IMG/VR virus record: IMGVR_UViG_3300045988_035499 | Reading direction: 5' to 3' (one strand) | From: a virus | Length of the DNA stretch: 64,000 nt | Shown: positions 1-64,000 of the stretch, one piece after another | Position numbering within the stretch: the first letter of the stretch is position 1 | How the letters are laid out: each line of letters starts with the position of its first letter | Notes under the pieces: model-generated | What the model was told of the DNA's origin: nothing | Databases searched by the model: none | The model's input: only the letters and a program-made list of their open reading frames with translations | Position numbers and translations under genes: made by a program

Positions 1-380
1 CCAGCGTTAATTTGATTTAAAGCAGCTTGAACAGAATTAAGATCACAGTTCAAAGTGCTAGACAAAGTACTGATAGCCTCCTTGTTTCCATTAATAGCCT
101 GCATAAGCAGATTAGTATTAGCATCAGTGTTCAGTTCAGAAGCCAAGCGACTAGCTTCATTGTTACCACGACCGAAGCCGTTGCCACCGAAACCACCCCA
201 GCAGAAGAAGATCAAAATGATCCAAATCCACCACCAGCCACCATTACCGCCCATGCCATTGTTGTTCATCATAGCCATAAGAGCTGCGGGGTCCATACTA
301 CCTTTATTAGCGTTCTGCATTAAAGCAGCAAGACCAGCATCGAAACCACGGTCTTGTACTATAATTCTATCTTCTAACAT
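1..380 (-). CDS. Gly-rich membrane protein, N-terminal part (gene runs off the window start)
   Basis: ATG at 380-378. Frame stays open to position 1. MLEDRIIVQDRGF...GGNGGWWWIWIILIFFCWGGFGGNGFG has a hydrophobic segment. Plus-strand ORFs 27..396 are its shadows. Confidence 0.5.
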   Translation of the reverse strand, partial: MLEDRIIVQDRGFDAGLAALMQNANKGSMDPAALMAMMNNNGMGGNGGWWWIWIILIFFCWGGFGGNGFGRGNNEASRLASELNTDANTNLLMQAINGNKEAISTLSSTLNCDLNSVQAALNQINA

Positions 381-409
381 AATTGATTTAATTTAAAATT
401 GATTTTTGA

Positions 410-1042
410 TTAATATCTAACATAGCGAGTAGCTCTACTACGTCCATATTCTGTATAAGGATCATACTCTCTTTCTCTTTCTTTTTCAAAGAGTTTGTCG
501 TATTCTTCACGTTCAACATCGTATCTGTTTCCATAAACTCTACGACCATACATACCTCCACGTCTACCACCTCTACGGTACAGACCAGCATGTTCATATT
601 CGTCTTCATCGTCTTCTTCGTATTTACCACGTTTGGATACTTCTTCTTCGTAGCATTCCATTTCAGCATCTCTGATCTTATCACACATAACGTAAATATA
701 GTAATACCACATTTTGCCTTCTTCAATGTCTTTATCATTTAACCAGGCTTTAGCGAATTCTACAAAATTCTTAGTGCTATTAGAATTAGTGATGCTTAAC
801 ATTACTTTATAGTAATCAGAATATACCATGTTGAGTGCAACAAACCAGTCATAACGATTAAACTTATGATTTAAGTTTATGCCATATTGATTTGCTAATG
901 CAGTAGTTTCCTCGAGAGACCAATGAGCGCCACGTGTGCCATCCTCATTTTCCATTTTACTTACAGCTTTACGAGCTTTTTCCTCATTGAAATGAGGTCC
1001 GTGTTCCATCTCGTAAGCCTTTTCACGAAATATTCTATGCAT
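410..1042 (-). CDS. hypothetical protein with an acidic and Arg/Gly/Tyr-rich C-terminus
   Basis: Intact 210-aa ORF ending in TAA, with no in-frame TAG. Confidence 0.55.
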   Translation of the reverse strand: MHRIFREKAYEMEHGPHFNEEKARKAVSKMENEDGTRGAHWSLEETTALANQYGINLNHKFNRYDWFVALNMVYSDYYKVMLSITNSNSTKNFVEFAKAWLNDKDIEEGKMWYYYIYVMCDKIRDAEMECYEEEVSKRGKYEEDDEDEYEHAGLYRRGGRRGGMYGRRVYGNRYDVEREEYDKLFEKEREREYDPYTEYGRSRATRYVRY

Positions 1043-1074
1043 ATTATTATTGATTAATATTTATTTGAATATAA

Positions 1075-1713
1075 TTATTTTGGTACTTCTATTATTCGAG
1101 TACCTGTTACCTTTATCAAAGGATTTGAATTTACTATCTGATATTGTTTGGTATGTATTTTCTTCCAATCAAAGTGCCAGAACCTAACCCAGCCATTTTT
1201 GTACTTAGTACGGTATTCCTTTTTTTCTTCTATGAAAATAGTTTGCTAGTTCTTTATGTCTAACTTGGCTGTTAGGATTGAGTCCTTTCTACTAACTATG
1301 ATAGTTGTTAATGGATTAAGTTTTAATTCCTCCTTAAAGTCTACTGTTTTATGCTTTATTACAGTTTTAATAGAATCTTTAACCTCTGTATTGATTACAC
1401 TTACATTTGTTAGGTTCTTGTCTTTGATCTTTAATTCTTTCTAAGTATTTTTTATCTACTGTATAAGACTATCTTTACTAGCATTTAATTCTTCTATAGT
1501 AAGCTATAATACTCTATTTTGTTTTTCCTTATTAGTAGCAATATCCTCATACGCTCTAACGTTGTTAGTTATTCTGTCTAATTCTTTGTCCTTTTTTTTG
1601 AGCTAATGGTTCTAATAAAAAACAGTCGCAATAAGTAAACTAACTAAACCTACTGCGACTGCTTTGTAATTTCCTGTGAACCAATTAACTATCTTTGCTA
1701 TTATTGGAATCAT
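1075..1713 (-). CDS. membrane-anchored coiled-coil protein, spanin-like (lysis cassette)
   Basis: ATG 1713-1711, TAA 1077-1075. Six in-frame TAG (low coords 1612, 1603, 1504, 1456, 1441, 1246) and no TAA/TGA. N-terminal TM segment (AVAVGLVSLLIATVF) then a Lys/Glu-rich helix. Overlaps the end of the holin-like gene. Confidence 0.55.
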
Positions 1714-2194
1714 CTGGTAAATCTTTATCTAATGATATATCTAAATATTTTTCTCCCTTTGCTTTGATCACTTTCTTGAGTATCTTCCAAATCTTCCATT
1801 TGGGATACAACTCGCAGAATGATTCTAATAACGACCAAAATTCTACTAATGCTATCATACCTGCTACAATCTCTACAGCATGTATATTAACAGATGTTAT
1901 TATCAACTGGTCAATAATAGAAGCACTTGTTATAGCTACGCCAGCATCTCTAACCTTCCATAAAGTTTTCCATGCCTTATGAGACTCTATTTTAGGATGA
2001 CCGCATTTTTTAGATACTTTATAACCATATAAAGCATCCAACAGTATCAATGCTCCTACGGCAGTGATAGGTATCCATATAGGTACAAATATTAAAATGA
2101 GACCTGTAATTATTGAGGCCACACATTTATCTGCACTACTGAACATGTTTTTGAAAATTGACATAGTATGTTCTCCTAATTGTTGATAAGTCAT
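1685..2194 (-). CDS. holin-like multi-pass membrane protein
   Basis: 169-aa ORF with several hydrophobic helices and a charged C-terminal tail. Sits directly upstream of the spanin-like gene. No TAG. Confidence 0.5.
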   Translation of the reverse strand: MTYQQLGEHTMSIFKNMFSSADKCVASIITGLILIFVPIWIPITAVGALILLDALYGYKVSKKCGHPKIESHKAWKTLWKVRDAGVAITSASIIDQLIITSVNIHAVEIVAGMIALVEFWSLLESFCELYPKWKIWKILKKVIKAKGEKYLDISLDKDLPDDSNNSKDS

Positions 2195-2364
2195 AGATAG
2201 TAGAATGATAGTAAGTTGTAATCAAAAAGCCCTAGAGATTAAAGGGGAGTAAAATCTGCTAGGGCCTGTTATTTTGTTGAGATTATATTTTATATAACGG
2301 TGTAGTTATAAGTATGTTGCTACGCATTCTTATTTCTGAATAAGAACTAATAGCTCTTTATACT

Positions 2365-4455
2365 TTAAGATGCTGCATTTACAGGATATGGATTAAATGT
2401 CAAACGTGTACCTATATCATTGTTTTTGTTACCAAATAAAGTATAACCAGTGTAGGAGAATAATCCAGCACCTGAAGAATTATTACTAGCACCACCAAAT
2501 GTTATCATCTTCGTATCTGTGGTAGCGTTAACAGAGCATTCGTCACAATAGTATGTATTACTTGTAGCAGATGTTTCTTTCGCAAATATATCTGCAGAGT
2601 TATTACCAATTATCTGTGAAATATAGCCATCTGTAGTTGATATACTAAACGCAGGTTTAGTCATATCCATAGTCCACTTATCAGTATCTGTACTAATATA
2701 TATGTTATTATCAGTTCCTGCAAGTGCAATATCTATCACAGCTTTTTTAATATGACCAAATGGATTCTCTATACCTCTATATCTAGGAACATATACAGTA
2801 TAGTTACCACCATTGTTCTAGTAGCTATAAGGCTTAGCACCAGTACCATTGCCATATTCATGAGTGGTACCAGTAGGTACAAATGCATAAGCTCCATTTT
2901 TTTGAGATTTGGTTACGCCTGCACCCAATCCTCCTTGATTGAACTCATTTTCCATGAAATCTACTTCTTTCGTTGTATAAAGGTCATCTTGAGTGTTTCT
3001 ATTCGCAAATTCTACAACGAATAACCAAACTAAAGTTTTATGAGCCTAATAAGTATAAACATTCCAATGATTTGATCTATTTCTGCCTCTGGCATATGCC
3101 TGCATTAAGTTTAAAGTAAGGTTAGTAGTTGGAATATTCGTACTTGATTGATTACTTGACACAGAGCGTAATAAAGTAGGAGTACTGGCAACTTCCGTTG
3201 CTTCGTATGCTGCAATATATTGTTTAGGTACTTTTTCAAATCCAGGCAGATTGTATTCACTTAATCTGATTTCTACCTCATTGTTTGGAGTAGATACTAG
3301 TAATCTGTAGTGCTCTGGTATTTCTACAAAATACTCTGGTGCATATCCTGCAGAGTCTACAGCAATTGCTGTTCCATCTTCCCACCTAGACCAATTTTCT
3401 GGATCAAGATACTTAATAACATCATCTGCGTTATTAATAGTACAGCCTCTCATCTTACTTTGAATAGGTAGTGTACTATGCATTCTTCTATTACCTGTAC
3501 GTCGTCCTTTTGGGCTAGAGTCAGTAAACCTAACTCCGTACCACAGACAACTATCAATCTAATTATATGATTCTGACAGAGCTATAAAGTCTGTAGATCC
3601 CATTAATCCTACACTATCATAGTAGGCTCTTTCAATATAAATATTTGACTAATTGTTCTGTTCATATTGTTTTGTGATATCATTATACTGATAATAGTCA
3701 TAGTCAATATAGACTCCATTATCTTCATAACGAACATCCATAGAATTATTCAAAATAGTAGTTGGAATAGAAGCTACTCTGTCAGTAACAGCTTTACCTT
3801 TATCTCCAGGATAGGCTGTAGAAGAATTTTCACCTAAAGCGATAGACGGACTAATCTCTATATAATCAGAACCAGACCAACGATATGTTAAATTGGTATT
3901 CTATGCTACATATATCTTACCAGATTCCCCAGTAATAGGGAATGATGATAGATTAGCATACTCAAGTACATCATCTACATAGGAAGGAAGTTGACTTTCA
4001 GGTATCTTACCATTAGAATTCAAAGAAGCTATACCACCTGCTACACCTTTAGTAGCCTCAAATGCCATGTGTCTATCTTCTAAGTCATCTAAATTATCCT
4101 GTAAAGTTTTATCTGCAGCTTTTCTGTCTGCTACTTCCTAACTTAACTTACCTGGTAATTCAACTAAGTAATTAGGTATCTGACTATTAGGAACTTTACC
4201 GTCTGAGTCAAGTGATGCAAGACCATTAGGTTGAGCTTTAGTAGACTTAAAGTTCTGTAAATCTTCATTTACGGCTTTAATCTTCTCATATTGATCTACA
4301 TTTGTGTCTTTATTCAAAGGTATCCATTCGTCCCCTTTAAAAGACTTAACTACGTTACCACTAGGGTCGCTAGCTAAATCAATCCAGTAAGAAACTTCCT
4401 TAGGGTTAGGAGCATATTGTGATGCTACAAAATTAGGGTTTTCTTTTCTTATCAT
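2365..4455 (-). CDS. tail fibre / receptor-binding protein
   Basis: ORF fragments 4138..4455, 3046..3483 and 2365..2739 share one frame. Six in-frame TAG (4138, 3901, 3649, 3559, 3046, 2818). The first true stop is TAA at 2365. Contains the fibre motif GKIYV..NTNLTYRWSG. Confidence 0.7.
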
Positions 4456-4466
4456 AAGTATAAAAA

Positions 4467-6866
4467 TTAAAATTGTTCAAAAGTCGAATTATCATCGAAG
4501 TTGTTTATTCCTTCATCATTATATATAGTTCTATCGTCATCTACTAAACTCATAGTAGAAATACTATTAACTGCGGGAGCAATAAACTCTGTACCGAAAG
4601 GAGTATAAACAACCCAAGTACCATCTGCCATTGTAGTTAATGTAACGATAGTACCTCCATGTGCTACATTCTTAGCAAGTTCTGCAAGCATTTGACTTGA
4701 CTGTTCATTAATCTTAGCAGGATCTGCATTAAATGACTCTATATTAAGATTCCATAAACTAGGTACTATAGTTGTATTAGGAAATATTTCTATTCCAGTA
4801 GTATTAGTTATTACTTTGTCTACGAATGCACGAGATCTTATTTCTACTCTACCAAGATTGCCAAACTTAATACCTTGTCCTATACCATATTTAATTCTAG
4901 TGCCCCATACTAATTGACCGTAACTATTACCTTGATTAGCGGATTCTACTATCACTCCCTTGTTATAATACGCTCTAAAAGTATTACAGTTAAAATGCGG
5001 ATAGAAATAACAGTATTGACATGGACCTAAGATATTGTACCCCATCCAGTCTTGCCACATACTGTTATACCAATATTCTCCATCTGGAGCACCAATATAA
5101 GAGCTAGCTCCTTCTAGCTTAATATTTGCATCAGAACCAAATAGCAAACATTCATTACATTCTGTAAATTGCATTCCTTTATAGTAGCCAAACATTACAC
5201 AGCCTTTAATAGTATCAGCATCTATCTTACTAAGAGTACCGTTAATATAGCTGTTTTCTAATCTTCCAATATTATTCCATGACCAATTTCTACCTATGAT
5301 CAAACAACCAGACATACCGTGTTTTTGTCCAAATCTGCACTTGCCAAATTGTGCACTTTGCAGAGACGGATCATAACCTCTTAGTAATACTGTATTAGCA
5401 CATTTACCATAAGTATATATTTCATTATCGAATACAGTAGTAGATGCACTATTAATTACAGAATCTGAAAATGCCATCACAAAATTAGCTACAGTGAACC
5501 TATCATTTAGACCTTTATAGCCATAATAATCATTACTTTTTATTCTAGTATTATATATCAAATAATCTGTAGTACTATTATATTTCATTCTTTCAGATGC
5601 ATCTGTACCATTATAGTCAAATGTATATCTGTCCATATAATCTTCTGAATCTACAGTTACATTGCACTGCCCCATCTTATTAGCATAACCAGTATTAGTA
5701 GCCACAGAAATACCATTTTTAGCGTACATATCGGTCTACCAAGCTAAGTACTTGTCATTCTGATTCTTAGTAGTATTCTGATACGGCTTCAAATTATCTC
5801 TAATGTAATCCTCATGAAAAGCGGTCTTGGAAGCCATGTCAGGTATTAAAGAATTGCCTCTGTATGTACCATTGAATATAGCAGGTATGAGGTTTACTTC
5901 ATTCTCTTCTCCAGAACCTATTATCTGTCGTCCATCTGACATATTGTAAGAGGTAGTCCTTGATGTCATTACTCTGTATGGACCAAACTTACCACCAGTG
6001 CCATCATTAGGAGTCATATTTGCAGTAATATCTTTAATTGCCCATCTTCTGAACTTAACATGTTTAAAGTCATAGCAAGCAGAGTTCTTGTTCATATCCT
6101 CCATATAATATACGCAACCAGTAGGATGATATGTAGTCATACCTTTAGTAAATAGTAATTCTTCAGGGTCAATAGTGTAAAGACATTTACGTATTGGCAC
6201 ATACCCTGGCTTTCTAATGTAGAATACCTCTTCATCAAACTTATCTTCAGATATAGCTCTAAGTATTATACACTCTACATCCTTTGCAGGTTGATTCATT
6301 TCAAATCCTTCATCTGTACCCATTGAAGGATGATTATAAGCACATGTATAATCTGTTATACCATAATAGCCACCTACTACTAACTTCTTTTCTTTACATA
6401 AACTAAAAATAGCATCATACTGTCCCTTCATAACATGCTATGCTTCTATCATGCTATATAGATAATCGTATGCTGTATCTACACGTCCGTCATTATAACT
6501 TTTATAACTATTAAGTTCGGACTGTAACCCGTTAACTAGACTACTTGTGCTAGATTCTAAAGTAGATACTGTAGTTTGAAGTGTAGATATATCAGTAGTA
6601 TTTTGGTCTACTATGGGATCATAATAATCACGTATATTTGGTTCTATCGTGTTCATAGTAGAAACAACATACTATATATCTTTAGATCTTTCATCTGCTT
6701 CAGTATTTATATCGCTTTTGAGTTCATTATATATCTCATCTACAGCAAATGATTTAATTTTAGAAGCACTAACAGCTTTATTATCCCCTTCTGATACTAT
6801 AGGAATTATTTCTTCACCAGTAAGCGTATCCTATACTGGTAATTGTGATATTTTTAAATCAGTCAT
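4467..6866 (-). CDS. tail fibre / spike protein
   Basis: ORFs 6438..6656, 5736..6431 and 4467..5729 share one frame. ATG 6866-6864. Four TAG (6831, 6672, 6438, 5736). TAA at 4467. N-terminus MTDLKISQLP..LTGEEIIPIV is typical of phage fibres. Confidence 0.7.
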
Positions 6867-7234
6867 TCTAATATAATTTTATTTCCGGTTTCCAACAATA
6901 GGTAGTGAGTATCTTCGGTTTCCAACAATAGGTAGTATCCAGTAGGAGGTGTTACTCCACCCTTAGGCAATCTCCATCTACCTAATACGGTAGATCCTAG
7001 ATCTGTATACTAACTTATCTCTATAGACTTACCAGATAAGGAAGATAAATCAATTTCACGAGTATTCTTGAATATTACTTTGTTACTCTAGTTATCTAAA
7101 TCTTTAACAATAAGCATACCTGAGAATATAGCAGTCTCAACAAAATCATCCTTAGGTATTATATTATATAACTATGGAAATACATAGTATGCCTAAGGAT
7201 TAATAAATATTGGATTATACAATGATGTCTTCAT
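6863..7234 (-). CDS. small virion-associated protein with a C-terminal YLLLET tandem repeat
   Basis: ATG 7234-7232, TGA 6865-6863 in an ATGA overlap with the next gene. Four TAG (7193, 7172, 7088, 7010). The 21-nt direct repeat at 6886-6936 encodes the duplicated YLLLET. Confidence 0.55.
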
Positions 7235-7236
7235 AC

Positions 7237-8202
7237 TTACTCTTTCCAGAACCCAGCTGGAGCACTTACTTTATTAAATACTACATTATCAGAAGTTGCT
7301 AAACCTAATTGAGCTCTAGTCACTACATGAGGATTATCTCTTCTATTAATATGATTATTCAACGCAGACTGTAGACTAGTTATAGATGTAGATAAACTTC
7401 CTACTGTGCTCTCTAAACTACTTACTCTATTCTTTACAGCAGTCATATCTGTCTGTAATGTATTTATATCTCCTTCTATGGTAGTTATATCTCCACCTTG
7501 ATTATTTATCTATTCTTGGATGTTAGTAATGCTAGAATCAATGCTGTTAAGTTCATTATTGATATTAGTTATACTACCATCGATATTGTCTATTCTATTG
7601 TCAATATTAGTAATATCAGTATTAATGTTACTGATACTATCGTCAATATTATCAATTCTAGTGTCTAAGTTATTAACAGTATTAGTAAGATTAGTTATTT
7701 TAGAATTAACACTACTAATCTGTTGGTCAATATATGTTCTTACTCCACTAATACTATTATCTATATATGTAACTAACTATCCAATTTGACTGTTTACTTC
7801 TTGCTTAAAAGTATTAAAATCACTTCTAATAGCTGTTATACTATCGTCTACATAAGTCTCAAGATTACTAATCTAATTCCTTACATACATTTCTAGTTGA
7901 TCTATCTTAGCTTGTACTTCAATCTATAAGTCATCTATTCTACTATTGACATTATTGATATTAAGCCATAGATCATTTTCTAACCTGCTTATTTCAGATT
8001 CTACCCACTTCTTAAGCTCTGCTATTATTTGTTTAAGTAGCTCTGGATTAGGTTCTATTACTTCCCAAGTAAGAGTATCATTTCTATAATACTTAATGAT
8101 GCCTCCATATCTGTTAGCAGTAATGTCTATCCAGTAATCTACTTCTAAGGGATTAGGCTGATTCTCTGCAGCTCTAAATCTTACTACTTCTCTCTGTAAC
8201 AT
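7237..8202 (-). CDS. coiled-coil tail fibre protein
   Basis: ORFs 7924..8202 and 7237..7446 share one frame. Four TAG (7924, 7873, 7777, 7510). TAA at 7237. The N-terminal NPLEVDYWID motif is shared with gene 2365..4455. The centre has Ile/Asn-rich heptad-like repeats. Confidence 0.65.
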
Positions 8203-8258
8203 AATTTTTGTTATGTATATTTTATTTTATATTTCTTTAGGTAAGTGTAGTACCTATT

Positions 8259-8702
8259 TTATGCTGCAAACTCTATTACCTTATTTTTAAACCCAGGGTC
8301 GTAACAATCTATATGAACCCACGAAACGGCCTTTTCTAATCTAATCTTATAAGGCAATTTATCCTGATTATCTTTAATCAACTGTCTAATTTCCTCAGCA
8401 GACTTAGCATTACAAGTAAAGTCTACTCCATTTCCAGTAACATGAGCTGACATATAAGGTCCAGTCTTAGCTTTAACTAATGGACACATATTACATCTTA
8501 ATCCTCTCTGTTTGAGCTTACTAGTATTTACTATCATTGGTAGATTAATTATTTCTGTACGTAGTACTAATAAGGTATGCAATAAAGGAGTACTTAGAAA
8601 CATCCAAGCCTGTTCTTTGAACTTATCATATACATGATTACATACTAATTCTCCAATGCGAAAATACTGCTTTAATTCTTTAATTATTTGTTCTCGTTCC
8701 AT
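8259..8702 (-). CDS. peptidase M15-type cell-wall hydrolase (endolysin)
   Basis: SAHVTGNGVDF and WVHIDC fit the zinc-ligand pattern (H..D..H) of M15 D-Ala-D-Ala carboxypeptidase-like lysins. No TAG. Confidence 0.7.
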   Translation of the reverse strand: MEREQIIKELKQYFRIGELVCNHVYDKFKEQAWMFLSTPLLHTLLVLRTEIINLPMIVNTSKLKQRGLRCNMCPLVKAKTGPYMSAHVTGNGVDFTCNAKSAEEIRQLIKDNQDKLPYKIRLEKAVSWVHIDCYDPGFKNKVIEFAA

Positions 8703-8892
8703 TTCTATTTACGCCTTTATTTAATTCTACTCTATCTTGTAGCATATTACCCATTAAATCTGCAGCAAGGTTAAGACTGAACTCTTTATTATCATCGTCC
8801 ATTCTGTCTACCTTACTATAGAGCTTAAGGAGTAGAACGTAAATCTACTCCAAAAGTTCTCTATCTGTCATATGTACTAAGTATTGGTTCAT
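8680..8892 (-). CDS. hypothetical protein
   Basis: ATG 8892-8890 in a TAATG overlap with the upstream gene. One in-frame TAG. TAA 8682-8680. Confidence 0.4.
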
Positions 8893-11366
8893 TATGTTGC
8901 CGCATGTTGTGTTACTGTAAAACTAAATGTTTGTGGAGAGTTTTCATAAACTTCACATCCGGTTATTTCAACTGATGGTATGTATTGATCTATAGCTACT
9001 GTAGCACTTCTAGACGTTCCTGTATTTTCTGAGAAAATGAAATATAGTCTACCATATGGATCTTCAGATTCAAATCTTGAAACAAACCAGGTAGATGACT
9101 ACCTTAACCTATATGGACATGAATATCTACCTATATATCTATCAGCACTAACATTACCAGTTCTATCTACTAATGTATAACCTTGCTCTATCATTTTATC
9201 TGAATCTATATTAATCTCTACATACAATAAGAATAATTGTGATCCTTTAGTTTTATCACTAGACCCTTCTTTATAAACTATCAAATCTGTACCATTCCAC
9301 AAAGTATCAGAACTTGAAGTCTTTTGTAACTTATATGTACCAACTCTATAATCAGTATCTCCAACTTGCATGAAGTCTATTTTGAACACCTTATTACTAT
9401 CTACCTAAGTTGCAGTAAATGTACCGTACGTTGTAGTTAAACTAGTAGGAAGTTGCAGTACAATCATCCATTTTGTTTTATCAGCGCTGATACTACCTAT
9501 AGTACAATTGTGTTCAGAAGGATATTCTACTACATATTCTACGTTAACTCCTACCTAAGTCTCATCCACAATTACACCATTTAATGATCGTTGTTTATAA
9601 CTATACATAGTATAAGTAGTATCTAAACCGAAATCACTACGTCCAGTAGTTACTTTTGTAGGTTTATTTTTAGATGACTCTACTGGCTCGAACGTATACG
9701 TCCATTCATTAGATACCTGTTGATTTACTGTTATGGTAGCAGTCTTACTAGACCCTGCTTGTGTCAATGTAATAATACCAGTTCTATTTGTGCTAGTATA
9801 ATTAGAACTTGCAGTAAGTTTAACATTAGAATTCTCCTTAATAGCAGTAAGCCAATCTGCAGATATGTTTGTAATGCTCCAGTCCTAAGTTGTACTATTC
9901 TTAGTGGATACTACACTTACTGTTACATTACCTCCAGATGCAGATATAGTCTTAGTAGTACTAGTAGATCCATCTACAGTGAATACATAAGCATCCGCTG
10001 CTTTACCAGACTATGTAACGTTAATAGTCAACGTATTATTACTTCCACTCTGAGTAATCACTATACTACCACTTCTACTAGAAGTAGATGTATTTTCTGA
10101 GAATCCAGTAACCAATACCATATCACTATCTATCTCTATAGAAGTAATCCAGCTAGGTTTAGTATAAGTATAACTTACTGCTTCTTGACCACTTGAAGTA
10201 ATCTTATAGGATTCAACACCACCAGATATAAGGTTTACATTAGAAGAATATTTAGCAGGTATAGTACCACTCTTAGTAGTTGTTGTACCATCTGTGAACT
10301 ATAATACATATTGATCTGCAGGTTTACCGCTCTGCGTAATATTGATTCTAATAGTGCTTTCAGAATCATACTGTCTATACTCAATAAAGTCTGTTCTAGA
10401 TGCAGAACTAGTATTGGCACTAACCGTAACAGTAATATTCTGACTACCACTACCAGTCTATGTAGGAGTCATGAAACCACTAGATGTAGTCAATCTAAAT
10501 CCGTGGTCTACTCCATTTCTAGTAGAAGAAACATAATAAGTTAAAGTACCACCATCACTACCTATTGTATCATTAACGACAGTCTCTCCGGCAATATTAA
10601 ATCTCCAATCAATGTACTCTTTTGCACCCTATATTACAGATATACTTACCATTTTGTTTGAGTTAGTCTGAGTAAAGGTAGCAGTAGTAGTTCTTTCAGC
10701 TCCAACATTGGCTGTAGCAGTAAATTGTCTGTTAACAGAATCCCACGTAAGCCAAGATGGAAGAGTGCTAGTTAGAGTGTATGCTATATTGGTTGTAGTA
10801 CCATTAGTAGTTACAGTTGATACAAAAGCGAATGATGTACTACTGCCTCCATCACTAGTAAATACAGCACTAGATGAAGTTCCTCCATCTACTGTAAAAG
10901 TATAAGTTTGACTAACTGCAGCTTGTGTTACTGACGCTGTAACGGTTTTACCAGACTCTGCCTATGTAAATGTAGCAGTAAATATTCTCTATGAACCAAG
11001 ATTATTAGCCACATTAAATGTTCTAGTGCTACTATTCCATGTAAGCCACGAAGGCAATGTACTAGTTAATGAATACGACACATTGCTCTAAACCCCATTT
11101 ACTATCTTATAAGAAGTAAAATCAACAGCAGAAGTATTACCTCCTGCAGCACCTATACTCTTACTGTTATTTGCAACAGTAAAAGTATAAGCAGATGCAG
11201 ATATATCTTCTAACTTAACAGCCTCATTATCACCATAAGAACTTTCGTTAGCTATACTTATATAGCTACTTATGGTTTTAATAATCTTCTTAGGAGGGCA
11301 TTCTGTTCCAGTAGAACCATAAGACGTCTTCGTCTTTATCATTGTATATGTTGCTATTTCTGCCAT
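8892..11366 (-). CDS. repeat-rich virion protein with Ig-like beta-sandwich repeats (fibre or decoration)
   Basis: ORFs 11088..11366, 9555..9767 and 9099..9389 share frame 0. The whole span was scanned: 11 TAG (11088, 10989, 10962, 10629, 10458, 10299, 10011, 9885, 9555, 9405, 9099) and no TAA/TGA until 8892. Thr/Ser-rich TFTV-type repeats. Confidence 0.6.
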
Positions 11367-11367
11367 A

Positions 11368-14300
11368 TCATTTATTCTTTAAAGTTTCAATTTCGGCTTT
11401 AAGCTTATCTATTTCATCCTTGAGTAGTTTAACACCTTCAATAGCAATTACACTAAGCATTTCGTATTCTACCTTCTTTACCTTAACATATTCAACGCCC
11501 TCCTTAGTATATACTTCAAAGCCCTCTTTGTCTTTTACTTCAGATGCTGGAGTTTCTATATCCTCAACTATTTCAGTAAACCCAAGTTCCTCTATATCTT
11601 GAGCTATAGTACCTATTTGTTCTTTATCATTCATAATGAACGATGCAGTAGGTATAGCACAGATTTGTTCTATAGTATGTTCAAGAGGTTTGACATTCGT
11701 TTTAAGTCTGATATCAGATTCTTTCCAGAAACCATTCGGAGCAAACACCTTATTAGCATATATATTTATATATGCATCAAGATTGTTATCCATAAACTTA
11801 AAGCCATTCGTATTAGCTATCAAGCACATGCCAAATCTATTAGCCCAGTGGAAACCAATACGAGGAGCATATATATCTGCTGTTTGAGTATTATCTACTA
11901 ATCCTTGCTCTCTAACTTCCAAACCTCCTGTTCTATAGTAATCTGTGCTAGCATTAGCACCATATACAACTGCATGCCCTTTAACGTCGGCTGTACCATT
12001 AAAACTTTGACCAAATATAGTTCTTGCAGTCTGTAGCTTTGTGGCAGAGGCAACGTTATCCTCTAACGTAGCAAGGATTCTCCACGCATTCCAACTATTT
12101 GCGCTTGGATTACTAGTTCTCCATCGTGGGTTATAATTTGAGCTACTTTTTCCTACATATCCACATAATTGATATGTAGAATATCCTTCAGCTGCTGATC
12201 CTGCTCTAACTGTTATACCTGACCACCAATCAGCAGTTGGTGTACCTGTGTTATTATACCATGCGTACACTTCATAGTTTGGGAAAAAATCTGGAAGTCT
12301 TTCCGAATTACTTATACCATGATTCTGTATTCCTTTAGAAGTAATATTCCAAGTGCCGGATGCACCAGTACCAGTTTTGGTAGGAACGTAATTGGTATAG
12401 TTGTATGAATCTAATACATCATAGTCGGTTCCTGCTCTACGGTGTAATATATTGCTATCTCCACTACGAATGAAGGTTACACCAGACTACATACCCAGTA
12501 TGGAATTAACGCCTTCATAAAGCACTAAACCATTACCGTTTATTCCTAGAATACCACTACCAGTAGCTCTATCATTTAGAGTTAAATAACCTGTCATTGT
12601 ATCTCCTGCTTTCTTTACGAAAGCAGTTGGATTTATTCCACCAACAGTAGTGGCATTATCTGCATTAGCAGCACTATTTACTTTTTCGTTAGTGTACCAA
12701 GGTCTGTAAGCTTGCACTACATGTTGGGCAGTACCAGTTAACGATGTTTCATAGGTTATAGTAAATTTAGTATTCCATGTAGGAGCAACATAAGAATATC
12801 CATTATTAACATTCATAACAGATAAGCCTGTATAGTGCCCTGCTGGGACAGCTACCCATAAGTAACCATCTGTATCATAACCAAATCTTACTTCTATACT
12901 CTTCTATACAGACGTAGTAGCTATTACTTTAGCTGTTGGATTATGCCAATGATTACTACTATAGTTATATCCGCCAACCATTATATCAGTAGCGTGATAA
13001 TCCTAGTATACTCTAATAGTAAATTGTAGCATCCAGGTTTCTTTTGAAAGTATTTTTACCTTATACCATGTACTATTACTATTAGCAGCAGTAGTTCTAT
13101 AATGAGCAAATTGTGAAAATGCATCATACGTAAACCCGCTTAACTTAAGAGAGTTATCAGCAGTACCTGCAGTTGCAGGTTTACCAATACTTACAGTCTG
13201 TGCACTACCTCCAGATGGAGTTACAGTAAAGTTACCAGATGAGCCATTAGCAAAAGTATAAGTAGTATTAGTATTTGTATCTGTCCAAGGTACATTTACA
13301 TACATTTGTTCATTTGATAACTATACTGGATAGTTCTTCCCATTAGCTGTATAACCTATTTTAACGCCACCTCTAGTACTAGCGGATGCTAATGGCAATG
13401 TATAAGTAGTGTCCTACGCAGGTATACCCAATGCCGTAATATCAGCTTTGGTGACTGCAATTGGATTACGTACATGACTTAAAGAGTCAGTTGCAAACTT
13501 ATAGAATCCAAGAGCTTTACTAGGAGCATCTCCTATAGGATGTACATAGTTATTATAAGTAGCGCCTTTAGTTAGTGTCAAAGTATCACCTACAATACTA
13601 CCTGTAGTAACCGCATTACCTGATCCAGATACAGTAATCTTACTTACTTTACCAGAATTAATACCAGTAATATCATCCTATATTTCAGTAATAGTATTAT
13701 TGATATCTGTAATCTAATTAGGTATAGTAGTATCAAGTTTTACCTTATCTGCAGCAGCCATGACACCAGCAGCACTTGAAGATGCAGCGGGTATCGTTAC
13801 TGTTTTAGCTGTAGGAGTAGAATAGTTAATACCACTCTTAGAGGCTCCTGTGTAGTTAAATACTACATTAGATGCATTCGCTGTTGGACTAGTTACTGTA
13901 CTAACCAAATTAGCTGGTAGACTAGTTAAAGCGTCTCTATTTGCTTTACCCTTGTTTCCAGCATATGCGGTACTAGAAGTCTCTCCTAAAGCTAAACTCT
14001 TACTTATTTCAGTATAACCTGTACCAGACCATCTGTAAGTAAGATTAGTATCTAAAGTAACATATATCTTACCTGTTTCACCTGTAGTAGGGAAAGCACT
14101 TAAAGTAGGATATTCTAATACATCGTCTACATAAGATGGTAACTGAGAAGATGGAACTAAACCGTTTGAGTCTAATGATGCTAACCCACCGGGTTGACCT
14201 TTAGTATTAATAAAAGCATTTAGATTATTAGTGATACTAGTATCACCAGCTTTTCTATCGGCTATTTCTTGCTGTAAAGCTTCTTCTAAGTCATCTGTAG

Positions 14301-15459
14301 CACCATCGAACTTATTCTCAATCCTAGTAATCTCTGATATACGTTCTTCGATTTCTTTATTGAGTTTAGCAGTTATACTAATGTCTGCATTAGTTCTATC
14401 ATGAATTTCTAAATCTATACGATCATGTAATATATTATCTTCTCGTATACGACTTTCTTCTTCCTTATTTATATTATTCTATAGAGTATCATCAGCTTTT
14501 TCTCTATCGGCTATTTCTTTATCTATCTACTGTTGAAGTAAAGTATCTGCGTCAGTTCTATCCTAGATTTCTTTGTCGATTCTCTCATCAACCCTAGTAA
14601 TCTCGTTAGTTCTGTCTACTATCTCCTTATCAATCTTAGTATCTACTCTTTCAATTTCGCTGATACGATCCGATATCTCTTTATCGACCCTACTATCTAC
14701 TCTTGTTATTTCGTCTTTACGGTCTTGAATTTCCTTATTTAGAGCTTCTCTAAGACTTTCTAATTCATTAGGAATAGTAACATCTAACTTATACTTATCT
14801 TCTTTACTCATGATACCATCTTGATCTACAGTAGCTTTGGCTAAGAACAGATCTATATAGATGTTATCTCCACTTTTTGTAGTAGTCCATTTGATACAGG
14901 GAGTATTTGTATTAGTAAGATTAATAGCCTCTGTTACTAAATCATATACAGATGTATTAGTGTTGTCCTTAATCTTAATGTTGGTTAAAGCTAAATCACC
15001 AATATATATATACTTACCATTGTCAGTAAGTACATAATCTCCATCACCAGTAGTTTTAAGTGCTAAAGTATTGTATAAGGTTCTGTTATAGTCTAATTCT
15101 TTACTTACTGTAATACTTTCAAATTCAACAGTAGTAATATTATTAGAGCCTTCTTCCTTAACATAGTTAGGAAATTCTAACTACAATTCACCATTTACTA
15201 TAGAATGCTCTGTAGATACTAACAAACCTTTTCTGCTAGCATTAGGAGTATATATAAGTAGATTGTCTCTTATAGCGTTATATAGTCTACCGTATTCTTC
15301 TGCACTTACTTTTCCATCTGTTACTACAGGATCAAATACATATACAGACATGCCTTTGAACGATGTAATCTTTATCTTACCGTTATGTTCACCTTCCTAA
15401 AAAGGTATCATCTCATTACCAGTAAGATTTACACGTTCTTCAGCTTGACTAATTTTCAA
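11368..15459 (-). CDS. long tail fibre with a C-terminal S74-type intramolecular chaperone domain
   Basis: Five ORF fragments share frame 1, with 12 in-frame TAG. An upstream TGA at 15658 bounds the frame. No ATG lies near the conserved N-terminus, so a TTG start at 15459 is inferred ((M)KISQAEERVNLTGNEMIPF). GFWKE|SDIRLK is at about 11716. Confidence 0.65.
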
Positions 15460-15463
15460 GCCT

Positions 15464-15880
15464 TTAATTCTTGTTGGTATTATTTGGGTTTTCTACTAAA
15501 TCTTCATATCTCTAAGTTTCTAATAATAATACTCCACCATCTTCCCATAACCAAGGATCTTCATTCTCTTCTAATAAAGCAAGTATAAATGGATCGTCTA
15601 TAATACAAGTAGGCTTACCACAACCATAATCACATGATTGACAGTAAGGTAACAACTTCATAGGTCTATTACTGTACAACTAAGGATGTACTCTAGTAAT
15701 TAACCTAGCTAACATATCTGTATCAGTAGACTTAGTAGCCTACGATGTGCGACTATATTCTAACAAATCTGTCAGCTCATTGTACACAATCGTAGCTACT
15801 ATATCTCTGTTATTTCTGATAATACTATTCTTTATAATAGAATTAGTCTTATCGTTTATGTAATATTTTGGATCGTTCAT
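15464..15880 (-). CDS. small Cys-rich protein with a GGVLLLET motif
   Basis: ATG 15880-15878, TAA 15466-15464. Three TAG (15740, 15680, 15512). Contains CQSCDYGCGKPTC. Confidence 0.5.
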
Positions 15881-15881
15881 A

Positions 15882-18800
15882 TTATCCTATAGTACCATAG
15901 TTCATTAATTGATTTAAAACCCATGTATTGTGTGAAGAACCAGTATTTTTTACTCCATAACATATATATGCAGATGAATTTGTCAAATTTACAACTCCAC
16001 TAGTCCCTTCAATTGTTGTTTTTATAGAAGCGTCTCCTCTATATGTCTCTGGCATTTCTCTATGAGTTAGTCTGTCACCTGAAGTAGCCATAGTTATCCT
16101 ATGACCCATATATGATCTTGTATATACTGGAGTAACAAATAGTATAGTTTTACCATATCCTTCTGGAATATCTGGCAAATTCAGATATCCATACATTCCT
16201 TGAGAGTCTAATTGTGATACATTTTGCTCAAAAGAACTTTCGAGCGTAAGATTACCGTCACTATCCCACGTTATTCCACCATTAGCTAATGAACCACTGC
16301 CATCCTTTTTTACTTGTATGGGAGTACTAACTGAAACTTGAGTACCAGTCTCCATTATATCTAAAGACATACCTGCCTCACTAATTCCAAATCTAGTATT
16401 ACCAAGATAGGTAAGAATTCCAGCTCTAGTTAACTTAACAGAATTATTACCATTTTTTACTTCAATAGATGTATCTGCACCATTAGCTGCTAAATGTACA
16501 CCGCCAGCTCCAAAGTAAGCTTCGCCATTGGCGAAGTCTAATAAAAAGTTAGGTCTGAACTCATTAGATGTATTCATAGGATCATCTGTATTTATAAGCT
16601 GATACTAACTACTATTCTCATTACTAGCATTCTTACCTCTCTGTGAGAACATCAGATTGTTGTTGAATACAGCTCCACCAACTAAAGCATTTGGAGTAAT
16701 TAATACATTAGCAAATACAGCCTCATAATTTTCTAACTTAGCCCATGCACCAGATGTATCAGTTGCAGGAGATACATTATTCTGTTGTGTACCAATCCAT
16801 GTCATTACAGACTTAAGATAATAGAAATCACCATCACTAGTATCATATACATACGGAGCTTTTTCACCATCGTTAATATATGGAGTAGTAGTACTATAAA
16901 TACCTTGAGGATAGATAATTGGCTGTGAACCTACTGGATCTGGTACTATAATACCTCCCATAGGATTAGGTTTAGACCAAGCAGTCTCCATAGTATCATT
17001 GATGATTCTACATTGAATAAACCATATATAGTTGTATTCATCTCCATTAACTAATTCTGGTACATCTAATGACCAACCTGTAGGATTTCTCTTCCATTTC
17101 ATTGAGTCACTCCATTGTTCTCCAGTATAAGTAGTTTCAGTACCTTTGCAGTATTTTACTTCATAACCTACACCAGGAATACCAGAAGCACCAGTAGAGC
17201 CAGTCATATAATATGGATCAGCCCAATCAGTAAGTAAAGTATTATCCACACCACTAATAGTAGCAAATGTAGCCCATAAAACTGGTCCATCACTTAATAC
17301 AGGAGCAGTAGAACTCCAACCAGTTGGATACCTATCTGATTTATTTAAGCTAGGAGGAGTAGACCAACTATTGTTTCTAGCGAATCTATACTCAGTATAA
17401 TTACCATCTGCACCTTGAACAGTACCAACGTTTACCCAAGTCTCTCCATTCCATACCCACAAATAACCATCAATTACATAAGCATCTCCTATTTCATTAC
17501 CAGTCATTGGTAAATCATCGGTAGATTCTAGAGTACCTTTAATAACAATTCCTTGTCCAGTTACTTTGATAACAGCTCCCCATTCGATAACAGTTGCTGT
17601 TTCACCTTGTACTAATGCGGTAGATTTCCACCATGTTCCAGTACTCATATCAGGTACATTTACCCAACCATTACCTGGAGCATAAGGGTCACTACTAGTA
17701 GGTTTATCAGGTTTGGTAGTAGCTTGTTTAAAAGCGTCTACTTGGTAGTTAAAGTTATTACCATCTAAACCAGGTACACCTGTAATCAAATAAGGACCTT
17801 GCCATCCTCTTTCTTCCTCAGGAAGATTCTCATCTATATACAACTTATTATCGTAAGTAACTAAAGCTTGAATGCCCCATATAGCTTGTTTACCAGTAGC
17901 AGTAGGCATACCTACACCCCATATGCTACCTGGATTAATATTCAGTCTATCTGGATCTCTAGGTTTAACATCACTACCAGATGTACGAGTATACATTACT
18001 CTAATACTCATACCGTCTTGACCGTTATCTCCATATTTGGCCCATAATGCTGGAGAACTAAAATTACCCCATTTGTGAGTATTACCATCGTACTTTCTTT
18101 GACTAACCCACTCATATTGATAAGTTTGACTTACACCACTAGGATCATCTGTCCAAGGTTCTTCTCCTGGATAAGATGACGGTATATACTCATCTACATC
18201 TGGATTATTATCGGTGATATTATGAGGAGGAGCAGGTAGTTTAGTACGTTGGAATATATATTCTCTACCATCCCCGTCTTTACCATTTACTCCCCATTTA
18301 GACCAAATAGTAGGGCCTTGCCAGTCACTCCACAAACCACTATCTTCTATAGTACGGCTACATACCCATTCGCATTGATATGATTCACTTATACCTGAAG
18401 GTTGATCTGTCCATCCTTCTGGTACATAATCAGTCTGATTAGGATTGTTATCAGGCTTTTCAGGTTTAGTAAGGCTAGTTACAGTAAGTTTATAGATGAA
18501 TTCTATACTAGTACCATCCGCACCATCCTTACCATCTTCTCCAGTAAGTCTAACCGGAGTAGTCCAAGCCTATACTTGAGTCCCATTACTTGAAAAGGCT
18601 GCAGTAGACATCCATACATAACCGTTAGGATTAACATCTGTTCCAACCCAACCAGCTGGATATATTACTATATTGTTAACTGCATCCCAGCTACCTCCTA
18701 CAGGGGTATCAGGTCTAGTTGTAGTAGAAGTAGATTTATAGGCAATTACATTTCTGATAGTATCTCCATCTATTCCAGGAACTCCATCTATACCATCCTT

Positions 18801-19106
18801 ACCATCTTTACCGTCTTTACCGTCTTTACCGCTATATCCTGGGTCACCTTTAGAGCCAGCAGGAATACCAAATGTAAAAGTAAACTCATTGTCTTCTAAT
18901 GCTACACTAGCGGTAGGTACACTTGCAGTATACGCTCTATCTACTTTAGCTTTAAACTTAGAGCTATTTATAATAACATCTCCTATCTATTCTAACGGTA
19001 TCTTATAGTTTGCATCTTTCTCAGCAATAACTGCATATTCAGCACCAGTGAACGAGTTTTTGCCTTCTAGATCTAATATCTTTACGCCATCACATTTCTG
19101 TGTCAT
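15882..19106 (-). CDS. tail protein with a collagen-like GKD repeat and repeated P.GW.D.P modules
   Basis: ATG 19106-19104. Frame 0 was scanned: three TAG (18987, 18570, 16605). TAA at 15882. GYSGKDGKDGKDGKDGIDGVPGIDG is encoded at about 18790-18850. Confidence 0.7.
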
Positions 19107-19118
19107 AATTCTTTAATT

Positions 19119-19793
19119 TTAAATTCTACAACAACCATTAATACAACCACTAGAGTACAGAGTAGACGTAGTAGTAATCTTATCTTTTTCTAACTTCAAA
19201 CACTTATTTCCCTCAGTACGTAAGCATTTAGAATCTTGAGTTAGAATACAATTATTACAGCAATTCCTACTACTATTACAATTATTGCTATTACCCTAGA
19301 GTGATATCTCTAACAATCTGCATACATCGATATAAAGCAACATTGCATCTTTGAAATGACCAGATTGTATAGCATACTCCAACAACTGACGCTTAAACAC
19401 TATAAGCATTAAATTCTACATAGTCTCATCATCAAGACATGTAGAACACTTTGTATGCAGCTTTCTAATCTCTGCTGTATATATAATCTCAGGATTGTAG
19501 TATACCCCATAGAAACGAATCTCTTCGTTCTCATTATAGCATTTGAATGTAATATACTTTATATTCCAGTCTAATTCTAGTATCTCTTCATTTGTTACTA
19601 CTACTTCATTATCTTCAATAGTAATCTCCTCAGTAAAGATATAATTATGTTCTGGAATATCATCTAGTATATTCTTCAAATTGCATGCTTCATCGACATA
19701 GACCTCAACATCGTAGCCAGATAAATCTATATCTGTATCTACCTTGAAACTAAGTCTATTGCCATTTATTTGTACATTTATTAATTTGTCCAT
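19119..19793 (-). CDS. hypothetical protein with a Cys-rich C-terminus
   Basis: ATG 19793-19791 (MDKLINVQING). Two TAG (19416, 19296). TAA 19121-19119. Confidence 0.5.
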
Positions 19794-19804
19794 ATATAAA
19801 CAAT

Positions 19805-19840
19805 AAAAAAAGTGAAGAGTGGAATATTCCACACTCCACT
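19805..19840 (-). terminator. intrinsic terminator-like hairpin
   Basis: 15-bp stem (agtgaagagtggaat / attccacactccact, one mismatch) followed on the minus strand by a T6 run. Lies directly after gene 19898..20872. Confidence 0.55.
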
Positions 19841-19897
19841 TTTATAATTTGTAAAAGGAATACTGTATTTTACTAAGTGTTAATCCCTCTATGTATA

Positions 19898-20872
19898 TTA
19901 AGCTATTTCTTTGCCAGCAATAAATGACTGAATACCTTTATCTACAATAGAACCAACTAAACTAGGACAATAAACTTCTGCAGTTAACGGAGTAGTCTTG
20001 ATATACTGATTATCATTGCTCAGATACAAGTTATCGTTTTCAATGATAGCGTAATCATATTCTGCATCTTCAACTACTTTACGATCCTGTTCTACGATAG
20101 GATAAGCGCCTGTAAATACATGACCTTTATAACCCATATAAGTTACTTCTGCATCACGTACTTGCTTCCAGTAACCCTTACCAGGAGTACCGTTAGTCTT
20201 AGTGATAACAGCACCTGCAACAGCTGTAGGCTGATTAGCTAACAGAGCACCTGGAATAGTTTCATACAAAGAAGCTTCCATAGAAACTACTGAGTACTGA
20301 TTCAAAGAATATACTCCTTCGTTATCATCCTTAACCATAGCAGTCAAAGTAATTACACCAGCAGCGTTGGTAGCCTGTACTCTGCGATTCTTGTGAGCAT
20401 TAATTTTCTTAACAATTGCTTCTGTCAAGTCATTTGCTACATTGGTATTAGCATATACTTCATAACTGTGAGTGAATTGACCCGGAGCTTCATACATATC
20501 TTTGTAGACGATACGCAGAACGTAACGGTTACCTGCAACAATAGTAGCAGCACTTAAGTCAATAGTAATTTTTTCCTGAACAGGAGCAACATATTCGCCA
20601 ATTACTGCAGACGGTTTAGAAGCTTTCTGAATCTCTGTAGAGAAGTCAACATTAGCTTTCTGAGCTACTGTACCATCGGGCATAGTAACATTGATTTTCG
20701 GACCTGCAACACCTACATACAAAGAAGTAGCTTCTGCAGCATCAGCAGCTGTTTTAATAATGCTCTTATTTTCGTCAAACAAAGCTACGTCACCGTTAGC
20801 CAAAGCATCTACCGTAGTATAAGAAGCAGGACATTGTTTACCGATTAATACGGTATGTACTGAAGTTATCAT
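19898..20872 (-). CDS. virion structural protein (capsid auxiliary/decoration candidate)
   Basis: Intact 324-aa ORF that is TAG-free and looks GC-richer by eye. It has its own downstream terminator hairpin and sits inside the head gene block. The specific role is inferred from context only. Confidence 0.45.
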   Translation of the reverse strand: MITSVHTVLIGKQCPASYTTVDALANGDVALFDENKSIIKTAADAAEATSLYVGVAGPKINVTMPDGTVAQKANVDFSTEIQKASKPSAVIGEYVAPVQEKITIDLSAATIVAGNRYVLRIVYKDMYEAPGQFTHSYEVYANTNVANDLTEAIVKKINAHKNRRVQATNAAGVITLTAMVKDDNEGVYSLNQYSVVSMEASLYETIPGALLANQPTAVAGAVITKTNGTPGKGYWKQVRDAEVTYMGYKGHVFTGAYPIVEQDRKVVEDAEYDYAIIENDNLYLSNDNQYIKTTPLTAEVYCPSLVGSIVDKGIQSFIAGKEIA

Positions 20873-20982
20873 ATAATTTTATTAATTTTTAGTTATTAGA
20901 CAATTTGCGCACGTCTAACTATTCGTTCTTCTACTTTCACCTATAGTGATTTCCACGTCAAACGAACGCTTTATTATTCTTT

Positions 20983-21639
20983 CTAAGTTTCCTTAGATTT
21001 ACTACCAGCTATATTAGTTACTAACAACTGTACTGCTAGATCTACTATATCCTGGTGAGTATTTTCTGGCAAATCTGTATACTCTTTAGTAAGATCTTCA
21101 AATTTGCCTAAATCTTTTGCTTTTCTCAAGTAAGTCAACTCGTAACTATTGATACCATATTTACCATCTGTGTACAATATGATAGTATTATCTTGATACA
21201 GTCTTAATGGTCTTGCTTGATTATAGCGCAATCTATGATCTGATAAGCTATTATTTAACTGAGAACTAATATTCTCTATAGTAGCTTCTAATACATCAGA
21301 TTCATGTACAATTAAATTATTGCACTTATTATCTTTTATAGATATGTAAACATTTTCTCCTAATGCGAATACATAGTCATCAGGGTAATCTGTTTCCCAT
21401 TTCTTACCTGATACTCTAAAGTTACCAGCATTATAAGTCTAAGTCTTTACTAGAGTTCTAATGTTATCACTTAGTTCTTGATTAGCTTGAAATATACGAA
21501 ATAACTATTTAGTATATTCATCTTTAGCTTTATTCAGATAATGAAATAAAGTATCTGAAGGATACTTAATAGTTTTATCATAGCTAGGTATGATACTATC
21601 AAGCTATCTTTCCATATTAATTTGAAATTGTCTCTCAGT
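20983..21639 (-). CDS. head-tail joining module protein (hypothetical)
   Basis: ATG 21639-21637. Three TAG (21604, 21505, 21439). TAA at 20983. Confidence 0.45.
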
Positions 21640-21644
21640 CATAA

Positions 21645-22358
21645 TTATTCAGATACTTGGTTTAATTGTAACTTAGTAGTTGTTCTTTGAGATTCTATAT
21701 TCTCTAAAGCTATTACTACAGCTCTATTGATAATCTCATTCATAACATCTTCTGGGAAGTCTAATTCTTCTTCTGGCTCTGTATAGTTGAACTTCTTAGG
21801 TTTCTTTATATACGTAATATCTACTCTGTAATACTTACCATCTTCGTCAGTTCTAGGACCATACATAGGATCTAATGACATAATAGGATCAACATATACT
21901 AAGAAGTTATTATCTTCAAGTACAGCAATTGGGTTTTCTACCCAAGGTATATTATTATAAGTCTACTTGTATAGCCCAGCTACTGCATGAGTAGTTATGC
22001 TACAATTAGCTTCTAAGTCACCATATTTAAGTACTGCACTAAGTATAGTCATTCTGTGATTATCTTCTCCGTGTATCTCATCTATGACATATTCGTTGTT
22101 ATTAGTGTTCCACGCTTGGAGATTTTCATCAGTAGCTATAAGCCTATTAATCTCAGATATATTGGATATGCTGCCCTCTAGATCTACTCTAAGAGCATTA
22201 TTACCCGTAGTCTTATTACTTAATATCTCCAGTTGAGCTTGATTAAGGAATAAGTCTATTTCTTCAGGTAAAAATGCAGGGCATCCACCAAAGGCGATAC
22301 CCTCCGCATTCTTATCTAAAATTACTTTAAAGTATATATGAGAATCCTTATTATTCAT
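21645..22358 (-). CDS. head-tail connector/adaptor candidate
   Basis: ORFs 21963..22358 and 21645..21881 are in frame, joined through a TAG at 21963. Position lies between the capsid and tail genes. Confidence 0.45.
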
Positions 22359-23110
22359 TACTTAGACTTAATTTCATTAAGTATTGCTAACTTAATATCT
22401 TGATTCTTTTTATCTTTTAAATATGTAATTACATCCTCTAAACCATTACCAATTAAGTCAGTTCCAAAATAGTACTGAGCTCTATTCTTTCTAATAATGT
22501 TTTTAGCAACAGCTTCTTCAATTACATAGTTAATTTCTTTGTTTGGATTTTCAACCCATTTCATCATAAAGGTCTTAGGAGAGCTTTCGATCTGTTCAGT
22601 TAATTTGGCTTCTACAAGTTCATTAGACATAGTATCAGATTTAATACCATACAGTCTAAGACACTTACGCATTTCTTCGATAGACATCTTATCCATCTCT
22701 CTATATGCTTCACGCTTAATCTTATTGATCTTATTAGCTTCTTCTGCTTCACTATCTTTGTTAATTATAACATAATCAGTAGCTGCTGTAATCTTATTTA
22801 AACCATTTGCTACTCTTTTATGATTCTTGAGGAATATGTATTTGAGTTCATCTTCTGGTCTATCTGTATCTAAAATAACATCCTTCTTACCAATCTTAAT
22901 GGCAAAAGTGTCCCAAAATGAACTACTAGGGGATAACTACCCTGGTTGATAACCAATTTCTTTTTCTAATCTTTCTGCATCTGCAGCAGTCAAGCCAGTA
23001 TACAGATTACCAGATCTCGTCCAGTATGAGCTTACATAATCATAACATGTAGGCCATTTTGTAATCCCAGTCCAGGGATTAGATTTAATTATTCTAACGA
23101 TTACTTCCAT
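22358..23110 (-). CDS. hypothetical virion-module protein
   Basis: ATG 23110-23108. One TAG (22937). Stop at 22358 overlaps the next ATG. Confidence 0.5.
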
Positions 23111-23150
23111 AATATTTAATTAGATTGTTCAGTTAGTTATTGTTTTCTAA

Positions 23151-23184
23151 TCATAGTAGTATGCTTTTTAACATACTACTATGA
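23151..23184 (-). terminator. 13-bp perfect hairpin downstream of the capsid gene
   Basis: tcatagtagtatg-ctttttaa-catactactatga. No clean U tract, so its function is uncertain. Confidence 0.35.
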
Positions 23185-23222
23185 CAGAATATTTTAGTTA
23201 AGGTTCCTCAATCGCGGCGAAA

Positions 23223-24692
23223 TTATTCTGCTTCCATGATCAATTCTCCGCAGGCTCTGGGGTCGCGGAGCATAATACCCATCTCACCCAAGAAGAATAC
23301 AGTGTAGCCGTCCTTACCGTTAGATCTCAGAGTATTCTTAGAGTTAGCATAACCAGACGGAGCAACGGCACCACCAGTATACCAAGTAACGAATTCACGA
23401 TCTTTACGAACTACCTTAACGATGTTAGCTTCACCATCACGTCTACCCAGATCCAGGAATGTCATACGATATGATTCCAACGGTTTCAGAGTAACAGGGT
23501 GCAACTGACGATTGTATACGATATCGTCATACAACGGGAAATACTTCAGAGTAAGTTCAATACCATTTGTCATTGAGTAAGTCTTGAACTGACCACCGAA
23601 CTTCAAGTTATCACCAGAACCAGTTACAAATACAGTATCCGTCAAGTTCATGTTAACAACTTTTTCCTTCAACAGTCTGTCGAATTCTCTCATACCCATT
23701 TCACCAGTCAAAGCAACAAACTTACGTTCATTAGTACCAAGTACATTGTAAGACAGGTCAAACAAGAAGTCTTCCAACAGTTCTGCAGTAAGACGAGTAT
23801 AGTAACGTCTGTTAGACGGAGCAATTTGTTCAAGCAAACCAGCACCGATAAATACCGGACGACCGTTAGTACCCTTCAAATTACAAGATCCATCTTTGTT
23901 TACATTGTTTTTCATGTAAACTAACATACGTTCACATCTCTTATACCATTCACGTAATGCAACCCATTCCTGATAATCAGCCCACAGATAGGAAGTCTTT
24001 CCAGTCTTAGGATCTTTCAGGGCAATTGCCATTACTGTAGAATAAGCTGAACCAGTGATATCATAGTTGATACGAATTGTCGTAAGATAATTACGCATCT
24101 TAAAATGAGTATTATAGTTCAGGATATCACCTTCTTCACTGTATTCTTCAACAGCAGAAGCAAGACGTGATACTTGACAACCCGGTTTCAGATATTCAGA
24201 AGGAATATAAGAACTCGGCTGGCCATCGGCTACGAAGCAAGTATATACCCAAAGATTACCATCTTGGTACGGAGCACCTGAAACACGTACTTGGAAGTCT
24301 TTATTATCGAATTCAAGTACTGCAGTAGGACCGAACCAGTTATCTTCCAACCACAACAGGATAGGAGTATTGTTCAAACCAGCAGTAGAAGTTTCAGTAA
24401 TAGCTGCGCCATTCCATTTTGCATCTCTGATTGTAACAGCTCTATCTGCATCAATCATTACTTTCCACTCCCAACTCGGCTGATCAATGGTCATTACATT
24501 ACCAAGACCACCAGTCAACATATCCAAAGAAGTGTTGTAACCATTATCCTTAGTTCCAAATACATAAGATAACACGGTAGCAACCTGATATGGATTCTAT
24601 TGTGAAGCCTCCGAAATTTTGGCAGTATCAATCAAATCACTAAACCATTTTCCTTTGTACAGTACTAAGTTATTTAGAATATTATTATCCAT
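23223..24692 (-). CDS. major capsid protein (HK97-fold type, crAss-like)
   Basis: 489 codons. ATG 24692-24690 (MDNNILNNLVLYKGKW). One TAG at 24597. The size, the position after a scaffold-like gene and the sequence character fit crAss-like major capsid proteins. Confidence 0.7.
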
Positions 24693-24728
24693 AAAATACT
24701 AGTAATTTTAAATTTAATTTGTTAAATA

Positions 24729-25883
24729 TTAATTTGCACGCAATTGACGTACAATAGAATTCCACATAGACTCGTTGCTAGTGTTATCCTGTTTTCTAGT
24801 TTTTCTACTTACTCCAGTTCTATTGAGACTATCTTTAAATTTGCTTATAGCCTTATTGGAGCCTTCAGTCTTTGCAGCTTTAAGCAAAGTATCTCCCTTC
24901 ATAGTAAAGTATGCAGATTCTAGTAAATTTTTCACGCTCTTAGACCAATCTTTTTGATATTGGGTCATTCCATCAGCAGTAGGTTTGAATATGTATTCCA
25001 ATAGCGTCTTCTTATCCTTCTCAGGAATCTTTACACCACGAATGTTATCCAACCCTTTTATTTCGTTGACAACGGAGTTAAAATAGTCCTGTTGTTTCTT
25101 TCTATTCAGCTCAGCAGTCTTTTTCTGCTCTTCCAATAGCTGTTGTTTCTTTTCTTCTCTAATCTCCTTCAATGATTCGAGAGCGTCTACAGCCTCATCT
25201 TCAAGCAATCCGGCTTCTTCATATTTAGTAAGTTTCTTCTCAATGGACTTACTACTAAAGCCTTTTTCTTTCAGAAATTCTTTAAGTACTAATTTCTGAT
25301 TTACTTCATCATCTTCGATGTTAATATCGTCAATATTTAGTTCTCCGTCAATCTGGAAATAATCTTTAAGATTACCGCCATTCTTTACAAATTCATCCAA
25401 CTGTGCTACTTCTTCGCTAGCATACTGTGGAACTGAATTCTCTTCTATTACATTTTGGAAGTAGTCGATTAGATCTTCTACAGTTTTAGGTTTTTCTTCA
25501 TCTTCTATATCTTCCCAACCTAATTTTTCAGATAATGAATCAAAGAATCCAGAAACGACAGTTGTCTCATTTTCATTTATTTCTTCAGTATCTTCATCTT
25601 CGTTCTCTGTCTCTTCTTCAGTATCTTCTATCTCTTCCTTCTTAGACTTCTTATTAGTCTTAGCAGGCTTTACATCTTCCTCTTCTTCATCTTCCTCAGA
25701 ATCCTCTGTATTGCTCCTCTTACCTTGTTTACGAATTTCTTCTAACTCTTCATCAGTAAGTTCTTCTACAATAGCATCATCTTCTGTTTCTGTTTCAGGC
25801 TTTTCTATAATTGTCGTTTTTGTCATTGCACCTGGCGCGAAGTCTTCAAATACTTCAAAGCCGTTTAATGTAGTCTTATCCAT
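24729..25883 (-). CDS. scaffolding-like protein (highly acidic, coiled-coil)
   Basis: 384 aa with a long Glu/Asp tract and Lys/Glu helices. Lies immediately upstream of the capsid gene. TAG-free. Confidence 0.5.
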   Translation of the reverse strand: MDKTTLNGFEVFEDFAPGAMTKTTIIEKPETETEDDAIVEELTDEELEEIRKQGKRSNTEDSEEDEEEEDVKPAKTNKKSKKEEIEDTEEETENEDEDTEEINENETTVVSGFFDSLSEKLGWEDIEDEEKPKTVEDLIDYFQNVIEENSVPQYASEEVAQLDEFVKNGGNLKDYFQIDGELNIDDINIEDDEVNQKLVLKEFLKEKGFSSKSIEKKLTKYEEAGLLEDEAVDALESLKEIREEKKQQLLEEQKKTAELNRKKQQDYFNSVVNEIKGLDNIRGVKIPEKDKKTLLEYIFKPTADGMTQYQKDWSKSVKNLLESAYFTMKGDTLLKAAKTEGSNKAISKFKDSLNRTGVSRKTRKQDNTSNESMWNSIVRQLRAN

Positions 25884-25900
25884 AATTAGTATTAATTAGA

Positions 25901-26137
25901 TTATTTGTTTTTCTTTCTTCCACCCTTTTTCCATTTTTTAGCATTTTGAGCAAATATAGCCCTCTTTCTAGTCAAAGGATTTTTACTGTGTGTAAGTTCT
26001 TCAGTTGTTTTACCTGTTCTTTTCTTTAAGGCGTTGAACTTGCCTCTATTCTTTTTCTTTATATGTATACCACCATCCTTGTAAGATGGTACAGGGTATT
26101 CTGGTATAATGCCAGCATAGTCTATTAGATCACTCAT
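25901..26137 (-). CDS. small highly basic protein
   Basis: ATG 26137-26135 overlaps the TGA of the upstream gene. Lys/Arg-rich C-terminus. Confidence 0.45.
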   Translation of the reverse strand: MSDLIDYAGIIPEYPVPSYKDGGIHIKKKNRGKFNALKKRTGKTTEELTHSKNPLTRKRAIFAQNAKKWKKGGRKKNK

Positions 26138-27386
26138 TGTTATTAAAGTATTGATTAACACCCATAGCTCCTACGCCAAGTAAAGGCACAGTATTGAACC
26201 ATTTTGTATACTGTTTAAGATTCTTAAACTACTTACTAGCCTTAGATACTCCTCGTAAAGATGAAATATCAGATACTTTCTATAATACTTCTTTTAGTTC
26301 CTATTCACTGACTTTCTATCCTCTATTGTTAATTAACCCATTCTGAAACATATATTCTCTTAATTGATTCATATGAGATTTCTGTTCACTAGGTTTAAGA
26401 TAATATCCTTTTGAATCTATAGGTTTGCTAGAAAAGTCTTTGCTCATCTAATAGAACATATTGCTATCACCTTCAGCACTTGGTCTATTTTTATTACGAA
26501 GAAAATCTACATAATGACCATATTCATGTTCTGTTAAAAATTCGTCCAAATTGGTCATATTTGGATCTATTCTATAACTGTAAGTACCATTAGCATTTCT
26601 CATTGAACCAGATGTTCCATTACCTAAATCCATTAACTACACTTTAGGTAATTTTGTAGGGTCTACATTATAACTATCAATAATATCAGCGTATGGAGTA
26701 ATATAATCATCACCAAATGCTTTCTTTACTTCCTTAGCTCTAATCATATAATTAGGATCATCCATCAATCTTTCTGCTATATTATAACTTTGATTAACAG
26801 CCTTTGTACGTTTTGCAAGCTACACGTTATCATAATTAATAGCTTCATCTATTCTGTTTTGTACATAGTTAGGTCTTACTGTCATATCAAAGTTATAATT
26901 ACTAACTTTAGTTTTTGGAGTTACACCTTTGTACTTTTTTCTAAAGTTCTTAACTGTAGTAGGTACAAAGGGTATCATAGTAAGTGCAGCTAATCCTGCA
27001 CCAAGCCAGTCATCATTCTTTATTGCCTAATAAGTATCATTTATAGCAATAACATCACCAATAGGAGTAAAATTCGCAACATCTTCTAAATTTGTTATAG
27101 GTTTAAGTCCTCTGACCATAGGTCTATTATCGAACTTACTTATTTCATCCGTAGAGTTATTAATATAGTCATAATACTACTCTTCAGTATATTTCTGACC
27201 ATATTTATCAGTATACAATTTGCCTTTATAAGGAATACGTTCAATAGGTTCAGGTCTGTTAGTAGGTGGCACTTCGCCACCATCAGCAAATGCTGATACT
27301 TTCCAATCTAAATAGGTCTTACCAGGATTTGACTCCCGGTAAGCCTTTAGATTCTGCATTCTTTGTTTAAATGCTTTCTTATCCAT
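26130..27386 (-). CDS. virion-module protein with an HExxH motif (HEYGH)
   Basis: ORFs 27177..27386 and 26448..26633 share frame 0. Nine TAG (27177, 27027, 26820, 26637, 26448, 26316, 26301, 26280, 26229). TGA at 26130. Confidence 0.55.
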
Positions 27387-27465
27387 AACTTTTCAATTAT
27401 TTCTTTCCACCTTTGCCCTTCTTAGAGCCAGATTTCTTTCCTCCGCATGCCATAATTATTTCTCC

Positions 27466-27930
27466 TTATAATGTTTTAATATATTCTAAAAAACCTTTCT
27501 TACCATACTTTTTGTATGTTTTCTTTCTATTTTTGATTTTATATTTGTTAAGATTTTCAGGCTTACGAGTTTTTAGATAGTCTAAATTCTCAGCATTAGC
27601 ATAAGCCTCCATTTCATAACAAATAGTATAATAAGCTCCTGAAGCTGGATGTATTATTGGATTTCCTTTTAACCATTGTATTAAGTAAGACCAATAGTAC
27701 TTCAACCAAGAACCTTTATCTTTAGCCTAGTATAAGTGAATAGTCTCATGATTCCAAGTAGTAGGAGTTATAAGACTTTCATCTTTTCTAGATAATAGAT
27801 ACCCACACCAACTCATTGCAGAATACCCACTAGCTGGGTAATGTTCCATATGTTTATACTAAACTTTATCTGCCTTTACTTTAGTGAATAACTATTTAAT
27901 AATCCACCATGTTTCTTTAAACCAATTCAT
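27466..27930 (-). CDS. small protein with an HExxH motif (HETIH)
   Basis: ATG 27930-27928. Three TAG (27892, 27859, 27727). TAA at 27466. Confidence 0.5.
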
Positions 27931-27931
27931 A

Positions 27932-30436
27932 TTACTTCTCTCCTACCGTTTTATTCTTCAGTGCCGTGCGTGCTTTCAACCTTTCACGTTCCAAAGCTGC
28001 GTTATCTTTTTGTTTTTGTAGCTACTTCTAAGCTTCTAACTTTTGCTTTTCTAATTCAATTTTCTTATCTTCGATCTCTTTCTTCATCTTTTGTTCACGA
28101 ATTTTAGTATTGAATTCAAACTGTTTAGAGGCTTCATCAGATGCTTGTTTTCTTTCAGCTAAGGCTTGATTTGCTATCTCTATAGGATCGGGTATTCCAT
28201 TATTATCCTAGTCCATATCCTCTACACCCCTATAAGCATTGAGTTGAGCTACAGTGATCTTAGTAGCATTATCAGAATCTATCTTATACTTCTCAAGATC
28301 CATCTCAGCTTCCTTAATCATAAGTTCTTCTTCCTTAACTTCATTCTGCATTTGGATCATTTGCTGTTCACGTTGAGCTTGAGCTTCTTCTATAGCTTGT
28401 TGCTGTTCCATACGTTTCTACTCTATTTCTTCAAGTTTACCCTTGATCATAGTAACATTATCCATAGTAATAATCTCAGCAATATCAAGTAAGCTAGCTC
28501 CATTTTGCATAGCAGGCTGCATAAGATTTCTAAGGGCTTCTATCTGTTGTTGATTTTTAGTAGTGTCTTCTACAAATATATCATAGTCCTCATAGAAGAA
28601 ATTTTCAGATAAAGTAATGAAAGCTCTAGTAGCATCATCTAGTATGTAATGTAATTCTGTCTTATTATCTTTCCATACATACTTAGCTGTGTTGAGCAAC
28701 ATTGTGATAGCTTCCTTCTTCACTTGGTTATGCACCCAAAACCAAGGTTCAGTGATATGAGCAGACTGTACTACAGATCTTTCTACATTACCTACTAATT
28801 CATTAGATGCTATAGCTCCCTCACGCTGTTTACTTACTCCAGATATTTCAGACAGCATACTTTCAATCTTATCCATCAAATTGATGTATTGATCAATAGT
28901 ATTAGCCATAGAAAGGTCTAATGCAGTAATCTAGTTGAACTATGATGGTTTACCACCTTCTCTACCAGGTATGTCCCAACCCTCTTCATATGGGTTGATA
29001 AAGTTAACGCCAAGAGCAGATAAATAGTGCATCCATTTAGATACATCTATGTTCATAGACTTAGGTATCTGAGTAATATCCATATTTACTACTTTACCTT
29101 TATCTCTAGACATAGCTAACTCCAATCTATACCAAAGTACTATGTACATATACTGTAAAGGTTTCATCATACTAACTAGACTTCTAGGTCTACTATTAGT
29201 ATTATTATATATTACTCCAGTATATGGTAATCTTTGAGCATTAGGATTATCTGCAGATACATACTGATAGTCTACAGGCTATATTCCTACATAACCGTCT
29301 TCACCGTATCTATACCCTTCCCATACTTCAATTATCCATTTCCACTCTACATTCAACTCCATACCAGTTTCTTTATAAGTTTCATCAACTTCATATTCTT
29401 CTGGCATACCAGTTTCAGGATCAATTACAGTTACAAATCCAATCTTCTTAAATGACTTCCAACAACAATGCCACAATCTAATATTGTCTGAACCGTCAAA
29501 TGGATTAGAAGTGAATCCGTTTATGTTATGTAATTTGATATGAGCATAGTCTAATGATGTCTTTCTAAGTTCTGGATTTATACCTCCTTTGGCACCATCT
29601 TCCATTAGCTCCAGGAGCTCATTTAACTACTTCTCAGACATTTTATCATACAACCTGTCATATATCTCAGTTGCAGACATAATCATCTCATAACAGCACC
29701 ATTGTGCCTCGTGAATAAACTCTATATCTGATGTTTCAGTGTCATAATCAAAGTATAAAGGATTGATGCGTTGCATACATGGTTGTCCATTTAATACTCC
29801 TACATAGTATATCTCTTCTCCACCTATCAAAGCGTCTTTCCACCCTTTAAAGAATTCATGAGTAATATTAAGTTTATTCTTTAAATAATTAAGACTATGA
29901 TATGCTGTTATCTCTGCTATATCCTTATAGTCTTTACTCATGTATTTCTATATCTATTCTGGAGTCATAATCTCTCCAGACTCTAAAGCTTGCTGATATC
30001 TTTGCTATTCTTCAGGCCCTAGCTTACTCATAATAGTAGCCTGAATATAGTCTATTAACATCTATTTAGCTTTATCTTGCATCTCACTAGTAGCAATATC
30101 ACTAGTACGTGTAACTCGGAAGTTAAATGGCCTTTTAGTTTCCTCTCCTAATAGTAAGTCTATCTTTGGCTTGATTATATTATAATCCTAAGCCATAGCT
30201 GGGAATCCATCCTACTATTTAAAAGGATTTGTAACATACTTTAGATCTTTCTCATTATATATACTATTGTAAAGATCATAGTAAGTCTACATTTCTTCCT
30301 TACGTGTCCTAGTATTGCCATTTCTAGATCCTCCCTAACTGTGTCCTATAATATAGTCTACACAGGCTTCCTACCAAGCTTTTGTCTTCTTAGACATAGG
30401 AAGTTTCTATATCGGAAACTGATTGATATTATTCAT
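27932..30436 (-). CDS. portal protein
   Basis: Five ORF fragments (29627.., 29279.., 28940.., 28418.., 28208..) share frame 2. ATG 30436-30434, TAA 27934-27932. 19 in-frame TAG. About 834 aa, immediately downstream of TerL. Confidence 0.75.
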
Positions 30437-30438
30437 AA

Positions 30439-32490
30439 TTAAAACATATATGCTTCTATATTATTATCGATTTCATCGTCATGAAACCAATCTTGAGTAA
30501 AAATAGGACCGTCAAACAATACTCGATTCCTATTTTCGTTCTTTTTCTCTTTTACTTTAACATTATATAGCTGTTCTCTATATATCATTACCTGCATCAA
30601 CGCCATGACTCTATCGAAGTTTGCTGTATCATTATAACTGATAAGCTCTTCTAATAGCGGCTCTGATAGTATGTTGTGTAGGTTCTTCTTACCTGGTGAT
30701 TGTTCTTCGTTAAGCCAGTCTTTAATTAAGCCTTCTCCCCATTGCTTAATCTATTTGTTCATGTGACAACCTTTCTTTCTTTGAACTTTGGAGTTTCCAA
30801 CAACATCGGAAATAATATCGGGTTGATCAGCCAACAAATAGTCACAATGCTTAGCAGTAAAGTAAGGAAAAAGACCTTTTCGTTCGTTTTCATACATGAT
30901 ACGCCCGTTATAGTACACAGCTAATTTGCGAAGATTTTCATAGTACTCTTCAGCTGTCTAAGGCCTTCCTGTATATTCTGCAACAATAATATCGTAGTAG
31001 TTTTCAAAATTCTAAAATCTCTTATAAACAAATGTAGAACCTAACGAATTAGTACCCGATTGATCGTGGTCATAAGGGTCTACTCCTAATATATATAATC
31101 CTATAGGAGCATCCTTCATAGGGTGTTCCCATATCACTATAGCACCAGTTGGATCATCATCCTTCTTTAAAGGATAATGTGTTACATCTCCATGTTTCTT
31201 AATAACCCACTTAAGTGTACCATCTGGCTCCCACACTAGATCTCCAACCTATTTTACATTACTAAGACTCTTATTAGTACGTATTTTAGCTAACTGTTCT
31301 TGTAGTTCTTTCTTAGGGAATATATTACCGCCAAACTCCAAACATGCTTCCTATGGGGTTATACAGTGTTCTGCTACATATCTATCTACTGCTACAGAGT
31401 TAGTAGCATTTTCTACTACTTTTCTACGTTCAGATAATATGTACTCTACAGACTTCTTATACAGAGTATTACCATCTTTATCCATGTAGATTCTGTTGCC
31501 ATTCTCATCACGGAAGTCCATATTAGTATACTGTGGTATAAAGAATCCACATTGCTTATCTGATGGAGTTTCGTCCCATATATTATCAAATCCTAGACAG
31601 TTATAACCATCTGGATTATAGAACATATCTTTAAGAGTCTCAAAGTGGCTATCTTCATCTCCGCCAGTACCAAAAGCAATCATTGTACCAAATGCTACAC
31701 CGTCTTGTTCTACAGAAGGTCTAGCAATCTGCCATGCAGCACCTAGTTCAGAAAATGAACCAGCCTCTTCAAATATAATAAGTTTACCGGCTTTACCACG
31801 TACTACGTCAGGATTATCTTTTAGAGTAACACCAATAATCTCTGATTTGAAACCTAATTCCACCTCATTACCATATTCATCTTTAGTAAAGAAACCTGCA
31901 CGTTTACGCATCGAAGTATTAACAGATCTTTTCTTACCCCACGCAGTATTCTTATCTATAAAGTCCATATAATCCCAAGCTTTAGTAAGAATACCATCCT
32001 CTGTCAGGTATTGCTTATTGCTTGCGTATATATATGTCTTGCTACCAGGAAATAAGTAATAGTTACGGCATGCCATTGCTGCATTCTTGTATGAATAACC
32101 TTTACGTCTACTCTTTAATGCGCATAAATGTTTACCTAAACCTTCTGCATCTTCTACTGCTAGAAAGAAGTAATAGTCATAATCGTAAAAGTCAGGGAAC
32201 TGCAATTCACGAGTTTTCTTTACTTTAGTAGTTCCATCTAGGTTAGTTATAGTCGTATATATAATTCGTTGTATAGGACAGAAATTTAAATAAAAATAGT
32301 TATACCCACTAATGAAATCACCATCATCAGCAGTATAACCATACTTACATCTATCTCTCTACTCATCCCAGTATTTGAAGTACTCCGATGTACCTTGAGG
32401 ATACTAACAATAAGAACCAGACGCTAAATACTATAGTGCTGGTCCCCTAAATTTATCGGACTATTTAATTTTTTTAGTAAAGTCGACCAT
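30439..32490 (-). CDS. terminase large subunit
   Basis: Frame 1 runs continuously from ATG 32490 to TAA 30439 with nine TAG. Has an ATPase Walker B-like LIIFEEAGSF, a nuclease-domain GVDPYDHD, and C-terminal NFDRVMALMQVMIY. Confidence 0.8.
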
Positions 32491-32707
32491 GTTTTTCTAT
32501 ATTTATATTCCAATTATATTTCTTACTATCTATAGTACATTCATTCGGCGGTAATAAAAGACTATCTAAAGGAAAATTAATCTCGCTATTTTCTGCATGA
32601 ATTACTTCAAGGCTACTTTCCAAAATAAGCATGATAGTAGTATCCTTTAAATTAGGATATAATTCTTTTAGATATTTATAAAATTCTATTTTCTTTTGGT
32701 CTTCCAT
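32474..32707 (-). CDS. hypothetical 77-aa protein
   Basis: Intact ORF that starts right after the structured RNA and overlaps the TerL start by 17 nt. No recognisable motif. Confidence 0.35.
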   Translation of the reverse strand: MEDQKKIEFYKYLKELYPNLKDTTIMLILESSLEVIHAENSEINFPLDSLLLPPNECTIDSKKYNWNINIEKHGRLY

Positions 32708-32709
32708 AA

Positions 32710-33142
32710 TACTATTTAAAAGGGGCGCGTTTCACAACGAACCCCCTCTCTTAACCTTAAAACTCTTTTTTTAATGAAATCAATGTTTTTTACAAAACCC
32801 TGAAGTTTGTCTTACGACAGGGACAACAGGGGATTATAGGCTTAGAGTTTATACAGGAACTCTCTCAAACCTGCCCACTTACGATTGGGTCCATCATGAG
32901 CTGTGTTAACTATAAGCTTCCTTATATAGCTAGTGACTTAGGAATTTACGTTGTGCCGGCCTGCAACTTCACTATCGTAGAAAGGTTTGTGAGATAAAAT
33001 GCCAACGCCTCAGCTATCTCACACATTACCCAAATCGTGAATTGACCTTTCTAATAAATAAGTTAAAGGTAAGTAGAGGGTCATTCTTATCATATTTCAG
33101 AAGTTCGGATACTACCCACAGCTACTGCAAACTTACCTTTAT
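32710..33142 (-). ncRNA. group-I-intron-like structured RNA directly 3' of the suppressor tRNA
   Basis: No ORF. Nested long-range helices on the minus sense: AAAGGTAAGT/ACTTACCTTT, AGAAAGGT/ACCTTTCT, GTGTGAGATA/TATCTCACA, GTTG/CAAC. Also a CCTAAGTC element and a GAAG-capped hairpin. Ends in a GC stem plus a T run. Confidence 0.5.
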
Positions 33143-33182
33143 TGGTAGCCCCACTACGACTCGAACGCAGACTAAGAGGGTT

Positions 33183-34180
33183 CATTTACTCGACTATTGC
33201 ATCCAATCCTAAGATCAGTCTTCTCGTTTAGTCTGTCACGCTGCTTTCGCTTGCGCCTCGTCAACATTTCTGTCTTCCGAGTCAATTAGAGAAGATTCTA
33301 ATAGTGGATTATTTATTATCCCACTACCATCCAATATAGTCCAATAACTATTTAACCAAAAATTATCTTTATTGTAACTTATAGTTCTAGTGCAAGTTTT
33401 TATTCTTTTAGTCTTAACTTCACCTTTATCTATAAGGGCTTTGGCCGCTTCTACTAAACTTCCATATCGAGCTATTTCTTTATGGTTGTTATCGTATCGT
33501 ATTACATATCTTTGGTTTGAATGTTTTTGACCGGTCTCATTTACTATAGCAGTTACAACTTTGCGTCTAATACCTAGAATACTAGATACTTGTTTAACAT
33601 TTCTAACTCTGTCATAAGTATCAGATACTAACTTTCTTAATTCGTCAGTTATCTCATATTTAGATTCGTTTCTTTGTTGATTTCTACTACCATAAGTAGT
33701 GGTCTGACTATGACAATTAGGACAAAGAAATCTTAAATTTTCAAGTCTATTATCATTATTTATACCATTTATATGATCTACTTCTAAGCTTAATGTTTTA
33801 TCATTCCACTTATTTATCCCACATATGGCACATTTATAAGGTAATAGATTATTCTTTATTATACTTCTTCTAAGTACGGATCTTGTATGTTTACAATTTT
33901 CTCTAAATAGTACATCTGGAGATATCTCTTTGTCTTTATTAGATTTTAAGTAAGCATTCTTTCCTTTGAAATTAGAACTATCTAAGTTCAAGTCTGCCAT
34001 CCTTCGTTTGATTTGAGAATAGCCCCAAGAATTTCCGTTTGTTGTATATCCTAATTTAAATAATACTTCTGCAATATTTGTACTGTTGCATATTAATTCT
34101 ACAAACTGTTCGTCTGTACATTCGTATATTTTGTTTATCATAGCTTTATTTTTAACATTCAATTAATCATCGAACTTCTA
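33183..34180 (-). mobile_element. 998-nt intervening sequence in the tRNA anticodon loop (intron candidate with a homing-endonuclease ORF)
   Basis: U precedes the 5' break and G is the last nucleotide before exon 2, matching the group I splice-site rule. Almost all of it is the HNH ORF. A GAAA-capped hairpin (GCGCAAGCGAAAGCAGCGT) lies near the 3' end. Confidence 0.55.
33236..34141 (-). CDS. HNH homing endonuclease
   Basis: EVDHINGINNDNRLENLRFLCPNCHSQ is an HNH motif, flanked by CxxC pairs and a C-terminal helix-turn-helix-like region. ATG at 34141; the track's TTG start is at 34162. TGA at 33236. Confidence 0.8.
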   Translation of the reverse strand: MINKIYECTDEQFVELICNSTNIAEVLFKLGYTTNGNSWGYSQIKRRMADLNLDSSNFKGKNAYLKSNKDKEISPDVLFRENCKHTRSVLRRSIIKNNLLPYKCAICGINKWNDKTLSLEVDHINGINNDNRLENLRFLCPNCHSQTTTYGSRNQQRNESKYEITDELRKLVSDTYDRVRNVKQVSSILGIRRKVVTAIVNETGQKHSNQRYVIRYDNNHKEIARYGSLVEAAKALIDKGEVKTKRIKTCTRTISYNKDNFWLNSYWTILDGSGIINNPLLESSLIDSEDRNVDEAQAKAA

Positions 34181-34223
34181 AGAGCCTCCTGTGCTAACCA
34201 TTACACCATAGGGCAATATTAAG

Positions 34224-34327
34224 AGGGAGAGGAAGGACTCGAACCTTCAAACCCAAGAGCTTTATTAACGACGACTTTAGGGCGCTTCCGTCAATCTACT
34301 GCCGTATACCTATTCCGCCACTCTCCC
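34224..34327 (-). ncRNA. 104-nt tRNA-like element without a canonical anticodon arm
   Basis: GGGAGAG/CTCTCCC acceptor, a tRNA-Leu-like D region (TGGCGGAATAGGTATACGG) and a GAAGG-TTCGAGT-CCTTC T arm. The centre folds only as GACGG-13 nt-TCGTC; that loop contains CCCUAAA. Confidence 0.4.
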
Positions 34328-34378
34328 ATATACGTGGTTTCTTTTAAGACCCACCACGTAAGGTCCTACTGATGGTAT

Positions 34379-34507
34379 TTAGAACCATGAAATGATTCTC
34401 TTCAACCAAGATTTCTTAGGTCTTAATTTCTCGTCTATCTTATTAATCTGTTTCCAAATCTCATCTTGATTCTTTGTCAAATCTACCGTAAAACTCATCT
34501 TCTTCAT
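34379..34507 (-). CDS. 42-aa basic peptide (hypothetical)
   Basis: ATG 34507, TAA 34379. Followed by a 7-bp hairpin at 34332-34359. Confidence 0.3.
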   Translation of the reverse strand: MKKMSFTVDLTKNQDEIWKQINKIDEKLRPKKSWLKRIISWF

Positions 34508-34564
34508 TTTAAGTTATTTTAATATTATTAACGTATTGTTTTATTTAGGTTGTATTTTACTGTA

Positions 34565-35098
34565 TTATCCTGCCAACTCATATGGATTTACCTTAGCGTC
34601 TCCTTTGACTCTACCCATCATAGTTTCTTCAGATTTAACCATGCTTTCTAGAGTATCTATAACCTTAACCACTTTATCTACTTGAGCCATACCATTAAGT
34701 AAGTCCTTAATCTTCTTTTCATCAAGTACTTCATCCAAAGAATCTTTATAATACTGACTAATGCTATCCAATTTTAGACGCATGTTATTGAATAACTGTA
34801 AAGTCTTAGTATTAATGAACTCTTTATAGCCTTCTTCACATATAGTCTCTTCAGCATTAAGTTTATAGTTAGAATCACCAAAGAATTGTTTCTTTAGTTT
34901 GGCCTCCCTAGTATCTTTATCCATACTGGTTACATATGGACTATTATACTTATTATTAAGCACAATATAACTTATTACTTTAGTAGCCCATACTTTATCA
35001 GGATCAGCATCGGCCTCCCATACTGTTCTAAAGCATGGGATACCTAATGCATCTGGGTGTATTTTTACTTTACCACCAATAAGATCAAATAGTTTCAT
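34565..35098 (-). CDS. hypothetical protein
   Basis: Intact 177-aa ORF. Its position upstream of the terminase region allows a small-terminase role, but no motif supports it. Confidence 0.45.
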   Translation of the reverse strand: MKLFDLIGGKVKIHPDALGIPCFRTVWEADADPDKVWATKVISYIVLNNKYNSPYVTSMDKDTREAKLKKQFFGDSNYKLNAEETICEEGYKEFINTKTLQLFNNMRLKLDSISQYYKDSLDEVLDEKKIKDLLNGMAQVDKVVKVIDTLESMVKSEETMMGRVKGDAKVNPYELAG

Positions 35099-35399
35099 TT
35101 GTAAGAACTTGTTTGTTATCTTTTTTACTCCACCTTATAAGATCGTCTTTAGCAAAAGCGTCAGAACAGACTATTGGTTTTAATGTCCACTTACTACTTA
35201 TAGTATCATATTTACTTAATATAAGTACAATATCCCCTAACTTATAATCTATTACTTCTTCTTCTGTTATTACTTGACCGTCCTACTATGCAACGTATAC
35301 GGTTCTACATTCAAAGTTATCAGATACATTTTTAATGCTATTAGTATCTGCTTTATATAAAATAGCATTACCGTACAGATCTATCAATAATTTATCCAT
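35085..35399 (-). CDS. hypothetical protein
   Basis: ATG 35399-35397. Two adjacent in-frame TAG (35286, 35283). TGA 35087-35085. Confidence 0.45.
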
Positions 35400-35400
35400 A

Positions 35401-35763
35401 TTAGCAATCACACTTAATATACTCACAATCACAACAAGAATTACAACCATTTGCTTTAGCTTCTTTTTGTTTTTGCTGTTGCTCTAGTAATCTGTTATAG
35501 TGATCTTTTACTTCATCACTTTCAACAAAGACATACTTTCTGTCATCATCTTTATCTATAGGATACAATTTTATTACCATAGTACCTTTAGTAACATTCC
35601 TTCTACATTTAGAACCATCTTTCTTTGTATAGATCCACTCTCCATCTTCGGGAATATACCACATACAGTCTGCGTAAAAACGATCTAGCAAGCTAATATT
35701 TTCTACTCCACTCTTGTAACCAATAACGATATCTCTATCTACTGAACAAATATACTTAATCAT
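35401..35763 (-). CDS. hypothetical protein with a Cys-rich C-terminus
   Basis: Intact 120-aa ORF ending ...NGCNSCCDCEYIKCDC. Confidence 0.5.
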   Translation of the reverse strand: MIKYICSVDRDIVIGYKSGVENISLLDRFYADCMWYIPEDGEWIYTKKDGSKCRRNVTKGTMVIKLYPIDKDDDRKYVFVESDEVKDHYNRLLEQQQKQKEAKANGCNSCCDCEYIKCDC

Positions 35764-35864
35764 AATATTAATCTATTCTATAACCTAAATAATATTCTTT
35801 ATTTAATCTCTCTAATATGCTTTCCGCAAGCTTCTACGGCACCTGCGGATTCACATACTCTGGG

Positions 35865-36197
35865 TTAGTCTTGTACTTCTGTACTATCTACTGAAATTCC
35901 TAAATCTCCTTCTATAGGCTCTGTTTCAACACATTTTTCATATTTACTTAACAGTTCATTACAAATACTATTTACCTGTTCAGTTCTGTTTTGTTCTACA
36001 CCTTCTTTACCGTTCTTTACTATAATAGTAGTAATAGCATCCATCATATCTTGAGCAAATGTTTCATACAGTAGTTCGCCTGCCTGTATCTTTTCATCTA
36101 CTACTTTATATAAATCTTTCATAGCCTTAGTAAGGTGCTCCTGATTAATGTTACCTTTTTCAAGACTCCACATTATTTTACTTTCTTCTATTGTCAT
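35865..36197 (-). CDS. hypothetical protein
   Basis: Intact 110-aa ORF. Confidence 0.45.
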   Translation of the reverse strand: MTIEESKIMWSLEKGNINQEHLTKAMKDLYKVVDEKIQAGELLYETFAQDMMDAITTIIVKNGKEGVEQNRTEQVNSICNELLSKYEKCVETEPIEGDLGISVDSTEVQD

Positions 36198-36204
36198 ATT
36201 GTTT

Positions 36205-36348
36205 TTATTTAAGTAAATCAGTTAATAAACTGAATATAGGTTTTCTAATGTTGTGTATGATCTTGTCTACAACTATATAGTCATCTGAGTCCCAAAACCC
36301 CTACTCCATCTCATATGCTTTCATGATATTATATCTATTAGCTATCAT
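36205..36348 (-). CDS. hypothetical small protein
   Basis: ATG 36348, one in-frame TAG, TAA 36205. Confidence 0.3.
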
Positions 36349-36370
36349 ATCATTAGCTCGATTGATAAGC

Positions 36371-36817
36371 TCATTGCTCTATATCATCATATAAGTCTTT
36401 TTTAAAATTGCTTATACTCTTACTTATACAACCAGCTGCCCACCCTACTAAGTAAGCATATGCTTCATTTCCTTCTGTGAAATCTTGAGAGAATATACCC
36501 AATTGACTATATATGTAATCTGCAACATGTACTGATTCATGTGGAATCATATCTGGAGTTATATCTTTCAGATCTATAGCTACTACTAAAACTCCATATA
36601 AACTATCAGATATACGCATTACAGGAATAGTAATCATACCACTATCGATATATCTAGAATCGTTAAGTATACTATCATAAGATGTTGGACTCTCTGTATA
36701 AGGATCTGCAATTTTCATAAATGAGAACACCTTATCTAGACCTTCTATCTTGTCTGCTACCCATAATTTCCTAGGATATACAACAGGGTCATGAGTTTCA
36801 ATCATTGGTTTCTTCAT
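36371..36817 (-). CDS. hypothetical protein with an HExxH motif (HESVH)
   Basis: Intact 148-aa ORF ending in TGA. Confidence 0.45.
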   Translation of the reverse strand: MKKPMIETHDPVVYPRKLWVADKIEGLDKVFSFMKIADPYTESPTSYDSILNDSRYIDSGMITIPVMRISDSLYGVLVVAIDLKDITPDMIPHESVHVADYIYSQLGIFSQDFTEGNEAYAYLVGWAAGCISKSISNFKKDLYDDIEQ

Positions 36818-36963
36818 ATCTTTTCTTGAGTTTAATCTTCCCTAGATAAGTAAATCTAATGGGTTTATTATTCATATTAGTTATAGCTTCATTAGTAAAC
36901 CTAAACGGGCTATTGCATATAACTTCTATTATTTGTCTTGGTAAGTTGTATTTATTACTTAAC

Positions 36964-37362
36964 TTAGTATATATACTCGTCTAATTTCTCATAAAGTTCT
37001 ACCTTTTTGTAATACCTACATGTATTTAAAGTAGTAGGTCCTGCAAATGTATTAGGTCTAACTAGGTTTATTATATTGGCAGTATCTACCCAATCTTCAT
37101 TATTATAACCACTGTCTTTGCACAGTATATTAAGTTTATTGCTCTCTACTTTACTATACTTACGTATAGGTTCGTATATCGCTGCATTAAAGTTAATTCC
37201 TGTATCATTTATCAATATCAGTTCAGTCCTACCTGGTATTATAGTAAACCTATTATAGGGTAGCTCTTTACGTCTAAGCCAAGCCCATACTTCCTTAAGT
37301 AGGCTATACTTTTTCCATGCTATTACTGAACCTGCTTCAATCATCATTGCTACCGCTTTCAT
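36964..37362 (-). CDS. hypothetical protein
   Basis: Intact 132-aa ORF. Confidence 0.45.
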   Translation of the reverse strand: MKAVAMMIEAGSVIAWKKYSLLKEVWAWLRRKELPYNRFTIIPGRTELILINDTGINFNAAIYEPIRKYSKVESNKLNILCKDSGYNNEDWVDTANIINLVRPNTFAGPTTLNTCRYYKKVELYEKLDEYIY

Positions 37363-37729
37363 CTTTACTTATTCTTAATACTATTGTTACTTGTACTCTA
37401 TCACCGATTATCTCTGGTACTAAAGCTTTACTCACCATCACTTCATCTTCTACTCTACCTTTTACAAGTATACCTTGATTCTTAAACTTAGTAATATATC
37501 TGCTGAGGTTATCAGGAGTAATACCTAGAATCTTTCTAATGTATTTCCTATTCTCTGTACTTATTACATTCTTACTGATATTAGGGAGCTTTGGTGTATT
37601 AATATCTATATCTATAAACGTTGCCAATAATTCTAACTCCCTATCAGTAAGATCAAGTATACCATTAAGTGACTTGAGGAATTCTTTATACAAATCGGTT
37701 TTAGACACAGTCTTAACCAATTTATTCAT
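37337..37729 (-). CDS. putative helix-turn-helix DNA-binding protein
   Basis: The segment RKILGITPDNLSRYITKFKNQGILV resembles a winged-HTH regulator. Confidence 0.45.
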   Translation of the reverse strand: MNKLVKTVSKTDLYKEFLKSLNGILDLTDRELELLATFIDIDINTPKLPNISKNVISTENRKYIRKILGITPDNLSRYITKFKNQGILVKGRVEDEVMVSKALVPEIIGDRVQVTIVLRISKDESGSNDD

Positions 37730-38117
37730 TATCCTTATTCATTAATCGTTTCTTAACTTCATTCAATACTTTTGTAAGGTTAAAGTAAACAGTCCTAGCT
37801 TCTACAAACATTGCTGGAGGAATCTCACCTTTATCTGCCTTCTCTTCAGCTGTTCTATAATCTTCTTCATACTGTTTATTTAACTTATCAATGAATGCTA
37901 AAGTATTATCAATTACTTGTGCATCAGATAACTCATCAATAGCAAGTAGATACTCATCTTCACAGTAACAGTCTGCAATATCATCGCTAATACTCATATA
38001 ACGATAAGTATTATCTTCTTCTACTTCTAGAGTAAACACTTCAGGATCTTCTACGCTATTAGTAAGAATATCACCTTTCTTTGCACAACCAAACTCTTTA
38101 ATTACTTTATATTTCAT
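37722..38117 (-). CDS. hypothetical acidic protein
   Basis: Intact 131-aa ORF. Confidence 0.45.
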   Translation of the reverse strand: MKYKVIKEFGCAKKGDILTNSVEDPEVFTLEVEEDNTYRYMSISDDIADCYCEDEYLLAIDELSDAQVIDNTLAFIDKLNKQYEEDYRTAEEKADKGEIPPAMFVEARTVYFNLTKVLNEVKKRLMNKDNE

Positions 38118-38129
38118 AATTTTATTTAT

Positions 38130-38275
38130 TAAATTTGTCTAATTTACAGGCAGCAAACCACATTAGGAATATACCACCTACAAATACACATATATCTGTT
38201 AACATACCCTTTAAACGCCTATATTATACTATTGTTAATAGCTTTTAACTTTTGTTAACAATTAGTTAACATATA
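38130..38275. promoter_or_regulatory. intergenic control region with GTTAAC-type repeats
   Basis: tctgttaacat, ttgttaatag, ttgttaacaattagttaacat. Lies between a terminator and gene 37722..38117. Confidence 0.35.
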
Positions 38276-38282
38276 AAAAGAA

Positions 38283-38312
38283 AGCCCAGCCTAAGCTGAG
38301 CCTTCTTTCTCT
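38283..38312 (-). terminator. intrinsic terminator
   Basis: On the minus sense, GCTCAGC-TTAG-GCTGGGC followed by TTTCTTTTTAT. Begins 14 nt after the stop of gene 38326..38679. Confidence 0.6.
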
Positions 38313-38325
38313 TACTTTATTAACA

Positions 38326-38679
38326 TTATTTGCAAATAGCAATGATGTCATATGTCTTAACTAATTGACTGTCCTTAAACAAATCAAAGTCTTTTGCAAA
38401 TCTCTTATTGTATACAACTATATCACCTACTTTAAACTCTTGGTCAGTCATAGATGCAGGCAACTGTAATACTACTCCTTTTGTAAAGTCAGATTCTACT
38501 TCCTTAGTTTCTGTTTTAGTTTCATATTCATTATAACCATCTTCATCTACAACACCAGTAGGAATCTGTTCTGTAAACTCTTTAGTAACCATAATAGGGT
38601 CTAAAGGTTTAATCCAAACATCTTTCAACATATTGTATTCCAGTCCATTAATGACTGTTTCTAGTACTTTATCTTCCAT
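38326..38679 (-). CDS. GroES-like co-chaperonin candidate
   Basis: IKPLDPIMV near the N-terminus and KVGDIVVYNK...YDIIAI near the C-terminus resemble the GroES/gp31 pattern. Similarity was judged by eye only. Confidence 0.35.
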   Translation of the reverse strand: MEDKVLETVINGLEYNMLKDVWIKPLDPIMVTKEFTEQIPTGVVDEDGYNEYETKTETKEVESDFTKGVVLQLPASMTDQEFKVGDIVVYNKRFAKDFDLFKDSQLVKTYDIIAICK

Positions 38680-38690
38680 ATTCTTTTAAC

Positions 38691-39020
38691 TTAGTTTCCT
38701 TCTATAACGTCTAAATCTAATTTATGTTGCTCTAATTTCACATAATCTTGATATGATACTTTAGCTCTTAAACTGAGAGGGCCATTATATGGATTTCTTC
38801 CTTCTACAAGATATACCGCATCGTCAGATAATACTACATTTACTATACCTTTAATAGTAGTTTGAGTAGTTATAAGTATATTCTCCTTTAAATAAAGTTC
38901 TGCTAACTCGTCCGTAGTAGCCCTTAATGCCTTGCTCAGTCTATTAAGCCTACTATTAAGCTTAGTCTGTTTCTCTCTTATACTATCGAACTCCTATCTT
39001 AATTCTTCTCTTTTTATCAT
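38691..39020 (-). CDS. hypothetical coiled-coil protein
   Basis: ATG 39020-39018, one in-frame TAG, TAA 38693-38691. Confidence 0.45.
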
Positions 39021-39220
39021 TTATCTACTAACTTTAGTATATTACCACCATTAGAGTTGCAGTATCTCCTAGCCATAGTAGGGCACTTAGGTATTCTTTC
39101 AAATGCGCAACCATCACAACTGCCACTACGTTGTGACCACACTGTATACTACTTATTTTCAATCTCTACTGGTATCCCCTTCTTTACTATCTCTGCTATT
39201 TCTGGATCGTATAATGTCAT
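39017..39220 (-). CDS. small Cys-rich protein (paralog of 39217..39411)
   Basis: ATG 39220-39218 in an ATGA overlap. One TAG. TGA 39019-39017. CDGC...C...YC pattern. Confidence 0.45.
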
Positions 39221-39411
39221 GCGTTCACCTTCTTAAGTATATAACCTTGTCTACAATAGTCTGTAATAGTCTTAGTACATAGGCCTTTCCCAAGTAAATC
39301 ACAACCCTGACAACCACCTGGAGATACTTCTGGTGCTAAGAAATAGTCTTTACCTTTAACATCTATATACTTACCTGAGTAAGCTATTGGTCTAATTACA
39401 TTTTTATTCAT
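39217..39411 (-). CDS. small Cys-rich protein
   Basis: Intact 64-aa ORF with a CQGC...C...YC pattern. Confidence 0.5.
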   Translation of the reverse strand: MNKNVIRPIAYSGKYIDVKGKDYFLAPEVSPGGCQGCDLLGKGLCTKTITDYCRQGYILKKVNA

Positions 39412-39412
39412 A

Positions 39413-39727
39413 TCAATCTAAATTATTTGTTTTACCTTTTCCATGTTTATCTAAGTAAAGCATAGCTATTGCGTTCCACGCTACAGCTGCTAAGTGATTT
39501 ACTTTAGTTTCGTCATCGATTTTATTACCTTTCTCATATTCAAGTAAGTGTCTTAACATAGCAGCTTTATAACGTTGGTAACCATTCTCTAGGTTCTGCC
39601 AATTATTGTCACCATACTTAATAGAACCAGCAGTATATAGCTTAACAATATCTTCAATTTCTTCTAGTGGTAGTAAATCCCACCTTAGTTTACTATCTTG
39701 GAAGTCATTCTTCTTTCCTTCTTTCAT
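39413..39727 (-). CDS. dATP/dGTP diphosphohydrolase-like (DUF5664-type) protein
   Basis: K.RWDLLP...GS.KYG.NNW...RH......HLAAVAWNA matches my recollection of that family's N-terminal domain. Confidence 0.45.
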   Translation of the reverse strand: MKEGKKNDFQDSKLRWDLLPLEEIEDIVKLYTAGSIKYGDNNWQNLENGYQRYKAAMLRHLLEYEKGNKIDDETKVNHLAAVAWNAIAMLYLDKHGKGKTNNLD

Positions 39728-39924
39728 AGTCCTAGTTTTTCTGCTTCCTCTGAACTTACGAGGCGTTTAAATACAAAATCATAATAGTAGTCACTCCATA
39801 CTATCTCTACAAAGCGTTTTAGCTCTTTATCGTAAACGATACCTTTGTAAGGGGAATCTAATTGGTGCATATCTTTACCAGAATATTTTCTATTCAGTAG
39901 TTGTTCTTGTGTATATTCTTTCAT
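39724..39924 (-). CDS. hypothetical protein
   Basis: Intact 66-aa ORF, the first gene of the minus-strand block. Confidence 0.45.
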   Translation of the reverse strand: MKEYTQEQLLNRKYSGKDMHQLDSPYKGIVYDKELKRFVEIVWSDYYYDFVFKRLVSSEEAEKLGL

Positions 39925-40322
39925 ATGTATTATCTAGAGTAAGTCTATACAGTGTTAACTTAATGGCTTAGTTTACTTATGATACTTAGTTCTACTGTAT
40001 TACTGTTCTACTGTCTAATAACAGTTAACGTATTAGACTACTTAATAGTTACTATGTTGTTAACGATATTAACAATTATTAAGAATGTTTATGGCTATTT
40101 AACATCAATATTTTAACATAGTTTAACAAAAAATTATATAAAAATTTTTTAAGAGGATTTGTGAATATATAGAATGAAAAAAAATTGGGTACCCTAGTGA
40201 GCGTGTGGACCAGCAAAGATTCACTCCCCTCTATTAAGTATTGGCAGGGAACACCCCGTACTGGCTTCGGTATTGGCGTTCCCTTTTATCGTGTATTGTG
40301 TAATTCTTAAAATTGTGTAGTT
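39925..40322. promoter_or_regulatory. divergent control region between the two transcription modules
   Basis: 398 nt without an ORF. At least seven (T)GTTAAC / TTAACA motifs at 39950-40135, an A/T tract, then a GC-rich structured segment. Confidence 0.5.
40196..40287 (+). ncRNA. GC-rich structured leader or small RNA ending in a terminator-like hairpin
   Basis: AGTGA...TCACT stem, then GGGAACACC-(19 nt with a CTTCGG)-GGCGTTCCC followed by TTTTAT. About 35 nt before the first plus-strand ATG. Confidence 0.35.
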
Positions 40323-40907
40323 ATGAAGTGCAATGTAACAAACTTTATTAAAGTGGAGAGAGAGAACGAAATGCCGTACTTTATTATTAAAGCAACGGGA
40401 GTCGAAGGTGATGAAAGTGCAAACGTAGTGGACGATGACGGATGTATTAATCCGTTTGCTATGATGTCGAGGCGTTTTAATTTCACAAAAACACTTTTTC
40501 CGTCAACGGACAAACAAGTAGAGCAATTAGAAAAGCTTTATGAGGTGGATGAGGACGGGAAAGTAGTTAAGGGTGCACCGATACGGCTAATGTCGGTCTC
40601 TTGGGCAACAGGAACAGAATTTTATATTAAAAAAGAAGGTTCTGTTACGGGAGTTTATGAGACAGAAGAAGAAGTAACGGAAAAGATAGTGCGTAACGGT
40701 AAGACTATCGAAGTTACTAAGACTAAGTATGCGCCGAAAGTGTTTAAAAGTGTCAATTTAACACTCTTTGAAAATGCGGACGGTACATGCGCCGAAAACG
40801 GTGGGAATGCGGATGCCTTATGCAAAAGAACGTTTGAGCGTGGACTTGAATCAGGTGCTTATATTCCGTGCGAAACTGCACCCGATATCACTGAGGTAAT
40901 CGCTTAA
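40323..40907 (+). CDS. hypothetical early protein
   Basis: 194-aa ORF with an ATG start (alternative ATG at 40371). Looks noticeably GC-richer than its neighbours. Followed by a terminator. Confidence 0.55.
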   Translation: MKCNVTNFIKVERENEMPYFIIKATGVEGDESANVVDDDGCINPFAMMSRRFNFTKTLFPSTDKQVEQLEKLYEVDEDGKVVKGAPIRLMSVSWATGTEFYIKKEGSVTGVYETEEEVTEKIVRNGKTIEVTKTKYAPKVFKSVNLTLFENADGTCAENGGNADALCKRTFERGLESGAYIPCETAPDITEVIA

Positions 40908-40935
40908 TATATAGCGGTTCTATCCAACAAACACT

Positions 40936-40965
40936 GCCTACAACTATGTAGGCTTTGTTTGCTTT
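40936..40965 (+). terminator. intrinsic terminator
   Basis: GCCTACA-acta-TGTAGGC followed by TTTGTTTGCTTT. Confidence 0.65.
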
Positions 40966-41003
40966 GCAAACCAACATTTATTATCAACATAACAACTTTG
41001 CCT

Positions 41004-41150
41004 ATGTATTCATTAATACACGGACTAATAAACATTATATCTGCCCTATTTTGTTATTACATTATAGGAGGGATTAATGGTGTAATCTTTTATCTCACCT
41101 TTAATGTGTTTCACATTCTATATCTTACCTTAAGATTAGATGATGAGTAA
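41004..41150 (+). CDS. small hydrophobic protein (hypothetical)
   Basis: ATG at 41004 inside track ORF 40959..41150. Two predicted TM helices. Confidence 0.3.
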   Translation: MYSLIHGLINIISALFCYYIIGGINGVIFYLTFNVFHILYLTLRLDDE

Positions 41151-41159
41151 GAGAACAAG

Positions 41160-41620
41160 TAAGTCTTAAGACTCGCAATAGTGCATGAGCGTTAGATGGC
41201 ACTTACGTTTAGATGTGGTAGTGTATAAAAACCACTCTAGTTCGAGCATACTATAAAAAGCTCATCTTGAAAAAACTCAATAACTTCGGAGTAGCGTAAG
41301 CTACGGAGTTGTGTAACAATCCCAAGACATTGAGGGCACCAGTTCTTTCATTCTTTCGTGGGAATACTACATGATTACAGTAGTATATTAGCGAAAAGGT
41401 AATCGTAATTGAATGAAAGTTTAATTGTAGAATTAGCTACTCTACAATTTAGTGAACGTTAGTGACGTTGTAATATAATTAGTCTTTAGAAGGACTATAT
41501 TACATTACTAAATAACTCCTCATCTTATTCTAGATATGTAAGATGAGGGCTATCGTATCTGTAGATACCTGATGAGTCTTTGAAAATTAAGACGAAATAG
41601 CAATTATTAACCAAATAAAC
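41160..41620 (+). ncRNA. ORF-free hairpin-dense island 1
   Basis: GTAA-capped stem GTAGC/GCTAC, 10-bp stem cctcatctta/taagatgagg (41518-41548), GTATC-TGTA-GATAC. Stops in all frames. Confidence 0.4.
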
Positions 41621-41626
41621 AACAAT

Positions 41627-41728
41627 ATGAAAGCAAACAATCAAGACATCGAATTCAAGATATGCACAGCATTAGCTATAGCTATGATAATAGCAAGTAT
41701 TGTTTGCTATCATATCTTTAATATTTAG
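41627..41728 (+). CDS. 33-aa hydrophobic peptide (hypothetical)
   Basis: ATG 41627, ends in TAG 41726-41728. Confidence 0.25.
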   Translation: MKANNQDIEFKICTALAIAMIIASIVCYHIFNI

Positions 41729-41732
41729 CGTT

Positions 41733-41969
41733 ATGGAAATAACTAAAACATTGTACAATTTATTAGGTAAAGAAGTAATAGTAGAATACTCTAATAAAAA
41801 AGTTCTTACTACAATAAGTATAATAGAGAACAATGAAGGAGTAATAACCTTCGTACTATCAAATGGTGATAAAATAGCATTAGATACAATAAGTTCAATT
41901 GTACATAATAATAGTACTACAACTATTACTTACAATGATGAAGGACTGATTGTATTTAAAATAGTCTAA
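41733..41969 (+). CDS. hypothetical protein
   Basis: ATG at 41733 within track ORF 41700..41969. Confidence 0.45.
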   Translation: MEITKTLYNLLGKEVIVEYSNKKVLTTISIIENNEGVITFVLSNGDKIALDTISSIVHNNSTTTITYNDEGLIVFKIV

Positions 41970-41974
41970 GAAAA

Positions 41975-42665
41975 CTTCAAAAACAGATTTATTCGCAAAG
42001 TAATTATTCTATGAAATGCAAATTAACTTCTAGTGTTGTGAAACACACAATCCACGTTTTAATTATAATAGTATAAGTTAGGTATGCCCTTATAAAGACT
42101 TAGGTAACGCTAAGGACTATACTATTATAATTCTCTTCTTAATGCAGCTAATATAGCAGTGACAAGCCTGTCTAATCGTCATAGAGACGTGAATGCAGAG
42201 TCAAGAAAACATAATCTTATTTACTATGCACAAGTAAATACAGATTATGAATCCACGTGGAAGGAAGATAGGTACAGTTGTAGGTTCCAGCTGAGTGCAT
42301 ACCTGATTAAGCAACCAAGCGAAAGTAAGTATAGCAAAATTAAGTCGTAGCGTTACGGCTTTACTTTAACAAATGAGTCCTGAACACTCATATAACGTAC
42401 TTACTGGTCTGACACTAACCAAAAATAAGTGTCACTCTTATATCTGAAACAGTTCTATAGATATAGGTAAGATTAGAAGAACATAGGTAGAAATCCTTTT
42501 AAAGGCACTTAGGCTAAGTGTAATATAGCCTGATAATAGAGTAAGAGAAAATGAGACGAGAATATCACCGTAGCTCTTAGCATAGCTTATAGTCATATAA
42601 CGTAACAGTTGACTATATTAATGCGCTTACTCTATTATTTTTATTGCATTAACTAACAAATAAAT
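41975..42665 (+). ncRNA. ORF-free hairpin-dense island 2
   Basis: Perfect 15-bp closing stem 42061-42075 / 42118-42132. Perfect 13-bp closing stem 42533-42545 / 42626-42638 followed by a T5 run. Confidence 0.45.
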
Positions 42666-42672
42666 CAATTAT

Positions 42673-42882
42673 ATGGAAACAAAAGTAGTACTAATAATCA
42701 CTGTTCATCTAATGCTGGGTATACTTGGATCTATACTTTTTCTTAAAGATATATATAGAACATACGGAGAGTTAACATTAGGCGATATATTAACGTTCTT
42801 AATAATTGCTCTTACAGGACCAATTACTCTACTAGCTTTATTAACAAAATATCTTGATAGATTTAAAATACTAAAAAAGTAA
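42673..42882 (+). CDS. small two-TM membrane protein
   Basis: Intact 69-aa ORF with an ATG start. Confidence 0.5.
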   Translation: METKVVLIITVHLMLGILGSILFLKDIYRTYGELTLGDILTFLIIALTGPITLLALLTKYLDRFKILKK

Positions 42883-43250
42883 CTAATAAATCATGTAAAT
42901 TAGAATCTTATTAATAAGTTAATGCAGTAAATATTACTGCATCTATACTGTGAGAATCAGTATCAACTTTGTGGGGCTTATATTTAGACAATGTGTGATA
43001 ATAGTTGCAAATATTATTATATAATCTAATATTAGTGCAGATGAAATCAAAGATAGTTCGTATTTGCGGTATTGCGGGATACGAACAAGTCAAGTCATTA
43101 TAAGACTGGGTAGCGTGATACAAAAAATCCTAGCTGACCTGTAGCTAGGTATCTTTAAGGTGAGAATCCTTGACAATCCTGTGGGGCTCATATCTTTAGC
43201 TGTCCATTCAACTTGCGCTGTAGTTGAAATCGGCAACCAGCAAAGTATTA

Positions 43251-43268
43251 GTGCAGACGTTAAAATCA
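43251..43268 (+). repeat. 18-nt motif GTGCAGACGTTAAAATCA, copy 1
   Basis: Identical to 45284-45301. A degenerate copy is at 43036-43049. Confidence 0.8.
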
Positions 43269-43432
43269 GGAACAACTACATCATTCCTAACAATATTATT
43301 AGTCATAAGCTTAACAACAATACGATGTAGCCAAGTATGCCCGTCTTTAGTATCTAACAAAACTACGTTTTGCCTGTTTTTGCTGTATTATTTTTAGCAA
43401 TTCATTCCAAATGACTAGTGTGTCATTACTAA

Positions 43433-43458
43433 TATACTTATCTGTGAAGATAGGTATA
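43433..43458 (+). repeat. 26-nt hairpin TATACTTATCT-GTGA-AGATAGGTATA, copy 1
   Basis: 11-bp stem with a GNRA loop. The copy at 45158-45183 differs by one A-to-G change that keeps pairing (A-U to G-U). Confidence 0.8.
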
Positions 43459-43588
43459 TTAGTTGCACTCATAAGGTAGCCTTCACGTGGCGAGTGTGTA
43501 AGTAGTAGGTTTAAAAAAGAAATCCAGTTTGTTTGCCTATGAAACTAATACCTTTATTTAATAGTATTAATCAATAATATATAATAGT

Positions 43589-43861
43589 ATGAAAAAGAAA
43601 GAATTATCTAAAAGACATCAAATAATTGTATATATGAATATACATTTACTTGAATTCCTTCTAAAAAGGCACTTACTAACTAATTTTATAGATGAAGCAG
43701 TTAGACAATCAAAGTGGCATATACCAGTATATAGAGAAGAACAAAAGTATTGTTATTTTTGTGAATTCTTTTCATGGACTAAATCAAAAAGAGGTTGCAA
43801 ATATTGGGCAACAATAGATTCAGATTTTGACATTTATTTATATAATCTAAAAACAGCATGA
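43589..43861 (+). CDS. hypothetical protein, tandem paralog A
   Basis: KRHQIIVYMN..LLEFLLKRHLL and W.KSKRGCKYW parallel the next ORF. Confidence 0.5.
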   Translation: MKKKELSKRHQIIVYMNIHLLEFLLKRHLLTNFIDEAVRQSKWHIPVYREEQKYCYFCEFFSWTKSKRGCKYWATIDSDFDIYLYNLKTA

Positions 43862-44103
43862 AAAAAATCAAAAGACATCGGTTCGTGATTAATCTACCTT
43901 CAACTTTACTACTTTTTCTTATTAAAGAAAGAGTATTAAGTAAATTTATATCTAATACTGTAGACTTTTTTTCTGGAAAAGGAAAAGGATTTATTTTAAT
44001 ACCTGATTTAGCCGAAAGTTACTTTGAATGGGAGAGCACTAAAGAGGGTCATAAATACTGGGAAGACTTAATTAATAAATATTATGAACAATATGATGAA
44101 TAA
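43858..44103 (+). CDS. hypothetical protein, tandem paralog B
   Basis: KRHRFVINLP..LLLFLIKERVL and WESTKEGHKYW. ATGA overlap with paralog A. Confidence 0.5.
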   Translation: MKKIKRHRFVINLPSTLLLFLIKERVLSKFISNTVDFFSGKGKGFILIPDLAESYFEWESTKEGHKYWEDLINKYYEQYDE

Positions 44104-44368
44104 AATTAGTAAGTATATTCTAGTAATTATACTTATTATTGTAATAGCTTACACTATTATAAAATGCATTCCTGAACATCCTATATACAATTTTGTAGAT
44201 TTACAAATGAAGTATAAGAGGTATCTATTAGTAGATAAATATGTAGAAAACTTTAGTGATTCTTACGTATTTATACTGAAAAATCCAGTTACTAATCAAA
44301 ACAATAGAGTATATGTAAAAGATTACTTATACACTAATGTATATTTCGTTGGAGATACTATTAAATAA
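44084..44368 (+). CDS. membrane-anchored hypothetical protein
   Basis: N-terminal TM segment (YILVIILIIVIAYTII). Confidence 0.45.
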   Translation: MNNMMNKISKYILVIILIIVIAYTIIKCIPEHPIYNFVDLQMKYKRYLLVDKYVENFSDSYVFILKNPVTNQNNRVYVKDYLYTNVYFVGDTIK

Positions 44369-44483
44369 CAATTATGAAAAGAGAAGATATCAAGCAGAAT
44401 ATCTAAAAACTAACTTTGCTGACCTATTACTTAACTGGTTTGAAAAGTAATTATATTATTAACTATTAAACGTTTATCAAAAA

Positions 44484-44669
44484 ATGAAGAAAAGTTTTAT
44501 TTTACATTCCGCAGTAGACGGTACTGAACTTTTAGTGCCAAGAGACTCCTTAGACTACGCTTACGTAGATGACGATAATAACACTATTGCTGTTATTTTG
44601 TCTAACGAATTTGCGGTTACTGAATCTATGGCTGAAATAGCCGATAACTTAGAAGAAATGGAGGACTAA
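44484..44669 (+). CDS. small acidic hypothetical protein
   Basis: Intact 61-aa ORF. Confidence 0.4.
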   Translation: MKKSFILHSAVDGTELLVPRDSLDYAYVDDDNNTIAVILSNEFAVTESMAEIADNLEEMED

Positions 44670-44671
44670 AA

Positions 44672-45124
44672 ATGGAAAATGAACTAATGAAAATGCCTAA
44701 GTCATCTAATAAAGTATGGATATGGGCACTGCTGTTTATTGCTATTTTAGCAGTCGCAGCGACTGTAATCTATCTCGATCGTGAGAAGATTTCAAGACTT
44801 TTTAACTCTGAGAAGAGTACTGAGCTACAAAAAACTGATATTGCAGAGGATTATGTTCCTACAATACAGGAAACTCTACAAATGAGGGAACAAATGAAAT
44901 GGAATCAGCATGTTGACAGTGTATTTCTTACAATGCCAGAGGTAGTTCTAACTGATATTTTGATTAATCATGGTACAAGTATGTCTATAGAAGACATAGT
45001 TACTATATATGAATCAAACAAGAACTGCTACAATAGTGTTCTAAGTGGTGCACGATCGCAACAATATATTGATTCTATAAATGAAAAACGAGAAGAAAGA
45101 GATACAATTAGTATTTCTCATTAG
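44672..45124 (+). CDS. membrane-anchored hypothetical protein
   Basis: N-terminal TM segment (VWIWALLFIAILAVAATVIYL). Confidence 0.5.
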   Translation: MENELMKMPKSSNKVWIWALLFIAILAVAATVIYLDREKISRLFNSEKSTELQKTDIAEDYVPTIQETLQMREQMKWNQHVDSVFLTMPEVVLTDILINHGTSMSIEDIVTIYESNKNCYNSVLSGARSQQYIDSINEKREERDTISISH

Positions 45125-45157
45125 CGTAACCTCCTAATAAGTTAATATTAGGTTAAC

Positions 45158-45183
45158 TATACTTGTCTGTGAAGATAGGTATA
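45158..45183 (+). repeat. 26-nt GTGA-capped hairpin, copy 2
   Basis: See 43433-43458. Confidence 0.8.
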
Positions 45184-45283
45184 GTCTTCAGAAAATGACA
45201 AACATGTGGGGCGTAAGAAATTCTATATCTATAATCCATTCTGTTTAAGTTATAGATGAAAGTAACAGAAAAGAATTTTGATC

Positions 45284-45301
45284 GTGCAGACGTTAAAATC
45301 A
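45284..45301 (+). repeat. 18-nt motif GTGCAGACGTTAAAATCA, copy 2
   Basis: See 43251-43268. Confidence 0.8.
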
Positions 45302-45542
45302 TGTACTCCAATAAGGATGGTTTGACAGCTATTCCTGCTTATGAGTTAAAACTATAGTGAGAGTCAGAATATATTAGGTAAGAGAAAACAAGTGAATACT
45401 ATTTATCTTATTAACATGTTTTACAACAAAAGTGGCTAAAAGAGTTTAGCAAAAGTCTGATACTTAGACTTAAAACACAAATCCAAAAGTATCTTGGTCG
45501 TCGTCAATAATTATTAACTAACAATTTAAGATTATGTAAAAA

Positions 45543-45788
45543 ATGAAAGGAAAACGGTATTTGACTGAAATCACATTTAAAACAGATCACTTTTTAGCTA
45601 ATTTATTAGCAGTAAGAAGTTTCTGTGGTATTACTCCACTATCTAAAGCTAAAGAATTAGTTAATCAAGGTAGAAATGGGGTGACTGTAAACAATCTTCA
45701 TTTAGAATTAAATACTAAATTATCTACAGATGACTTAGTAGCTAAGCTAGATGAATATGAAATATACATTAAAATAACTAATCAATAG
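45543..45788 (+). CDS. hypothetical protein
   Basis: Intact 81-aa ORF terminated by TAG (45786-45788). Confidence 0.5.
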   Translation: MKGKRYLTEITFKTDHFLANLLAVRSFCGITPLSKAKELVNQGRNGVTVNNLHLELNTKLSTDDLVAKLDEYEIYIKITNQ

Positions 45789-45796
45789 TAAAAAAA

Positions 45797-46303
45797 ATGA
45801 AAGCAATTATTATCGTATTTGATGGAGAGTATTTACCTGAATATGGTGGACAGGATGCACTCTGCGCTAAATTAGTTAAGACATTTAGCGCACGCTCTAA
45901 TGGCGTAGAAGTACCTAATAGAAAAGTAAAAGTTGTTACTATGACTGACTCTGATATAGAGAAGTTATTAGTATTAAATACTTTAACTAAAACAGAAGGT
46001 ATAAGTTGTGCTACAATTAATCAATCTGTAAAAATAGCAGATATAATTGATGATTTCTGTAAAAAGGTATTAGCTATTGTAGGTAGTAGAGTATTACTTG
46101 GGGAAAGTACCTTTAAACAGGCTTTTGTTATTAATCTGATTAATAAAGATGAACTACGTAAGCATCCTGCAGTACCGTATATTGCAGAGATAACAGATGA
46201 AAAGATATATCTTGATAGACGTAATCAGCTAAATAGCTATAAATACGGCTGTCTACCAGAGTATATTAACATAGTTCACAATAGTATATGTAAACTCTAC
46301 TAA
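45797..46303 (+). CDS. hypothetical protein
   Basis: Intact 168-aa ORF. Confidence 0.5.
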   Translation: MKAIIIVFDGEYLPEYGGQDALCAKLVKTFSARSNGVEVPNRKVKVVTMTDSDIEKLLVLNTLTKTEGISCATINQSVKIADIIDDFCKKVLAIVGSRVLLGESTFKQAFVINLINKDELRKHPAVPYIAEITDEKIYLDRRNQLNSYKYGCLPEYINIVHNSICKLY

Positions 46304-46304
46304 T

Positions 46305-46403
46305 ATGGCAAAGACAGATAAGGAAGAAAAACCGAAAGACTTCAAGAAGAGGCCTAAACATAAAAAAATGGAGCCTTATAGCCGCACTAAAGCATGGAAA
46401 TAA
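46305..46403 (+). CDS. 32-aa basic peptide (hypothetical)
   Basis: ATG 46305, TAA 46401-46403. Confidence 0.25.
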   Translation: MAKTDKEEKPKDFKKRPKHKKMEPYSRTKAWK

Positions 46404-46543
46404 TTGAACAACAATGTCCTACACGTGATAATAAAATTGCCTGTAGTGAATGCCCTCATGAGTGTAAACTCAGAATGGAACCAAAGAACAGTACGTCAAC
46501 AGAGATTCCGCCAGAGTCTCTGCCAACTGTTATATATTACTAA
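46394..46543 (+). CDS. 49-aa Cys-rich peptide (hypothetical)
   Basis: ATG 46394. MEIIEQQCPTRDNKIACSECPHECK. A better candidate than the overlapping TTG-initiated track ORF 46404..46619. Confidence 0.3.
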   Translation: MEIIEQQCPTRDNKIACSECPHECKLRMEPKNSTSTEIPPESLPTVIYY

Positions 46544-46768
46544 TTTTAATTTGTTAGTAACATGGTGGATTCAGTCAACCAAAGGATTACTTAAAGCCAG
46601 AACCCTAATGGAAGCTTAGTACTACTAAGCTACTAAGCAAGAGTACAAAGGACTATACAACGGTCAACCTAGCAATAGGTCAGGAGAAGGACGTGGGCTG
46701 TCTGCGAATAAGAAGTACAAATAAGCAGAGTAATTCTTTTAAATTTAAATCATTAAATATCAAGTTAT

Positions 46769-47056
46769 ATGACAAAAACAAAAAGAATAAAACAATTAAA
46801 AGCAGCTATATCTACAGGACTATTAAGTATAATAGATACAAAGTACTGTGAAAAAGAAATTGCTAAATTAGAAAAGCAATTAAAAGCTGAAGAACAACGA
46901 ATTCATATTTTTCTTATGAAATGTTCTGAAAATTCATTAAAGCGTAAAGAAGCTTATGAAAACAGAAAATTGATAAAAGCAGGAGAAAGAGAAAGTTATC
47001 GTCAACGTAAAATAAGACTTAATAAAGAAAGAAGAGATTCTTTAAATAAGTATTAA
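46769..47056 (+). CDS. basic coiled-coil hypothetical protein
   Basis: Intact 95-aa ORF. Confidence 0.5.
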   Translation: MTKTKRIKQLKAAISTGLLSIIDTKYCEKEIAKLEKQLKAEEQRIHIFLMKCSENSLKRKEAYENRKLIKAGERESYRQRKIRLNKERRDSLNKY

Positions 47057-47057
47057 A

Positions 47058-47285
47058 ATGGCATATTACTATACTCAAATAAATATAGCTCCTACTGAAG
47101 ATATAGATAGAAGAGCTGAAGCATTAGCATATTTTCACAATATGAATATTGCAGATGCACTATTAATGTGTAGTAAAAATAAATGGAAAAGTATTAAAGT
47201 CAAAGTTAAATACATAGCTAAAGCTGTAGTATATGCTAGATATAGATACTTTTCTGATTGTGACTTTATAGAAATAATTCCATAG
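47058..47285 (+). CDS. hypothetical protein
   Basis: Intact 75-aa ORF terminated by TAG. Confidence 0.45.
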   Translation: MAYYYTQINIAPTEDIDRRAEALAYFHNMNIADALLMCSKNKWKSIKVKVKYIAKAVVYARYRYFSDCDFIEIIP

Positions 47286-47328
47286 AGTTAATTAATATAT
47301 TTTTTAATCATTAAAACTGTAATCAAAA

Positions 47329-47799
47329 ATGGCAGAAAAAGAAAAAATGAACATCCTCACAACTGAGGATATCAATGGAGAAAATATCCAAGAGGTTATC
47401 TCCAATTCAAGTAAGGTAACGGAAGATATTGCAACGAAAGCAGCAGAAAAGATTGCTGAGCGTCGTAAAGAGAAACTTACGAACGACCTTATTGAAGTTG
47501 TACAGAAGTGCGAATATACAGTATCGGCTGCGGTACTGCAAGTTCGTCGCTCTAATCGTACAAACCAACGTATCAAAAGCTATCTGAAGTCTTTGTCAGA
47601 ACTAGCTGAAGATGTCAAGAGCGGAAAGAAACCTGTAACAGCATGGGACAAAGAAGCTCGTGAGATGAAGAAGCAGTTTGACAAAGACTTGATTGAAATT
47701 GGAAAGAGTATCGATGAATCTCTTCGTGAGCTGAACGAAATCTTCCCGAATTCATGGCAATGGCGATACGGAGAATTAGTTCCTGGAAACAAAAATTAA
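47329..47799 (+). CDS. hypothetical protein
   Basis: Intact 156-aa ORF that looks GC-richer by eye. Three antisense track ORFs are shadows. Confidence 0.55.
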   Translation: MAEKEKMNILTTEDINGENIQEVISNSSKVTEDIATKAAEKIAERRKEKLTNDLIEVVQKCEYTVSAAVLQVRRSNRTNQRIKSYLKSLSELAEDVKSGKKPVTAWDKEAREMKKQFDKDLIEIGKSIDESLRELNEIFPNSWQWRYGELVPGNKN

Positions 47800-47828
47800 T
47801 TCTCAAATTAAAAGAGACACCAGAGTTA

Positions 47829-47841
47829 GAATCTTTGAATC
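47829..47841 (+). repeat. 13-mer GAATCTTTGAATC, copy 1
   Basis: Exact copies at 47920-47932, 48055-48067 and 53840-53852. Confidence 0.85.
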
Positions 47842-47919
47842 AATACTCTTAGTGAGGGGCGGTTGGGCTTTTGCCGGGGATACCAGCGCACACGGACCTG
47901 AATTAACAGGTCACATATG

Positions 47920-47932
47920 GAATCTTTGAATC
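47920..47932 (+). repeat. 13-mer GAATCTTTGAATC, copy 2
   Basis: Exact repeat. Confidence 0.85.
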
Positions 47933-48054
47933 AATTATGTGGTGTTACAATGAACTACTGATCATAAGTCTGAGATCGCGACAATAAGATTGTCCCGCAT
48001 TAGTAATAATGCTGAAACGCTTTAGTCGTGATATCAAGTCAGACAGATATTTGT

Positions 48055-48067
48055 GAATCTTTGAATC
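48055..48067 (+). repeat. 13-mer GAATCTTTGAATC, copy 3
   Basis: Exact repeat. Confidence 0.85.
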
Positions 48068-48194
48068 TTATAGAACTAAGTAACGAGTTTGAGAATGTTC
48101 TATATCAGATATCGTTAGTATTATCAAGATCAGTAATAGAGATTAACCATCTCAAGACCATAGGGTATATGACTTTGGTCGGTCATATACCCAC

Positions 48195-48254
48195 ATTGAC
48201 TGCTAGGTCTATGAATCAGTCGTATGGACGAGGGTTTGATCCCCTCCAGCTCCA
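48195..48254 (+). ncRNA. tmRNA-like acceptor piece (3' half of a tRNA-like domain)
   Basis: GGACGAGGGTTTGATCCCCTCCAGCTCCA: T arm GAGGG-TTTGATC-CCCTC (48230-48246), acceptor 3' strand CAGCTCC (48247-48253), discriminator A. Closely resembles bacterial ssrA 3' ends as I recall them. Confidence 0.5.
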
Positions 48255-48382
48255 CAACAAGTGCTAAAGGATGTGGGTGAGACTCCCTTAAGTGCTCGCG
48301 AGATAGTAATTGCTTGAGCTGCCTGATAACGGCTAGGATAATTTAGAAGCTTCGTTCTAGCTGGCACTTTATTACATTACAA

Positions 48383-48520
48383 GGGGCTGAATGAATTTGA
48401 CAGCGACAATGTGAAGTAGAATAGGTCAATAAGCAGATAACTGGCAACACAAGTTATGTAACAGATTACACTCGCTTAGTAGCGTAAGTAATCTAACGGC
48501 TAAGCTAATGTCGTAAAAAG
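48383..48520 (+). ncRNA. tmRNA-like coding piece (5' acceptor strand plus candidate tag frame)
   Basis: GGGGCTGAATGAATTTGACAGCG starts at 48383. GGGGCTG pairs with the upstream CAGCTCC. GCGAC/GTCGT and GTCAAT/ATTGAC give P2-like pairing. A frame from GGC 48443 encodes GNTSYVTDYTRLVA and stops at TAA 48485. Confidence 0.45.
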
Positions 48521-48524
48521 CTGG

Positions 48525-48599
48525 AGTAAGTAAGCTTTGCATGGTAGTGAAGCCTTGGGTTTTACCAAGAGATAAGGAGTTCGAGTCTCCTACTTACTA
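48525..48599 (+). ncRNA. tRNA-like element with a 6-nt anticodon loop
   Basis: AGTAAGT/ACTTACT acceptor, GCTT/AAGC D stem, AGGAG-TTCGAGT-CTCCT T arm. The anticodon arm is CTTGG-GTTTTA-CCAAG (six-nt loop, no position 26). Confidence 0.4.
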
Positions 48600-48635
48600 C
48601 AACTAAATTAAATTTAATCAATAAATTAATTTGAA

Positions 48636-48914
48636 ATGGGATTAATGAATTTTATCAGAGAAAACTTACCTGAATCATGGGATAAGGCTTCAACAGAAAT
48701 GAGAATGAAAACCGAATTAATACATCGGTTGCATAGTGTAGTACCATATACTTATAAAAATAGGTATCACTACAAAGAAGGTATAGCGTACATCAGAAGA
48801 CTGTTTAATACTAGAGCGGATATAATCCACTTAATAGATGCAACAGACATTGATGTTGATAAGTGGAAAGAATTAGGTAACAAAATTAAAGAAATCGAAT
48901 ATCAATGCGTGTAA
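48636..48914 (+). CDS. hypothetical protein
   Basis: Intact 92-aa ORF. Confidence 0.5.
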   Translation: MGLMNFIRENLPESWDKASTEMRMKTELIHRLHSVVPYTYKNRYHYKEGIAYIRRLFNTRADIIHLIDATDIDVDKWKELGNKIKEIEYQCV

Positions 48915-49096
48915 GATACTTTGCGTGGTTCGACTCAAAAGCCGAACAGACTGAATTCATTAAATTACTTAATGATTCTCGTACTGAAAATGAAGCTATT
49001 AATAAAGTAGCTCAGAAGTATCCAGATCTAAGAATGTCGGAAATAGCTGGAATAGTAGATAACTTTAAAAAACAAATTAATAATCATGAGACTTAA
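48905..49096 (+). CDS. hypothetical protein
   Basis: Intact 63-aa ORF overlapping both neighbours, operon-like. Confidence 0.45.
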   Translation: MRVRYFAWFDSKAEQTEFIKLLNDSRTENEAINKVAQKYPDLRMSEIAGIVDNFKKQINNHET

Positions 49097-49544
49097 TCAT
49101 CCTGGTATATACCGGATTATTGGCGAGAGTTTTGAACTACTTGCTAATTGTGTTGGAGAAGCTCCTTGTATTAGGATTACTTCAGCTTTATATATGAATG
49201 ACCTCGTTCAAAGAGGTAAGTTTACAATCCTCGAAGAGGAATCTATTGAAATTCAGAGTATCTATGCAGATCCAGATGCATTTGTATTCTTAGAATATGA
49301 ATATTCTGAAATATGTAATCTACCACCTTATCGTAAAACGATACGTGGTACGAAGATGCCTAATATCTCTAAAGATGAGATAAAGGAATTCACAGAAAGA
49401 TATCTAGAAGATATTAAGATTAATGGTCGTGGAGTAATGGCTACTAAAAGTTATATCATGAGTAAAACTGAGTGGTCATTATCACAGATTAACGTCGTAA
49501 TACTTCAGATACAAAAAATACTAAAGCGTAATGGACGTTTATAG
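49086..49544 (+). CDS. hypothetical protein
   Basis: Intact 152-aa ORF. Confidence 0.5.
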   Translation: MRLNHPGIYRIIGESFELLANCVGEAPCIRITSALYMNDLVQRGKFTILEEESIEIQSIYADPDAFVFLEYEYSEICNLPPYRKTIRGTKMPNISKDEIKEFTERYLEDIKINGRGVMATKSYIMSKTEWSLSQINVVILQIQKILKRNGRL

Positions 49545-49890
49545 TTTAACCAATAGAGTATATACTCATTGGGGCAAGAGATATAACAGTTTTAATTGGA
49601 ATGACGAATGGAAAACCCATACAAGACTGTATTCTAAGACTAGATTCAGAGGCACTCCTATCATAGCATGGCTCGATATGAATATACTCCAAAGAATAGG
49701 TAAAGATTCTGATTTTACTATCAAAGTAAGAATTAGAATATTATGTGGTATGATTAACAAAATACCACATAATGTTTATTCTAGAGAAATGAAAATTAGT
49801 TTTATGGAATGTGTATGGGATATCTATAAGCAGTTCAAGAAAAGCTGGGAAAATTGGCATTGTAGATATGTACTAGGATTGCCATTCTAA
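49531..49890 (+). CDS. hypothetical protein
   Basis: Intact 119-aa ORF. Confidence 0.5.
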   Translation: MDVYSLTNRVYTHWGKRYNSFNWNDEWKTHTRLYSKTRFRGTPIIAWLDMNILQRIGKDSDFTIKVRIRILCGMINKIPHNVYSREMKISFMECVWDIYKQFKKSWENWHCRYVLGLPF

Positions 49891-49920
49891 GGATATAGGG
49901 CTTTGATCGGCCCTATATCC
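49891..49920 (+). promoter_or_regulatory. 11-bp perfect hairpin between 49531..49890 and the sigma-factor gene
   Basis: GGATATAGGGC-tttgatcg-GCCCTATATCC, starting at the nucleotide after the TAA. No U tract. Confidence 0.45.
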
Positions 49921-49938
49921 ACTATAAAGCCCGTAGAT

Positions 49939-50499
49939 ATGACAGATGAAGAAAAACAACAGTTATTCGATCTGATCAAACAGGCGAAAGAAGGCAAGCA
50001 AATTGCCTTTACAAAGCTTTATGAAAAGTATAAGCAAACTATCTACATTACTATATATCATATAGTAAATAACAGAGACGTTGCTGATGATTTAACATCA
50101 GTTACTTTCATAAAAGCTTTTTCTAAGATTAGTAGTTATGTTAATAACATTTCATTTGAGATGTGGTTAAAAACAATAGCTATTAATAGTAGTATTGACT
50201 ATATTCGTCGTACTAAAAAAGAGAAGTCAAATTATTGGATTGACGATAGTGATAATAGTTTCCAGTTGAGTGATTCTGCAGATCATTCACCTGAAGAGAA
50301 TTATATCTTTGAAGAAACAAATTTGAAACTACAAGATGCTTTATCAAGACTTCGCTTTAAGTATAGGAATATATTAAAGTTGCGTACTGAGAATAATCTC
50401 TCTTACAAAGAGATTTCAGAGCAACTTGGTCTTAGTGAGAGTCAAGTAAAATCGACACTCAATAAGGCTAGAGAGAAACTTAAACAATTGTTAAACTAA
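49939..50499 (+). CDS. sigma-70 family (ECF-like) RNA polymerase sigma factor
   Basis: Region 2-like DVADDLTSVTFIKAF...WLKTIAINSSIDYIRR and region 4 HTH LSYKEISEQLGLSESQVKSTLNKAREKL. ATG at 49939; the track starts at a TTG at 49903. Confidence 0.75.
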   Translation: MTDEEKQQLFDLIKQAKEGKQIAFTKLYEKYKQTIYITIYHIVNNRDVADDLTSVTFIKAFSKISSYVNNISFEMWLKTIAINSSIDYIRRTKKEKSNYWIDDSDNSFQLSDSADHSPEENYIFEETNLKLQDALSRLRFKYRNILKLRTENNLSYKEISEQLGLSESQVKSTLNKAREKLKQLLN

Positions 50500-50516
50500 A
50501 AAAAGATTTACTAATT

Positions 50517-50879
50517 ATGACAGCAGCTTGGATTATTGTGTTACTATTAGTAGCATTTGTACTTTCGCGAGTATTTCGCAGTACTAAGATCTGGTGGAGT
50601 TTTATCTCTGCTATTATGGCTGGTCTATTAGTAGGTTTGTTGAGTAAAGAAGTTGTAAAGTCTACTAAGGTAGATAATACAGCTACTTTTACTCAACTAG
50701 TTAACACCATGAATGAGGAGAGTGTAGCGTGCATGCAAAACTCAATTGAGTTGATCGTAGAAGATCCTACTATAACAGTAGTTGCAGGTTACATTGCAAA
50801 GCTTTATTCATTTGACGCATTAACTAGTACAACAGCCACTAATGGGAGAGATTCACCAGCAATAGAGGATGATAGTTGA
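50517..50879 (+). CDS. two-TM membrane protein (anti-sigma candidate by position only)
   Basis: Two N-terminal hydrophobic helices. Starts 18 nt after the sigma gene. Confidence 0.4.
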   Translation: MTAAWIIVLLLVAFVLSRVFRSTKIWWSFISAIMAGLLVGLLSKEVVKSTKVDNTATFTQLVNTMNEESVACMQNSIELIVEDPTITVVAGYIAKLYSFDALTSTTATNGRDSPAIEDDS

Positions 50880-50954
50880 ACCTCTTAAAACATTCTATTT
50901 TTATTACAAACAAATATTAATTAACTTTTTGGAACAAACAATTTATCAAGAATT

Positions 50955-52505
50955 ATGGAAAAAGAAATGACTAAAGCAGAAAGAAAAGCTGCTTTGAAAG
51001 CTGCAAAGAAAGCAGCTAAGGAAGAGAAGAAGGCTGCAATCGCTAATGGCGGTAACGATAAGCCTGAAGTTAAAACTGAGACTAAGAAAGCTGAGGATAC
51101 TCAGCAAGTAGCTGCACAGACAGTAACTAATGAAACTTCTGCAAAGAAGGGAGAGACTAAGAAGGAAGAAAAGCCTCAAGCCACCCAGAAAGAGCAGAAG
51201 AAAGAGGAAAAAGCTCCTTCTAAGAAAAAGGAACCAAAGATTCCCACAATTATTCCTGAAGATGCATCTAAGGATGTAAAGAAGGATCCTGCAGAAGTTG
51301 CAATTAAACGTGCTACTTCCTTAGTAAATGCAGTTGACAATGTAGGAATTCCTATAGGGTCTACATCCTCATCTCTTGATGGTAAAGCGATGTTATCTTT
51401 CGTAATGCAACAGCGTTATGCAAATAACAAAGAATTAGCTGAACGCTATCCAGAAATGTATGCTGACATTAATCGTAACATTGATGTTGTGACATTGTTA
51501 GCACTTGTAGATGTCCGTCAGGATTTGTTTAATCGTGGAGAGAAAGGTGAACTCGAACTTCAGATTGATGCAAATCAAATCATGCCGCTACAAAGTATGG
51601 CAGAAATGCTAGGAATTAAACTAGCTCCTGCTAAAGCTCTGCCTGGAAACGATAAACAGTTGTCTATCGATTTTACAAAATCTGAAGTACCTAATGAGCT
51701 TTCTAAAGATGCAGGTACGTCTTCTATTAAAGAAGAAAAGGTTGAGCTTGATCCGAACAAGATCACTTCTGATGATATGGTAAATTCTGCCTTAGAACAT
51801 ATCATCAAAAACGGAAAGAATATGGCAGAAAACATCGTTAACATCGTAGAATGGTATCGTACTTATTGCATTACTAAAGAAGAAAATGCAGATAAGAAAC
51901 TGGCTCTTGATGACAGAACTACAGCTGAATGGCTGGAAGAGATCTTCACAAGAATTAAACCAGTTAGCTTATTACAAGGTCTTGGTCGTGCAGTATATCT
52001 GTATACTTCTCAAACAGGCTCTCCGTGTAGTGCTCATGCAATCTTGCATACACACATGTCTAAAGCTGGTTGGTCTGAAGAACAGATTGCAAGTACGCTA
52101 AAAGCTCTTATTGGAGAGAACTTCCGCTATAAGCTAAAGGATGACAATACATTGAAACCGACGGAAGACAAGGCATTAAATGCTATTGTTGGTAATCTTG
52201 GTACTGAATATATCGACAAGATATTTGCCGACTATAATCTCAGTAATGAGACTATTAACAGTGCAGAAGAGAGTAAGAAATCTGAACTTGAGAACAATCG
52301 TTCAACAGCTCGAAAAGTCTTAGGTATTCTTCGTACTAATTACTTCCCGAAGGAACATAAACCTACTGATGCAGAATTGCGAATGGTAGTAGGTCAGATT
52401 ATTAATCTGTATCGTAATCCAGCAGATCGTCTCGCAGAATACTGCGGAGAGTCAATCAGCAGTCCTAAGGAAAGCGAATTTCCAACAAGTGAAAAAAAAA
52501 ATTAA
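50955..52505 (+). CDS. hypothetical 516-aa protein with a Lys/Ala/Glu-rich N-terminal tract
   Basis: Intact ORF that looks GC-richer by eye. Antisense track ORFs are shadows. Confidence 0.55.
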   Translation: MEKEMTKAERKAALKAAKKAAKEEKKAAIANGGNDKPEVKTETKKAEDTQQVAAQTVTNETSAKKGETKKEEKPQATQKEQKKEEKAPSKKKEPKIPTIIPEDASKDVKKDPAEVAIKRATSLVNAVDNVGIPIGSTSSSLDGKAMLSFVMQQRYANNKELAERYPEMYADINRNIDVVTLLALVDVRQDLFNRGEKGELELQIDANQIMPLQSMAEMLGIKLAPAKALPGNDKQLSIDFTKSEVPNELSKDAGTSSIKEEKVELDPNKITSDDMVNSALEHIIKNGKNMAENIVNIVEWYRTYCITKEENADKKLALDDRTTAEWLEEIFTRIKPVSLLQGLGRAVYLYTSQTGSPCSAHAILHTHMSKAGWSEEQIASTLKALIGENFRYKLKDDNTLKPTEDKALNAIVGNLGTEYIDKIFADYNLSNETINSAEESKKSELENNRSTARKVLGILRTNYFPKEHKPTDAELRMVVGQIINLYRNPADRLAEYCGESISSPKESEFPTSEKKN

Positions 52506-52572
52506 ACCCAGCTAAAATATGGCTAAGTTTAAGCTTTTGGAAGAAACTATTCTCTAAAAAATCATAATCAAT

Positions 52573-52977
52573 ATGAATTCTAGAGTATTATCGATTGTTA
52601 GCATGTTTATGGCTAGTGTTCTCATTGGCTATAACTTGCTACCAACGAACACATTACAGGCACAACCACCTGTATTTCCTTCTGTAATAGAACTACCTAG
52701 TATAGCTAGAACTATTCCACAAGAAGTGAAGAAGTCTGTGCAAGAGATAGATGTTGAAATAGATCTATCTACTAACGAAGTATCTGTAAAAGGAACAACA
52801 GACGCAATTGTGAATGTTAAGACTACTAATGAGCCAAAACCTATAGTAAAATATAAAACTATAGTAAAAGAGGTAGAGGTCAAATCTACTGGATATCCAT
52901 ATGTAAAAAGTGTGGGTAAAGTTCCAGAAGGTACTACACCTATTTCTCCATTAAAAACTATTAGTAGTAATGAGTAA
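52573..52977 (+). CDS. secreted or membrane-anchored hypothetical protein
   Basis: N-terminal signal/TM-like segment LSIVSMFMASVLIGY. Confidence 0.45.
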   Translation: MNSRVLSIVSMFMASVLIGYNLLPTNTLQAQPPVFPSVIELPSIARTIPQEVKKSVQEIDVEIDLSTNEVSVKGTTDAIVNVKTTNEPKPIVKYKTIVKEVEVKSTGYPYVKSVGKVPEGTTPISPLKTISSNE

Positions 52978-53398
52978 TAAGAATCGCATTATTCTTAAGC
53001 AAATGGTTAGATTATCTACCATTTTAGCTGACCTTATATCTGCAAAACGTAGTATCAATAAGGTTCAAGAACAAGCAGCTTATTTCATTGTACAAGGTGA
53101 AAGTTCTAATTTCTTAGAGGTTAGATTAAAGGCTGCAGAAGCAGATTGCTTATGCTTAGCTCAGTACTTACGTTTGTCTGTAAGTAATTGTTGTAGTAAA
53201 TTGGATGGTTTTGATCCTAGTAGAATGGATCCGCTCGAGTATATCAGTAGTAATGAAATACGAAATAGATGCGCAACTATTTGTCGAGGTACTAAAGAAA
53301 TAGCTATTATTAATTTAGTAACAGGAGAAGTTCAACAGATAGAACCAGATTTACAAAAAAATACGGCTGAAGAGAAAAGTCCTGCGGAAAAAAGTTAA
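52970..53398 (+). CDS. hypothetical protein
   Basis: Intact 142-aa ORF. Confidence 0.5.
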   Translation: MSNKNRIILKQMVRLSTILADLISAKRSINKVQEQAAYFIVQGESSNFLEVRLKAAEADCLCLAQYLRLSVSNCCSKLDGFDPSRMDPLEYISSNEIRNRCATICRGTKEIAIINLVTGEVQQIEPDLQKNTAEEKSPAEKS

Positions 53399-53399
53399 C

Positions 53400-55490
53400 A
53401 GTAATAGCCGCAATATAAATACTATAATTATACTGTAGTTCGAGAGGAGTAAAACTGTAGCGTAAATCACTCCGGTAGTTATAATTGGGAAGTCATACCG
53501 CTACGTCAGGAAGTTTGTGTTCATTAACGCATAGTCCGAAATAGACAGAATCCGAGAATATGTTAGCAGCTACAACTGTGAGATACCCAAAAGGTAGGAT
53601 ACTAGCTTACATACTTGAAAACTATGTAAGAGGAGGTTAGAGTGTACAACCTTCATTAGGCATTGAGAACCGTTTTGGTGAATGCTAAAGACTCGTAGGA
53701 GGAACAATTTAATCCAAATACAAACAGTACAAGGGGAACGAAATCCTCTATAATTACTCGTGTTAGACTATCACAGTCAGAATCAAGTAGGAGTATAAAC
53801 AACGATGACGCAATAGGGACAATCGGGTTCCTAGCCTTAGAATCTTTGAATCAGCTCCTTTGGAAAGAGCAGGCGAAACATTCTAAAAAACTAGGTAATT
53901 GCTACCAACCTGCGGGGTCCAAACTCGCAGTAGAACAAAATCGTGTAGCCGCGCGAGCTGATTGCGAAGACGGACAAAAGGGCTAATCTACAGTGTTCAG
54001 TACACATCAGCTGTGATGCAATATAATAAACATTGGAACTTGTACTTATGAAGGTAGATAAAACAACTGATACTAATGTAAGGGTAACCGTGTTATGGTA
54101 CATACTTATACAAAGTAAGGATATGAAAGCTGGAAACGCAATGATCCGAATGAGTGAAGCGAGAGCGGAACCATGACATTCGACTGATTATCGTGGAGCA
54201 GGAGCCAATCCTGTGCATTATCGTAAATAGTGTGCTGCAAAAGAACTTACGTATAAGGAATGAGGTATATGAGATTGATACCGCCTTTCAAGTCTGAAGT
54301 GACTCACGTGCTTAGTCGTTCGTGTGAGTATAATTGAATGAGGAATGACTGGACAAAGAATGTCCATGCGGTTTGAGGGCGCTATAACCCTGATTCTAAG
54401 AGGATAGAGACCTTTAGCAAGTCTTAATTAATTATCCAGAAATGTATTGAGGTGAAGCTTAGAGAACACCTTCTAAAAAACAGCAGAGCTTATACGTTTT
54501 AAGATATGTAAACGTCTTTGTTTAAGATATAAACTCAACCAGAGTTGAAGATTAAACATCGTAGTAACTAAAAAACTAACAAAGTAATAAGACCTATACA
54601 GGATGCTATGAGGATAGCATCTCATAACCAGCTGATATGTTTAAAGTATGTGAGGATATACTTTATTAACTGATGTACTTATGCCTAATAGAATGGGCTA
54701 TTGGAAAAATGTATTCTAAATTGTTTAACATTTAATAATTGGGAAGTTCAATGATAGGTCAGACGCATAGCAGCTTACGTTGTATGTAAGCAATGAAGAG
54801 TCCAAGTCACCCCGACTGCCAACCGTTACGCTGACATAGACACTCGTAAAGTATATAGCAGCAACTATATATGTACTGAGAACGCTGAATCCGAAAAGTA
54901 AGCCTACACACTAATAAGGTCGTTATTAGTCGAGCAATGCTAATATGCAGAGCGCTAGTAGAAAGGGAGCTAAGTAAGATGATAGGTGGAAATCCTAGTA
55001 TTCGTGCAGTATAAACAACAAATCCTATGCATGGTATGAGTGGGTCATGCTATAAGCAATGAGCTCATGAGTTTGGTAACGCTTAGAATAAAGCGACCGT
55101 TATTCAATAGAATATCGACAATATACGGAAATGCCTTGTAGGTCTATCGTAGACTGATGATAAGCGCTGTTTATAATGCAACTAATCGCGTTATGAACTT
55201 ACGTTGAGAGGTGCATTAAGCATCGTAAAAGTTGAATCTTAATCGTCGACACGGGACGTTAAAACCATAAATATCAGAAATTATCAGAAGTAAAATTCAC
55301 AGAATTTTTCTCATAAATTTAACCGTTTATTTTCAGCATGCCGAGTAGATTATGTGATTGAGTTCACTACTGACATTATTTCAGTAACATAAATAATCGA
55401 AAAGGCGGAGAGCATTAACACAGTATTAATTAAAGAATAAACCAAATGGTTCGTATTGGTATATCAAGTACGGACTCAGAAAGGAAACAT
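53400..55490 (+). ncRNA. about 2.1-kb ORF-free, GC-enriched structured region (large ncRNA candidate or candidates)
   Basis: The only track ORF is one 70-aa antisense ORF. Many local hairpins. Two internal units open with ATAATTGGGAAGT (53481, 54735) and close with AGTATAAACAAC (53792, 55008). Contains the fourth GAATCTTTGAATC copy. Confidence 0.5.
53840..53852 (+). repeat. 13-mer GAATCTTTGAATC, copy 4
   Basis: Exact repeat, 5.8 kb from copies 1-3. Confidence 0.85.
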
Positions 55491-55494
55491 TTGT

Positions 55495-56133
55495 ATGGAA
55501 AATAATAATTCTATTGGAGTAACTGTAGGTATCGGTACTCCATCAATTGAGAGTCAAGTCATGGCTCGGTATCGTCAGACTGCAAAGCAGTACGGTCGTT
55601 ATTTTGGAGAGCAGATTTTTACAGTGATCTCTACAAATCCTGATCTTAAATGGAAACAGGATGTACTTGATAATAAAAATACATTACGGCAAGAAGTACG
55701 TGTATTCATTATCAAGCCTATTGATATAACAGGTGTAGAATTATTAGCTAAAGATCTTGATGGTCAGCCAAAGATTGTCTTGAATCCGAAAGCTAACGAT
55801 CCTAACCTTGTATTCCCGTTAGTAGCTCCTGAGTTTACGAAAGCAAACCGGGCAACTGTAACGGAATGTATTGAACGTATTGGTAAGGCTGGTAGTAAGC
55901 CAATGTTCTTCTCTGCAGAGGAATTGCCTACTCTTAATGAGTTGCTAAAATTGCATAATTTTGGTGTTGTCAATTTCTACGAAGAACAGTCTCGTAAGTA
56001 TATGAAACTTTCAGAAACTGTACGGGATATGATTGAACAAGGTGAACGCGCTCAGATCGAATATGCACGGCAGTGTGGAGTAGATCAGAACGAAACTGAA
56101 GTTCACGTTCAAGTGAAACTTGAAGAAGCGTAA
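55495..56133 (+). CDS. hypothetical protein
   Basis: ATG at 55495 (MENNNSIGV) within track ORF 55456..56133. Confidence 0.55.
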   Translation: MENNNSIGVTVGIGTPSIESQVMARYRQTAKQYGRYFGEQIFTVISTNPDLKWKQDVLDNKNTLRQEVRVFIIKPIDITGVELLAKDLDGQPKIVLNPKANDPNLVFPLVAPEFTKANRATVTECIERIGKAGSKPMFFSAEELPTLNELLKLHNFGVVNFYEEQSRKYMKLSETVRDMIEQGERAQIEYARQCGVDQNETEVHVQVKLEEA

Positions 56134-56138
56134 GCATC

Positions 56139-56693
56139 ATGAATAGCAGAATTTCATCTTTACGGATCGAGCTTCTGCGAATACTAATTTGCTCTGAACC
56201 AACCATATTGTCTAAAGTTCAGATTTGGAACGGAGGACATTCAGAGCCCGCAAAAAAAGTATCAATTAGAGAAGATGGATCGGTCTTCTTCTATTATGGT
56301 AGTGGGCCGTTGTGGTGGCAAAGACTTTTTAATACTTATGAATCGGTAAGTATTATTGATGCTGCAATTCGTATAGCAGATGCTATAACAGGTTCTAATG
56401 GAACTCGTAATGAAATAGCTTTTGATAGTATTACTAAAAGTATTCTTGATGAGGCAATAAAGAAACGTGATTTCGATTGCGTAGTAGATATTCTATTTGA
56501 TAGTATGCGGAATTGTTCGGACGGAGAATTACATTCTAGATATATCAATCAGGAAAATATTAGAAAATACGCAAAAGAAAATGGACTCACTGGTAAAATC
56601 ATGATGGATGGAAATCTATATGGTTATGCTGGTATTAAAACACCCGATGGACGAGTAATTCCTATTAAACTCGGTCGGATTACAGAACAATAG
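56139..56693 (+). CDS. hypothetical protein
   Basis: Intact 184-aa ORF terminated by TAG (56691-56693). Confidence 0.55.
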   Translation: MNSRISSLRIELLRILICSEPTILSKVQIWNGGHSEPAKKVSIREDGSVFFYYGSGPLWWQRLFNTYESVSIIDAAIRIADAITGSNGTRNEIAFDSITKSILDEAIKKRDFDCVVDILFDSMRNCSDGELHSRYINQENIRKYAKENGLTGKIMMDGNLYGYAGIKTPDGRVIPIKLGRITEQ

Positions 56694-56776
56694 TATGAAC
56701 TGGTACTAGTAAATTTCTATTACAGTGCTGAATTGGGCACTTATATAGAGATTACTGAACAGGGTAATCTCTAAAC

Positions 56777-56850
56777 AGTTCCATAGCTTAATTGAATAGA
56801 GCAACAGACTTCTAATCTGTAGGTTATGGGTTTGAATCCCATTGGAACTA
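56777..56850 (+). tRNA. tRNA-Arg (anticodon UCU)
   Basis: AGTTCCA T A GCTT AATTGAATA GAGC A ACAGA CTTCTAA TCTGT AGGTT ATGGG TTTGAAT CCCAT TGGAACT A. Canonical cloverleaf. Unusual elbow: the T loop is TTTGAAT and the D loop has only one G. Confidence 0.8.
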
Positions 56851-56905
56851 CTAACTAGTAGACGTATTTGGTAGAGTATTAACAATTTAAACATTATCAA
56901 TTAAT

Positions 56906-57409
56906 ATGAAATCAATTACATCTAAATATATTATTACAAAGCGTAAAGAACTCAGTAATGAGATTACTAAATACTGGAATATCATTAAAAATGAAAATGT
57001 TATCCCAAAAGGGGCAACCCGTAACTTTGACTTGAAAAAGTTACTTGAAAAAATCCAGGAAATGGCAGATGAACGAATACTACTTAAACTCTATTTACAA
57101 TGTATAAATATGGGTTATAAGAAGTTTTCTGAATTACCTGCAACAAATAATTATCTAGCTATATTTACTTTATGTGAAAAACAGGAACAATTGTTTCATC
57201 TAAGCAAGATAAAAACTATTGACCCAAAGCTTAAGCGAGCTAAAGGAAAAAAAGGATTAAATAATTCTGAAGAACTAACTTCAGCATATATTAGTACCTT
57301 AAAAAATAAGTTACAGTTAGAAATTAATAAGTTAAATAAAGATATTGAAGATTTCAATGAGAGTGCAATACTTAATATTGAATCAGCACCAATGTCTCTT
57401 GCAGCATAG
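56906..57409 (+). CDS. hypothetical protein
   Basis: Intact 167-aa ORF terminated by TAG (57407-57409). Confidence 0.5.
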   Translation: MKSITSKYIITKRKELSNEITKYWNIIKNENVIPKGATRNFDLKKLLEKIQEMADERILLKLYLQCINMGYKKFSELPATNNYLAIFTLCEKQEQLFHLSKIKTIDPKLKRAKGKKGLNNSEELTSAYISTLKNKLQLEINKLNKDIEDFNESAILNIESAPMSLAA

Positions 57410-57435
57410 TTGTAATTACATTATTCGTAAGACTT

Positions 57436-57451
57436 GGGGACGATAGTCCCC
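57436..57451 (+). terminator. GC hairpin (terminator-like)
   Basis: GGGGAC-GATA-GTCCCC followed by tctcttacattttt. Confidence 0.4.
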
Positions 57452-57490
57452 TCTCTTACATTTTTATTAACATTTAAAATTATCAAGATT

Positions 57491-58105
57491 ATGGAAAAAG
57501 TTATTTATATAGATAAAAGACAAAAAGAGTTTACAACTAAAGTAGCTAAAGAAGCTATGGAAGAAAATAAAAGAATTAAACAGTCTAAGAAGGATCGTAT
57601 TAAGGAAATCCTGAAGGAAGCAGGATTTGATCCTAAAAAGCGTTATACGGCAAGTGAAAAGAGAAAGTTCACTCGTATAGTAAAGAACAAATTGTTCACT
57701 AAATCTGTACCTGTTACGTTAACAGATGAACAGTGTAAAGAACGCTGTAAACAGCGTGTAATAGCTAAGAAAGCTCGTTTAGATGCTTTACCTTATGCTA
57801 GATTAGAGATTAAACCTGGTAAACAACGAGGTGCTATTGCAGCAGAATTATCTGTAAAAGAAGAGCCGAAGGAAAGAAAATTCCGCTATTCTATTCAGAG
57901 AAAGAGAGAAGGAGATAGTATGAGAACCTACGATTTCTTAACAGACAATTTCATTGCAAAAACTAATGAAGAAGCTAAGAAGAAAGCTGCTAAATTAGCT
58001 AAGAAGTATGTTAAGGACACTTCATTTGCTGGAATTACAGTTCAAGACATTGAAGGAGATAATAATATTACTTATTATACTAGAAATAAACTTCTAGCCG
58101 CATAA
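57491..58105 (+). CDS. Lys-rich hypothetical protein
   Basis: ATG at 57491 (MEKVIYIDKRQ) within track ORF 57434..58105. Confidence 0.5.
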   Translation: MEKVIYIDKRQKEFTTKVAKEAMEENKRIKQSKKDRIKEILKEAGFDPKKRYTASEKRKFTRIVKNKLFTKSVPVTLTDEQCKERCKQRVIAKKARLDALPYARLEIKPGKQRGAIAAELSVKEEPKERKFRYSIQRKREGDSMRTYDFLTDNFIAKTNEEAKKKAAKLAKKYVKDTSFAGITVQDIEGDNNITYYTRNKLLAA

Positions 58106-58141
58106 AATTAATACAATAAATATCGTAATCGTGATTTGGTT

Positions 58142-58212
58142 TCCTATATAGCTCAGTTGGTAGAGCCGCTAGTAATAGTGTGATTGCGCTGGTTCGAGTC
58201 CAGCTATAGGAT
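58142..58212 (+). ncRNA. tRNA-like element whose anticodon loop is replaced by a GUAA tetraloop
   Basis: TCCTATA TA GCTC AGTTGGTA GAGC, then CGCTA-GTAA-TAGTG, then TGATTGC GCTGG TTCGAGT CCAGC TATAGGA T. Perfect acceptor, D and T arms, but only 21 nt where 22-23 are needed. Confidence 0.45.
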
Positions 58213-58232
58213 CTAATTTTAACTTTATTAAT

Positions 58233-60221
58233 ATGATTATACGAAACAAAATTGTTTATGTATATGATATTGAGGTATTTCCGAATGTATTTCATTGTAC
58301 TGTAAAGAATTCTGAAACAGGACAATTATATATGTTTGAAATATCGCAGAGAAAGAATCAATTAGATGAGTTAGTTCAATTTTTTCATACAGTAAATGAA
58401 CAGCATAATTGGAATGATTTGTATACTATAGATATTCAACTAAACACTGATAAGATGTTTTGTGGATATAATAATCTACATTATGATAATGCTATTATAA
58501 ATTATATCATAGATTATTATAATATAATGAAATACAAAGGATATAGAACTATTTGTAGATCTATATTTAACCTTAGTAAAGTAATAACTACTTCTAGTGA
58601 AGATAATATCGACGCTTGGAAGAAGTGGAAGTATGCAACTTATTTTGAATCTTTTGACCTGCTAACAATGCTCTATTCTAATAAATTAAGAGTAGGTTTG
58701 AAAGAGATGCAAGTTACTATGCAATACAAGAATGTACAAGAATTTGTATGTGATTGGAGAGCAGATTTACCTGAAAAAGAAATTGACTCAATGATTGAGT
58801 ATAATATTAATGACGTTAATTCTACTGAGGAACTCCTCAATCGATGTAAAAAAGATGTTGATTTAAGAATAGCTATTGAAGACGAATACAAAGTAAGAGT
58901 ACTTAGTAAAGATGGTGTAAACATTGGCATGAAAATCCTAACTCAAAAGTATTTAGAGAAAACGGGACAAACATGGTGGGATATTAAAGATTTGAGATCT
59001 CCTATGTCAGTTATACCATTAAAAGATGTTATATTACCATTTATTAAGTATGATAGTCCAATACTACAAAAGGTATTATCTGATATGAAACAACAGATAG
59101 TATCTCCAGGTAGGAAAGGATATGAAAACAAGTTCTTATTTGAAGGACTAAGATACTCTGTAGGAGTTGGAGGGATACATTCTGTGAATGATCCTGAAAT
59201 AATTATTCCTAAAGAAGACGAAATGCTCATAGATATAGATGTTGCTTCACTATATCCAAGTATGCTAATAGAATATGAGTTCTACCCTAAACATTTAGGT
59301 AAAGAATTTCTAGAAGTGTATAGACAAATAAAGAATGAGCGTATAGAAGCTAAACACAAAGGTGATAAAGTTAAAAATGAGACTTTAAAGCTCGCTCTTA
59401 ATGGATTATCAGGTAACTTACAGAATGAACATAACTTCTGTTATAGTCCTTTTGCAGTAATGCAGATTAGAATAAATGGACAGTTACTATTACTAATGCT
59501 AGCTGAAAAACTAACTCAAATTGGATGTAGAATCGTCCAAGCAAATACTGATGGCCTCTTTGTCCTTCTAAAGAGAGATGTATATTCTAAAGCAAACAAT
59601 ATTTGTAGAGAATGGGAACAACTTACTAAGCTTACCTTAGAAGAAGATCGTTTTAAAGCTATGTATCAATATGCTATTAATGATTATTTCGCTATTACTG
59701 AAGAAGGTAAAGTAAAAGAGAAAGGTATGTTTATTACTACTGTGAAATTAGGGAAGGGTTTAACTCCAAAGATCATACCGAAAGCAGTAATAAACTTTTT
59801 TAAAGATGGAGTACCAGTAGAAGATACTATAAAAGGTTGCAAAGATATAAGAGATTTCTTAATGTCAGAAAAAACTGGTAAACAATGGCATGTTGAGTAT
59901 ATGAATAAAGAACAACAGAGAACTAACCGTTTCTATGCATCTACAGATGGTGGATACTTATGGAAATGGAAAGGAGGAGATATTGAAGAAGATAACTACG
60001 TATGGGACAATAATATACAGTCTTATAAGGAGCAAGGAAAAAGAATAGTAAATACTCCTAAACAGTATCAAAATATGCTTACTGCATCTGGTGTTACTTT
60101 ATTAAATTACTTAGATGATAAACCAATTGAAGAGAGAAAGATTAATTATAGGTATTATATAATGGAAGCCTATAAGATAATTAGAGAGTTAAAACCATTA
60201 CAATTGAGCCTATGGGACTAA
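58233..60221 (+). CDS. family B DNA polymerase
   Basis: Exo motifs YDIEVFPN, YNNLHYDNAII and YNINDVNST. Polymerase motifs DVASLYPSM, KLALNGLSGN and ANTDGLFV. Confidence 0.85.
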   Translation: MIIRNKIVYVYDIEVFPNVFHCTVKNSETGQLYMFEISQRKNQLDELVQFFHTVNEQHNWNDLYTIDIQLNTDKMFCGYNNLHYDNAIINYIIDYYNIMKYKGYRTICRSIFNLSKVITTSSEDNIDAWKKWKYATYFESFDLLTMLYSNKLRVGLKEMQVTMQYKNVQEFVCDWRADLPEKEIDSMIEYNINDVNSTEELLNRCKKDVDLRIAIEDEYKVRVLSKDGVNIGMKILTQKYLEKTGQTWWDIKDLRSPMSVIPLKDVILPFIKYDSPILQKVLSDMKQQIVSPGRKGYENKFLFEGLRYSVGVGGIHSVNDPEIIIPKEDEMLIDIDVASLYPSMLIEYEFYPKHLGKEFLEVYRQIKNERIEAKHKGDKVKNETLKLALNGLSGNLQNEHNFCYSPFAVMQIRINGQLLLLMLAEKLTQIGCRIVQANTDGLFVLLKRDVYSKANNICREWEQLTKLTLEEDRFKAMYQYAINDYFAITEEGKVKEKGMFITTVKLGKGLTPKIIPKAVINFFKDGVPVEDTIKGCKDIRDFLMSEKTGKQWHVEYMNKEQQRTNRFYASTDGGYLWKWKGGDIEEDNYVWDNNIQSYKEQGKRIVNTPKQYQNMLTASGVTLLNYLDDKPIEERKINYRYYIMEAYKIIRELKPLQLSLWD

Positions 60222-60275
60222 CAGAGGCTTATCAGATATATTTCAGAACCGTAAGCTCGTATAATATATGAGAAT

Positions 60276-60842
60276 ATGATTTTAGAAATAGACACTTCTA
60301 TCTTAGATAGAATACCAAATTTATCTATTAATCAATTAGTATTCCTAACACTTGTATTGAGTGATATCAAAAACATCAATCAAGACATTCAAAAACTTCT
60401 CAGCCTAGTTAATGAAGAAGAAATACAAGAGTTAGAATCTCGCAATCTGATTACTACCAGTAATGTAGATAATACTAATGTCATAAGTAAAACATCATAT
60501 TTAGATGAACTTCTTAAAGAAGATAAATCTATGTTTGATGAATTTTATGACCAATTTCCAGTTTATGTTATAAGACCTGATGGAACTAAAGGTTTTTTAA
60601 GAGCTAATGTAAACAAATGTAGGAAAGAATATAACCGCATTGTAGGTAAATCTAAAGCAATGCATGAACATATCATGAATTGTCTAAGATTTGAAATTGA
60701 CAATAAGATGCTAACAGGCAAAATAGGTTATATGAAGACTATGTGGAAATGGCTCACTCAACATGAGTGGGAGACTTGTGAGGAACAAATGAAAGTAGAC
60801 CAACCTATAATAAGTAATGATTATGGAGCAAACATCTACTAA
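60276..60842 (+). CDS. hypothetical replication-module protein
   Basis: Intact 188-aa ORF. Confidence 0.5.
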   Translation: MILEIDTSILDRIPNLSINQLVFLTLVLSDIKNINQDIQKLLSLVNEEEIQELESRNLITTSNVDNTNVISKTSYLDELLKEDKSMFDEFYDQFPVYVIRPDGTKGFLRANVNKCRKEYNRIVGKSKAMHEHIMNCLRFEIDNKMLTGKIGYMKTMWKWLTQHEWETCEEQMKVDQPIISNDYGANIY

Positions 60843-61803
60843 AACACTATCATTCCGTCATATATCCTCTGCAACTAACGAAGCAGTAGAATATATTAGA
60901 AAAAGAAAGAATCATGAGATTATTTCTTTAAGAACTAGATGGAATAAGTTCAATCGAAACTGTATGGGTGGAATTGAACCAAATACAATATATACTATAG
61001 TAGGTATATCAGGTAGTGGTAAATCATCATTTGTTAATACGTTAGAAACTGATTTAATAGATTTAAATTCTAATCAGGATGTTATAGTACTTAATTTTTC
61101 ATTTGAAATGTTAAGTTCTAGGCAGGTAGGTAGAAAATTAAGTAGTAAGTTAAGGCAAACTACTACTGAGCTATATAGCGCTAATATAGAGTTAGAAGAT
61201 GATATATTAGCCAAAGTTGAACAGGCTTCTCAACAGATAAAATCATATCCGATATATTACGTAGATACACCGGGTTCTGTTGAAGATATAGCTTCTACTA
61301 TAGATTACTTTTACGAAAATAAAGCTAAAGACAAAAAATTTGTGATCATATTAGATCATACTTTACTTGTTGAAGGTCAAGGACGTGAAAGTGCACTGCA
61401 AGTGATTTCAGATTTACAGAAACTATTTATTAAGGTAAAGAAGTACCCTAATACTACTATAATTCAGTTATCACAGATGAATCGAAACATTGAGGCTCCT
61501 GATAGAATTAATAATCCATCTATGCATTATCCAATGCGTAGCGATATTTCTTCCGCTGATACGATATTTCATGCGTCAGATTATGTTATCTGTATTCACA
61601 GACCGGAATTACTCAATATCCAACAATATGGACCAAATCGTTTACTAGTTAAGAACAAAGTCTTTCTGCATATGTTAAAAAATAGAGATGCAGGAGAATG
61701 TGCAATATTAGAGTTTGAAAACGATCTGAAATACAATAATTTAATTGAAACTATACGAGATGAAGAACCAGCAAAGAAATTTTCGTTTAGTAATAACAAT
61801 TAA
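60817..61803 (+). CDS. DnaB-like / RecA-superfamily replicative helicase
   Basis: Walker A GISGSGKSSF, Walker B-like FVIILDHTLL, then LSQMNRN, as in DnaB C-terminal domains. Confidence 0.65.
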   Translation: MIMEQTSTKTLSFRHISSATNEAVEYIRKRKNHEIISLRTRWNKFNRNCMGGIEPNTIYTIVGISGSGKSSFVNTLETDLIDLNSNQDVIVLNFSFEMLSSRQVGRKLSSKLRQTTTELYSANIELEDDILAKVEQASQQIKSYPIYYVDTPGSVEDIASTIDYFYENKAKDKKFVIILDHTLLVEGQGRESALQVISDLQKLFIKVKKYPNTTIIQLSQMNRNIEAPDRINNPSMHYPMRSDISSADTIFHASDYVICIHRPELLNIQQYGPNRLLVKNKVFLHMLKNRDAGECAILEFENDLKYNNLIETIRDEEPAKKFSFSNNN

Positions 61804-61818
61804 AAAAGGCTGAAATTT

Positions 61819-62325
61819 ATGAAAACATATACATTTACATTACCGAAAACTATTGACACTGCTAAGACTTATAAAGAGAAGTTAATGGATCGTATGATTA
61901 CTGCATACCCGTGGTTAACAGTAGAAAGCAAGAGTGATTATCCTAAGCACAATTATGGTATTGAATATGCTGGTGCTGGCGATTTGATTACTTTAGGTAT
62001 TAGTAATACACACAATGTAGGTTGGTTACCTGCAGGTAGCTATGCATTTGCTACTGATAATACTAATTTTGATTTGGAAACTGAATTCTTTAGCGCAATT
62101 AATGCAATTGACTTGTATGCTAAAAAGAATTATCCGTTTATCAAAGATTATGACTTTGAAGACGAATTTGGTACTCCGATTAAGATTTTTGATAACTTCG
62201 TACAGATCGGTTACGAAATCATACCGATTGCAACAGGTTCTTTGAATCACCTGAAACCTAAAACAAAGAAAATTATACTTGATATTACTATTAAGATTAA
62301 GAACAATAAAACTTATTGGTTCTAA
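61819..62325 (+). CDS. hypothetical protein
   Basis: Intact 168-aa ORF. Confidence 0.5.
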   Translation: MKTYTFTLPKTIDTAKTYKEKLMDRMITAYPWLTVESKSDYPKHNYGIEYAGAGDLITLGISNTHNVGWLPAGSYAFATDNTNFDLETEFFSAINAIDLYAKKNYPFIKDYDFEDEFGTPIKIFDNFVQIGYEIIPIATGSLNHLKPKTKKIILDITIKIKNNKTYWF

Positions 62326-62396
62326 TATTAGAATTATTCCGTACTATCAGAAAAATATCAGAGAATATCAGAATAGGAATACAAAAATAGCTTTTT

Positions 62397-63137
62397 ATGA
62401 TTGTATTACCAAAAGAAAAAATTAAAGCTAAAGTAGAAAACCCTAGATTTCTAATAATCTTTGGAAAACCTAAAGCTGGTAAAACTACTTTAGCATCTAA
62501 ATTAGATAATAATCTTATTGTCGATTTAGAAGGAGGTTCTGAATTCCTTGAGGCATTAGCAGTACAAGCTAGATCTGTAAAAGATTTAGGTGAAATTGCA
62601 AATGCTATTAGAACAGAAATTAAAGAAACGGGTAAGAAACCGTATAAATATATTACTCTTGATAATGCTTCAAGACTTGAAGAGATATGTCTAAGCTATG
62701 CGGTTCAGCTGTATAAAGCTACTCCTATGGGTAAGACGTATAATGGAACAGATGTTAGGACATTGCCTAATGGTTCTGGTTATATGTATTTACAGCAAGC
62801 TGTGAGAAAAGTAATAGACATGTTTAGAGACTTATGTGATAACTTTATTCTTATTGGTCATCTTAAAGATAAGATGATTAACAAAGATGGAGAAGAAATG
62901 TCAGAGATGTCTCTTGATTTAGTAGGTAAGCTTGCTAATATTATATGTGGAGAATCAGATGCCGTAGGCTATGTATATAGAAAGAAGAATGAGACTAGAA
63001 TCTCATTTGAAGGTGGAGATAATTCAGTAAGAGAAGCAAGAGCACCACACTTAAGAGGACAGAATATAGTATTAGCAGAGAGTGATGATAATAATAACAT
63101 TATTACTCATTGGGATAGAATATATTTACCTGAATAA
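62397..63137 (+). CDS. Sak4-like / phage nucleotide-binding RecA-family ATPase
   Basis: Walker A FGKPKAGKTTLA, Walker B YITLDNASRLE. Typical length and position in phage recombination modules. Confidence 0.6.
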   Translation: MIVLPKEKIKAKVENPRFLIIFGKPKAGKTTLASKLDNNLIVDLEGGSEFLEALAVQARSVKDLGEIANAIRTEIKETGKKPYKYITLDNASRLEEICLSYAVQLYKATPMGKTYNGTDVRTLPNGSGYMYLQQAVRKVIDMFRDLCDNFILIGHLKDKMINKDGEEMSEMSLDLVGKLANIICGESDAVGYVYRKKNETRISFEGGDNSVREARAPHLRGQNIVLAESDDNNNIITHWDRIYLPE

Positions 63138-63210
63138 TTAACCTATAAAGTAAGCATAGCTTCTTTTAGGTTAGAATCTGTGCTTACTTCCTTAACAAAA
63201 GAAATAAGTC

Positions 63211-63792
63211 ATGATTTATAGTACAGAATTAGCAAACCAGATTGAAATTACAGATAGCAAGAGTAAGTATTTAGAAGCAGGTATTCACGATGACGTGAAA
63301 CTTGTATCTGCTAGAGTAGATAAATCTATTAATGGAAATACTTTTCTTGAAATAAAGTTTGAAAAAGATGGACAGGAGCTCGTTCATACAGAATGGGAAT
63401 CTGGTAAAATGCCAGGTATGTCTGAAGAAGAATATCAAGCTAGAGGAAGTAGACAAGTAAGGCGTATACTTCAGATATTAGGGTGTTTTTATCCTAAAGA
63501 AGCTCTAGTATTTACTGGTACATCTTACAAAGAATTTGCAGACTGGGTAGTTAATTTGCTGAATGCAGCAAACAAAAATATATTACTTAAAGTAAAGATA
63601 GTATATAATAAAAAAGGCTATACTACATTGCCTAGCTATTGTAAATTCAAATTCATCGAACCAATGGTATTACCTGAAGGAGAGAAGAGTATGATTACAA
63701 AGCTTAACATAGACCAGTTTACTCGTCCTGTGTTAGCAGACAATGAGAAGAAGGAAGATAATCCGTTAGAAAATAGCGATCTTCCTTTCTAA
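63211..63792 (+). CDS. hypothetical protein (possible ssDNA-binding partner, by position only)
   Basis: Intact 193-aa ORF downstream of the Sak4-like ATPase. Confidence 0.45.
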   Translation: MIYSTELANQIEITDSKSKYLEAGIHDDVKLVSARVDKSINGNTFLEIKFEKDGQELVHTEWESGKMPGMSEEEYQARGSRQVRRILQILGCFYPKEALVFTGTSYKEFADWVVNLLNAANKNILLKVKIVYNKKGYTTLPSYCKFKFIEPMVLPEGEKSMITKLNIDQFTRPVLADNEKKEDNPLENSDLPF

Positions 63793-63838
63793 TAGTCTTT
63801 AAAAAATAGCAGCCTACGCTAGGCATTATATAGCGATA

Positions 63839-63982
63839 CGTGAGTAGCATACCACTGTATGATATAGAGACTTAGGTTTAAGTCCTAATTGGTCTTACAG
63901 GTAATGCTGAGGTCGATAGTAGAAGACGAAAATCTACACTATAGAAATTTACAGAATTTGAATAGTATGCACTCACGTTTTA
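63839..63982 (+). ncRNA. about 140-nt stem-closed structured RNA candidate
   Basis: CGTGAGTAGCATAC (63839-63852) pairs with GTATGCACTCACG (63965-63977), followed by TTTTAT. Internal hairpins GACTTA/TAAGTC and GTAGA/TCTAC. Confidence 0.4.
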
Positions 63983-64000
63983 TATGGCGCCGTTCTGCTA

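Follow-up and report, generated by a model that had tools for sequence, protein, structure and literature searches.

A conserved gene-free block of Suoliviridae crAss-like phages as a probable locus of large structured non-coding RNA

The gene-free block and its neighbours

The window analyzed here, a 64,000-nt stretch of the virus record IMGVR_UViG_3300045988_035499, belongs to a crAss-like phage (Suoliviridae/Loutivirinae), from a phage family that is among the most abundant virus families in the human gut. A gene-free block spans positions 53399-55494, between an upstream gene of 142 aa and a downstream gene of 212 aa, and contains the elements listed in Table 1. Both flanking ORFs are complete, with a stop codon at 53396-53398 on one side and a Shine-Dalgarno sequence followed by ATG at 55480-55497 on the other. 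The downstream gene pair adjoins the block in 21 of 21 related lineage representatives, and in L048 and L243 ORFs of matching size follow the gap.

Table 1. Elements of the block and of its flanks in 5′ to 3′ order, with positions in the window
Element	Position	Strand	Remarks
Upstream 142-aa gene, function unassigned	52970..53398	+	Adjoins the block in every Loutivirinae record examined
Whole ORF-free block	53399..55494	+	Collinear, 1.98-2.4 kb in every related lineage; synteny, identity
Hairpin TGCGG/CCGCA over the upstream stop codon (53396-53398)	53383..53412	+	5 bp, 3 compensatory pairs
Helix ACAGTA/TACTGT	53398..53436	+	6 bp, 4 covarying pairs
AAATACTATAATTATA box, near-invariant, contains TATAAT	53417-53432 (loop of helix 53398..53436)	+	Conserved in Loutivirinae; CTATAAT also in Bearivirinae
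Hairpin GGAGT/ACTCC	53446..53473	+	Invariant in Loutivirinae; ATCTAA/TTAGAT instead in Bearivirinae
Covarying hairpin	53510..53537	+	By lineage GTGT/ACGC, GTAG/CTAC, AGAG/CTCT, GTAT/ATAC
Helix 53550-53553/53597-53600 around hairpin 53566-53579, then 8-bp hairpin 53606-53630	53550..53630	+	Pairing retained in both Bearivirinae and Oafivirinae (cB 0.97-1.0)
Hairpin GGGA-ACGAAA-TCCT (invariant loop), then helix 53755-53759/53791-53795 around hairpin 53766-53778	53734..53795	+	Best-conserved part between subfamilies; H9/H10, 84% identity to cr6_1
AGTATAAACAAC, copy 1: 3′ arm of helix and A-rich linker	53792..53803	+	Exact repeat
Covarying hairpins 53814-53833, 53834-53874, 53911-53929	53814..53929	+	The last is the CTGCG..CGCAG stem of the preliminary description
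Core, with nested helices 54077-54290	54060..54400	+	Most conserved; 80-94% column identity in Loutivirinae
Core hairpin GCAGGA-GCCAA-TCCTGT	54198-54214	+	Invariant loop
Core hairpin GGTAT-ATGAGATTG-ATACC	54264-54282	+	Invariant loop
Core hairpin AGGG-CGCNATAA-CCCT	54376-54391	+	Invariant loop
Covarying hairpin GAGAC/GTCTT	54407..54425	+	Invariant loop core TAGC
Hairpin GATGCTAT-gagg-ATAGCATC of the preliminary description	54604..54630	+	Variable region; stem kept, 8 bp, 5 compensatory
Domain opening with conserved AAnTGGGAAGTTCAATG	54735..54820	+	GGG 54741-54743 pairs with CCC ~54811-54813; inner hairpin 54773-54790
Medium-range helix CTGC (54816-54819)/GCAG (55006-55009)	54816..55009	+	Pairs 100% kept, 2 with double change
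Hairpin inside helix 54816..55009	54851-54872	+	7/7 pairs covary
Lineage-variable insert inside helix 54816..55009	54895-54975	+	Absent in Bearivirinae
Hairpin TAGG-TGGAAAT-CCTA inside helix 54816..55009	54983-54997	+	Invariant loop
AGTATAAACAAC, copy 2	55008..55019	+	Conserved across subfamilies as CAGWATAAA
3′ covarying hairpins 55036-55068, 55080-55095, 55166-55202, 55215-55243, 55244-55258	55036..55258	+	Hairpin 55166-55202: 11 bp, 8-9 compensatory
A/T-rich stretch with direct repeats TATCAGAA (55273-55280, 55283-55290) and conserved CTCATAAATTT	55273..55330	+	Perhaps an operator or promoter serving the downstream genes
Probable leader of the downstream gene: hairpins 55354-55367, 55368-55386, 55450-55474, then Shine-Dalgarno-like AGAAAGGAAA, ATG at 55495	55354..55494	+	Hairpin 55368-55386: 5/6 pairs covary
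Downstream gene pair (212 aa and 184 aa), function unassigned	55495..56693	+

Searches of Pfam and PHROGs with seven neighbour proteins gave no match, the downstream pair had no relative in Pfam, PHROG or PDB, and no RNA-binding fold was detectable in the neighbour proteins; the homologous-protein searches returned sequences almost all from one clade. A resemblance of the 212-aa protein to the kink-turn binding L7Ae/Snu13, which appeared in PDB profile searches with 7 sequences (E = 0.3) and 18 sequences (E = 0.035), was gone at 42 sequences, and the AlphaFold2 model of this protein (pLDDT 74) had no PDB match by Foldseek (best E = 0.2, TM < 0.2). For the 184-aa protein, a hint of an FtsJ-like methyltransferase (E = 0.6) was likewise lost once a profile was used.

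The block has no coding capacity. A preliminary description, made from the sequence of the window, had reported that no ORF lies between the flanking genes and that no single stop-codon reassignment opens a frame, and both points were confirmed: TAA, TAG and TGA all occur abundantly in each of the six frames (51-62 stops per + frame, 32-46 per - frame), the longest stop-free run is 98 codons compared to 93.7 ± 19 in shuffles, and the single reassignments tried extended it to 193 codons at most, without opening a frame. No ORF longer than 70 aa and no reverse-transcriptase ORF occur in the block. Furthermore, the autocorrelation of substitutions falls smoothly within it (0.44, 0.34, 0.30, 0.23 and so on), without the periodicity at lag 3, whereas in both coding flanks it peaks at lags 3 and 6. 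The spliced or recoded protein gene that the preliminary description had set against its own reading is thus excluded by the lack of a frame under any single reassignment and of 3-nt periodicity.

The GC enrichment that had been pointed out is real and modest (0.378, where the window averages 0.337; among 2.1-kb windows the block ranks at the 97th percentile). The two hairpins named at about 53910 and 54600 both exist and both covary, the former pairing 53911-53916 with 53924-53929. The claim of an unusual hairpin density, by contrast, did not hold for the single sequence: the MFE z-scores were -0.23 for 53399-54398 and -2.0 for 54399-55398, and a coding control (51399-52398) reached -3.3, stronger than either half. 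The first half folds no better than shuffles, and single-sequence folding energy is uninformative as a signal here.

Two sub-units of about 300 nt had also been proposed. Their shared exact motifs were recovered, the opening ATAATTGGGAAGT at 53481 and 54735 (about 0.09 such pairs expected by chance) and the closing AGTATAAACAAC at 53792 and 55008 (about 0.33 expected). Both sites of the closing motif are conserved in relatives; the opening motif is conserved at 54735 only, its copy at 53481 being limited to the closest relatives of the window. Homology between the sub-units through internal duplication was rejected, as sliding 200-nt profiles run against the rest of the RNA returned only scraps with E = 0.002 and E = 1.4. 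The block holds no iterons or long repeats, only short two-copy repeats of 11-16 nt, and the cumulative GC skew rises monotonically through it, with no inflection. A sigma-70 promoter scan of the block showed no enrichment, no signal between modules and no clear promoter in the region of the AAATACTATAATTATA box (53398..53436), for which a promoter-like role and an RNA loop are both conceivable; a scan for intrinsic terminators found no terminator-like site in the block, between modules included.

Conservation and base pairing in related phages

An equivalent gap of 1.98-2.4 kb with the same flanking genes is present in Loutivirinae, Bearivirinae, Oafivirinae and two more distant lineages. The block is syntenic and length-conserved in at least three Suoliviridae subfamilies, as the comparison with crAss-like relatives advised in the preliminary description now documents. 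In eight Loutivirinae genomes the gap measures 2037-2152 nt, with 68-75% nucleotide identity, and the same gap was found in the Bearivirinae genome cr6_1 and, among Oafivirinae, in cr131_1, cr130_1, cr7_1, cr272_1 and Bohxovirus. We recovered 176 full-length collinear copies, all on phage contigs of roughly 100 kb. Every lineage gave a single collinear profile hit, with no loss, duplication or shuffling of modules down to about 45% identity, and lineages with profile scores of only 56-86 bits retained both an ORF-free gap of 2.1-2.4 kb and the same downstream gene pair. The pairwise nucleotide identity was 0.743 in the block versus 0.635 and 0.634 in the flanks, the flanking protein having only 44-68% identity; being better conserved than the neighbour genes, the block shows no decay. 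Constraint extends across all 2 kb, and its maximum, at 54060-54400, is central and distant from both genes.

Raw counts of compensatory pairs overstate the pairing signal, since RNAalifold yields many of them in coding DNA too (149-154 in the block, 118 in 2.1 kb of coding flank with the same pipeline); therefore, hold-out and null-controlled tests were used instead, and we rely only on these. A structure derived from Loutivirinae only was 62% paired in Bearivirinae and 53% in Oafivirinae, compared to 35-41% when slid. In held-out clades, 63 of the 99 novel double changes in the block kept the pair (64%), versus 45/128 and 24/56 in the coding flanks (35-43%; Fisher p = 3e-5). A strict scan gave 13 local covarying helices versus 1 in a parallel-strand null, and 9 versus 0 at a higher cut-off; 15 strict helices were listed. 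Between 54736 and 55030, double changes affect 14 pairs, where shuffles give 6.7 ± 1.3 (0/500) and sliding 1-7. Covarying stems are capped by invariant loops. Judged from these alignments, base pairing in the block is maintained through compensatory changes well above both the coding flanks and the null controls, which is the generic signature of a structured RNA and bears out the covariation looked for by the preliminary description. The pairs of the core (54060..54400) lie mostly beyond covariation testing because most of them never vary.

The conserved structure starts inside the end of the upstream gene, since its first hairpin spans the stop codon. The 5′ arm of the following helix (53398..53436) lies in the loop of this hairpin, suggesting a possible pseudoknot or alternative fold. 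Over longer distances the signal falls to background: helices spanning more than 250 nt numbered 3 versus 4 in the null, and the 5′-3′ closing stem and domain-closing helices proposed by RNAalifold were not supported, having mixed per-pair counts and long-range runs not above the parallel null. For these reasons a single integrated fold is only putative, and one giant RNA and an array of modules are both possible.

As regards the strand, the alifold energy was -507 for + and -482 for -, G-U pairs exceeded A-C pairs among the strand-neutral ones (159 versus 111, 1.4:1, p = 0.004), the unpaired bases of the block are 41% A and 11% C, and the neighbouring genes are all on +. These figures moderately favour the + strand as the one giving rise to the putative RNA.

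Comparison with known RNA families

The block matched no family of Rfam 15 in cmscan searches, which covered the window at gathering thresholds, 53200-55700 at E ≤ 10 and also nine related loci. The models without a match in the block and its relatives include GOLLD and ROOL, HEARO/omega RNA, OLE, raiA, RNase P, tmRNA, SRP and rRNA; GOLLD, ROOL and HEARO are those that the preliminary description had expected such a scan to cover. ARAGORN found no tRNA or tmRNA inside the block. A group II intron had no Rfam match (models for domain V/VI and D1-D4), no reverse-transcriptase ORF and no Pfam domain in the neighbours, and a group I intron had no RF00028 match, the flanking ORFs ending and starting independently. 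In the literature searched, most subscription papers being outside its scope, we found no prior description of the block and no cultured Suoliviridae.

At 53200-55700 and E ≤ 10, no Hatchet, hammerhead, twister, pistol or RAGATH motif was detected. The same type of scan revealed at least 10 ribozyme/RAGATH motifs at 41287-47977 of the same genome, an array on the same strand, 7-12 kb upstream of the block, that comprises RAGATH-14, hammerhead, RAGATH-6, twister-like, RAGATH-7, three Hatchets and RAGATH-9. The source for RAGATH motifs, with Hatchet, hammerhead and twister ribozymes, is reportedly Weinberg et al. 2015. These elements (RF02678, RF02686, RF03159, RF03146) share with the block the genome, the strand, the early/middle region and the character of conserved structured RNAs in gut-phage DNA with no assigned role, but the block is a rigidly collinear 2-kb unit and not a set of separable motifs of 100-250 nt.

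OLE and raiA, two large non-coding RNAs of bacteria, act together with proteins dedicated to them. The block resembles them as a putative large ornate RNA tightly linked to conserved genes, possibly those of partner proteins; however, they are cellular and not viral, and the proteins linked to the block have no recognisable fold or domain. rRNA and group II introns (1.5-3 kb) are comparable in size, with many local helices and A-rich unpaired regions, whereas the block has no supported long-range domain-closing helices. The GOLLD and ROOL RNAs are similar in being very large, multi-hairpin, phage-borne and non-coding, with conserved loops and no assigned role, in having been recognised by comparative analysis only, and in lying near tRNA genes, a tRNA-Arg being located 1.3 kb downstream of the block. 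They differ in length (about 600-800 nt versus about 2 kb) and in origin, as they come from Lactobacillales or rumen phages and the block from crAss-like phages of Bacteroidota-rich guts. GOLLD and ROOL form homo-oligomeric RNA-only (cage) assemblies, as seen by cryo-EM (PMC12286853).

Candidate products of the locus

Since its length, order and pairing are conserved and no known family matches, the most likely product of the block is either one very large folded RNA or several smaller ones in a row. We assign a probability of roughly 0.8 to the block being a conserved locus for non-coding RNA in Suoliviridae crAss-like phages, which would represent an apparently undescribed family of large structured phage RNA. 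The preliminary description had suggested one or more large structured RNAs outside the known families, and the conservation, the covariation and the Rfam scan support this suggestion.

We infer the following scheme for how and from which strand the block is transcribed, whether its product is a single molecule, which proteins join it and what it does. The + strand of the block would be transcribed together with the surrounding rightward genes, because no terminator lies between them and the structure begins in the last codons of the upstream gene. The transcript would fold into dozens of stem-loops, whose stems vary by compensatory substitution and whose invariant loops include ACGAAA, GCCAA, AUGAGAUUG, UGGAAAU and CGCNAUAA, and the product would be the RNA itself, most likely acting as one long scaffold of several domains, about 1.85 kb in length (roughly 53400-55260). 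The invariant loops may provide tertiary contacts or protein binding, for which the proteins encoded by the invariably linked flanking genes are the obvious candidates. The downstream gene pair would have its promoter/operator and leader in the last 230 nt.

We propose only tentatively, at clearly less than even odds, that the entire region ~53400-55260 specifies one RNA of about 1.9 kb, which folds into a multi-domain particle required in the early/replication phase; the particle could consist of this RNA as a monomer or an oligomer, or could include proteins from the invariably adjacent genes. If true, this would be the largest structured non-ribosomal phage RNA known, more than twice the size of GOLLD, and would extend the size range of ornate phage RNAs well past GOLLD and ROOL; it would also be an obvious target for cryo-EM and a route to what giant RNAs do for viruses.

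A single RNA has a possible, if doubtful, competitor in an array of independent small structured RNAs (100-300 nt each) cut from one precursor, like the ribozyme/RAGATH array upstream. The restriction of statistical support to local helices, with weak long-range closing ones, is consistent with such an array, as are the known one on the same strand of the same phage and the conserved A-rich linker AGUAUAAAC, whose two copies could mark unit boundaries. The rigid order and total length of the modules argue against it, together with the single collinear profile hit per lineage and the lack, in the block, of self-cleaving ribozyme or RAGATH matches at E ≤ 10 and of promoter or terminator signals between modules. 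An array would add new motifs to the unexplained RAGATH/ribozyme arrays of the same genomes. In both cases the block provides an alignable family of more than 170 sequences from at least five deep lineages, as a basis for covariation models, metatranscriptome mapping and biochemistry.

It is unlikely that the block acts mainly in cis, as a very long structured leader or regulator of the 212-aa/184-aa operon or as the 3′ UTR of the upstream operon, with its constraint extending over the full 2 kb and strongest at 54060-54400, far from both genes. The 3′ 230 nt do look regulatory, with the TATCAGAA direct repeats and a conserved hairpin before the Shine-Dalgarno sequence, the downstream pair is invariably linked and the structure begins at the upstream stop codon; nevertheless, we know of no phage leaders of about 2 kb with dozens of conserved hairpins and invariant loops.

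Very improbable is an element working at the DNA level, for example an origin of replication or a site for packaging or recombination, with hairpins forming in single-stranded DNA. The position of the block upstream of the DNA polymerase region and the modest strand preference of its wobble pairs would suit it, but the repeats are short and two-copy, without iterons, the GC skew does not switch, G-U pairs exceed A-C pairs, and A-rich unpaired regions with GNRA-like or other invariant loops are hallmarks of RNA. To our knowledge, known origins do not resemble 2 kb of covarying hairpins.

As far as sequence analysis goes, a protein gene obscured through recoding, through splicing or through frameshifting is refuted, and so is a decayed remnant of a mobile intron or homing endonuclease: delta-group crAss-like phages do have stop-codon reassignment and group I introns (PMC7886860) and the upstream gene of one relative contains an in-frame stop, but stop codons fill the six frames of the block, its substitutions lack the period of its flanks, neither intron group matches, the adjoining ORFs keep their own stop, Shine-Dalgarno sequence and start, and the block is conserved above its neighbours.

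Coding capacity and distribution of the block

The block lies between the stop codon of a 142-aa gene (53396-53398) and the ATG of a 212-aa gene (55495). The preliminary description had considered it ORF-free and closed under any single codon reassignment, and the frame analysis agreed: ORFs stay at 70 aa or below in all frames, each + frame has 51–62 stop codons with all three kinds represented, the longest run without a stop is 98 codons, as expected from shuffles (93.7 ± 19), and reassignment of any single stop codon opens at most 193 codons. The reported GC enrichment is real (0.378 versus 0.337 in the window) but only modest, at the 97th percentile among 2.1-kb windows. Both named hairpins are present; as a single-sequence statistic, however, "hairpin-dense" did not hold, since the folding-energy z-scores of the two halves were -0.23 and -2.0 and that of a coding control was stronger (-3.3). 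The motifs shared by two putative sub-units are exact repeats, a 13-mer (53481/54735) and a 12-mer (53792/55008), for which about 0.09 and 0.33 pairs are expected by chance; these short motifs are all that the sub-units share, and their homology was rejected. The 53481 copy of the opening motif is restricted to the closest relatives of the window, and AGUAUAAAC is kept at both of its sites.

The block matches eight crAss-like phages (Crassvirales, Suoliviridae, Loutivirinae) with 68–75% nucleotide identity at the same place, in the gene order sigma-factor-like, ~500 aa, ~134 aa, 142 aa, gap of 2037–2152 nt, 212 aa, 184 aa, tRNA-Arg. The same gap precedes the same gene pair in cr6_1 (Bearivirinae), in cr131_1, cr130_1, cr7_1 and cr272_1 (Oafivirinae) and in Bohxovirus, from a respiratory sample and listed with Oafivirinae. 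Scanning IMG/VR, metagenomes and GTDB genomes for patterns and then searching with a profile gathered 176 full-length collinear copies, which fall into 22 clusters at 92% identity. The samples were from humans, macaques, pigs, rabbits and hares; the lemur-derived phage Dulem virus 42 gave only a partial blastn match. Two lineages diverged to profile scores of only 56–86 bits retain an ORF-free gap of 2.1–2.4 kb followed by ORFs sized like the downstream pair. The sole "bacterial genome" matches are two ~100-kb contigs of crAss-like phage size, probably whole phage genomes mis-binned into MAGs. In four RefSeq/GenBank records a "hypothetical protein" is annotated on the reverse strand inside the homologous gap; the ORF is absent from the window and from most relatives, so these calls are probably spurious.

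Features in and around the block, in related loci and upstream in the window
Feature	Position or length	Strand	Remark
Covarying helix	53383-53387/53408-53412 (span 53383-53412)		spans upstream gene stop codon
Covarying helix	53398-53403/53431-53436 (span 53398-53436)		interlocks with helix 53383-53412
Variable or lineage-specific inserts (examples)	53465-53545; 54895-54975
Direct repeats TATCAGAA (two)	55273-55290		third, TCACAGAA, at 55298-55305
Conserved hairpin	55450-55474		directly before Shine-Dalgarno sequence of 212-aa gene
"Hypothetical protein", cr109_1 (L003)	4468-4905	-
"Hypothetical protein", cr113_1 (L005)	4466-4903	-
"Hypothetical protein", cr7_1 (L284)	2579-3061	-
"Hypothetical protein", Bohxovirus (L286)	2793-3299	-
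CANRPB010000001.1 (L194)	98,653 nt		GTDB "uncultured Bacilli bacterium"; full block
MSGT01000071.1 (L195)	100,100 nt		GTDB "Sphaerochaeta sp."; full block
RAGATH-14	41287-41521	+	Rfam
Hammerhead III	41547-41603	+	Rfam
RAGATH-6	41986-42135	+	Rfam
Twister-P1	42136-42206	+	Rfam, weak
RAGATH-7	42210-42434	+	Rfam
Hatchet (three)	42941-43052, 43151-43271, 45184-45304	+	Rfam
RAGATH-9	46571-46740	+	Rfam
RAGATH-20	47895-47977	+	Rfam, weak

Nucleotide-level selection and base pairing

The preliminary description had proposed one or more large structured RNAs, to be checked by conservation and covariation in crAss-like relatives, and both were found. Mean pairwise identity across 13 Loutivirinae lineages is 0.743 in the block versus 0.635 in the upstream (2.1 kb) and 0.634 in the downstream (1.2 kb) coding sequence, and the adjacent protein is 44–68% identical. 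Column variability has maxima at lags 3 and 6 across the coding flanks and decays smoothly in the block, where near-invariant cores (e.g. 54060-54400) alternate with more variable inserts. Selection thus acts on the nucleotide sequence of the block and not on an encoded protein.

Inspection by eye showed stems changing on both sides around fixed loops: hairpin 54851-54872 has the stem variants GTATATAG/CTATATAT, CAATG/CATTG, CGTTTAC/ATAAACG and ATGGAC/ATCCAT around (C/A/U)GCAA, and hairpin 54983-54997 has TAGG/CCTA, AGGG/CCCA, GAGG/CCTC and AAGG/CCTT around UGGAAAU, which is invariant in all Loutivirinae, as are the loops ACGAAA, GCCAA, AUGAGAUUG, UAGC and AGA. RNAalifold on 28 sequences predicted 418 pairs, 154 with double-sided change; as the same pipeline yielded 118 such pairs in a coding flank, we turned to tests with controls. 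The structure obtained with Loutivirinae only, when transferred, paired to 62% in Bearivirinae and to 53% in Oafivirinae, compared to 35–41% for slid partners. Counting in held-out clades the pair combinations unseen in training and changed on both sides, pairing was kept in 63/99 cases in the block versus 45/128 and 24/56 in the coding flanks and 25–38% in slid controls (Fisher p = 3e-5). A strict all-against-all scan (runs of 4 or more contiguous pairs, 92% or more canonical, with two Watson-Crick types in 2 or more of the pairs) found 13 local antiparallel runs against 1 impossible parallel run (9 against 0 at a stricter cut-off), and 15 helices pass when it is slightly relaxed. In 54736-55030, 94.7% of pairs are formed versus 82.4% in shuffles, and 14 show double change versus 6.7 ± 1.3 (0/500 shuffles; 1–7 when slid). 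These comparisons indicate that base pairing in the block is maintained.

Strand, extent and identity of the putative RNA

The + strand is favoured, not overwhelmingly: alifold energy is -507 versus -482 on the - strand, G-U outnumbers A-C in strand-neutral pairs (159 versus 111), A makes up 41% and C 11% of the unpaired bases, and the neighbouring genes are all on +. The conserved structure starts ahead of the upstream stop codon and no terminator-like site was found, which argues for co-transcription with the flanking genes. The interlocking helices at 53383-53436 would correspond either to an H-type pseudoknot or to a pair of alternative folds disturbed by the terminating ribosome; a near-invariant TATAAT-containing box (53417-53432) could act as a promoter or just be loop sequence. 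Because of the TATCAGAA repeats, the conserved hairpin and the Shine-Dalgarno sequence, the final 230 nt resemble a regulatory operator/leader for the downstream pair.

Helices spanning more than 250 nt showed no excess over the null (3 versus 4) and the pair counts of predicted closing helices were mixed; therefore, the block may consist of a single multi-domain RNA or of modules co-transcribed as a string. In favour of such an array, local structure alone is proven and a known motif array occurs on the same strand of this genome, whereas rigid collinearity and constant length over very deep divergence, and the lack of ribozyme, promoter or terminator signals inside the block, were counted for one unit. 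Neither iterons nor a skew switch are present, which makes a replication origin unlikely.

The preliminary description recognised no known family, and Rfam 15 bore this out: neither gathering thresholds nor a cut-off of E ≤ 10 gave a match over the block, and nine related loci likewise gave none. As far as its models can, this excludes GOLLD, ROOL, HEARO, OLE, raiA, RNase P, tmRNA, rRNA, group I and II introns and, in the block, all catalogued self-cleaving ribozymes and RAGATH motifs. Among Pfam, PHROG and PDB entries the neighbouring proteins lack relatives; an L7Ae-like signal, tentative at first, was lost with deeper profiles and structure comparison. No prior description of the block was found in the literature searched, whose incomplete coverage makes a description elsewhere possible, and non-coding regions go unmentioned in both versions of the main crAss-like comparative genomics paper. 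On this comparative evidence the block is a real large structured-RNA locus under strong constraint, apparently uncatalogued and characteristic of Suoliviridae. As a working model we infer a scaffold RNA or RNP, which would be made in the early or replication phase.

RNA motifs and recoding hints elsewhere

Upstream, 41287-47977 (+) holds a dense array of known RNA motifs, and 40907-43589 is a second ORF-poor block (~2.7 kb). Orphan motifs such as RAGATH and Hatchet thus appear to have a natural home in the crAss-like phages of Loutivirinae. At 48162-48600 (+) ARAGORN called a permuted tmRNA with tag peptide GNTSYVTDYTRLVA, and Rfam tmRNA_permuted scored 45.5 bits there (E = 1e-6), below its gathering score of 47; this is possibly a phage-encoded two-piece tmRNA. 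An odd tRNA-like call (48529-48600) overlaps it.

Stop-codon reassignment in late genes has been reported for delta-group crAss-like phages (PMC7886860). In the leftward (late) half of the window (1-40000, -) ORFs are short and fragmented with many gaps, as would follow from stop-codon reassignment in late genes. The suppressor could be among two unusual tRNA calls, one at 58142-58213 with an unclear anticodon and one of 104 nt at 34224-34327 that may contain an intron. The Bearivirinae counterpart of the upstream gene (locus L009, 3295-3762) has an in-frame stop under the standard code, which suggests recoding also of early genes in that lineage.
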